From assembly GCA_965178125.1 (NCBI GenBank), contig OZ237743.1, positions 186,001 to 250,000 of the forward strand: a stretch of DNA of 64,000 nt, in the 5' to 3' direction. This document shows positions 1 to 64,000 of this stretch, piece by piece; the first letter of the stretch is position 1, and each line of letters starts with the position of its first letter. The position numbers and the translations under genes were made by a program. The notes beneath the pieces were generated by a model. It was not told the origin of the DNA. It searched no databases and was given only the letters and a program-made list of their open reading frames with translations. Source of the stretch: Bilabrum cf. latius (taxonomy: Eukaryota).

Positions 1-3000
1 ATCCAGGACTGGGTCAAGATGAGCAGTGATACACTCACGCATTTGGGAGCGGCATTGCCTTAACCGTTCCAGCAGTGCCTCCGTCGGCGCGGCGGGGTGG
101 TTCGCCGGAAGCTGCAAGACTCGCGTGGCTGCAAGGAGCACTCCACCAGCAAGCCGACATGCGAAAGTAAGCGGCGTCACAAACACAGGGTTGATGTTAC
201 CCTTGCACATCCTCGCAATTTCCTCGCAGACGGCCATCAGCGGACCCACCGTGCCCTCCGGGGCGTGGGCCAGCTCGTGCCAGAGCGACCCATACGTCGA
301 ACCGAGAGAGACAAGGTCCGTCGGGGCATGATCAGGCATGCCTGGCAAGTGTGCACAAGCTAGTGGCACTGCGGGAGGGCCGGCGCTATCATCCCTGTCA
401 GTCGAAATCACGCCCTGCTACAACCCAAACCTCTAGCGAGCGAAAGGGCTTCCATGAAACAGTGGCCCTGACGAAGATGCCGAACTAGCTCCTCCTCCTG
501 TCGCGGATGCGGCAGCTGCTGCTAGTCCTGAGCCACCTGTTCCTCCCTTGGACGTGCTGCCGCTCGTCAAATCGGGGCACGCGGACTCTGCTACCGCACC
601 GAGTCGAAACACGGAAGTCCACAGCACCTCACGGAGTTCCTCGTTGAAGAGGGCAGATCCGCGCGCCTCGGCAAAGAATCCGAGCACCAGGGGCACACGC
701 ATGGATGACGTCACTGTCAGAGCGCTCAGCAGCTCCTGCGAATCGGTGTCCGTCAGGTAATTCCCAAAGGAATCAAGACCCTCCGCCAGCACCACATCAT
801 CTTCATCGGCTGCACCGTCCTCGATGCGTGCAAGGACGCCGTGTGCCTCAGGAGTCATGAAACTGTGCGATGGGTAGGGTACTGTCAGACTGCATCCCTA
901 CCGGTGCTTGTCCGCAGACCCATCAACCTTGATTCCAGCCTAACCCTTCGTGATCTTGTCGTCGAACTTGGGAGGGGTGAACGAGATCCTTGGCGACACG
1001 AGCTTGCCGGGGGTTCGCCCGATGCCACCGCCGCCGACGAGCTCTATGGCCATCAGGGCCTGTACGTCCCGAACCGCCGCGAACTCGGGGCACTTGTTGG
1101 GCACGTCGTCCGAAAGCTGCATGCAGACTCCCGCGACGAACTTGGGACAGTCTTTCTCGGGGTCTTCCATCTTCATTTTGCGGCATGCCGTTATCGCGAC
1201 GCCATTGACTGTCGGCAACCCCAGCTCAGCGGCAAAGTCGTACGTGATCTTGCTGTTGCTCCAGTTTTGGGATGCTTCTTGCATTGAAGAGCTACCGCCA
1301 CCTGTGTTCCATGCAAACGAGCCTATCAGGCGATCCAGCCTGCCTTTCGGTTTGCTGACTCGCCTAGCGCTAGCCACAGCACTTAATGCTTGGTCCTCTG
1401 CCTGACGACACCCCAGAATTCTCTGTGCAGCCACTCCAACCAGAGGGTCTTCGAGGCTCCACAGCTGCATCGGTACCTCGAGCGGCTCTCCGATGGCGGT
1501 GCTCTGCAGCAGGGTATGCGGCTCGATCTTGGAAGGGCTGAACCTTTCGGTCTTCGCACCAGGCACGGCTTCTGCGCGCAGGAGCTTCGTGACGAGAGAG
1601 CCCTCTCCTTGCGGGCATCCGTACCTCATGACCGACAGAACAAAGTACAAGACTGCAAGCGAGCACGCTTGGCGCTCGGAGACTCCAGCCGCATCTTTTC
1701 GGGGGTTGAAGTGCGTATAGCTGAGGTACTTGCGGAGGAGATCGACGGCAGAATTGCACAGGTCGAGCACTCGTTTCTGTGGCAGCGTGCCGCACGGGTG
1801 CCCGACCGTTACGGAGCTGCTCCCTGCCTTCCCCAGCATCCATCCGATCGAGTCGAAGGGCAGCCGCTGCAGTATGACGCGCTTGACAAATCGGGACCCC
1901 ATAAGCGCCCCATAGTACCCTTCCGACTGCTCCCATATCCGGTCGGCCAGCCTCGAAGCCCCTTCTATTAGGCGCAAGACGTTGTCAGAGGAATCCGTGG
2001 GGATGCTATCGAGGGCCAGTAAGTCGACACCTTTCATGCCGGCCAGGCGGGAACGAGGCCCCTTCAGGCCATCGCGGACATCCTTGGCAAACAGACTCTC
2101 CAGGCCTGCGCCCAGCCACGGGTACCAGACCATGTCCTTGACTGGTCCCGATTTGTTATAATACGATGGCATAATTAATCTCTGTCCAACCTGCCGGTTG
2201 GTATTTGCTGAGAAAGACGGCGATGGGGACGGGGTGAGCTGGCCCGCACCAGCCTCACCCAAGGGCTGCCCGCCTCGGCAGCCCCACACCACCACGTCCC
2301 GGTCGTCGTCAGGGAACGTGAGCTCCCTGCCGGCAGGTTTGATATCAATCACACATAAAACATGTCAAGCAGGGACCAGTTGGCCGGATCAGCAGGTAGC
2401 ATCCTGCACCGCAGCCAGTCTGTCCTGCCGTAGACCCTCCATGAGCTCACGGGTGGGCGGGCTTTCAACAGAACTCCAGTGCCCAGATCTTTATATCTGT
2501 GGCGCTGCGTGTTGCGTCTCAGCCTCCACTCGAGCACTTGCCTCAAGGGAAGTGCCTCGGGAGCACAAACCAGGACCCGAACGACTCGGAATCAGTCGGG
2601 CCTGATCCCAAGTCTTACCGGGTCCCGATTTGTTATAATACGATGGCATAATTAATCTCTGTCCAACCTGCCGGTTGGTATTTGCTGAGAAAGACGGCGA
2701 TGGGGACGGGGTGAGCTGGCCCGCACCAGCCTCACCCAAGGGCTGCCCGCCTCGGCAGCCCCACACCACATTGATGCTACTCGGACGGGAGGGGCGCCCG
2801 TCCGTTGTCCTCTCGCCATTCTGACTCATTCCTTAGAGCTCCGCTACTGCCTTCTTGAACGCCACAGCCAGCTTGGGCAAGTGGTCCTTGCTCATGCAGT
2901 ACACGGCATTCTCCAACGACTTCCAGTCGGCGTGCTTGTACATAACACCCACGGCGGCAACTGTTGCCTGTTCGCCTAGAGTGCGTGCTGAAGGACTCCG

Positions 3001-6000
3001 TGATCTCGCTCGTGCCCGTGCAGTACGCCTCCATCATCCTCCTGATGGCTGTCGTCCAGCTTGCTTACCAACGCTTTGTTGTCTTGGCGTCCGAATTCAC
3101 GAACCGATAGGTCTTGGAGTCAGCAGGGTCGTCGCCGCAGCCGGCTAGTCTACTGCAATGTCCCCCAGATCGTGGTTCGCTGATGCACCTCGTCCAGTCG
3201 CTTCAGTGCGGTCTGGCCCATTGGGATGAGCACTGCCTACAGCGTGTCCCTTACAGCTGTTGTCTTCCAGAGAGAGAACATGGCCATATATGTGCACTTG
3301 CCCTTGTACATCATACTCGCGTCATCCATGGTCCGGGACCGCAGCTCGTTGCCGCGACACGTGCCGCCGATGCCCACTAGTGGAGCCTCGAGGGCAAGGA
3401 TCTCTTCGGGTTTGCCCGCCTTGGGCCCGCCGTCTGTGACCATTGCGGTGCTCCATCTAGATGATGGGAGCACGCTTCTTCCGGTTGCCCACGTCGTGCA
3501 GCCTCTTGTCCCTGCCTACCATCACCGTGTTGGTCGTTCCGGATGTGTCGGGGGATGGAGATGCAGCCCGTCACGTCGATATATCTCGACACGTGGAGAA
3601 GGTTGACCTGAGCGTGGAGCCCTGGAGATTGCCGCGCTCCATGCGCAGCACCATATGGGCAGGGATCCGGTCAAGATTCTTGATCGCCTCCGCAATCGTG
3701 GTGCCGTTGGGGCCGAAGTCTATCAACAGTCTACCTACTGGACGACGCGAAGCCACTCGCGCCGGCTCGCCAGGCTGACATCAACCGCACTGCAGCGTAT
3801 GGCAGGCGCACCCAAGCGCCATCGAGACCAAGCAAGCCCAACTCTGTGGCAGCCGACGCGAAGCAGCCCACCCCGGCTCGCCTGGCTGACTTTGACAGCA
3901 AGGCGGCCACTGGCAGGCGCGCACATGCGCCATCAAGCCCCAGCAAGAGCAAGTATACCCATAATGCACTCTGATCCCTCCAGCCTCAGAGTCTGCACCA
4001 CGATGTGCTCTGCTCTCACCAGCCTCATAGTCTGCACCACGATGTGCTCGGCTCTCACCAGCCGCAGAGTCTGCACCACGATGTGCTCTGCTCTCACCAG
4101 CCGCCGGGCCTGCACCACGATGTGCTCTGCTCACAGCAGCCGCAGAGTCTGCACCACGATGTGCTCTGCTCACACCAGCCGCTGAGTCTGCACCACGATG
4201 TGCTCTGCTCTCACCAGCCGCCGGGCCTGCACCACGATGTGCTCTGCTCACCTTAGCCGCAGAGTCTCCTCGTCGTCATCACCATCAGATACCTCTGCCC
4301 GTTTCCCACCGGCGAGCCCTCGTTGAATAGAGCCTACGGCGTCAACCCTAGTCGCCTCGGCAGAGCTGCCCTATAAGAGGGCAAGACGCACATCCGGAGC
4401 GGGAGGAGAGGCAGCTGGCATCTACAGCGAGGCGCGCTGCTCACAGCAGCCGCCGAGCCTGCACTACGAAATGCTCTGCTCACACCAGCCGCTGAGTCTG
4501 CACCACGATGTGCTCTGCTCACACCAGCCGCTGAGTCCGCACCACGATGTGCTCTGCTCACAGCAGCCGCAGAGTCTGCACCACGATGTGCTCTGCTCTC
4601 ACCAGCCTCATAGTCTGCACCACGATGTGCTCTGCTCACACCAGCCGCTGAGTCTGCACTACGATGTGCTCTGCTCACAGCAGCCGCAGAGTCTGCACCA
4701 CGATGTGCTCTGCTCTCACCAGCCTCATAGTCTGCACCACGATGTGCTCTGCTCTCACCAGCCGCCGGGCCTGCACCACGATATGCTCTGCTCACCTTAG
4801 CCGCAGAGTCTCCTCGTCGTCATCCCCATCAGATACCTCTGCCTGCTTCCCACCGGCGAGCCCTCGTTGAATAGAGCCTACGGCGTCAACCCTAGTCGCC
4901 TCGGCAGAGCTGCCCTAAAGAGGGCAAGACGCACATCCGGAGCGGGAGGAGAGGCAGCTGGCATCTACAGCGAGGCGCGCTGCTCACAGCAGCCGCCGAG
5001 CCTGCACTACGATGTGCTCGGCTCTCACCAGCCGCAGAGTCTGCACCCCGATGTGCGCTTCTCTCACTAGCCGCCGGGCCTGCACCACGATGTGCTCGGC
5101 TCTCACTAGCCGCTGAGTCTGCACCACGATGTGCTCGGCACTCACCAGCCGCAGAGTCTGCTGCCCCCTCGTCGTCATCCCCATCAGATACCTCTGCCTG
5201 TTTCCCACCGGGGAGCCCTCGTCGAATAGAGCCTACGGCGTCAACCCCCGAGGCCTCGGCAGATCTGCCCTATAAGAGGGCAGACGCACACCCGGGGCTG
5301 AAGGAGAGGCAGCCAATAGGTCTCCCGAGAGTTGATCGGTTGTACGCAAAGCAGAGCTGGGCGGGGCTCGTAAGTGCCGCACAGCCACCCCAGCGTGGGA
5401 CCCGCTCGACGGTAGGAGTGTGGGTCCAAGCCCATCTTTCCCCCTACTGTCGGCTATATCCCTTCTAGGAACGGAGCTGGAAGACGATGACGAAGAAGCA
5501 TTACCTGAGGCCCCGCCCCGGCCAAGTACTTGTGTCGCGGCGATGCGGCTGGCCCCACGTCTGGCAGCCAGCGTCGCCTTGGCACGTTCAGCAGCGGAAT
5601 CTGGCTCACGGGTGTAGGTCACGCTCTCCTGCTTGATCCAGCTACAACCTCAGCGCTCAACGGTATAACACTGCTGCTACGGAGGCCTCGAGCGCGGCGG
5701 CCACCAGCCCCGTCGTGAGTGTGGCCTCCTCTATCACTCCGGTTTGCGCGTCCTCCAGCTTTACTGCGTGTGCCCGACACGTCAGGCCCGCCGGGCGCCC
5801 GCACTCCGTGGGTACCCTAGACAGTCTATGGCAGGCGCACACTGGCGTTCTGAAGACCAATCAAGCCCAAGTCGATCTACTAGATGACGCAAAGCGACCC
5901 GCCAAGGGCTCGCCAGGCTGACATCCACAGCACGGCGGTCCGCAGCAGGCGCACGCTGGTGCCATCAAGACCACGTCCTCCCAAGTAAACCCAAGATGGC

Positions 6001-9000
6001 GCTGCACTCACCAGCCGCAGAGTCTACACCACGATGTGCTCGGCTCTCACCAGCCGCAGAGTCTGCTGCCCCCTCGTCGTCATCCCCATCAGATACCTCT
6101 GCCTGTTTCCCACCGGCGAGCCCTCGTTGAATAGAGCCTACGGCGTCAACCCCCGAGGCCCCGGCAGATCTGCCCTATAAGAGGGCAGACGCACATCCGG
6201 GGCTGAAGGAGAGGCAGCCAATAGGTCTCCCGAGAGTTGATCGGTTGTACGCAAAGCAGAGCTGGGCGGGGCTCGTAAGGGCCGCACAGCCACCCCAGCG
6301 TGGGACCCGCTCGACGGTAGGAGTGTGGGTCCAAGCCCATCTTTCCCCCTACTGTCGGCTATATCCCTTCTAGGAACGGAGCTGGAAGACGATGACGAAG
6401 AAGCACTACCTGAGGCCCCGCCCCGGCCAAGTACTTGTGTCGCGGCGATACGGCTGGCCCCACCTCCGGCAGCCAGCGTCGCCTTGGCACGTTCAGCAGC
6501 GGAATCTGGCTCACGGGTGTAGGTCATGCTCTCCTGCTTGATCCAGCTACAACCTCAGCGCCCGAGGGTACCCCACTGCTGCCGCTACCGGAGTAGTGGC
6601 GCCGGCGACGTCGGAGCACTCTCCCCGCCCACGTCGGCGTCCCTCCTGAACCGGGCGCTGCTGCCGCCGCTTTCGTTTTTGCGCTATGGAGGATTTCCCC
6701 GCTGCGGAAAGCTCGAGGACGGCGGCCACTACATCATTTGCGAGTATGGCCTCCTCCATCACCACGGTCTGCACGTCCTGCAGCTTGACTGCGCCTTGAG
6801 CCCGACACGTCAGGCCCGCCGAGCACCTGCACTCCGTGGGTGCCCTTCCCACCGGCTCGCCAAGCTGCCCTCCACAGCAAGACAGTCTATGGCAGGCGCA
6901 CACTGGCGTTCTGAAGACCAATCAAGCCCAAGTCGATCTACTAGATGACGCAAAGCGACCCGCCAAGGGCTCGCCAGGCTGACATCCACAGCACGGCGGT
7001 CCGCAGCAGGCGCACGCTGGTGCCATCAAGACCACGCCATCCCAAGTAAACCCAAGATGGCGCTGCACTCACCAGCCGCAGAGTCTACACCACGATGTGC
7101 TCGGCTCTCACCAGCCGCAGAGTCTGCTGCCCCCTCGTCGTCATCCCCATCAGATACCTCTGCCTGTTTCCCACCGGCGAGCCCTCGTTGAATAGAGCCT
7201 ACGGCGTCAACCCCCGAGGCCCCGGCAGATCTGCCCTATAAGAGGGCAGACGCACATCCGGGGCTGAAGGAGAGGCAGCCAATAGGTCTCCCGAGAGTTG
7301 ATCGGTTGTACGCAAAGCAGAGCTGGGCGGGGCCCGTAAGTGCCGCACAGCCACCCCAGCGTGGGACCCGCTCGACGGTAGGAGTGTGAGTCCAGGCCCA
7401 TCTTTCCCCCTACTGTCGGCTATATCCCTTCTAGGAACGGAGCTGGAAGACGATGACGAAGAAGCACTACCTGAGGCCCCGCCCCGGCCAAGTACTTGTG
7501 TCGCGGCGATGCGGCTGGCCCCACGTCTGGCAGCCAGCGTCGCCTTGGCACGTTCAGCAGCGGAATCTGGCGCACGGGTGTAGGTCACGCTCTCCTGCTT
7601 GATCCAGCTACAACCTCAGCGCCCGAGGGTACCCCACTGCTGCCGCTACCGGAGTAGTGGCGCGGCGACGTCGGAGCACTCTCCTTGCGCCACTTCCTGC
7701 ACCGGGCGCCGCTGCCTCCGCCTTCTCCTGCGCGATTGAGAAGTTCCACGATGCGGAGAGCTCGAGGCTGGCAGCCACCAGATACTTCACGAGCTGGGCC
7801 TCCTCCAGCACTACGGTTTGATGTCCTCCAGCTCTACGGCGTCCGTGCTCGACACGTCAGGCCCGCCGGGCGCCTACTCCGTGGGTGCCGTTCGCCTCGG
7901 CCACCCGGTGGCTGCCGCCGTATCCACTGCCCCAGTTATTGCCGCGTTCTGCAGGCTGATGAGGTGCCGCATCGCCGTCATCTGGAGGAGGTCGCACGCT
8001 AGCTGCGCACCTGTTGGCGTGCCGTCGAGCATGGTCCACCGGAACACCCGCACCATCAGTGGCGACTCGTCGCCTTCGGCGGACCGCCCTAGCTTAGGGA
8101 AAGAGTCGACCATGGCTGCTACCGCCTGTGGCCGTGGTTTCGAGCTCATTTCTGTGAAGAGAACTAGAGTGGGAGCCATGCTGACGAGAAAATGATCTCG
8201 CCGGCGTTGCTGTGCCTGGTCCGCGGTCTCGCATGACTTATACGCGCATTCCGGTTCCGCTAGTGCTTCCTTGCATCCACAAAAGGTAAGCTTGGCTGCG
8301 GCTGCGGCTCCCAGGCCGTCACGGATGCGGCACGAGCCGGGTCAAAATTTTGCGGTTAACTTCAGATACCCCGGGAACTCGCTACCGGCCGCACTTTGTA
8401 CGCCCTCCAATAGTTCGTTAATAGTTCAAACCAACATTCGCACTAAGAGTGATACGCTAAGCAGGCGAGTACGCATGGCGTTGAGTTGCAGCGTGAGTGT
8501 TGGCATTTCGGACCCGTCGGTGGCCAACAGTCGGTAAATTCCAGAGAATTCGTGGGCACCACCTTTCAACAGAACTCCAGTGCCCAGATCTTTATATCTG
8601 TGGCGCTGCGTGTTGCGTCTCAGCCTCCACTCGAGCACTTGCCTCAAGGGAAGTGCCTCGGGAGCACAAACCAGGACCCGAACGACTCGGAATCAGTCGG
8701 GCCTGATCCCAAGTCTTACCTAGGCGGGGCGGGACGTGCCCCGGATCTTGCCACTCTCCGGTCGTACACTTGGGCAAGAGGTCGTCCGAGATTTCTCGGA
8801 GGCTGGCATCGATTTTCCTGAGCTCATCGTCTGTGATGATGCCGGAGCTGTTGTGCTTGAGGGCGTGGTGGGCTGTCTGCTGCAGGCCCATGCGGATTGT
8901 CGTCCGGTCCGAGTCGAACAGCTTCACGCCCTCCTCAGTGGCCAACTGCTCCCGCAAGTAGTCGCCCAGCGAAAGCATGTACTGCAAGCGGAGGAGCAGT

Positions 9001-9778
9001 GTGAGCCGTTTGCATTGCTTGCGACTCGTTCCCCGCAGCCTGGCAACGTACTTGAGCGTGGTCAGGTTGCACCGGAAATAGCACGTCCCTGCCCTCTGGG
9101 GCTTCATCCAATCACCCGAGTGCGCGTCGTGCCCGTGCCGAAATCCGGGGGTGAGTGCGTCCGCGACTGACCTCTGCAGAACGTACGGCAAGTAAATCTC
9201 GTAGAAGGGGAAAGGGCCGTGGTCGGGAGAGCGGGATGCCTTCTGCTTGAGCAGGAGCCAGAGGCCAACCTCGTCCGATGCCCGGTCTAGCTCCACACCG
9301 TCGAATCTCATCGCGAGCCGCATGCCACCGCTGACCAGCGGCCAGCTGCTCTCCCGAGATGGATGGGCCCCTACTCCCTGCCCTGAGTTTATGACGATGA
9401 GAGACATGGTATCGATGGCCGTCTTGTGGAAGCACAGGCAAATTGCGTGGCCGCCTTTCAGCTACGTCCAGCCGGTCTGCAAACACACGATCTGGTCTAC
9501 TTTCATATCGCGAAGTAGCTTTTGCATCTCTTTAACCTACTATAGTAACGAACCATTCTTAGCAATGTCTGCACTTGCCTTGAAAATGCTCTCGAGTTCT
9601 TCCAAGATCTTTTCGTCGATCCCCCAGCTCAAATCTCGAGATGTGCCGATAAGCCTCCTGCACATGTCCGCAAGCCCGCGAGCAGCTATACGAGGGTTAT
9701 TTCCATCTAGTTCTGTGTCCTTGATGAACGGATCGCCGAAGATCCCTGCGCACAAGAATGAATTGCAGAAATCCACGG
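1..9778 (-). CDS. Giant conserved protist protein, 5' part; runs off the window at position 1 and is interrupted by a retroelement. Coding segments are about 9778-8720 and 2141-1; the start codon/5' exon is unresolved.
   Basis: Track ORFs 9540-9776 and 8592-9407 share a frame joined by TAGs (9540, 9537, 9462). ORFs 940-2352 and 433-858 share a frame joined by TAGs (940, 898, 433, 418) that stays open to base 1. Removing 2143-8720 joins ...PPRL to VKDMVWYPW in frame. Motifs TGW-x-x-x-KGGHAI, NSGQG, PQRAGTCY, DSQELLSALTV...RVPLVLGFF and GSTYGSLWHEL resemble a family of very large protist proteins (from recall). Confidence 0.75.
2144..2292 (-). repeat. Element 1 terminal repeat B2 (copy B1 at 2621-2769)
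   Basis: 149-bp direct repeat, offset 477 (ggtcccgatttgttataata...gccccacaccac). Confidence 0.95.
2833..3500 (-). pseudogene. Frameshifted tyrosine recombinase remnant of element 1
   Basis: Motifs appear in the expected order across several frames: GIGGTCRGNELRS (catalytic R, ~3341-3375), SLWKT, FSTHS-RRTG (H-x-x-R-like, ~2970-2992) and KHADWKSLENAVY (G-R-W-x-S...Y-like, ~2900-2940), ending at TAA 2833-2835. It lies just before B1, where Ngaro YR ORFs sit. Confidence 0.65.
3980..5160. repeat. 39-bp minisatellite arrays (unit agtctgcaccacgatgtgctctgctctcaccagccgcag) in three blocks separated by a duplicated ~200-bp spacer
   Basis: Blocks at about 3980-4265, 4440-4810 and 4980-5160. The 13-aa periodicity is visible in the track ORFs (VLCSHQPQSLHHD). 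Spacer copies at about 4263-4440 and 4808-4980. Confidence 0.9.
5125..7885. repeat. Three tandem ~0.9-1.06-kb units inside element 1
   Basis: Near-identical 129-aa track ORFs at 5233-5622, 6138-6527 and 7199-7588 (offsets 905 and 1061), with shared flanking sequence. Confidence 0.9.
7608..8179 (-). pseudogene. Degenerate ORF1-like (possible gag) reading frame of element 1
   Basis: ATG at 8179 downstream of A1 reads through TAG 7874, then shifts frame near 7815 relative to the homologous copy in ORF 6547-6921 (VKLQDVQTVVMEEAILA). Identity is inferred from position only. Confidence 0.35.
8563..8720 (-). repeat. Element 1 terminal repeat A1 (copy A2 at 2462-2619)
   Basis: 158-bp direct repeat, offset 6101 (ctttcaacagaactcc...aagtcttacc). 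Confidence 0.95.
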
Positions 9779-10739
9779 CTGTAGTGGTCCGGCACGGGAC
9801 GAATTATGGCAAAGGGTCTAGCCTACTGAATACAAGCAGCATAATATAATATAATGGGTGATATGTGGTCAATGCATAGAAAGTGATCAGTTCAGCTCAG
9901 CGGGCTTTGCAGACATGAATTCAACGGAATTCATCGGAGGGAGCCACTTTCATTGAGGCGCATTTTCTTACCAAGGTATCCACCATCCAGCCAAGGTTCT
10001 TTACTATATCCTGGCATTGTACCCCTATTACTGCACTGAGGTACCAGTCGTGCGACAAACCAACGAAATTGTTTCGCGGAACATGCCAACACTTATTTCA
10101 CGACCAGTCTGGTTTTTCGCTAAACACCACGTAATCTCCGGCCCCACGCAGCGCACATAGAGAGGCAATGGGCCAAAGGCATGAGCGCGTGCATGCTAGC
10201 CTCTCTGAAGGACCGTGAGACGCAGAGACGGTCTTGGAGGAGGAAATGGTGGGTCCCGGCAGGGGACCCTGATGTGGGACTGGACCGCGCTTTGTGCCGG
10301 GCACATGCTCCGCACCTGTATGCTTTCTCCCTGTGAAGGCATCAGGCTGAGGGCTTGTGGGGGACCACATTGATGGCGAATGAAGGGGACTCGGCGGTGT
10401 AGGCTGAGATTGGGGGGCCTTTGGCCTGAAAGGGTCGGGGGTCTTGTAGTCCTGAGATCACACGTTGTACACAGCACCCTAATCTCGCAGACAGTCACAC
10501 ATGGTTGTAGTTGGTTTCCTCCGAGAGCCCATCCTCAAAGTTACCAAAAAGAAAACTGGCGAGCGCTGCCTCTCAGCGCCCGAATAGCACGCGGCTTGAT
10601 TGCCGCTCGAGTCTAATTGTGACCTCTCAACTTCCACATCCGCACGTGGTCGGGTGATCCGATCCCCCTGATCCGAGTCACCCGTCCCCCACATGCCCAA
10701 ACCCCCACCTACCCGGCCTGTGCCTCCCCCCTTTCTATC

Positions 10740-11160
10740 CGCCGTATCAACCCGATGACCCCACCACTCATCTTCTCCTCCACTTCTTCCTCCCCACTTG
10801 GTGAACCGCCGCCCCCCCCCCCTCCTCCCTGCTTTGCCCCCCCCGCCCATCTATCGCCTTCTCTCTCTAACCCCCCCCCTCCCCCATCCCTCGCCCTCTC
10901 TCTCTCTGCTCTGCCCCCACCCCGACCCCCCCCCCCCCCACCCCTCGCCCTCTCCTTCTGCTCCGCCCCCCACCCCCCCCCCATCCCTCGCCCTCTCCTT
11001 CTGCTCCACCCACACCACTCCCCTCTCCATCCGTCGCCCACCCCGCGTCGCCGCCGCTCCTAGTCTGCATCCCTAGCCGCTTTCTCTCTCTCTCTCACTC
11101 CTCCGCTTCGCTACGTCGCATCTTTCTCACTCCTCCGCATCGCTACGTCGCATCTGCTCC
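10740..11160. repeat. Polypyrimidine/C-rich low-complexity tract in the A2-B2 spacer of element 2
   Basis: Long C/CT runs with repeated ccctcgccctctccttctgctcc; G-rich on the minus strand. Confidence 0.8.
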
Positions 11161-11640
11161 TGCACCTCGAGCGGGTCCTGCGCCCACCGCGCGACCTCAA
11201 TCTCAGAGACCTTGCTGGCCTCACCAACTGAGATCACACGTTGTACACAGCACCCTAATCTCGCAGACAGTCACACATGGTTGTAGTTGGTTTCCTCCGA
11301 GAGCCCATCCTCAAAGTTACCAAGTTCTTCCAGTTACTTGGTTGAGACGGAGCAGTGGAGTGCAGCCGCCAGCAGGAGTTGGAACTGGGTTAAACGGATC
11401 CCGCAGCGGCTGGAAGCTGGCCCGCACACACCGCAAGTCCGCCCATACGGCATGGGGTCTGTCCCAGCCACCAGCTGCGACTACGCCAGGAGCTCAGCCG
11501 CCGATGCATGCAGAGACGAGGCCGGCGTACCACGAAGCCCCGCCAGCATCCAAACGCCCCACGGCCGACCTGACGAGCCGCCCAAATGAACCAGCTGCCG
11601 TCGGGCCCCCGCCCGCACTGGCCCACCACAGCACCACACT

Positions 11641-11672
<32 letters not shown>

Positions 11673-11908
11673 GGGGGGAAAGGGCAAGGACCCGAAACCC
11701 GTGTCATCCCATCCGCCCCAACAGCCCCACCCCACGGCACCATGGAGATCCGCAGCGCCAGAGACCCCGACAGCACGAGCGCGACACGTCGCCCACAGCA
11801 GCAGAAGCGTCTAAGTGCCCGGCCGCATCAACACCGGAGTCCCAGACCGCAAGAGCACGCACACCGCACCTGCCGCCCCCGGAAGCATCCGGAGCCCATT
11901 ACAAGCAT

Positions 11909-22300: not shown

Positions 22301-24672
22301 GAGAGAACCAGGAAGAGCATGGAGAAGCAGGGGCTCGAATCATGCGGGCGGACGGGGCAGTGTTGGCCTCTCTGCTGGCAGCGGCATCCGCAGCACCGTG
22401 GAGATTCGTTGGAGATCGATCGATCGGTGGCAGCGCGAGCGGCTCGAGCGGCGGGCCCACGCGAGACGCGGCTGTCGCTGTGGCTGCTTTGCTGCGGGAG
22501 GGCTGCGGTACCCCTGGCGCGGCAGTTGCGCTGGCCGGTGGCTTCGCCCGAGAGTGCGAGGCGGAGGTCAGGGGGGCCGGGCGTGGCAAGGACGCCAGGG
22601 ATGCGATGCGGAGGGCGGTCTCGGCTGGGCAGGCCTCGGCGGCTGCGGCGCTTGCTGTTGCCGTGCACGGCGTGCCGTGTGGCAGTGCTGCAGGTGCTGG
22701 TGGGAGTGCGGTCCTTTCTGTTGACTCTCCTGCCATGGTCCAATAGAGGAAGCGGTAGAGGGATGCAGCCATGGAAATGCTCAGGGAACACATGCGGCTG
22801 GCGAGCCAGGCAGCTGCGGTGGCCAGTAGCCGAAGGGGCCCTGTGGGCCCGGATGCCGGCCCCGTTCTCGGTGAAGGGGCGGTGAGGCAGGCCTGGGCAG
22901 CGGGCGCTGCAGCTGCTGCGCGCGACCACTTCGGCAAGCTCAGGCCCTTTGACCCCTACCGGCCCACGCGAGCAGTGGAGGGACTCTTCGCCCCTGGGGG
23001 GGTCCAGGGCAGGGAGACTGACAAGGAAGGCTCGGTCGGGACCGCGGGCCAGCAGCAAGCCGACGTGCACCGAAGCGAGCTGCGAACTGAGGTGACCAGG
23101 GCAGCGCGCTGGGATGCTGCGGAAGGACAGGCCATCGCCAGAGCCCTCGCAGAGGCGGCGAGGGAACATAAATTTGGCTCCGGATCCGGGCCGGGCGTCT
23201 TCGCGCAGGTCCAGGGGCAGCACCCGCCCTCCCGCAGCTCGCTTGCTCTGCAGCCAGCCTTTGCGGGTCCGCAGGACGCGCAGCAACACTCCATGGCCCG
23301 AGATGCGCTTCTGGGTGCGCTCGCTGCTATCTCTGGTGGCAGTCGCGCGGCTGGATCTGGAACTGGAACAGGGAGTGGCGGTGGCGGTGGCGGCCCTATC
23401 CTCCTCGACCTAGGCGCGCGTGTGCCGGCATGTGGGCGATTCGTTGCCGCAGTACCCTCTGTTGGTCATTCCCTCATGCTGGCGGGCGAGGACGGGGCGC
23501 GCTCGTGGGCGGGGGTGAGTGCGGTGCCCGGGCTGAGTCCATTCGATGCAGCGCTGGTGGGAGTGCCGGTGCAGCTGCCGAGCAACATGACGCGTGCCTT
23601 GGGTGCCGGTGACGGCGCTGTGGAGAACACCGCGCTGGATGCCGCGCATGAACTGACTAGGAACAGCGCGTGGCTGACGCAAGCGCTGCAGGATTGGAGG
23701 GAGGAGGAGGAGGAGGCCAGGCGGATCTGGGAGCTGGCAGCGGCAGAGGAAGGCGAGGGCCAGAGGGGCGGGGCGGGGCCTGGAGCCGGGGAACTGTCCG
23801 GCTCGATGCAGCAGGCTGCAGGTCGAGGCTGGGGCAGGGGCAGGGGTGCAAGGGGTGGACAGAACATGGAAGCAAAGGCAGGCTTGAACGCGAGCGCGAG
23901 CAGACGGGAAGCCGCCGCCATGGCCCGGTGGACCAACCTCGAGTAGGCCCGCAGGGAGAGAATGCTGCAGGCGCTGGGCCCAGTGGGGGGTCACGCCGTC
24001 GCCCGTTTGGAAGGGAAGGTGCACGAGCTTGGCAGGCGGGCGGGCTGGCTGCATGGTCCACTCCGGCCCCTGGTGCTGGCGGTGGACGTGCTGCCTGATG
24101 GTGCTCTCGCCGGGGGAACAGCGTGGGAGGGCATGCCCGGCGAGTGGGTGGCGGGGTCAGGTGCATCGCACGGCAGTGCGGGGGCAGGGGTCCAAGCAGG
24201 TGCCTGGGGCCGGTTCTGGGGCGAGGGTCTCCCCGGGGGTGCAGCGCGCGGTGGTGCCTAGCCACCGGGGGGACCAGATGCAGATGACACTGCCTGGGGT
24301 CGATTACTGGGTCTCGCGCCACCCCTCCGGTGGGGCTCGGAAGGTGCACCGCACGGTGGTGCAGCGGTCGGGAGGAGGCTGTCCCCGCTCGCCTTCGCAC
24401 GGGCCTGTGTGGCCGAACACGCGGGTGCTGCAGCGGCTCCTGTGCACGCCGCTGACGTGCTCACTGCAGCAGGGACAGGGGCGGCAGGCAGGGGCTCTGT
24501 CCGCAGGGGGAGGACAGGGGGGGCGGGGCCACCCCCAGGGCGTGCTGGCAGTCCGGGGGGTAGGCTGACAGTGGATGGCGCGGCCTCGCTGTTGGGGCGG
24601 GCTGTCGGTCAGTCGCCGGTGGCAACTCGGTGGGCCGAGCTCGCCGAGAGAGTGCAAAACAACAGGCAGTAA
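19396..24672 (+). CDS. Large Ala/Gly-rich protein of unknown function (~1,758 aa)
   Basis: Track ORFs 19396, 20014, 22771, 23962 and 24409 share one frame separated only by TAGs (19921, 19990, 22744, 22756, 23944, 24259). The first other stop is TAA 24670-24672. The start could instead be ATG 19486. Confidence 0.75.
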
Positions 24673-24810
24673 ATCACGGTTGATTTGGCCGCGAATTGGC
24701 GGCTTGCCTCTCGGAAGGAAGGAAGCTGCCTGTTCAGCTCAAAAATGAAGATGAAAGGCTTCCTGACCGCACCAAGGCTCATTTTACAACATTTCAAGCC
24801 AGCCTGTCAG

Positions 24811-25788
24811 ATGCTGCGTCGAATCGCCATGGTAACTGGTGCTGCATCCGGTTTGGGTAGAGCCACAGCGCTGCGATTTGCCCGAGCCGGCGCTCGCGTC
24901 GCCCTGCTTGACTTGCCGGGGGACGGTCTCGAGCAGGTAGCAGAGGAGATCGGCAAGAACGCCATCATGGTTCCGGCCGATGTAACGGACGAGACTGCTG
25001 TTTAGGATGCTGTGAATAAGACCGTGTCTGAATTTGGTGGCATCAACGCTCTCATTCAGTGCGCCGGTATCGCGCCTCCAGCCAAGGTGAGGTGTCTCAC
25101 CGAACTCTAGCCTGTCCAACTCGCGTTGTCGCCTGTGTTGCTACGTATGCATATCATGTCCGGTCATTTTGCGAGTTGTCATGAAATCTTCGGGAGCTCT
25201 AGAACCAGTAGCTCACCACGATGAGTGCCTTCCACGTCACCATCACAGGTGATCGGAAAGCGCGGGCCCCATAGCCTGGAAAAGTTTAGCAAGGTGCTCC
25301 AGGTGAACACTGTGGGTACATTCAATGTGTTGCGGCTCGCAGCAGAGGCCATGTCCAAGGCAGACCCGGCGTTCGTTGCCGCCGAGGACGCCAGCCTAGT
25401 GGAGCAGGCCGAGGTGGACGGAGGGCTGCCGCAGGGGGAGCGGGGCTGCATCATCAACACGGCATCGGTGGCTGCATTTGAAGGCCAGGTAGGACAGTGC
25501 GCGTACTCTGCTTCCAAGGGAGCAGTGGCCGCCATGACGCTGCCGGCCTCGAGGGAGCTGGCCGCGCACGGCATCCGCGTGAACTGCGTGGCCCCCGGTG
25601 TGTTCATGACCCCGATGATGGAGGGGCTGCCGCCGAAGGTGCAGCAGGAGCTTGGCGCGATCGTGCCCTTCCCCAAGCGGCTAGGCACCGGGGACGAGTA
25701 TGCTCGCCTCGCGCAGTCGATCGTCGAGAACCCCTACCTGAACGGAGAGGTGATTCGGCTGGACGGCGGCCTTCGCATGTCTGCTTGA
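24811..25788 (+). CDS. HSD17B10: 3-hydroxyacyl-CoA dehydrogenase type 2 (HSD17B10-like SDR); exons 24811-25086 and 25249-25788
   Basis: Motifs [60 protein letters not shown] and [13 protein letters not shown]. 162-nt GT-AG phase-0 intron; in-frame TAG at 25003-25005; TGA stop. Confidence 0.93.
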
Positions 25789-27139
25789 GTCCAATCATAT
25801 GGAAAAGAGGGTCAATTGAATTCTTTGGTGTTGACAGATCTGCCTGGAGCTGCTCTCTTCCAGTGAAGCCACACAGTTAATGCCATGCACCCCAATCTCT
25901 CTTCATGAGAAGCCGACTTGGACAGGATTGAGTGTTCATTAAGCGTACTACTAGAAGGAACTATATAGACTGACAATCATCTCCGAGTTAGTGCGCCTCA
26001 TGGTCGCCGTGACCGTGACCGTGCGGTAGCTTGCCAGACTGCAACTGGTCATATTCCCTGACAATGCGTGCCTCCTTGCTCGTAAAATATGATGTTGGCT
26101 ATCTCGACAAGATGCCTACGCTTACCGCAACGAAGGCAATGGGAACACCCCATGACTTGCTGCGACAGGTTGAAGACATACGGCACAATTAGATCATGAC
26201 TAAGGACGCCGGCGAGACTAGTACGAAGAGCCTGGATACTTCTTACAAAATCAAGTTGCTCCATGCCCCAAGCAACCTACTGGATGACATGATTACCTTT
26301 TGAGACGGTCGCCTCTGCATACGCGAGTATGGTATACTGCATAAATACACGTCACATTACAAAAAAAGTGGCCACTGGCCACTGGTGCAATGCATCACTT
26401 AAACGTTCAATAATTGCATGCATACCTTGTCTAACGCATCGAGCACACGGCAACCTCTTGTCCTCGTGTATGTCCTAGCGCAGTACGCCATCGCTAGAGG
26501 TAACCAGTCCGCCGGTGCTGTCGAGCGGGAGCAAAGGAGCCGTTGTTAGCCTAACAAGATACAACACGGAGTTTCTTGCTCGCATTTTGTGCGGTCACCC
26601 AGACGACGGCTTCAGTGTGCATGCCCCCCGCACCCCCCGTGTTGGGAACAACTTCACTCTGGCATGGCCCGCGCCATGCAACACCCACTGGCAGCAGCCT
26701 AGCCGAATAGTAAGCCCGCAAAATGCCGGTGGCTGGAAGCATCGGTCCTAGGATCATGACCTGGGTACCCATGAATCCATCGATTGGAGGCCAGGCATCC
26801 AGGCATCCAATTGAGCCATCAGACAATCCAACCGAAAGAGGGCCTAGCCTGGCGCGACCCTTCCCCGTCCAAGTTGGGTGCAGAGCTGCCAATTGCTTGC
26901 ATGAGAATCATGCGACTCTCAGTGATGTGCCTGTCGCATACATCCCGCGACAGGCAGCTAGAACCATTGTATGGCCAGACTTTGCGGCCTGGCTGGTAAC
27001 GTCACTGCTGGCACTTGCAACGCTCTGCCATCACGGAGCGACAACAGACTTCCAAACAAGTATGATACTGTATGCAGAAGATGGTACAGTCTGCCCGCTT
27101 ACTGCTTGTATAGGTCCAGTACCAACTTGGCATCATGTG

Positions 27140-27541
27140 TCACTGGCGCTCGTCGGATTCCTCCTGGGTTTCTTCTTTCTTCTTGCGCTGCTTGCGCTTT
27201 CGTTTAGATTTTTCTATACCAGGGATATCGTGATCTTCAGGAAGGGGCTTGACGAATGGGTTCGAAGCTTTCACGCCAGCGTTCCATGCCTGCGCCTCCT
27301 TGTCGCTGAAAACAACAGCTGACGTCACCTTCCCATCCCTACCAGCGGAAGACCTCGAAAAATACCCGTACCCGACTACTGCAGCGATTGCAATTCCCCA
27401 GGCAGCGATCCTGCGGCACGAGCTGAAACCGTAAACACAAAAAAATGTACTCAATGGACGTGGTAGTGCAGACAAAATTGTGCGCCAATCTCACTCCCCG
27501 CGGCGAGACAATCCACCAAACAGCTTGTGGATTTTGTCCAT
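27140..27541 (-). CDS. Small single-pass membrane protein (~105 aa); exons 27541-27495 and 27410-27140
   Basis: MDKIHKLFGGLSRRGE-IAAWGIAIAAVVGYGYF...FSDKEAQAWNAGVK...K/E-rich tail. An 84-nt GTGAGA...GCAG intron has matching phase; TGA stop. Confidence 0.65.
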
Positions 27542-28321
27542 CCTCCCAGCCTTGAAGATGCTCTGTTGTGAGGCTGAGGTCAAACCGTGGTTAGAAGTTC
27601 CGCAACCACGGCGCCGCGCACCTGCACACCCTCTATTGTTGAAAATGTTGAAAATTATTGTTGTATGCGGTTGATCCATGCTTTAGTCATCCCATTTGTA
27701 TGCATTTTCTCCCCTACACCTTATCGGACAAAGCTCGTGATGCAATCAATGGCTCCCATTTTCGTGACTCATGCACATGTCAGTGGCAGCCACGGTCCAC
27801 GCAGTGGTCGTGCATCTCGGGCAGCACCTGACCTCGTAACGATGCCCCACAAGGTTTATCCCACGCATTGAAATTGGTTGGGGTGGGGTTCACTGGAGCC
27901 CCTGGCGAAAGCCCGACGTCGCCACTGGCAATCCGCTGGACATCTTCATCTTGAGATTTTGGCCGCCGGTCGCAACAACAACACAAACAGCGACCTCGAG
28001 CGACTTTTGTGCGTGCGATTGCGGTCGGCGCTTACTAGCTCTGAGATACTTCTTATTGTGCTCGCTTCACTGTAAGCGATGAGATGCGTCCAGTGATTGC
28101 CAGACGAATAAATCCTTCCTGTAAAATGCGCGCGTCAGTGCGTCTGGTGGTGGCTACTGCAGTCATTTGTAGCACTCTGGTACATTGCGTTGACGTATCA
28201 GGGGGGATGATTCAGTCTGGGCCTCACGTTTTGGTGCCGTTCGGTTCGATGCAGCAATCCAACTCGTCTATCTGCAACTGTAAGGGATGCCAACGGCGTC
28301 ATCGAAAAACAACGTCGTGGT

Positions 28322-31300
28322 ATGCGCGTTAACATCGCTGCAATATGCTAGATTCATACAGTGTTGCTATTTACTCCGCCCCTTGCAGCGACCTGGTTTG
28401 CTGCTGAGGGCCCGCATGTGCTCGGCATCGGCCTCAACGCCACTCGCCGGCATCGCATCCTGCGGTGGGACCAAGCTGAAATCAGAGCAGCTCCAGATGG
28501 ATCGGACGACGCAGGCTGTAAGCTTGTCATGCTCCCAGGTCCATCGAATTGGTATACATTAAATTTAGAGATAGCTGCGCACTGGCGATGGCCCGTGGGC
28601 CCCGGCGGCCTCCCTCCGTCCGAGATGCCCTCCAGCCCGGCCGAGGCAGAGGTATCTGGCACTCTGCCGAGGCCAAGACAGGCAGGACCATGGCCAAATA
28701 GGGTGTACCCCTCCGTATCCGCGCTCTCCAGCGGCTTGTCCCCGGCAGCAATGACACCCCAGGAGCAGGCGTACGGCACGGGGCAGCCACCCAGGATCAG
28801 CGCTCTCCTGCCGCCCACCCGATCTATCGAGCCGTGGACCACTGAGGAATGGGTGCTGGCATATGATATGCGGTCATCTCTTCCACCCAAAAAAACAGGC
28901 TCGTTGCTTGTGGGTGCCTATGGAAGGCACTTTGGAGACGCCAGGTACGGCGAGCAGCTGCAGCCGTGGATGCCACACCCTGGTCTATCGACTGACTACA
29001 AAACGTACTACTATCCATTTTCGTTCGAGAGACAAGGACAATCGTCCGAAGCGTTCATTGCAAGTCATATGCTGGGTCTGTATCAGCGGGTGGCGGTCAG
29101 CATCACGGGGATGATCCGATGCCCCAGGCCGGTGCTCAGCGAGGCATGCACCCCGATGGACGTGCCCATCGCACCCAACGACACCTGTAGGCAGGCCATG
29201 GCATGGCGAGAGCCGCCGAACAGCACGTCGCAGGAGTGTAGGTCGCATCCTGGTAGACCCGACCTGGCAGATCGTGTCTCTTTCGAGCCAGACGATTCGT
29301 ATGCCGCCAACCACATGTTTGGGGGTCTATCTGTTGGAGTGCCAGTGCCCCCAGGAAGTCGAGAATACCCAACCAGTGATGGAGGAGGCGGGCTGTACAA
29401 CCGATGGCACCAGGTGCTCACGGTGGTGTACCCACCGGGCACCGTGGCAGAGATGCCGCTGACACCCCGTGGCTTCCCGTTCACTGGCCCAGCCAAGGCT
29501 CCGGAGTACCCGTGGAGGGTGAATCGACGGCCGGTGGTGCAGTCCATCTGGTCGGTGCCTGGAGTCGCACGATCCATCACTCACCTGAGACTGCATCCTG
29601 GCAACACATCCGAGCCCCCGCTAGACATGTCTGGTGGATACAGCGTTTGCTTTGCGAGAGAGGTATAGCTGTACAATCGACCCCCGCCGGGATTTCCCCC
29701 TGTGCTTGCCGCAGAGGTACTGCTTGACGACCCTTCTTGCGTGGCAGCTCGCAACTGTACGCCCGAATTGAACTTGCCTGAAAGGGTGGAGATCGGATCC
29801 AGGGAACAACTGGAGGCAGTGCATGCCTGGGCTCAGGAGCATGTGCAAGGGCTGCCGGTGGGGGCTCAGGTTCCGCGGTTTGGCTGCTCGCTGGCTTACT
29901 ACATGGGCACAACTGGGAATGGGTCCGCGGAGAACCCAGTGGTCGAATGGGACGCTGACATGCTGCACATGGACTATCCAGCGGCGTCGTCGACACGAGC
30001 GGCAGCAGTGGGTGGTCAGCTCGATCCCACCATAGCGTTTGGAAAGCGGGCGTAGCTACCCAACGTCACAATCGCTGCGCCCAAGATTATTCCGCAGGTA
30101 TATCCAACCGCATATCCGATTCCAACTGGCACGGTTGAAGATGACAAGCCTTGGCCGATGCCGATATACCCCATCCCGCTGCAAGGACCCAAGGCCAGGT
30201 ACAGGGGTGCGGCGCTGTGGAGGGTGGCAGCCGACACGCCCCGCCGATCTCTGCCACAGATCAGCGGTGGCCAGTGGTAGTGCGGCTAGACCAGCAGTCT
30301 AGGGGCGTACTACATGCGACCCGTGTGCAGAGCAGTCTGCAAGCACCCGTAGCAGATTGCCGTGGACCTTGCTCTAGAAGGCAGCGTACAGCCGCGAGGG
30401 TGGATGGGACTGGCGTCGCTGGCCCGGCCTTGGCTGTCCCGGTGGGGCGGGTACCCTGCCCTGCTGCAGAGCGAGAGCGTGGTGCCGCGCGCTAGTCAGG
30501 CAGCAAGTCGGTACGTGGCATCTTTCGGCGGCTGGAAGGACCGCGCTGCGTGGTCACCCCCTGTGTACGAACGCGTGCAGGGCAATCCATCGATGTTGGT
30601 GACCCCTCGTATGGCGTGCCAGCGAGACGATGGCCGAGGGCCGGTCTTGAACCGAGGCGAATCCCGGTGGGCACAGCGTGAGCCTACAAGTCGCGGTATC
30701 GTGTCTTTCACGATGCTGTTTGACCGGAACTAGTGGCCTCCGTCAATCACGTCATCCGAAGTGTAGAGCGCGGGCCCCGGGCTGGGATACCCCGCGCCTA
30801 GTGCCTTCCAGCTGGCCCGCTTGCAGGCCGAGGTTCAAGCAGACGTGATGGACGTGCTGGGCGAGTGGGATTCCTGCCTGAAGGGCAAGCAAGTAGACAC
30901 TGGGCCACCGCTGGGACCCGATTGGGAAGCGTGGTCCTAGGGCAAGGCACCTCGGATGAACAGGCGCACTGTCAGCTGCAATGACACGCATGGGTTCGTG
31001 CGAGTGGTCGACGTGCGGGTGCTGCAGGTGCGTGCACCGACGGTGCCGCGGCCCAGCTCCAGGGTCCCCGAACCGCTTCGTCCGAATCCACCTATGGATG
31101 CTCCATATCTGCCCATGGAAGTGGATGTGGAGGTGCATATTGGCCCTTTGCCCGTCGTGGCATTCGACCGTGGAGGACACCAACGGGTGCAGAGGGGTCG
31201 CTCGGGTGGGACGCTGGCCCAGCAGCTGGGTGCCGTGCTGGCAGGTGCCAGACCAGGGGCGGAAGGGGGCGCGTGGCTTCCAGCAGCAGTGCCCGGTTCT

Positions 31301-33598
31301 GTCAGTGTTGTCATTGATCTACCGTGCCTTCACACCGGGAGCGGACAAGATGCAGCGCAGTGTGGTGCTGGATGGGACTAGCTGTACGTGGGCCCAATTG
31401 CCATCGCTTAGTGGTTGCTCCTAGCCTGTCTTTTCTTTAGCTGCTGGGGTCTATCTGCAGCCCGCACTGCTCGCCTGGCATGGCTTCACAGCGAGGGCGG
31501 AGTCCAGGCGTCCGAAGCTGAAATGGTACTGCTGGGTGCAAGCAGTGCAGATATGCTGCCTACAACGACTGTTTTCCATTCAAGATAGACAGGCACTGGT
31601 CCACTGGACCTTGCAGCAGCTGGATTGGATCCTATCATGCGTGGTGATCCGATGATCGACTCGATGGATCGACTTACCACCGAGCAATCGGTGAATGCCG
31701 GCGTTCTCGACTCTGCCCGGGCCAGCGCCCGTCAGGTTCGAATCAAACCACGACCCGCAACGTCACCAGAAGCGAGTGACAGAAGGCCTGGTACTGACAA
31801 GCCGGCCATTGGCCCGCAGTCCCTGGAGAAGATCGTAGTGCCGTCCATGGCCAGCAGCACCGACTCACATGTGCACCGTCTCGCCCGCGGTGGGCGCATC
31901 CCAGCGGTGAGCAAGCGGATGGGCGCACAGGGAAGCAGTGGACGTGTCAAAGACCCAGCCACCTCTGGTGAGCCCATGGAACTTCCATCATCCCCGTCTG
32001 TATGGACAAGTCGACAGTCCAGTGATGCCGGTGGGGTTGCCGCGGCTGGGCAGTCTACTATTGGGCACAGCCGATTGCGAGGTGCTGCGGAGCGGTTGGC
32101 ACTAAAAGCCAACCCGCTTCCATCGATCCATACTAGCGTAGTGTGCTCGTCCTCTCAATCCAATGGCGTGACTCAAGGCAAAAGTAGTGGAGACATCCGT
32201 GCAGCCGCTTCGGTGGAGAGCGATGTTGGAGATCGGTGGGAAGAGACCGGGGCATGGAGGGCACCGCGTGATGCCGAGCATCTGCAGCCCCATTCTACAT
32301 CGGAGCAGACTGGCTGGTTGTGTTTGCCCACATGTCTCACTCGAGAGGCAGACTAGGCAAGTGGTGGGATCTGGGCTGTGGTGTGGCTGTACCGCTGGGC
32401 TGTGTACTGGGTGCTTGCCGCTTCTCTAGGCGTCGGTAGGATGAGCGTGCCTGCCGTGCTGCTGTTTGGAGCTCTTGGATTCGGTTTGGTATACCGCGTG
32501 TGGCTATTGCGAGGAGGGCGCTCCTGCAACGAGTGTCTGTGCTTCTACTGCGGGGCCGGCATGTATTGCTGCACTGGCACAACGGGTAGGGACGGGCTCG
32601 AGGCTGGCCAAGCTGGGGGAGCCGATGCGAGTGGATCAGGGCACGATTCACACGGGCCAGGCACTTGCCTGAGACTGTGCCATCGAGGAGATGTGCTAGG
32701 CTATGGTGTAGGGGGAAGCCATGCGGTGCTTCATTCATCGAGCGCCGGCACAGGGCCGTCGTGGACACCCCCGACACCATCCGCCGTGTTTCGAAGGACC
32801 GGCCTGGTGTACCAGTCCTCGATCCAGAGCTCCGCACCACTGACCGTTCCTGGCACAGACAGACCCCTGCACGGTTAGTTGCCATCGAACAGCATGCATG
32901 AAGGCATCCTTGTCAACCCGTCAAGATCGGTGCGACCGGAAGCATCAGTTGTGGATGCTATCAGTCTTCGCGTAAACTCCTCGTCAGCTGGGGAGGGTGT
33001 CAACGAGCCCGGTGCACGCGAAAGCATGACTCTCCAAAGCCATATCGAGCTGAATGCTGGCGTGGAACAGGGTTTGCCTGCCCCTGTGGTGCTGGCGTGC
33101 AGGGCAGTGCACAAGCGTCTTGCAGCCCATTTGCCCGACATGGTGGTGCTTCGCGCGCTTCAGGTGCTGCAGTGGGATGCACAGAGCCTCATGTGGGTGC
33201 AGGCCTCGGCTGCCACTGACCCGCTCCTCGATGTCGGCAGGAAGGACACCGGCAGTACTGGCGGCAGCACTGGCAGACGGGTGGCGGCGGTGGGTCTGGG
33301 TCGAGTGGTGGGCGTGTCAGGCGCATGGCTGCGTCTGTACGAAGATGTAGCAACGCTGGCTTGCCTCGCATGGAGCTTGATGTGCGCCTTGGGGTCGTGC
33401 GGACATGAATGGTGCCTGGGGCCGGTGGGAGTTGGGGATGGCGACGGCACGCAGCACGACATTTTGCTGCGGGGGACAGCTCCCGAGCTGTACTTGGGGG
33501 AGCGTGCGAGCGCGGCTGGAGCATCTGCGGCTCTCGGGCTGGTGCTAGCCATGGTATCTGTCGGTCATGCTTGTGCATCATTAGGATCTGCCCGTTGA
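28322..33598 (+). CDS. Large Pro/Trp-rich membrane protein of unknown function (~1,758 aa; 5' end uncertain, possible signal-peptide exon at 28126)
   Basis: Seven track ORFs (28361, 29702, 30362, 30956, 31625, 32378, 32879) lie in one frame with 14 in-frame TAGs and no TAA/TGA until TGA 33596-33598. Hydrophobic segments occur near 31390-31460, 32370-32510 and 33340-33570. Confidence 0.75.
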
Positions 33599-33853
33599 TG
33601 TGAGTGCAGTCTTTCAGTGTGGGCACCAATCCCGGGCCGCAGTCGACGGCGCGCCGCCGGCGGTCGCAACCTTCGATCGCAAATCATTTCCTTTCCACGC
33701 ACACCCGTTATCCGTTCGCAAGCGCATATCGAGAATCTGTCAGATTTAGTGCCTATCTGGCTTCCTCAATTGCTGTTGGGTCTCAACCGCTTAGTCTGAA
33801 AAGCACTTAGCTCGCCCGGTTGCAATCCGTTGGAAACCGATTCGAGAATTGAC

Positions 33854-36010
33854 ATGGCCAGCAGCTACGAGGTGCGTCGAGTAGGGTGGAGTAGAGCAGA
33901 AAAATGGGGAAAGGCGGTCGGAGAAGGGTTCTCAGCACGACCGGGAGACCCTGCGAGATTTTACAACAAGTTGGTTGCGGAGGGCAGCGGCGACATGCAT
34001 CCAATTTTGCTTGCCGCAGTCTTCCGTGAAACAGCAGAATATGCTGGCACTGCCCGGGTGTTTCGGAGGTGGATACGTGTTGATCCGTTTGGATACGTGC
34101 CAATATCTGGAATCGGAGAGGTATCTACGCTGCACCGAGGCAAAGGCTTGGCCAAGTAGCTGCTGCAGGCGTGCATCCGTAGGGCAGCCTCGGATCCGCG
34201 ACGAACACCCCACGGGATACAAGCATTGTCAGTAACAAAACCAACTGCCCGAGCTCAGTTGCCCAGGCCCGGTGCCTTGGATGCCGGTATGGCCGCAGAG
34301 CCGGTCGCGAGCCTAGCGATGCTCAGTGCGGGCCCATCGGTGCACGCACTCTACGAAGCCTACGGGTGGCAGCGCGGATTCCCGCGAATGAGAGAAATCG
34401 TGCGTATGGAGGTGCCCATGGCCTCGTGCCGATGGGCCATCAAACCAACGCCCAAGCAGCGTGTGCGAGCTGCCGAAGCTACCTCTGCAAGACGAGAATC
34501 TGCACCGCCATATTCTCCGCCTGCACTGCCTGCCCACGTGTCCGTTGAGTTTAAGGACGGGCGGGGCACCCGGTATCGAATCCGACGAGCAGCTATTCGT
34601 TCCCATCTGGCAGAAGGGAGAGCTACACGACGAGCAGCAAGAAGTGCCACGGTGATGGCACCACTGCCTGCCCCTACTGCTGGCGGCAGCACTGACCTGA
34701 TCGCTCGAGATGCAACACCTGAGGCTGCGGCTGCAGGCCTAGGTCAGCCACCACCAGTGGCGCATGAGACTGCCGCCACGGCGGCTTCGCATGCATCAGA
34801 GGCTGCGCGTGCGCTTGGCATGAGGCCATCTTCAGGTCAGACCGCTTGCCAAACTGATGGAGCTGCTGGTCTGTTTACCCGCGATATTGGAAGCAGTGAT
34901 GGGGACACGTGCGGCCCACCGCAGTACTCCCATCCCAACGCTGCATTCAACAGGGCGCAATTGGACTGGCCGGGTGCGGATGATCTGAAGCAACTGATGG
35001 AGATACACGGCGAGTATGCTGCGGCATTGCGGCTCTCCGGCGTGGTATACCGCGACGAGCACTACTGGCAGTCCTTCTTGCGGTGGGCCCAGCCAGCAGG
35101 GTACTGGGTTGTGGAGGAAGCACCACCCAAAGTCGGTGCAGAATAGAAGCATACAGGTGCAGGAGGCAGCTCAGCTAGGAGCTCGGAAGCAAGCTCGCGC
35201 CGATAGCCAGCGACTCGCGGCCCCGACCAAAAGGCGCACGCTGAATCAGAGCGAAGCAACGCAAGTACAGAGTCAAAGTCTCACGATGAAGAGGCCGTCA
35301 CTGCAGAGCGCAAGGAGGAATCTTTACCGAGCATCCATCGCCCTGCCCCCAGGATCATTGCGTACATTGGCGTGAGACTAAAGCGGGGCGTGGTCCACGT
35401 GGCGGAGTACGGCTCGAGGGCCTCCCACGCTGACCGGGAGAGCGTATTCCGAGCCGTGCTGCAAGTAGCGCTAGCCAACGACCCGGAGTGCGCGTCTTTG
35501 GCTCTCGAGAAGGGCGGCGTACTGGAGGTGGAGGTCCCTACAGCAGTGGTAGATCCCATGGACACACGAGGCGCGAGGATCGCAGCAGTGACCGAGGCAG
35601 CGAGAGTGAGGGTTGGCTTGGGTCCTCACTCGCTGGGAAGTGCAGCTGCAGGCAATGGGAACAGCGCGGGTAGGGGAGGGAGCAATCCGAAGGGTGGGCC
35701 TCACACTGCAGTGGCAGCTGCGGCGGATGTTGGCAGGCGAATCGTATCGGACGGCAGCAGCTGGATGTACAGGCCCATGTGCCCGCAGGATGCGTACTAC
35801 GTTGCTCCAAAGTCCAGGAAGGGTGGTCCTGAGGCAGCAGCAAGACTGTCTCGTTCTGATGAAGCCGTTGGCGAACTGGGCGATAGTGCTGTGGCTACTT
35901 GCAAGCCAGTCGGCGAGTACGGCACTGGTGCTGCGGCCGACATCATTGACAAGCTACGGGAAGCCGTTGACGACGGCAGGCACGTTGTGTGGATGCCGGA
36001 TAGCTTCTGA
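33854..36010 (+). CDS. GNAT-family (Eis-like) acetyltransferase with long insertions (~718 aa)
   Basis: GIGEVSTLHRGKGLAK*LL (acetyl-CoA motif A), LYEAYGW, SGVVYRDEHYW and C-terminal VWMPDSF; three in-frame TAGs (34157, 35144, ~35204); TGA stop. Confidence 0.75.
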
Positions 36011-36177
36011 AAGGCCAGGAGGAGCAATCGCGTGTTTGAACGCCCTTTATTCGAACCCATCCATTGTCGGTGATTCCGTGCGTCGAGCCACTCGGTAGCT
36101 GCGCGGCGAGACCCACCCGGCTCGCATTGCTCCATCACAGTTGGACGTGGTGTACCACCCTCACCTGCGCGTTCAAG

Positions 36178-38598
36178 TCATCTTCTCCACGGCTCGTCAT
36201 CACTGTCCCCCTCCCCACCCTCCCCTGCCCCGCTCGATGCCGAGTCTCCGCCGTCCTCCCTATTCGACTGGCGCCCCAACCTAGGCCCGGTCCCCGTGCC
36301 AGTGGCATCCTCGAGGCTGGCAGCGAGCCCGTCTGCACCTATGGTCCTGTACCCCAGTCCCCCCTGCCGACTGGCCTCCGACAGCTCTTGGTGGGCAGAG
36401 ATCACTCCCAGGATCTCATCCACCCCGAGCCTGTTGTCGTTGTCTCCGTCCATCAGTCGGAACGTGAACTCGAGCTCGTCGTGCCCTATCTCACGACCCA
36501 CCGCCGCGCGATACACTGCTGCGAACTGCTCCTTCGTCAGCTTTACCTGCTGCTGAGCTCGCATTAGATCCACGAGGCCGCTGGATCTTCTGGACAGGCC
36601 CAATCGCGAGGCAAAACGTGCCAACGGACCGCCGTCCAATCGGTCGGCTAGCCGCTGCAGCAGCGTTTGCTGTTCTTCCTGCCTCTTTTGCGCTTCTCTT
36701 GACGCGGTCGCATCGCCATCACCACCCGCTCCTTCGCTCGCTTGGGCACTCGCAGCAGAGGCAGCAGCCTGTCTAGCCTGCCCGCGTGACAGCTGCTGCA
36801 AGAACTCCATCACGCGAGCCGCATGCCTCCCGCCTGGACTAGTTGCCTGCGTGTACGCGGCCAGCGACCGGTACATGACCATGACCAGCAGCCCAGTGGC
36901 GCCTGCCACGCCCCAGAACACCATCGGTTGATCTTCCAGCCCACTCACCAGGTTCATCCCAAAGATTGACCCTGCGAAGGAACCGAGAGCGAACCCAGTC
37001 CCGAGGAAATTCACCCTGAGGTCCACCTCGATCAGGTGGTTTCGGTACTGATCCAGCTGCATGTTCACGAGCTCCTGCTTGCTCTCAATGGACCGCCTCA
37101 TCTTGGTCGCGTCCTGCTGCACGAGCTGCATAAGCTGGAAATACGCCTCTAGGAGGAGCTCTGCCTGGTCCACGTCCTGACGGGGCACCCTCCATGCCGG
37201 GCTGTCCTCCTGACGGGGCACCCTCCATGCCGGGCTGTCCTCCTGACGGGGCACCCTCCATGCCGGGCTGTCCTCCTGACGGGGCACCCTCCATGCCGGG
37301 CTGTCCTCCTGCTCGAGCGAGTGTGACGAGTGAGTGTGGGGCCTGGGGCGGGCTGTCACGGCCAGGGTTTCCTTCGGCTCTCGCGTAGGACTCGCCGGTG
37401 GGCTCGCTTCGACTGGATCAGGATGTTGCGAGCTGCTGGCACCTGCGCCTACACCTGCCCTGCGTTCAGAAGGCTGTGCCTACTGCTCAGTTGATGGCCC
37501 GGGAACAGCACGATCTGCCGGCTTCAACTGCGCCCCAGCTGTACTATCTACCCGAGCTTTCCGACTACCTTTTTCTATCCTTGTCTCTCTGTTGCTATCC
37601 CCGCGCCAGCTGCGTGTGCTACCCACCGTCACCGTGGCAGCACGAGCCTCACCACTTGCCCCTGCCCCTGCCTCTGCCCCTGCGCCTTGCCCAGCCTCCA
37701 GCCGTGCCTCGCGCTTGGAGGTCAGGCACAGCTCCCGGAGATCCCTCTCATTCTCCAGCACGTCCTGTAGACATCCCAGATAATTCGCAGAGGCGTCCTG
37801 AAAGTATCCCACCGTGGATTTAATTGGCTGCACCACATACAACATGTCCTCTGTCTCTGACAGGCGGCTCAGGGTGCTTTCTACTAAAGGCCCTGAAAAG
37901 TTTACTCTTTCTCTAAGTTTGTCATACTGCATCGCGAGTGCCACTTCCAAACCGAGCAGCTCAAACGGTGTGGGTTTCTGGTCGGCGTCGCCTTCAAGAT
38001 CGTCCGTCACTCGAACGTACTACGTGGCGGCGTGCGGCTATTTGGGGGCCTTGACAGAACCATCGTTTGTAACAGTTGAACCGCTAAATTGGCTATTTTG
38101 CTACTAGCCGTCCATGGACACACCCTCATTGCCCTGTTGATTGCTGTGTCGAAGAGCTCGCAGCACACTTGCCATGCGGTGAACCAGCGTCGCCGCGTTC
38201 CGTCCCGAGTGAGTATGCAAGGCAACTAGACGATCATGAGTCAGGACGCATCGAACAGTTGACAGGATAACCAAAACACACCGCGCTCTTGGCAATATTC
38301 TATACTGCATGGCACCTCGTGGAGCTGACAGCATCAATAAATCGCTTGCTTTCACACCAATACCCCTCAAATCACGCCATAGTACCTTGCCTGTAGATAT
38401 TTCACCCTCTGCTGTAATGGTTGTAGCTGATGATTCCAAGGAACGGAGGGCACCGCCCGCAACTGTGGCCATGCTCCTCAACTGCAATCGCGAACTTCTT
38501 GAAGAGGGCTGCCGATGCCGCATCAAGGGGAGCCTAGAACAGGCACGTCTCCCTGCCAGGACTAGCTTTGATGCACCAATGCGATAAAAACGACGCAT
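36178..38598 (-). CDS. MRS2: MRS2/CorA-family magnesium transporter with EF-hand-like C-terminal motif (~806 aa)
   Basis: PFELLGLEVAL, AELLLEAYF, LDQYRNHLI and GSIFGMNL (GMN motif) plus two TM helices; DGDNDNRLGVDE; Arg-rich targeting-like N-terminus; five in-frame TAGs; TGA stop. Confidence 0.9.
37175..37311. repeat. 4 x 33-bp perfect tandem repeat within MRS2 (QEDSPAWRVPR)
   Basis: Unit tcctgacggggcaccctccatgccgggctgtcc. Confidence 0.9.
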
Positions 38599-38774
38599 AT
38601 GGAGCTTCGTGCAGTGCTGAAAAATGCAACCGGAACCTCACTCCGAGTCTGGCCGCCCGGCCGCCAGCGTGATGACGATGGCACGGCCGCAGCCGCGACC
38701 TTGTGGCACTTGACTGGTACTGCTGGACCAACTCGAACGTAACGTAGACAATAAACTAACAATAACGGCCAAAG

Positions 38775-41700
38775 TCAACCATCGGCCAGGTTCAGCTCCA
38801 CGACTGCCCCCTCGTCCCTCTCCGCCCCTCGAATGTCTGCCTCCAGCAGCATCAGCCGGTGGGGGTCCACAACCCTTGGTCGGAGCATCTCTGCTGCCTA
38901 CCGCTTGTTCTGAGCAAACGCAATATGAGCCACCAGTGATCGGGCGTGGGCCACAAGAAACCAAAGAGCACCGTCAGCACGCGCTGCCTCCGCGGCTGCC
39001 TCGGCTGCTGCGGCTGCAGCAGCCGCCTTGGCGTGCTTGCCTCCCTTCCGCTTCTTGCCTCCAATCACCCCTCTGAGGGCCTTCTGCGTGATTCCAGCCC
39101 CCCTGGGAGTGGTGCCCCCACTTCGCCTTCCGCCTACCCCACGGGCTCGGATGGCATCTGCAGCGGATGGGCCAGCCGCTCCCGCACCGCCGACCCGCTG
39201 ATCATCCAGGGCTCGGGTGGCTGCGATTCCAGCGTGCCCAGTTCCCGAGCCATCTTGCACACCGGCAGCACCCGGCCCCTCGAGCACCGCCTTGATAAGG
39301 TTCAGCTTGTCGATGTCAGTGGCCTGGACCGACAGCTCAGCCACAACCTGGTCCACCAGCACCTGCGATGAGGCCTCCCTGGGCTGCTTCCACAGCACTT
39401 GCACCATGGCAATCCCTTCATCTGGCCAACGAAAGGCGGGCAGGGCAAGCATCTAAGGCGCAAACCCGACTCCATCCATGCTGCAAGCCAGCACCTGCTC
39501 ATCCGTATGGGGCGCATCGAGAAGCAGAAAGGACCGGAAGGCACTAGCCCTGTGCGCTGCCCCAGCAAAGAGCTCCTCGCTCTAGAACAAATCGCTGTCA
39601 CTCCCACGCCCGCCGGAAGGCACATTCGCTGTGGCTCCTCGCGCCCCATCCACAGGCACGTACACGGGACCGCTCCTCGCCCGCCCCTCCCTCTGCCGCA
39701 GCACCTCGGCCTCCTTGTCCTGCGGCTAGAGAACAACGGCCTCGCCTCCAGGAGCAAGATCGTACGCTCGAGCCAGGGGAAATCCATCGGCGTCGTGAAG
39801 GGGACGGGCGTCTTGCTCCTGGTCTGCGTCACCGCCCTTGGACCGACTCTCCACATCTAGTAAATCAAAGCCCTCGTCTGCCTGGCGGGGCGAAATGCCC
39901 CCCTTGCTACCGTTTCCGCTGAACACTGATACTGCCTCCCCCAACGCGGGCGGTGGCTTGGCCAGCTCGATCCTCCTCACCGCGTCCTCGGCCTCAGCCT
40001 GCACCTCACCGTGCTGTTCTTGCTCGGGCTGGTCGAGCGTGGCCTCAAACGTGTAGGTCAATCGGGCCAGTCGGGCCTGCGTCCCGCTGTCCGCGTACAT
40101 GCGTCGCTTCTCGCGCTCCACGGCAGAAATGCACTGGCTCGATGCGACCGCGCAAGCGCACATGGCAGGCAGCAGCGCCGTTTCTAGACCCGCCCGCCAC
40201 AGCCAGGCCAGCTCAGGCCGTAATCGCACCGGCGGGTCCGGCTTTAGTGCTTCCACGGCTGCCTGCGCCTCCTTCAAATCTCTTTGCCTCACGACGGGGC
40301 GAGGGGACCCCCTCTGCCCTCGCGCCACGACTCTACGGCTGGGACTCTTGAACGCGTTGGCTGCGCGTGCTGCGACTGTTTGCTGCTCTGTGGGGGGCTG
40401 CGGGGACAGCAAGCCCATGCTCGCGGGAGAGTCTCGGCCTTTCGCTGCGTTTTTTGGTTCGTCTGCAATCCGAAGCAGAGCGCCAGGTTTCGGCCCGGCG
40501 GCTCTTGGGGTTGCCTTGGCTATAGCTTTGGCGGGTGCTGGCGGGGCCGTGGGTGCCTTTGAGGTCTTTGGTGGCTACGCAGCCGGTGCCTCTGGCGACT
40601 TGCGACTCGAAGGCCGTGGAGGTGCTGGAGGGCGTGGCGACCCAGAGACTGACCTCGGCTGCGCGGATGGCCGTCTGGGCCTGCTGGGTGGCCTCGGTTT
40701 CGGACGAGTCTGCTTCGGAGATGCGAGTGCGTTGTTGCTGCCTGCCCCCGACGGAGGTTTCTCGGTGGGATCGTTGATGCCGCCGAGCAGCTTGGATAGC
40801 GTCTTGCCATCTCTCCCCTTGCTGAAATTGAAACTCTGCCGCTTCGCACGGGTGGTCGCTGTCCTCGCACCGCTTACAAAGGTGTGAATGCCAGCGCCAG
40901 CCATGCTGTGCCTCTTATTCAAAGCTTGGGAGGGCATGCTGGGGCGCCTGCTCCGGTGCCCGCTGCCACCCGGTGCCTTGGAGCGTGGCTTGTCATCGAC
41001 GTGCACTGCTGATCCATCACTGCCCTACAGCAGAGACCTGCGCCGCTCTGCTCCACTGCCAGCGATCGACGATCTCCTCCTCTTTCCGGTCTTCCGCTGC
41101 GGCATGCCGCGCGCTTTCATCTAGTCCGTGTCCCTCTCTCGACCATCGATGTGCGCGTCACCGTGCAATCCAGAGCTACCAGGCGCATCGTCAGTTGCGA
41201 GGGATGCCCCCTCCAGTGCCATAGAGTCTGCCTCAACTTGCGGCCCGCTGCCAGCTGCGAGCAGACCAGTCGCACCAGTGAACTCTGCTTCAAGCTGACT
41301 GTTCGAAGATGAATCCGGCCCCCTTGTACCGGTCTTCATGGACTGCAGCCTCGCGTCGAGCGCATCCTCGACTTCTGCCGCCTGATCAAGCCGCTGCATT
41401 ACCCTAGAGGCACGGCGCTGCCGGTGCGCGTGCTTCCTTGCGTGAGTCGACTGAGACCCTGGTTCTGCGCTGGATGGTGCTCCTGATCCGCCCCCGTGCT
41501 TTGATTTGTGCGACTCGTGCGCCTGCTTCGCGATGGAAGGCCTGCGCTGGCGTGTAGATGCTTTGGAATCCGGCTGCTCGGCGTGACTTTCTTTGCCGTC
41601 GCGCTACCGTGCGCGGCTGCTGGCACGGGTCGTGTGAGGCTGCTTTCCGCTGAACTGCTACGAGCTTGTTGGTTTTGATGCATCGTTGCCTGACCCAAAC

Positions 41701-44700
41701 GTGTACGTCTTAGCCCCCACGGCAGCGCTGGCGCCGGTGCTGAGGGGCAGTACCATCTGCGGCACGACCGACTGTTGCCTAGGCCTGGCAGACAGCACTG
41801 CCCGGCTGGACAGACCGAGCACATTCATCAACTTCTAGACGCGGTCGACTCGCTGCTACCTTCTCTTTTGTTCTCCAGAGTTGGTTGCGGCCCCGCTGCC
41901 TGCCTTGCGTTTCTTGTTCCCCTTGCCCTTCCTCCGGTTCCCGCTGCTAGATGGTGCGATCGAGGCATGTCTTGAGGCAGAACCAGGGCCATTGTTGTCG
42001 CTGCCACTCTGCACGCCGTTATCACAATTGGGCCCATCATCCGACCACACCCCACTCTGTCCCGCCGCAGACAGTAGCGCCCTTGCCCGAAGAACCTCGG
42101 CAAAGCACCGCTCCACGGGATTGCTCAGGTCAAGCACGTAGCTTGTCTGCCGCAGGTGCTTGAGGTCATGCACCGGTCGCAACACCGAGTGCAGCAGAGT
42201 CAGCCGGCCCTCTCTGGGCAGCACCGCGTCGAGATCTACGGTAGGGTCAGGGAGGGGGGGCATGCTTGGCTCCTGGATCCCCTCTTGCCCTACGATTGAT
42301 CCGGCCCCTGGATCCCTGGCACTACGTACAGAGCCTCTCGAGCTTGCTTGAGCCCGACTAGACCGTTTGTTGTTGGTCGCAGACATGCCAACTGACCTCC
42401 TGGTACCCTTTTGTCTCGCCGACAGCGCCTCGCGCTGAGCCATCGTTGACCCTGCCGCCAGGAGCGCAGACTCATGAGCCTCGATCTGCTCCATCCGGTC
42501 GTGGAAGCGGACCAGCGCCTCTTGGTGGTGCTTCTCGGCCGCTTTCTCCATGGCAAGCCTCACCCTAGCGTTCAGGTCAAGCGGCTGCGGCACGGCGTCC
42601 CACTTGCGCTCGGTGTGACGAGCGCACCAGAGGAAATCGCCGGGCCGCAGCGCCGCCTGCCTCACGAAGAGCAGAGCAAGTGCCCGGCTCGACTCGTGGG
42701 CGAGGTTGACCACCAGCGCTTGCGTCGTGATGTGCATGGTTTTACGCACCAGCACGTCCATCCTCAGCATTCCGTGCCTCGGCACATTCCATTGCGTGTG
42801 CGCGCCGGCAGCTCCCGAGCCCACCGGGCCATCTCGCCCAGAATGCGCTGCTTTTCCGCGTCGTCTCTTCCTGTCACTGACAGCCCCGCCAGCCTGCTGC
42901 CCCCCAGCGGCCTCAAGCCGGGCTGCTGCTCGGACCCTCTGCATTCCCAATGCACGGCGCAAGCCCGCTCTGGCTCTGTTTGCTGCCGATCCTCCCCCTG
43001 CTCCTCCGGATCCATCAGAACCGTGAGTCAGAAACACGGCCAGCTCAGCGTCGGTGGCCTTGCCAGACCCGGCGGCAGTTGCCTCATGAACGCTGTCAAG
43101 TTCATCGTCGTCAGATCCCGAGCTGGCGAGGTCCAGTCCTACCGTCGGCTTGGCGAACGGGTTCAGTGCGTCGGCCATACTCTAGTCGCCTGGCTATGCA
43201 GACTGGCCTAGCCGTGCTGCTCGCGCTAACGCGCTCTACTGCTTGGATCGCTTGGGAGAATGCGAAGCAGCCGCCTGTACTCGCCCGATCGCCTGCCTCG
43301 CCTTGGCAGCCCCGTCCTGACCCATTCTCCAATCGCTCAGAGACAGTGCCTTGCCGTTATACACGGGTGCGCGCACCTCGTCTCCTTTCGACTCGCCACC
43401 AGCACCCAGCCGAGCGGCCGCAGTCCGTCGCAGAAGAACGTTGGCATGTCTCCAATCCGCGGGATCGCTCAGATCCAGGTGGTACTACCGCTAGTACTGC
43501 AGCCCCGCAAGTGTGTGCAAGTCGAGCTTCAGCACGCCCTCACTTATCCCCAGGTCGTGCACGAAGTCGAGGTTGTGCACGACCTCCTCGAATCCAAGCG
43601 GCTCCCCGTCTAGAGAGTCCTCTGCGATCCAGTCCCCGCAGGAGACAGACCGCCACGCCATGGCCGCGGCGAGATACCTCGAGACTGGCTGTGACATGTC
43701 CAGCGCAAAGTGAACGATGGGCCTATCACGGCTGCGAGACTCCTTCAAGGCCCGCGCAGCAGCTTCCTTCACGGCTTGCTCCTCTGCCTCCCTTCGTTCC
43801 GCTTCTGCCTTTGCCGCTTCCATTTCCTTCTCAGTGGGCGGCTTCGGTTTGTTTTCTTGTACCGTCTCCCGAAGCGCACGGATGATAACGTCCGCCTTCC
43901 TCTTCTCCTCCGCTTCCTTGCGCTTCTAGGCGAGCTCTGCGTCGATCCTCACTTTGGCCTCCTGCTCGCTCTGAATCCTACGCTTCACGCCCCGCATCAT
44001 CGCTCTAGACGCGAGAATGGCCCGCCGTAGGAGAGCCCACGGCTTGCGACGGTCCCGCTCGGCCAGCGCGTCCTCTTTCTGCTTCTTCTCCGCCTCTTTC
44101 CTAGCGGCCTCTGCTTCTTGTGCCAGCCTCCTCTCTTCTTTGTCAAGCAGCGCCTGCTTGCTCACAAAGCGAAACTAGAGCCTACCTCGGTCCGGGAGCC
44201 GCCACCGCCCCGAGCACACGAGGGAGAGCTGCAGCGATTTGCCATCGAGCCGTATCTTTCTCCACAGCCCGCCCGCCTTGACGGCTCTGCAGAGAAGCAG
44301 GGCAGCAACAGCGTGATCTCTGAACACCTCCAACTGCAGGTCGTATGGCCCATCAGGCACATCTGCATCGAAGGCATGCGACATTCCCGGGCCAAAGAAG
44401 AGCGTCCCCAGCTGCACGCCGCCTGCACCGTCCCCTTCGTCCTCGCTGCCGTCGTCACCGCGACGCTCACTGCCTGCACTCTTGCCCCTGCCCCTGCCCC
44501 TGCTCCCACTCCTGCTGCTGGCCCTGCCGCCGCTCCCGGTCCGACTTCCCTTCGATCGGCTGGAGAACGGCCGATTGCCGCGACCCTCTCTCTGTCCTCG
44601 CCCTTCTCCCGCCCGCCCGAGCCGTTGAGGTCTCTGCATCGATCGCGAGTCGCCCAGAGCACGCGGATCTCCGGACAGCTGCCTCGGTGACGGCGGCCGG

Positions 44701-47700
44701 ATAGGAGACACAACCGAAGCTCCCGCTCTTCGCCTGGATGGCGAAGCACTCCTGCCCCTATCTTTCGACGATGGTAGGTTTGACCGGGCTGCAGCGGCTG
44801 CTGCCGCCAGGTCATGTCCCCCTGCTACCACACCACGTGTGCTCGAGGCGCCTAGTCTCTCGACTCGCATCATGTCCTGCAGCTCCTTTTTGGTGACTCT
44901 CTTCCCGTTGTGGAACACAGTCTGAGCATTGCTAGCGCCGTGTGTTTTCTTTCTCTTCCTAGCCGCCTGTCGCTGGGCTTGTCTCGCTGCCTCCTGCAGG
45001 ACGAGGGGCACCGCGTTGGGCTCCTCAGTGGCGACCCTGTGCCGAGCGCCGGGGGCCTCGCGCCGCGGCTCTAGTCGTGTTCTCGCGCGGCTGTAGGACT
45101 TGCCGCTTGATTTTCTTGGTGACGATGAGGCTGCAGCAGGAGATGGGGATCGCCTGGGAGGAGGGGAAGCGGTTCGTACTGCTTGCCTGTCGGGCGATGG
45201 GGTACCTCGCTGCGGACTTCTTCGTGCGCCTGTAGAGAGCTTCTTGCCGTCTGTCTCGCTGCCTGCGCCTGCCTGAGCACCACTGACGCTATCCGTTGGT
45301 GTTGGTTTTCCTTTCTTTGGTTTCCTCTTCGATTCCACGAGAAAGACCAGCTGATCCCCGCTGGCATCGTTCGATCCACTCCGGCCCATCGAGCCCGCGC
45401 CCCTGCCCGCCGGCACGATGGGCAGCGTGTTTCCCAACCCCATTCTCTGCCTGTGAGCAGTCGTGTCGCTGGTTTGCGCCAGCGACGGAATCGCCTCGAA
45501 GCTCCGGCGCCTGCCGGTGAACACGCCGTCTGACTGTGGGCGCAAGGCGGGGACAGCCAAGCCGGTGCTGTCGCCTCTCGGTGCCAAGCCTGCGTTAGGG
45601 TACGGTCGAGGCGGTGGCGTGGCTTCTTTCTGCCACGGGGTGCGCTTTTGTGTTTTCCCGCGCCCTTTGTCTGGCTTCGTGCTTCGGGGGCCGCGCCCTG
45701 GTGCGCCCTCCCCCGGGCCTGACTGCTGCATCGCGTGCCTGGCAGCGTCGGCCTGATCGGCGTCGCGTTTCCGGGAAATGTCCTGGCCCACCAGCTGCAA
45801 GACGCCAGACTGCACCGCCGCCAGCGTGGCGCTGCTGATGAACCCAACTGAACGTTCGGCGTGATCCGTCCCCTTGACCTCCCGCAAGGAGTACTCGCGC
45901 ACGGTCTTGGTTGTCTTGATCGCATTTAGGATTGAAGTGGCTGCGGGCCCGGTGAGTTTGTTGTAGTCCAGGTTAAGCCTCCTGAGGGTCGTGTTGAACC
46001 GCAGAGAATCCGCGATCACAAGTCCGGCCGCGTCGTTGATGGCGCATCGAGAGGCGACGAGGGTCCTCAGCGTGAAGTTGAAGCACAGCGCCTCGCCGAG
46101 CGCCAGCCCTCCTTCCTCACCCAAAGGGGTCCACGACACGTCCAAAAACCGCAGGCTGCCGCTGTCCTGCAGCCCTCTGCAGAGCACTCGCGCCCCCAGC
46201 CACTCACAGCTGTTCCACGAGACGTCCAAAGCCGTGAGTGAGGTGCTCATGGGGAGCGCGAGTCCGATGGAGCTGAACACGCGGTTGCCCAGCCCATTGC
46301 GACGAAGCGACATGGAGTTTAGACCCTGTCCCGGGGCGCGCACGGAAGACCTACGACGATCGCGGCGCGCCCTTGCAGCCTTCTAAATTGTCTCCTGCAG
46401 CCGCACCCTCTTGGTTGCGTCTCGCCTCGAGCTGTTCGTCACACCCGGGGACACTCCGTCCGCCTAGGATCGAGTAGGCGTGCCTCCATCGGACAAACCT
46501 TGGGGCCCGGCCGATGCCTCGAGCTGCTCTCTGGCTCTGTCCCTGGGAGTGCGGTAGGACGACATGTCGGGGCCGGTGAGTGTGGGCCGGGCAGCGTGCA
46601 GGTGTGCCATGCCCCGGCGGGCCCTCGAAGCAGAGCCTGCTGCTCTGGGTCCCCACTCCGAGGCCATCTCTCGCACCTGTCGGCTACTGCGAGAAAACAT
46701 TTGCTTGGACATCATCGTCGGCCGCAGCAACGGAGAGGCAGCCTGGCCATGCGGCGCAAACGCTGCCTCCGTGGATGCCCTTCGCCCTACCATGGCTGCT
46801 GCCGCCGTGCGAGAGTTTGCACTGCCTTGCTACTGCTTCTGCTACTTTGCGCGCTGCAGTAGCTCGGGCGGAGGCTTCAGTGAGCGTGGTGCCGTGCTGG
46901 ACTCCAGTCCACCCCCTGTTGCTCCAAATGGACGGTGTGCCACGGCATGCTATGGGCTGCCAGAGACGGGGCTTGCGGGGTTGCGTTCAGCGCCATCGCT
47001 TGGGTAGGCTGGGTGTGGCATGGGGACCAAGCCCTACTGCACCATGGATGGCCGCCTCTAGTTCCGGTCTGATGCATCCGCCGCAATGTCTTTCGGCAGG
47101 CCGATCACTGCTCTGGCGACGGCCTCCCCAAGCCTGGATGTGTCCTGCAGCCTGCAGTCGGACAGGTCGATCTGCCGCACGGAGGGGTTGTGCAGGCAGG
47201 CTGCAAGCAGACCGATGGCCGCGCTGTTGCCAAGCGGATTCTACCGCATGACTAGGTTCACGAGCGTGGTGTTGTGCTGCAGAGAGGCCGCCACAAGAGC
47301 ACCCCCCTTCGGACCGAGCGAGTTGTCTGTAAGGTCCATGGTTTTCAGCGGGGCGCCGTTCGCCAGCGCAGCGGCGAGGGCTCTAGCCCCGTGATCCCCG
47401 AGCCCGAGATGAGGCACGTGCAGGTGCTGATTCTGCAACCCTTCCATCACGCCCCGCAGGCCGTACGTGAAATCGGCCATGGCCTGCGAGAGGAACGCCT
47501 CTGCTCCGCTCGGATCCCTCGCGTGGGCTGCACCAGCCTCGTGTGCCATCGCCACTGACACTCTTCTGCGGTGCGGAGACATGGCATTACCGAGGCCGTG
47601 CATCGTCGTGCTGCCATCCTCCTCGTCAAGCAAGAAGCTGTCGGCATCGGCAGAGGTTCTGCCTCCTGTGGAGTGGGCTGCACCAGAGTCGCTGCCGGTG

Positions 47701-50312
47701 GCCACTGCTTGCCCCGCTGACGATTCCGACAGAGACGCCTGAGCTGGAATACTTCCAGATGCATTGCTACTTGCAGCAGGAAGCACATATCCAGTGGCCG
47801 CTTCAGCTCGTTTCCGAGCAAGAAACGCCGCTCGTTTCTTGTCCTAGTGTCTGCTTGCGGTGCTCGTGAACTTGCCAATTCTGCTAGGGGCGTGTGGCTG
47901 CGCCTTGCTTTCGATCCCCGTTGGTGATATGCTCAAATCAGCTTCCCGCAGCAGCCCCTGGGCAGCGTCTGCGCCTCCCCTCTCCATTTCCAGCAGACTG
48001 AAGCCCTTCTGCTGCGGCGCCATGAACTTCAGGGAACCCCTGCGAATCACGTCCCTGCCGCTGGGTGTGCCTGCTGGTGGTGCAGCCTTCAAGTTGAGTG
48101 GCTTAGCGCTACCTCTTTTCATCCGCTTGCCGATAATAGACGATGCGCCGCTGCCGCGCCTTCCCACCTTTGAAGGTCGTCGCCCGGGAGCTGCTTCGCG
48201 ATCATCTCCGGCTCTCGAACTCGCGCTGCTCTTTGCGGCTGTCGATGCTGCGGAGCTTGCGGCCACTAGCCCGCTGTCAATCGTCCCGCTTGACCGCCGC
48301 CTTGCCTTCCCACCTGCTGCAGGGCCCATGCCTCTCTCGCCGATCGTGCCGCCAGACAGACGCCTGGCTCGCGCAGTCCTGTCTTCCGATGGCAGTCGAT
48401 GCCCCGAGCCCTTGTCCACGTAGACCAGCTCGCCGAGCAGAGCACTGCCCTCCGAGACGTGATGCATGCCGGACGCCCTGCCTCCCCTGCTGCTGCTGTG
48501 ATCTCCATGACCCGGGTGCATGGCCTTGAACCCACCTCGAGACCTCCCCCGTGGGGTGCGAACTGGCGAGCCTGCCTTCTTCCGCTCCCTGGATCCCTTT
48601 GATGAAGCCACCGTGCTGCGGCCCAGCAGCGAATCGATGCTTGCTCGTCGGGTTTCCCACGATGGCACCACCTCCATCCGCTTTGATTTTAGGCCGCGGT
48701 TGAACGTGGCGTTCGCATCATGCCGCTGCGCCCTGCTGCGCGGAGTGAGCGGGGTGGAGCTAGGCGACACTCTTGATTGCATTGTCGCTGCACCGACTAG
48801 GTCGTGGATGCCATCGCCAGCTGACCCAACTGCACTATCGGTCGTGCGATCCTGCTCGTTCCGATCCAAGTCCTTCTCCTCCCACTGCGCAGGCGGGAGG
48901 CCCAGAGCAATGGCGCGCTTGGACCGCTTGGGAGGTGGGCGCTTCATGCTCGCGACCAGCTCCGCCTCGTCTGCCTGCATCCTGGCGTGTTCCACGGCCT
49001 CTGAGGCCTCTGCCGTCAGGAAGGCCAGCTGCGTCCACTGGTCTTGTGGGCCACCCCTGCTCCCGGTGGATCCATTGGAGAGTCTGCTGTGTCCGCCAGT
49101 GCCGCGGGAAGTCCCCCCACTCTTCCTCGTACCAGCGCTGCTGCCGGATCGATCACGCCCAAGACTTGCTCTAGCCATACTACTGCCCCGGGTGGTTGTC
49201 TTCGTTACACCAGGCACGCTTCGGCTGGCCTCTGCACCTACCACCATACCGTCCACGATCGCCTCTGCCTCCGCCAGAAGAGACGCCAGCTCTGCATCCT
49301 AAGCTGCACCGCTTGCTGTACCAGCTGGCAATGGATCGGAGACACTGACCTAACCCTACGGCGGAGCCTGCAAGCGAGGCTCTTCAGTTTGTTGACCCTC
49401 AGATGGGCCCGGCTGAGCTGCCTCGGCCTTTCTGCCTGGATCGCTGTCGCTGTCGCTGCTGTCGCCCAGCAGGTCACCCCAGAACCACGCGATCTGAGAC
49501 GGAGCAGGCGCCGGCGGACGAAGGGTGCCACCGCCTCTCCCTGTAGTGGGCGAGATGGAGCTCTGGGTCGCACGGAGGACACCTGCCCCTGCCCCTGCCC
49601 CTGCTCCTGCTCCTGCCCCTGCTCCTGCCCCTGCCCCTGCCCCTGCTCCTGCCCCTGCTCCTGCCCCTGCTCCTGCCCCTGCCCCGGGCTTGCCACCGGC
49701 CGCTGCACCACCCGCTTCGCGATTGCTGCGAGGGGTTCCGAGCGTGACCCCGCTGGCATCTGCGCGGAGCCCTCTTTTTTCGGGGGCTGTGGCTCCTCCC
49801 CGACTAGATCTTCGCTCGCTGCGGGCGCTCAGGGGGGCTGCCGGGACCGGCAGTGACTCCATGGACTCGCCGTGGGGCAGACGCAGCGGAAGCAAAGGTC
49901 GCCGGCTCGGCACTCTGCTGGTGTGGGCACCACTATGTACTATCTGCGGCCCATCTCTGGTTGCTTGGCCGAACCGTGATGCTGCTGGCGGTGGGCGCAG
50001 CGTTTGCCGAACGCCTGACAAATCGAGCCTTGCCCCTTGAACCCTTCCCGTCGACCTCCGAGCGCTGTTCGGCTCGAACTAAGCACGGCTGAAGCTAACA
50101 TTAGACTAGTGGTGTGATTTGGATTCTGTTGGGCTCCCTTCCACGCGGGCTCGGGCGGCCCAGGCGAGCGGAGACTTGCCTGTCGGTGACCGCAATGTGG
50201 GGCGGCCTTCGCTACGTCGCATGGCATCCCATACGGCATCCGCCCTTGCACCAACCTTGATTGTATCCATCCGAGCGGTTTCTCTCCCACGATCGATTCC
50301 ATACTTCGCCAT
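38775..50312 (-). CDS. Giant, apparently intronless LRR (RI/NLRC3-like) protein (~3,845 aa)
   Basis: Thirteen track ORFs share one frame and every gap contains only TAG (about 30). ATG 50312 (MAKYG) to TGA 38775-38777. LRRs such as LKTMDLTDNSLG, LTALDVSWNS, LRFLDVSWTPLG and LRRLNLDYNKLT; repeated Y-x-LDLS-x-P motifs; long disordered regions. Confidence 0.85.
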
Positions 50313-50460
50313 TCTTGGCCGCAATAATGTGGCCGCCGAACGGCAACACAAGGTCGCACCGTGACGAGCGGTCGCAACTTCGAACTACTGCAAAACTGCA
50401 ACTGCAAAGATCAGCCTCTTTGTCTGCGTTGCTCAATTGTGGGCGTATTATTTCAATACC

Positions 50461-51702
50461 ATGACATTCGCTTTCTTTGCATTTGCCTCGCCATTGGTGC
50501 TCGCATCACTTCTGGCCTCTTGGGCAAACGCCGACGCATTCGTGAACGTATCCGGCAGCCCTGTGCTTGTTTGGAGAGGTGGAACGAGCCCCGGATCGTG
50601 CGATCCATTTGCAATACCGGATGCCCCAGCTCGTGCGTGGCGCACCAAGGACGGGCAGGTAACTTTGGTAGCGACATGGGCGACGGCTCGCGCAGCTCGG
50701 GGTGCTTCCCTGCAAGCTGTCGAAAAGCAGTGTGATGTTCTGTTCAACAGCACCTTCAGTGGCTAGAATAGCCTGTACATTGACCATGAGTGGTTGCTTG
50801 CCCCGTGGATCCTTCCGAATCAGACAGTTATGGGATACATGCACCAGGAGTACCACGGCTGGCAGCACAACAACTGCTCCGTACCACAAAAAGACGTAAA
50901 TGCCGATTGCTGGATGGTAGCAATGACCTCAACCGTGTCCCACGATGGAGGCAAGACGTTCCAGCACACCGCCGCCCCGCCCGGACACCTGGCCGTGTCA
51001 GCACCATACCAGTATGCCCCAGACAAGTCCGAATTCGGGTACGGAGACCCGTCGGGGATCGTGCAGTCTCCCAAGGACGGGATGTACTACATGATGGTGC
51101 ACCAGAGGCGGCCGTTTGGACAGATGCAGGCGGGTACCTGCCTGCTACAGAGCGCCGACGTGTCTAACCACAGGGGCTGGCGCGGCTGGAACGGGACCGG
51201 CTTCGGATCAGGCTCCTTTGGAGGAAGAGAAGAGTCACCGCTGGCAGAATTTCCCGTGAGATTTGAAGACCCGTACGCTGCGGGGTTCGATCCCGCTACA
51301 GCTGCCCAGCACGCGTGCGCGCCCGTGACGAGCATGAAGTTCACGCTGCTCTCACTCAAGTGGTCGACTTACTTCGACCGATTCATCGGGGTCGGGCAAG
51401 GGCAGCTGCAGGGAAAAAAGGGTGTGTGGTACCAGTTCAGTCTCACTGACGATCTACTGCACTGGGACGACCCCCTGCCCATCCGGCCAAAGCTGCAGAA
51501 CTCGACTGGGGGTGCTATCTTCGAGGAGAACTACGCCTCCGTACTGGACCCCGCGAGCGATGACCCTAACTTTAACACGGTCGGCGAGACCGCCCTCTTT
51601 TACTACACGTCCCAGCAGCACGGTCCGGGGGAGCAGTGCACTCAGCCGGGGTGCAGGGACCTGTACTACGAGCCCATCCGGTTCGGTGGCAAAGAGACGT
51701 GA
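50461..51702 (+). CDS. Secreted Asp-box (BNR)-containing protein, probable beta-propeller/glycosidase-like (~413 aa)
   Basis: Signal peptide MTFAFFAFASPLVLASLLASWANA; Asp-box SHDGGKTF; one in-frame TAG at 50764; TGA stop. Confidence 0.75.
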
Positions 51703-51889
51703 TGGGGGGACTGCCTGGGTAGGGTGCGCACAGCGCAGTGACAAATTGGCTTATCATGGTTGCATGGTGTTGTGCAAAGTGCATTTTCTGAAGTGGTGCT
51801 CGTCACATGACCACGTCACGGTGCGCGATAGCGAGTGACCTTCTCTGTCGACATTGAGCACCCCATACGATGTCCATCTGTGCCTTTGT

Positions 51890-53926
51890 ATGTTAAGAGG
51901 GTTCAAAACTAATAGGGCTCGCGTCTCCTCAGCGCTGACTGGCCTTTTTCGGCCTCGGTTGCCTGCATCAGGCAGGCCGCTGGGTACCCTGGCTTGTGCC
52001 GAATCTCGTCGCCAGTAGTGGCGCACAAGTACCCCATGGGCAGCCAGTGCTGCGGCTGTACTAGCCGGTGTCGCTGTTATTAAAAATCAGCTGAATGACA
52101 GCACGGAAACCCGCCAAACTAATGCTATTCGAAGCGATACGGAGATTCAGAGTGTTTTGCCAGACGTTGATAGCGAAATCGAGCCTGGTGGCGAGCAGCC
52201 TGAGCAACCGCGACTCCCTGTGGAGCCAACAACAGTATGGTCGTCCTTGAGATTGGCGGGCCGGGTCGTCGAGCTCGCTGCTCTTGGCACCCCGCTGGCA
52301 ATCGTGCTTCCATACCGCGCGATTCGGTACGCCGCCACCGGAGATCATCGACACGCAAGCGCAGCCTACAAATGGATAGGTTGGTTTTTGGAAAGCGCGG
52401 GATGTGCATTTGCCAAGGGTGCACAGTGGGCGTCAATGCGTGAAGACTTATTTCCCAGAGATCTCTGCGTGGAGCTCCGGCAGCTTCGGGACGATACGGC
52501 ACAGCACCCCTTCGAGCATACAAAGCGAGAAATTGAGAGCGCGGCGGGGAAGAAACTCAGCGAGATATTCCTCGACATCGACACGGAGCCAGTTGCATCC
52601 GGCAGCGTGGCCCAGGTGCACAAGGCGACCCTCCGCCCGGACGTGTCACCAGATGGGACTGCCAGGCAGGTGGCAGTGAAGGTTCGGCATCCAGGAGTGA
52701 AGCGAGTGCTCCAGCAAGACCTGGACCTTGCCGCCGGTGCCCTGGACATCATTCGGATGGTCCCAGGTCTGGACCAGCTGGCCCCTCCCGTGGCCCTCGA
52801 TGAATTCAGCGCTGTCCTGAGGAGGCAGGCCGACCTTCGATTGGAGGCAGCGAACCTTCGGTCCTTCGCGAGGAACTTCCGCAACCGGGACCACCTGCAC
52901 GTGCGGTTCCCGCGCCCCGTGGAGGGCATGGTGAGCGAGGCTGTGCTGGTGGAGACGTGGGAGACCGGGGTCAGCATCCAGGACTACGTGGACGTCTCGA
53001 GCCGGTTCAACGTTGGGCTGGCATCGAGGGGATACGACATTTTCCTGAGCATGCTGCTGCTCGACAACTGCATGCACGGGGACACCCACTCGGGGAACAT
53101 ATTCGTCAGGCTGAGAGACCGCGAGACGGGTGGAGTGGTGGACTGGAGACCCGTGGAAGCCACCCGAGCGCCTGCCGGGAGTACTGCTGGTAGTGAGCAA
53201 CGGAGCGGTGAGGCAAGCGACGGGCAGGCGGGCATTGGCAGCGGGCGTGGTGCCACCAGCCAGAACGTGTAGGATGCGACCTGGACCAACGACAACCGCA
53301 ATGCGCTGCACTGGGCCTGGGACACGTGGCACTCCTGGTGGCGCGGGGACGATTCCGCCAGCCGTCTGGTGGCCGAGATGGTCGTGCTGGACGCGGGCCT
53401 CGTCACCTCGCTGTCCAGGGACGGCAGGCACCATCTCAGGCAGCTGCTGCTGCACATCTTCCTCGCGGATGGAGCGGCGGCCGCGGACCAGTTCATTCAG
53501 CTGTCGGGCGGGATCTGCGCCGACGCCCCAGGATTCCGCCGCGACATGGACATATTGTTCGCGAATACCTGCGGGAGCAAGGTGATGCGCGGGGCCACCA
53601 ACGTGGGTCAGCTCATCCGGGAGATGATCGCGCTCGTGAACGCGTACTCCATGAAGCTCGAGAGCGAGTTCGCGAATGTGGTGGTGAGCTTGGCCACCCT
53701 GGAGGGATTGGCCCGCTCGCTGGACCCTGAGATCGACGTAATTCGCAGGCTCGGGCCCTTTGTGGCGAGAGAGATCACGGGGGTGGTCTAGTCGGCCGTG
53801 CGGGAGGACTTGGGCATCCGATCGGTGGAGGACCTGTCTCCCGCGGCCACGCTGGCTCGGGTGTTTGGCGGCGTGTTTCGGAGAGTACCGGAGATTGCCA
53901 CCGGCTTCTGGGGGGCTGAGGGGTGA
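51890..53926 (+). CDS. ABC1/AarF atypical kinase (ADCK2-like), probably mitochondrial (~678 aa)
   Basis: KGAQWASMREDLFP, ASGSVAQVHKA, VAVKVRHPGV, DLRLEAANL, HGDTHSGNI, LDAGL and TLEGLARSLDP. TAG 53270 lies between the catalytic HGD motif and the DxG motif; further TAGs at 52016 and 53789; TGA stop. Confidence 0.9.
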
Positions 53927-53990
53927 CACAAGTGGATAATGAGTGCCAGTGGGGAGCCAAAAAAAGAAAACAGATCTGGATGCTGAGTCT

Positions 53991-56400
53991 TCAGATATGG
54001 AGCATTTCCACGACCAGTCCTGCCATGGTGCTTGCCACGCCATAATCTGCAGCCTGAAGCATTCTCAGCGGTTCCACTGCACCCGCGTCCACCACGGCCT
54101 GCTTGCGATCATGCGATCCTACAGCGATGCTCCGAAGCGCCGCAGCCGCGCTCTCTGCTTCCTTGCCCTTCCGCGACCCCAGCAGGCCCACCAGCCCTGC
54201 CAACGCACCCGCGTCCACCATGGCCTGCTTGCGATCATGCGATCCTACAGCGATGTTCCGAAGCGCCGCAGCCGCGCTCTCTGCTTCCTTGCCCTTCCGC
54301 GACCCCAGCAGACCCACCAGCCCTGCCAACGCACCCGCGTCCACCACGGCCTGCCTCAAAGCATCCGATCCTACAGCGATGTTCCGAAGCGCCGCAGCCG
54401 CGCTCTCTGCTTCCGTGCCCTTCCGCGACCCCAGCAGGCCCACCAGCCCTGCCAACGCCACCCGCGTCCACCATGGCCTGCCTCAAAGCATCCGGTCCTG
54501 CAGTAATGCTCCGAAGCGCCGCAGCCGCGCTCTCTGCTTCCTCGCCCTATCGCGACCCCAGCAGGCCCACCAGCCCTGCCAACGCACCCGCGTCCACCAC
54601 GGCCTGCTTGCGATCATGCGATCCTACAGCGATGTTCCGAAGCGCCGCAGCCGCGCTCTCTGCTTCCGTGCCCTTCCGCGACCCCAGCAGGCCCACCAGC
54701 CCTGCCAACGCACCTGCTTTTACAAACCTACATCGTGCTGCATCGTTGCTACTACATACCCATCAAACTACGACTGCCGCTACCTCCGCATCCATTCCAA
54801 GTTCTGACGCAAGGCTACTCACGATCCTATCAACTTCGTCCACACTTGACATGACGTGATCAGAGACCACGAGCTAGGTGTCAGTATACAGTTGTCTCGT
54901 TGCAGCTGGGAGGCCAGGAATTGAACGGATGCCTGACTGCTTCTGCAGCTGCCACAGCACCCGATACACCCCATCCCAGTCCCCCCTCCTCACCAGCCCA
55001 TCCACCGTCTCCTTCACCCGGAGCACAGCTGACTCGTGCCCGGCCCCGCCAGCCATCATCACCGGAATATACACGTCAAGATCAGATATGCTTCCATCGG
55101 ATGCAGCTGAAGGCCCACTTGATTTAAGCGCACGGACTGCCTCATGAACACTCATCCTGTCTCCAGGGTCTACGAGCAGCAGGTCACGAACCAGTCCTGC
55201 ATACCATCCTGGACGTGCTGATAGCACATCGTGACCCACCATTGGAGACTCGCATGCACCCAGTGCAGCTACCAGCTCCCCAGGCCTCGTTTTGCTCCCG
55301 TCCTGCAGCTCGCCAGGATACTAGTCGCCGAACGGGTGCTGCCCTCCCGTGGCCAGCTCGTACAAAAGGACTCCCAACTCCCACGATGCCTGCTTCCCAA
55401 ATGGCACACTCGTATCCATGTCCCCCGCGACTCCCTTGTTCCACCCGTCCAGCACCTCAGGGGCCAGGTGGGCCTGATTGCCGCCCAGCCCATCACCGCC
55501 ATCCTTCAGGTACCGGTACGTGACTCGATCCAGTGCCTCCAACACGCCAGACCCAGGCACGCGGTCACTTGCACCTGCAGCTGTGGCACCGGCAGGATCC
55601 ACAGCAGGTGATGCCTGTGCTCGATCCACGTGCACACGTAGCGAGCACCCCAGATCAATCAGCACTGCTCGCCCCACGCCCTCCGGACCCCCCTTCGAGT
55701 CCCACATCACGTTGTCCAGCTTCAGGTCACGGTGCACCACCCCGTGCTGCAGCAGGTGATGCACGCCCTCCGCGATGTCCCTAGACAGCTGAACAAGCAC
55801 ATCGTCGGGCATGGACCCCGGCTCATCATCTTCCAGCACCTCCAAGTGGTCGCACATCCGCCGCTGCAGCAGCTCCATGCCTACCATCTAGGCCTTGCGG
55901 GGCCGCAAGGGAACGGCACCAGCGGACGGCACGCCCTCCTCCCCGCCGGCAGTGGCTGCAGCAGCGTCATCGCCGATGTCGATGCACACCAAGCTCGGGT
56001 CCGGCAACATCGACACCATCCACATGGGAGGCTTACACACGCACTCGAACACCACCCGCGCCAGGTTGCGTTGCTCGGGCAGGCGAGCGAGCACGTCAAA
56101 CTCTTTTTGGGAGTCGATGGTTTCGAGCTTGGATGTGGACAGGCCCCAGTTAAAAACAGTCTTCACTGCGATGTAATCAGCAGCAGCAGCAGCAGTAGCA
56201 TCGTTCGCTTCTGGATTAGCTGCGTCTCCCATGATTGCGACGCGAAAGTTGGATCGCTTGCACCGGCGCCGCTTGCAGGGCCACATGCCGACATAGTTTG
56301 GCTCAAATATACCAATGTTACAGAACACGAGTCGATCAATGGTTCCCCAGTCTGTGAGAAGCCACTTTCCATTGCTGGATCGTAAAACAGAATGGATTGA
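53991..56400 (-). pseudogene. PINK1-like Ser/Thr kinase fused to five armadillo repeats; probably damaged
   Basis: AVKTVFNWG, VHRDLKLDNV, IDLG, GGNQAHLAPEV and WELGVLLYEL...HPF, joined through TAGs 55888, 55321 and 54874. There is an in-frame TGA at 54763-54765, a 1-nt insertion near 54459 in ARM copy 4 (counting along the + strand), and an apparent frameshift near the N-terminus. Confidence 0.65.
54079..54714 (-). repeat. 5 x 126-bp near-identical armadillo-encoding repeats
   Basis: Units start at 54079, 54205, 54331, 54457 and 54584 (AGALAGLVGLLGSRKGKEAESAAAALRNIAVGSHDRKQAVVD). Confidence 0.9.
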
Positions 56401-56441
56401 AATGGCACGTCACAAATGTCGATTTGGACACGTTTCAGAAT

Positions 56442-59400
56442 TCAACTTGTTTCCTCTCTGTGACTACCCAGAGGGTCCTCCTGCGCCACCGAGGGATCTA
56501 CATTCTCGAGCATGCCGAGGTACACCTCCACCTGGGTCCTGAGCTGCAGGCTGGCGTCAGGCAGGGGGATACCCTCCGCAGGCGACAGAGGGCCCAGCAA
56601 CTCGCCATTCGGAGCCATCATCTGCTCCATCTGCTTGTCCTCGCTGCGGCGGCTCGACAGCAGAAGGGACTCGAGCGTGTCCGGCGGCAGGCCCATGGCA
56701 AGCACAGACCGCCCGGAAGCGAACCCCCTGACCGCCTCGTTCATCACCTCGTGCGCTCGCCTGTCGGTCTCCTCCGACCTGACGGTGCTACGCAGGGCCT
56801 CTTCTAGCTTTGTGTCGCGCCTGTGCATGCGGTTGTGCATCTTGCTCTGCCCGATCGGGCCCTGCTCCTGCAGCAGCTGCTGCCCCCTCTAGTCCTGCTC
56901 CTGCACCGTCGCACCACCATCGACCCAGCCTCCGCCCCATTGTCCCTACTGCAAGAGCTGCTGCCCATCTTCCAGCGGGCTGTCTTCCGAGGAGCCTCCT
57001 TCAATCGAGCCACCCTCATCGTCTCCAGAAGACTTCTCTTCGCCCTGATTCTGCTCCGTCTGGTTATCCTCCTCGCTGCCCTGGCTCTCTTCCCGCTGCT
57101 TCTGCTGCTGCAAGTACCCCTAAGACGGCAGCATCAAGTCCACGGGTAGATCTGCGTGCATCGTGTACCTAGTCTGGTGCGTCAGCATCATGGCCTGGCC
57201 CAGTGCCAAGTCCACGCTTGCCACCTGCTCACGGTGCACTGCCCCGCCCAACTGAACGAAGGACTGCGAGCCCCGCACACCGGGTATGATCGAATCGGGG
57301 TCGCTGGACTCCACCACGACCGCCGCGCTTCCTACGGCTGGCGGGGCCTGCGGTCCCGCGGGGATGTGAGGCTCCCATCGGGCGCTGAGCGTGAAGCCCT
57401 CTGGCTGTACCGGCTGTGTGCCAGGCACATACGTCCACGGTGCTTTGTCGATGGCATCTTGGCGAGACTGCGCGCTGCCCTTGGAGCTCCCTTCGGTGGC
57501 TGGCTCGACCACAAGCACGACCTCGTCGCTCAGGATGCTCTGCTGGTTGGCCCCACCTCGGATCAAGACCTGCTGCGCGGGGAGCTGCGGGACACCGTAC
57601 AGCGCATCGGCGTGCACCGCGCCCGTGTCCTCGCCTTCCTCCATGCTGTCCTCGCCCTCCTCCTCCCCGTCTCCCTGCGAGGAGAGTCTCAGCCCGTACG
57701 CATCCATGCACATCTCCTCGTACCTGCTCCCGTCTTCGAACCCAGGGCCGGGGACCAGCTCGTCGCGGTCGTACCCGAGAGTGGTCGCCAAGGCAGGTGG
57801 GGTGCCTGGGGGCGGCTGGCCATGGGCAGATGCGCCAGCCTGCAGCAAGGCAAACCCAGGCACCACTGTCTGTGTCCCGCCAGGCGAGCTAGCTCCCCCT
57901 ATGCCCCCCATGCCACCCCCATTGCCTCCCCCCATGCCAGCCAAAGCACCCGCACCCGCACCCGCACCCGCACCCGCACCCGCACCCGCACCCGCACCCG
58001 CACCCGCACCCGCACCCGCACCCGCACCCGCACCCGCACCCGCACCCGCACTCGCACCGCCGTTTCCAGCCCCAGCAGACACTCCCGCCCCCCCACCCAA
58101 CGACTGCAGCCCGCCGGCCTCCCTTTTGGCGAGCTCGATCGCTTTCACCTTGGACTTGATCTCCTCATAGAGGACCTGCTGCGTGGCCTTGTACTCGGGC
58201 GTGCCGAGTTTCGATGCGAGCCCGCCGGCCTGGTCGAGGGCGTCAAAGATGTCACCGGGGTCACCGTTGTAAGCCTGTAGATTCGCCAGAGGCATGGGCG
58301 GTGTGGGCGCGGTGGTCATCGCCAGAGCGAGACCAAGCCAGCGGCCTCGCGGCGGTGCCCCGGTGGGCCTCAGCTCCTCCCACTTGGCCGTCGTGACCTG
58401 CAGCGCCCAGACGTCGTTCATCGCGAGCAGCTCAGGTGAGCAGCCCCCGAAGACGACCATGTACTCGTCACCGCCGAAGCCGCCCGGCCTGACCATGGCG
58501 GCCGAGTGCATCCAGCGGGGCGGGGGCACCAGCTGCACCCCGCCGGCCCCGCCCTTCTTCTGCGTCCCTTGGCCTGTTCCTCCCTGCTGCGTGGAAGTTG
58601 GAGCGCCACCCTTCTGCTGCTTCTGCATCGCATCCGCCTGCGCCTGCATCACCTCCTCGTCTGTGGGCGGCCCCGCCAGGAGGTACCATTTCGGTGTCGG
58701 CGTTGGGATGAAGGCAAGCGTCTCCTGCATGGTGCGGATGGAGCTGGACCCAGGCCCGATCCCGCCGTGCACCAGCATCACCTGGTCCTTGGGCGCCCCA
58801 GCGATCCCAATGTCGGGGAACGTGCGCAGGCCAACGTCCTTGGCCTCCGTGCCTAGGCCGATGCCCTGCACCGGTGGGACGGGCTTCAGCTCCTAGGCAG
58901 CCGAGGGCAGCTTCGTGCGGGCAGTGACTGCCGAGTGCCCTTCCCTAGGGAGCACCTCGGGCGAGAAGGGGAGCATACCCAGCAAGGGGTTGCTCGGGCC
59001 GGTGTTTCCCGGCATGTCCCCGCTGGCACCGCCACCGCTCGATCCCTGGGACCCGCCCTTGCCCTGATCCTTGCCCTGTGCACCACCCTCTTCCTGCGGC
59101 GGCCAAGTGTCCCCCGGCCCCAGGTCCCCGTTGGCCCTCTTGTTCTGTAGTTCCTCGAGCTGATCCAGAGTCAGGCCCACGCTCAGCTGAGGAATCCCAG
59201 TCTCGGGACTCACGAAGGCGTACACAGCGGGCGGGCATGCCCACAGGCAGTACCAGCGCTCGTTACCGGGAGTAGGGTCATAGAACCACGCATCGCCCAG
59301 CAGCTCCCACCCCCTGGATACCCCGCCAAACACCACCATGCCCCCGTTGAGACCAGCCGCGGAGTGCAGCCAACGGGGAGCGGGTTTCGAGATGGGTGCC

Positions 59401-61777
59401 TGGTGGTCCTCTGGGGTGTTGCCCGTGCTGGGCAGCCAGGGAGCCATGGCACCCTGCACGTGAGGCACAGCGTCGTTCGTGCCCCGAGGGTCCTCAGGAA
59501 CACGGGCGCTACCTCGCAGTCCGCCCCTTGTCTCCGCCTGGGAGGAGGCAAACCTAAGGGGGTCAGAGCCGGCCTCCTCTTTCTAGGTTGCGTCGGACAT
59601 GGGCGGTTCACCTGCTGCACTCTCAAGGTATGGCTCCATGGCGCGCGTTTGCATCAATCCAAGAAGCCCTGCCTGCAGGTGATCGGGCACCGGCGATGAG
59701 TCTAGCTGCATCAACTTCGGCCCACCATTGCCACCGCCACCGCCACCGCCACCGCCACCGCCACCGCCACCGCCACCGCCACCGCCACCGCCACCGCCAC
59801 CGCCACCGCCACCGCCACCGCCACCGCCACCCTTGGACGGCGATGGCTTGAGCGCCTTCTGCTTGTACCCCTGCATGAGCTCAGAGGATTCCTCGCCTTG
59901 CTGCTGCTTCTGCTCCCGCTCCTGCTTTTGCGATTCTGTGGCCACTTTCTGGGTGACCTGGTCCAAGGCATCTCGCCTTTTCTCAACGTCTTCGAAGCTG
60001 CCGCACAGCATCTGGCGCGCCCACTTGGCCTGGTCCGCAACTTCCCTAGAGCTGACCGGCTGCTCCCACCTGAGCTCATCCAAACGGAACGACCAGAGCG
60101 CGTCAGCTGATGCAGGCACGGGCCATGCGAGCTGGGGAGACCTTGGGGTGGGTACTCCGGTTGACCTGTCCAGAACCGCGACGTGCTGCGGGACCGGCGG
60201 ACCAGCCACATCGGCTTGTGCTAGCGGTGGCTGGGCGCTTGACCCAGTCATCGAGCCTGATCCCGACTGGGCTCGTGACCTAGAAGCCGAAGCAGACCGT
60301 GCTGCGCTCTGCATCAGCGATGACAGTCGCTGCTTCTTGTGCTCACTTGCTGCGTCACCGTGCTGGCTGCGGGCTGCACCCCTGAGTCGGGCCTCAGCAG
60401 CGCCGTCCCGGTCTAGGGCACTATTATCGGCGCCATCCTGAGGGCACTCCGCGCTGTCATCGATCGCTGATTGGCCCGACTCGAACGATGCATGGTTGTA
60501 GGATTCTACGGATCCATCCCCGAGAGGGTGCCTCGTGTCCAAGCCATCCAGCCCGTGCATCACCGCGGCGTGAAGCTCATGGCCGCTCTTGCCCCCCAGC
60601 TGTGCAAGCAGCGTGGGTTGACGGCTCTCGCTAGAACTGGCCGATGACGAGGAGGAGGAGGACCCCCCCCCTCCTCCCGACCCCTGAATGGCGGTGGGGT
60701 CGAATAGATTGAGCTGGCTGGGCTGAACCACCGACCTAAGGGTCGTGCTCTGTGGCACGACGGGCTGCAGATTGCTGCTTCCGGGCATCCGCATGCCCTG
60801 TCTGAACGCGGCCTCGACTCTGCCACGCGCTCGATCAGAGCCGGCTTGGATCGAACCTGAGTGCGATGGGTCTGTGAGCCGCATGGGGTCCGCAGGGGGC
60901 GGCGGCATCCCTCCGGGCCTGGCGTGCGCTACAGAGGCCACTGCAGGCTGACAGTGCTGCAGCGTGGGTCGCAGTAGCTTGCAGTGGCCCTGTCGGCACG
61001 TGTGGACATCCATCGTGACGACCGGTGCCGCATCCGAAGCGGCGTCGCTGCTTGCCGCCCCCGCCGGCGTCGAGGCAGCTCTGTCTTGAGTAAAAAGATG
61101 GCTATCGGCATTAGTTAGACCCCCGAACACGAGGATCTGGCCTGCTACGGTGACTGCCGTGTGATACTACCTGGGCCTCGGCTGCGGGCAAGTCATGGGA
61201 AACTTGGAATTGCCTGCGCAGCGAAGAGAGGGCAGGACCAATAACAGGGCGATTCACTCGATGACAATAATATGCTTCGAGAACTGCGAAAATATAGACG
61301 CCAAGACTCACCTTTGGGCGGCGCTTTCGAGACTTCACTCCCAGATGCAACCGACCAACCTTCATCCACAGGTACCTCCCCTATTCGTCTCAAAACGTCG
61401 TCGGGAACCTAGTCGGTCGACCTTTGATACGATGGGCCCAATAATTTCTTCATTCTGTGCATGCGCCTCAACATGTCAGAGTTGGGCCCGAGCGGTGCCT
61501 GACTGTCGTACCTAGGAGGCCGAACGTTTGGTGCGCTCTTCTGGACGGAGTACGGTACACCACCACCTCCATTACTGGGTACAGAGTCCATACTATGCGA
61601 AGAGCTTTGCAACAATGACTGCTCTACCTGGCGCGGGGGCTGGGGTGCCGAAGCTGGAGACCAGTCCGTCAACCTGTCGACTGCAGTCCCTTCACTGAGT
61701 TTCTTCCCGGAATTCGCGCGCAATCCGGAGCAAATCTATACCAATATACAGCATACGAATACCAAGAGCGGTATCAT
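56442..61777 (-). CDS. Secreted kelch-repeat protein with poly-Gly and Gly-Ala tracts (~1,745 aa); exons 61777-61312 and 61213-56442
   Basis: Signal peptide MIPLLVFVCCILV*ICSG; 98-nt GTGAGT...GCAG phase-1 intron; kelch motifs PRPR*YHTAVTVAGQILVFGG, PAPRWLHSAAGLNGGMVVFGG and PPPRWMHSAA...VVFGG; eight in-frame TAGs; TGA stop. Confidence 0.82.
57946..58058. repeat. (GCACCC)n microsatellite encoding a Gly-Ala tract in the kelch protein
   Basis: Direct observation. Confidence 0.9.
59729..59831. repeat. (CCACCG)n microsatellite encoding poly-Gly in the kelch protein
   Basis: Direct observation. Confidence 0.9.
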
Positions 61778-61924
61778 CACTCAGGGTTGCCCCTGGATCA
61801 CGTATATGTCACGCCGGCTCAATTTATATCGTACTACTGAATAACAACACGTTATTATACGATAGAACGTTCGCTTCGAATGATGAAGAAATACAAAAAA
61901 AAATCAGCTCCTAGTGTTGACAAA

Positions 61925-62537
61925 ATGGTAAGAATGCTTCGTATTTCGTGCCAATCTAGTTTTTAATGCCTAATGTTGGTCCTTATGCCTGAATGTATCG
62001 TTTTTGATTCATGGAATTCCCACGTTTTGGTTGCAGGGAAATCGAGCGATGAAGCAGGCGCTGCAACGATCCAAGGATTGGATGATGCTGCTCTTACCGG
62101 GCCCAATTTCTACTGCAATCATCAGTGCCGTTATCATGTTTTTTGCTAGGTTCAGAGAGCCGGGTTGGCTCGATTACACTGGATGGGCAATGAATGTTGG
62201 GCTGCTGTGCCTGACCCTCTGGCAAGGGTGGGAAGCAGCCAAGGACTCAAACAAAGACAAGCGCGACAAGTCATTCAATTCGATTATTGGGCAGGTTGCT
62301 GCCGGGTGCGGTGCGTTTTTGATCGCTATGTTCACGCAGTTGGGCTGGCTGCTCATTCTGGTCATGGTTGGGGAGCATGCGTATGAGTTGTATCTCGCAT
62401 TGGCCCCCTTGCTTGGGGCCATGCAATAGGCTGGTACGGCTGCCTCAAGCGGTGAAGATGGCGGAGACGACGCCGGGAAAGGCAGCGGTGGACGCAAGCC
62501 TGGCAAGAAAGCCAGGGGGAGCAAGAAAAACCGATGA
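61925..62537 (+). CDS. Multi-pass membrane protein, SND2/TMEM208-like (tentative); exons 61925-61927 and 62037-62537
   Basis: ATG is followed by a GTAAGA...TTGCAG intron (109 nt); M-GNRAMKQALQR..., several TM segments and a basic C-terminal tail. TAG 62427 (CAA TAG); TGA stop. Confidence 0.6.
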
Positions 62538-62623
62538 CTCTGAATTTCCATGCACTTGCAGACAAACAATGTATCATTTTATCAATTTTTGCATTGTTCT
62601 GCGGCCACTGAATGTGGCTTACA

Positions 62624-64000
62624 TCAAGATCCAACCCCTCGCCCTGTGGAAGCTGCCCTGGCCAGCCGAAGTCGCTTGGATCGCCTCGGGAGCGTTGCAG
62701 GGACCAGCCCACGTCCTGCAGCATCACCGTTCTGGCCGCGAGCCAAAGGTTGGGATTGAAGTTGGCAGTCTGCCTTGCCTTGCGCTCCACCGCGCACCAC
62801 TCCTTGCGTCGCCGGCATGGTGCCTGCTGCATCGTCCAGAGCAGGCGAGCAGGTCCCAAGCACCTCATCAATATGAAGATCCACAGCACGGTCTGCAAAC
62901 AATGCCTCGGGACTACTTGTAGCATCAGTTTCTCTTGCAGGTGGAGACACGGGCCGACTCCGCTTGTGCCCAGCCAATTGCCTGCCTGGTTGCCGGCATG
63001 ACGACCTGGCAGCCACGGCGGACGCATCGATTTTGGATCGAATGTGATTATCCTATGCGCCTTGCTCAGCATTAGATATCGACCCAGTAGGTGCGCTAAT
63101 GCCAAGCCTCTCAGATTCTTGGCTGTGCTGCAGCGGTGCACTGTACCCTGCGCTCTGCTGTGTCGCTGCCCATGTGGATGCGACCGCCTGCAAGGTCTAC
63201 TTGTGCACCGACCGGCTGACCGAAATATGCTGACACACTTGCTCGGTACCAACATCAGGTCGCAGCAATGGTGCTTGCAAGCCCTTGTGCCATGCAGGTG
63301 AGCCTCTGGTGACTGCACCGCTCGGTAATGGAGGAACAGCCGGAGTACGCATGGCACCGGCAATTCCAGACTGCTACTGCTGCTGGGCCTGCAACTGGCG
63401 CTGCTCATGTACTCCCAATGTGTGCGCTACATATTGCGATCTAGGTTGCCCGATCACCTCGCTACGCATGACCAGGCCATAGGACGCAGAGATCGACATG
63501 GAATATCCCGTGTTAGTGGTACGCTTAGCTGGAGTGGAACCGCGTGCAGTGGCAACCACGGCTGCATTGTGCAGGCGTAAGGGTTCGACCTGCACACCGG
63601 AAACTCTAGCAGCTTGCATGCTAGATGCTGGCGCAGACGCGTGCAGATGGTCCTAGGACGAGGCGACGGCAGAATGTGTGGCCAAGTCGACCGAGTTGCT
63701 GCCAACACCATCATCTCTCGACTGAGCTCCAAAGGGCGAATGCGACCGCTGCGGCCGGGTGATTCTCTGCGCTGGGGTGATCCTGTTTCCATCAGTGCCA
63801 CCAGTCCGTTGTCCCCCCCCACCCTCGATGCCGTCTTTGGCCATGGCACCGAACGCCACGAGAGCTTCTCCAGCGTCCACCCGCTGCCTGGCCCTCGCTG
63901 TCTTCTCGTGGGATCGGCGGCGGTGCGACCCCGTGCGCATTCTCGGAACCGTCCTGCCTACGCGACGCAGGTGTTGCAGCACGTTCGGATGCACGTCCAT
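62624..64000 (-). CDS. 3' part of a low-complexity protein of unknown function (starts beyond the window)
   Basis: Track ORFs 63653-64000, 63374-63619 and 62624-63016 lie in one frame joined by TAGs; contains CAG CAG CAG TAG CAG; TGA stop 62624-62626. Confidence 0.7.

What the first reader, a model, noticed from the sequence alone, without database searches (positions are those of the whole stretch)
2142..8720. A 6.6-kb tyrosine-recombinase retroelement that can be spliced out exactly as a GT-AG intron
Seen (minus strand): the host sequence reads CGC CTA G|GTAAGA at 8720/8719, a consensus donor supplied by the element's A1 end. At the other end it reads TATAAC...GGACCAG|TC AAG GAC at 2142/2141, where the B2 end plus the duplicated target AG forms an acceptor with a branch-like motif upstream. 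Excising 8719-2142 (6,578 nt) gives CTA GTC AAG GAC (L-V-K-D), the same in-frame sequence as the reconstructed empty site. The internal B1 copy ends CCG rather than CAG, so it is not an acceptor. Both host flanks remain open. Inference: an introner-like strategy, AG-targeted insertion with built-in splice sites, in a Ngaro/DIRS-type retroelement; known introners are mostly attributed to DNA transposons.
Basis: partly seen in the sequence, partly recalled or inferred. Interest (0 to 1): 0.85.

Follow-up and report, generated by a model that had tools for sequence, protein, structure and literature searches.

The report
Mobile element inside a gene's exon
A young, degraded mobile element of the tyrosine-recombinase retroelement type sits inside a conserved protein-coding exon, and although its ends look like intron splice sites that could remove it exactly, the data available show no sign that it is spliced out.

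Summary
On the minus strand, 8719..2142 (6,578 nt) is one element with split direct repeats: A1, interior, B1-A2, 169-nt spacer, B2. A1 and A2 are identical. B1 and B2 are identical except for the base next to the junction. The element starts with GTAAGA and ends with ACC plus AG. Removing it gives CGC CTA GTC AAG GAC. A relative's uninterrupted ORF (P0003) reads ...GHVPPRLVKDV... straight across that point, so the insertion lies in a conserved coding exon.

The interior has no detectable RT, RNase H or recombinase domain by Pfam. I saw recombinase motifs only by eye, spread over three frames. No run is on record as RNA. In three runs that behave like RNA, the gene's 226-nt intron is removed. 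In X5, the deepest of them, the contig carrying that splice runs on into A1. No contig in any run joins 8720 to 2141.

The flanking AG..AG fits the known integration chemistry of DIRS-type elements. Introners derived from retrotransposons and Cryptons are already published.

Most likely this is a recent exon-disrupting insertion whose splice-like ends are not used efficiently.

Separately, TAG appears to be a sense codon throughout this window.

The parts
8563..8719 (-). A1, the 5' terminal repeat (157 nt). It begins with GTAAGA, the putative donor.
   Evidence: Identical to 2462-2618. Sequence read.
8720..8721 (-). Host AG immediately upstream of the element. It is the left copy of the AG found at both junctions.
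   Evidence: The codons CTA + G are host sequence, because P0003 has L262-V263 here.
7874..8562 (-). Unique 5' interior. It contains a 155-aa ORF (7874-8341) with no recognised family.
   Evidence: 0 Pfam families.
5094..7359 (-). Three copies of a roughly 1-kb internal repeat (start-to-start spacing 905 and 1061 nt; 96% identity over the 300-nt reference).
   Evidence: families D2, D4 and D7.
3969..5161 (-). Arrays of a 39-nt tandem repeat: 21.7 copies at 3969-4811 and 4.6 copies at 4982-5161.
   Evidence: family D1.
2899..3368 (-). Remnants of a tyrosine recombinase gene spread over three frames. GGTCRGNELRS lies at 3368-3336 (frame 2). KTTAVRDTL lies at 3266-3240 (frame 2). THSRRTG, an H-x-x-R motif, lies at 2986-2966 (frame 0). 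HADWKSLENAVY lies at 2934-2899 (frame 1).
   Evidence: Coordinates are and the translation. I identified the motifs by eye from recalled recombinase motifs. Pfam did not detect them.
2621..2769 (-). B1, the internal copy of repeat B. It is followed by the dinucleotide CG (2620-2619).
2462..2618 (-). A2, the internal copy of repeat A. It also begins with GTAAGA.
2293..2461 (-). 169-nt spacer between A2 and B2.
2144..2292 (-). B2, the 3' terminal repeat. It contains TATAAC and an in-frame ATG (MPSYYNKSGP, 2172-2143).
2142..2143 (-). AG at the right junction, the putative acceptor. It is the right copy of the flanking AG.
8720..9745 (-). Upstream host exon. It is colinear with P0003 and holds three in-frame TAG codons (9542, 9539, 9464).
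9746..9971 (-). A genuine 226-nt GT-AG intron of the host gene (G|GTAAGA...GCGCAG|G, phase 1).
   Evidence: Joint 9744->9971 (cut +1) in contigs of X5, X6 and X7. Sequence.
1..2141 (-). Downstream host exon. It is open to the edge of the window, has four in-frame TAG codons, and is colinear with P0003, P0001 and P0009.

Best explanation
This is a recent insertion of a non-autonomous, internally degraded mobile element into a conserved coding exon of a very large gene, in the sense orientation. The element has the split-direct-repeat architecture of the DIRS order, of the Ngaro or PAT-like kind.

Its splice-like ends follow from two properties of the element. The first is a fixed 5' terminus, (G)GTAAGA. 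The second is the short junction sequence (AG here) that tyrosine-recombinase integration leaves on both sides. Exact GT..AG excision is therefore formally possible for this copy.

In the available data the element is not removed in the predominant molecules. The likely outcome is a truncated reading frame: the upstream frame runs 42 codons into A1 to a TAA. A second possible product would start inside B2. Either way the gene is disrupted rather than rescued.

**Shown:** the element's anatomy, its youth, its position in a conserved exon, and that excision would restore the protein exactly.

**Inferred:** the retroelement class, the integration chemistry, and the absence of efficient splicing.
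For: **Architecture and youth**
- The layout is A1-interior-B1A2-spacer-B2, with A1 identical to A2 and B1 identical to B2. This matches the published A1-[ORFs]-B1A2B2 layout of Ngaro and PAT elements (PMC8547959 and PMC4157794, passages).
- There are zero differences over 157 + 149 nt of terminal repeat, so the insertion is young.

**Degraded interior**
- The interior holds 39-nt arrays and three copies of a roughly 1-kb repeat.
- Pfam finds no RT, RNase H, methyltransferase or recombinase, even when all three sense frames are read through with X.
- The recombinase motifs seen by eye are split over three frames.

**Multi-copy family**
- Interior contigs have depth 157-385, against 19-23 for the host flank in X1 and X5.

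**Conserved exon**
- P0003 runs R261-L262-V263 across the insertion point.

**Both junctions seen in reads**
- Contigs of X1 and X5 run from host sequence into the element at both ends, for 28-32 letters (table 8). Only the 32-letter one meets the tool's 31-letter rule for bridging.

**Flanking AG**

**Hint against splicing**
- X5 record 16 joins 9971 to 9744, so the intron is removed. It then continues through 8720 to 8691.
- None of the 4 runs has a joint from 8720 to 2141 (table 5).
- Acceptor pyrimidines are 9 of 20, against 13 of 20 and 16 of 20.
Against: - No run is on record as RNA. The tool labels X5 'RNA? (probably DNA)'. If X5-X7 are DNA, nothing here bears on splicing at all.
- Contigs drop rare variants, so minor or condition-specific splicing is not excluded.
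- The donor G|GTAAGA is identical to that of the gene's verified intron. By itself, a 6-nt match at an element terminus is unlikely.
- A second copy seen as a loose end in X7 has the same five letters, CCTAG, before GTAAGA (table 7). This hints at a preference for an AG-ending target, which would make every sense-strand exon insertion excisable.
- The host frame downstream is still intact for at least 714 codons. This is also expected from youth alone.
- The retroelement class rests on architecture only. No RT or recombinase was detected by any tool.
Confidence: 0.55

Rival explanations
1. This is an introner-like element. The family integrates at AG-ending targets and carries its own donor (GTAAGA). 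It also carries a branch-like motif and an ACC end that is completed by the target's AG. Sense-strand exon insertions are therefore spliced out exactly and the gene stays functional, at least in part or under some conditions.
For: - GT at 8719 and AG at 2143-2142 allow exact restoration of R-L-V-K-D, as in P0003.
- The donor 7-mer is identical to that of the verified intron.
- 2 of the 3 genomic A-end flanks seen end in CCTAG: this copy, and the X7 loose end at 8724. The third, the X5 loose end at 2621, ends in CCG.
- The insertion appears fixed, with no branch at either junction in X1 or X5 contigs.
- Introners from many TE classes exist (PMC12130899, passages).
Against: - No joint 8720->2141 appears in any of the 4 runs, while the neighbouring 226-nt intron is joined in 3 of them. 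The X5 contig that carries that splice runs on into A1.
- The acceptor is pyrimidine-poor.
- At 6,578 nt the element is far longer than the 226-nt and 98-nt introns.
- One flank ends in CG, and the element's own internal junction is CG, so AG is not obligatory.
- Only one exon insertion could be examined. No whole genome is held for this window.
Confidence: 0.17
2. The full-length copy is not spliced, but it is the precursor of an intron. Recombination between A1 and A2 would leave a 477-nt solo unit (A, spacer, B). That unit keeps GTAAGA...ACCAG and has a length divisible by 3. Such solo units, rather than 6.6-kb copies, would be the family's intron-forming form.
For: - GT(2618)..AG(2142) measures 477 nt, with length mod 3 = 0.
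- Solo AB repeats of Ngaro elements are reported in Cafeteria (PMC8547959, passage).
- Solo LTRs acting as introners are reported (PMC12130899, passage).
Against: - No solo unit was seen in the window (the element has no other hits in the 64 kb).
- The acceptor is the same weak one.
- This is pure inference.
Confidence: 0.08
3. The element is not a retroelement. It is a DNA element moved by a tyrosine recombinase (Crypton-like), or an unknown class that happens to have split direct repeats.
For: - No RT or RNase H was detected in any sense frame.
- The recombinase motifs were seen by eye only.
- Searches with the recombinase piece found nothing.
Against: - In the passages read, the A1..B1A2..B2 arrangement is the diagnostic layout of the PAT, Ngaro and VIPER retroelements. 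Its role there is to rebuild the ends from an incomplete transcript.
- Cryptons are described as lacking conserved structural features (PMC12130899, passage).
- A non-autonomous copy is expected to lack RT.
Confidence: 0.1
4. The insertion is an assembly artefact, with a repeat wrongly placed into the gene.
For: - In X1 the flank contigs differ in depth, 22.5 against 2.9. This is unexplained.
Against: - Contigs from two studies (X1, X5) run from unique host sequence into both element ends with 0 other letters (table 8).
- No contig shows the empty site.
Confidence: 0.02

Closest known systems
Ngaro and PAT-like tyrosine-recombinase retroelements (DIRS order)
   Same: Split direct repeats in the order A1-[interior]-B1A2-B2. 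Size of about 6-7 kb. A recombinase gene lies upstream of the internal repeats, here only as remnants. A short identical sequence flanks both ends. The family is multi-copy.
   Different: No RT, RNase H, Gag or methyltransferase is detectable. The interior is filled with tandem repeats. A 169-nt spacer separates A2 from B2. The insertion lies inside a coding exon and has splice-like ends.
Introners: intron-generating transposons of Micromonas and Aureococcus, and the 1,093 families of PMC12130899
   Same: The element carries one splice site and completes the other from the duplicated or shared target dinucleotide. This is the 3' AG co-option scheme drawn in PMC11282704 (passage). Excision would restore the exon exactly. 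The element is non-autonomous.
   Different: Introners are defined by many copies that are in fact spliced. Here there is one copy with no splicing evidence, and it is 6.6 kb long. No DIRS or Ngaro introner is named in the main text of PMC12130899. Its Dataset S2 could not be seen.
Crypton-derived introners (tyrosine-recombinase DNA elements, under 1% of classified introner families in PMC12130899)
   Same: Integration by a tyrosine recombinase without a classical staggered-cut duplication.
   Different: Cryptons lack terminal repeats. This element has split direct repeats.
Ordinary exon-disrupting retrotransposon insertions
   Same: A young, fixed insertion that shifts the frame (6,578 mod 3 = 2) and brings a stop 42 codons into the element.
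   Different: The termini happen to give a perfect AG|GTAAGA donor and a frame-restoring AG acceptor.

Membership tests
DIRS-order element with split direct repeats (Ngaro / PAT-like) | Terminal and internal repeats arranged A1 ... B1A2 ... B2, with A1 = A2 and B1 = B2 | tested here: met
   The definition is from PMC4157794 and PMC8547959 (passages).
DIRS-order element with split direct repeats (Ngaro / PAT-like) | Encodes a tyrosine recombinase (R...H-x-x-R...Y) | tested here: inconclusive
   Motifs were seen by eye, in the right order and spacing but in three frames. Pfam found nothing at E<=1. PDB and homologue searches found nothing.
DIRS-order element with split direct repeats (Ngaro / PAT-like) | Encodes reverse transcriptase and RNase H | tested here: not met
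   There were 0 such Pfam hits in the three sense frames read through with X. This copy is at best a non-autonomous derivative. The antisense frames were not scanned as whole frames.
DIRS-order element with split direct repeats (Ngaro / PAT-like) | Methyltransferase domain present (PAT/DIRS) or absent (Ngaro) | not testable with these tools
   The interior is degraded and no autonomous copy is available, because no genome is held.
DIRS-order element with split direct repeats (Ngaro / PAT-like) | The same short sequence at both ends, matching the circle or internal junction | tested here: inconclusive
   AG is found at both ends, but the internal B1A2 junction reads CG. The concept is from PMC7192593 (passage).
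Introner | The element supplies or co-opts GT..AG so that excision restores the exon | tested here: met
Introner | Actually spliced from transcripts | tested here: inconclusive
   No run is on record as RNA. None of the 4 runs has a joint 8720->2141, while 3 of the 4 show the 226-nt intron joined. Contigs cannot prove absence.
Introner | Many copies of one family forming introns in unrelated genes | not testable with these tools
   No whole genome is held. There is no other copy in the window. The metagenome scan returned only 2 chance bacterial matches.

The most novel reading that the evidence does not exclude
Members of this family integrate through a junction sequence ending in AG and begin with GTAAGA. 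Every sense-strand exon insertion would then be an exactly excisable GT-AG unit. The family, especially its 477-nt solo A-spacer-B derivatives, would be the first introner of the DIRS order. In it the recombinase's crossover dinucleotide, rather than a staggered-cut duplication, would supply the acceptor.
Probability: 0.12. Interest if true: 0.6.

Novelty: new member of a known kind. Interest (0 to 1): 0.35.

Why it matters
If the element were spliced, tyrosine-recombinase retroelements would join the transposon classes that create introns. It would also show a second way to obtain the 3' splice site, from a recombination core rather than a target-site duplication. That would be an incremental addition, because published work already argues that nearly any transposon class can do this.

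As it stands, the locus is a clean natural test case. It is a very young 6.6-kb insertion with a perfect donor, sitting in a conserved exon next to a normally spliced intron of the same gene. One RT-PCR would settle it.

The side observation may matter more than the element. TAG seems to be read as a sense codon across this GC-rich eukaryotic window.

Tried and rejected
- **Whole genome.** None is held for this window, so there could be no census of copies, flanks or orientation.
- **RNA runs.** No RNA holder is listed for the host exon.
- **Metagenome scan.** A 20-nt A-end word found 2 contigs, L001 and L002. Both look bacterial and match only the 20-mer. I rejected them as chance.
- **Host protein.**
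  - No Pfam family for either flank.
  - Word-based homologue searches of both flanks found nothing.
  - Only the full HMMER scan found relatives: 4 proteins at E<=0.001, one of them a repetitive protein that I judge spurious.
- **Recombinase piece.**
  - Pfam found nothing.
  - The PDB search gave one hit at E=0.6, rejected.
  - The homologue search for longer proteins found nothing.
  - Searches failed on my frame errors and were not repeated for those fragments.
- **Intron predictions.** An ORF-joining scan for further introns was too noisy. I kept only one plausible 98-nt intron, 61311-61214, and it remains unverified.
- **Amino acid for TAG.** It was not resolved.
  - Two sites align with Leu in P0009/P0004.
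  - Other sites align with T, T or K, and N, with R in PINK1, and with E in an internal repeat.
  - A relative's contig has a stop where its sister contig has Q.
  - No tRNA gene is in the window.
- **Lineage.** The Atlas hits for the ABC1 kinase gave Chlorophyta, Ascomycota and Haptophyta. This is not informative.
- **Copy number.** Depth-based estimates are unreliable, because X1's two host flanks differ 22.5 against 2.9.


Full report
**1. What is in the sequence**

Read on the minus strand, the host sequence ...CCCCGCCTAG is followed at 8719 by GTAAGACTTGGG.... At the other end...TATTATAACAAATCGGGACCAG (ending at 2142) is followed by TCAAGGACATG.

Repeat A (8563-8719) recurs without any difference at 2462-2618. 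Repeat B (2144-2292) recurs at 2621-2769. The only difference between the copies of B lies just outside them: A at 2143 against C at 2620. The 26-nt ends of A and of B each occur exactly twice in the 64 kb, and none of 100 shuffles gave any match.

The order is A1, interior, B1 directly joined to A2 through CG, a 169-nt spacer, then B2. This is the split-direct-repeat layout described for PAT-like, Ngaro and VIPER tyrosine-recombinase retroelements. It is written 'A1-B1-A2-B2' in PMC4157794 and 'A1-[ORFs]-B1A2B2' in PMC8547959 (passages read).

**2. What the element contains**

The interior is mostly repeats. There are 39-nt arrays of 21.7 and 4.6 copies, and three copies of a roughly 1-kb unit.

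Pfam finds no reverse transcriptase, RNase H, methyltransferase or recombinase. This holds for individual ORFs and for the three sense frames read through with X at every stop.

By eye I see recombinase-like motifs in the expected order and spacing:
- ...GGTCRGNELRS... at 3368-3336
- K... at 3266-3240
- ...THSRRTG... at 2986-2966
- ...HADWKSLENAVY at 2934-2899

These motifs lie in three different frames. The identification rests on recalled motifs, not on a tool score. PDB and homologue searches with the largest piece found nothing.

The copy is therefore a degraded, non-autonomous member of its family. Its terminal repeats have no differences, so it inserted recently. The window holds no other copy.

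**3. The host gene**

Both flanks are open but match no Pfam family. A full HMMER scan of 1.84 billion representatives found 4 proteins at E<=0.001.

One of them, P0003, is an unbroken 383-aa ORF from a relative's contig.
- It aligns to the upstream flank over residues 18-261 (62% identity, no gaps).
- It aligns to the downstream flank from residue 263 (44% identity).
- L262 corresponds to the CTA codon at 8723-8721.
- The relative reads ...GEWVDRGHVPPRLVKDVTW.... The window reads ...GEWQDPGHVPPRL | VKDMVW....

The insertion therefore lies inside a conserved coding exon. Removing 8719-2142 (6,578 nt) restores the orthologous protein exactly.

**4. Is it spliced?**

No whole genome is held, and no run is on record as RNA. 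I laid four runs on 1-10500.

X1 behaves as DNA. Its longest contig is 212 kb, and it covers the 226-nt intron and the unique stretch up to 10155.

X5, X6 and X7 come from two studies. The tool labels them 'RNA?', and for X5 'probably DNA'. They behave differently from X1 in four ways:
- All three have a contig that joins 9744 to 9971. On the gene's strand this removes G|GTAAGA...GCGCAG|G, a phase-1 intron.
- Their contigs stop 84, 83 and 71 letters beyond the joint, about 40 nt upstream of an ATG at 10017.
- The depth of their bins at 9801-10150 is almost wholly accounted for by those letters alone (exactly in X5 and X6; X7 shows 0.55 against about 0.49 expected).
- The depth ratio of the 10151-10500 repeat to the element interior is 0.7-1.4, against 18 in X1.

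I read these three runs as probably RNA, at roughly 70-75%. The tool itself rates contigs of two studies stopping at one place as a weak hint.

Against that reading:
- X5's downstream contig ends at the same far position as X1's (6,982 against 6,980 nt).
- The depths upstream and downstream of the element are equal.

X5 record 16 carries the spliced intron junction and then runs through 8720 for 29 letters into A1. X5 record 9 runs from 32 letters inside B2 into the downstream exon. No contig in any of the 4 runs joins 8720 to 2141.

If they are DNA, splicing is simply untested. In that case the 226-nt intron would be absent from their genomes.

Two cautions apply. Contigs cannot prove absence. 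Three of the four junction overhangs (28-30 letters) fall just short of the tool's 31-letter rule for bridging.

**5. How good are the signals?**

The donor G|GTAAGA is identical to the donor of the verified intron.

The acceptor is poorer. It has 9 pyrimidines in positions -3 to -22. The verified intron has 13. A second intron, 98 nt long and only predicted from ORF joining, has 16. Both of those introns end in GCGCAG|G, while the element ends in GGACCAG|T.

The element is also 30-70 times longer than those introns.

Unspliced, the upstream frame runs 42 codons into A1 to a TAA. B2 offers an in-frame ATG ten codons before the junction.

**6. Why AG..AG?**

DIRS-type elements are thought to integrate as circles. 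A short junction sequence pairs with the same sequence in the target. [quoted passage not shown]

The flanking AG fits this, although the internal B1A2 junction of this copy reads CG.

Loose ends show three other A-end contexts:
- One has the same CCTAG before GTAAGA (X7).
- One has CCG before GTAAGA (X5).
- One differs in the first three letters of A (X6).

Of the 3 flanks that precede an intact GTAAGA (this copy, X7 and X5), 2 end in AG. This sample is too small to call a preference.

So exact excisability follows from the element's fixed GT start plus an AG junction. It does not need to be an adaptation.

**7. Comparison with what is known**

PMC12130899 (passages) reports 1,093 introner families. 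Of those classified, about 82% are TIR DNA transposons, about 12% LTR retrotransposons, 5% non-LTR retrotransposons, 1% Helitrons and under 1% Cryptons. It concludes that seemingly any kind of transposon can generate introns.

Its main text names neither DIRS nor Ngaro. The only 'ngaro' match there is the word 'kangaroo' in a reference. Dataset S2 could not be opened.

In the held library two searches bear on this:
- 'introner' with 'tyrosine recombinase' finds 2 papers, 1 listed, which is that paper.
- 'introners' with 'DIRS' finds 1 paper, and it is unrelated.

A DIRS-order introner would therefore be new but incremental.

Co-option of the 3' AG from the duplicated target is the scheme already drawn for Micromonas introners (PMC11282704, passage).

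**8. Verdict**

Most likely (0.55) this is a recent exon-disrupting insertion of a non-autonomous split-direct-repeat element whose splice-like ends are not used efficiently. Real introner behaviour keeps about 0.17, plus 0.08 for solo-unit derivatives.

**9. Noticed in passing: TAG looks like a sense codon**

Every in-frame stop in the homology-colinear host coding region is TAG (7 of 7). Relatives align straight through them with equal spacing.

Reading TAG as sense gives ORFs of 3,885, 1,795, 1,763, 1,603 and 1,203 codons, holding 33, 14, 6, 6 and 12 TAGs, with no TAA or TGA. Treating TAA as sense changes almost nothing. Treating TGA as sense gives only scattered ORFs on both strands, up to 988 codons.

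Of the 12 ORFs of at least 600 codons, 10 end in TGA, 1 ends in TAA and 1 runs off the window.

The amino acid is unresolved.

Noticed in passing
whole window; e.g. 38778-50432(-), 28211-33595(+), 19381-24669(+), 56445-61253(-), 1-2364(-), 8595-9803(-): TAG behaves as a sense codon. With TAG read through, ORFs of 3,885, 1,795, 1,763 and 1,603 codons appear, holding 33, 14, 6 and 6 in-frame TAGs and no TAA or TGA. Of the 12 ORFs of at least 600 codons, 10 end in TGA, 1 ends in TAA and 1 runs off the window. All 7 in-frame stops of the host gene are TAG, and relatives align through them. The amino acid is unresolved: two sites align with Leu, others with T, N, R or E, and a relative has a stop where its sister contig has Q. 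No tRNA gene is in the window.
   Followed up: partly
window 9746-9971 (-): This is a 226-nt GT-AG intron of the host gene. It is present in the window and in X1, but joined out in contigs of X5, X6 and X7. It is either ordinary splicing in runs that are really RNA, or an intron presence/absence difference between near-identical genomes if those runs are DNA.
   Followed up: partly
window 10155-10560, partial copy 11228-11323: This is a high-copy repeat starting about 100 nt upstream of the host gene's probable start. Its depth is 2,844 in X1, against 22.5 and 2.9 for the unique flanks. All four runs have loose ends at 10155/10157. It was not classified.
   Followed up: no
window 1-2171 versus 8692-10155: In run X1 the two unique flanks of the element differ eightfold in contig depth (22.5 against 2.9). 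In X5 they are equal (19 against 23.4). This is unexplained. It makes depth-based copy numbers for the element (about 7 to 54) unreliable.
   Followed up: no
window 2427 joined to 8687 (equivalently within A2-spacer): Contigs of X5 and X7, but not X1 or X6, join position 33 of repeat A to the spacer, with one extra letter between (depth 122 and 22). This looks like a deletion variant of the element family present in some samples only.
   Followed up: no
P0003/P0007, P0008, P0004, P0009 (relatives' contigs): The host gene family is rare: 4 hits at E<=0.001 in 1.84 billion representatives. In relatives it is also called as several consecutive ORF pieces on one contig. P0008 stops after ...RAIE, where P0009 from a sister contig continues with Q. 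This suggests in-frame stops are read through in the relatives too.
   Followed up: partly
window 2143-2172 (-): B2 carries an ATG in frame with the downstream host exon (MPSYYNKSGP|VKDMVW...). A transcript starting in the element could therefore encode the C-terminal bulk of the host protein.
   Followed up: no
window 54766-56409 (-), 51839-53923 (+), 36181-38637 (-): These are ordinary genes recognisable only when TAG is read through: a PINK1-like kinase (PDB E=1.7e-08), an ABC1 atypical kinase and an MRS2-like magnesium transporter.
   Followed up: partly
window 18807-19006: A run of 200 N, which is an assembly gap.
   Followed up: no
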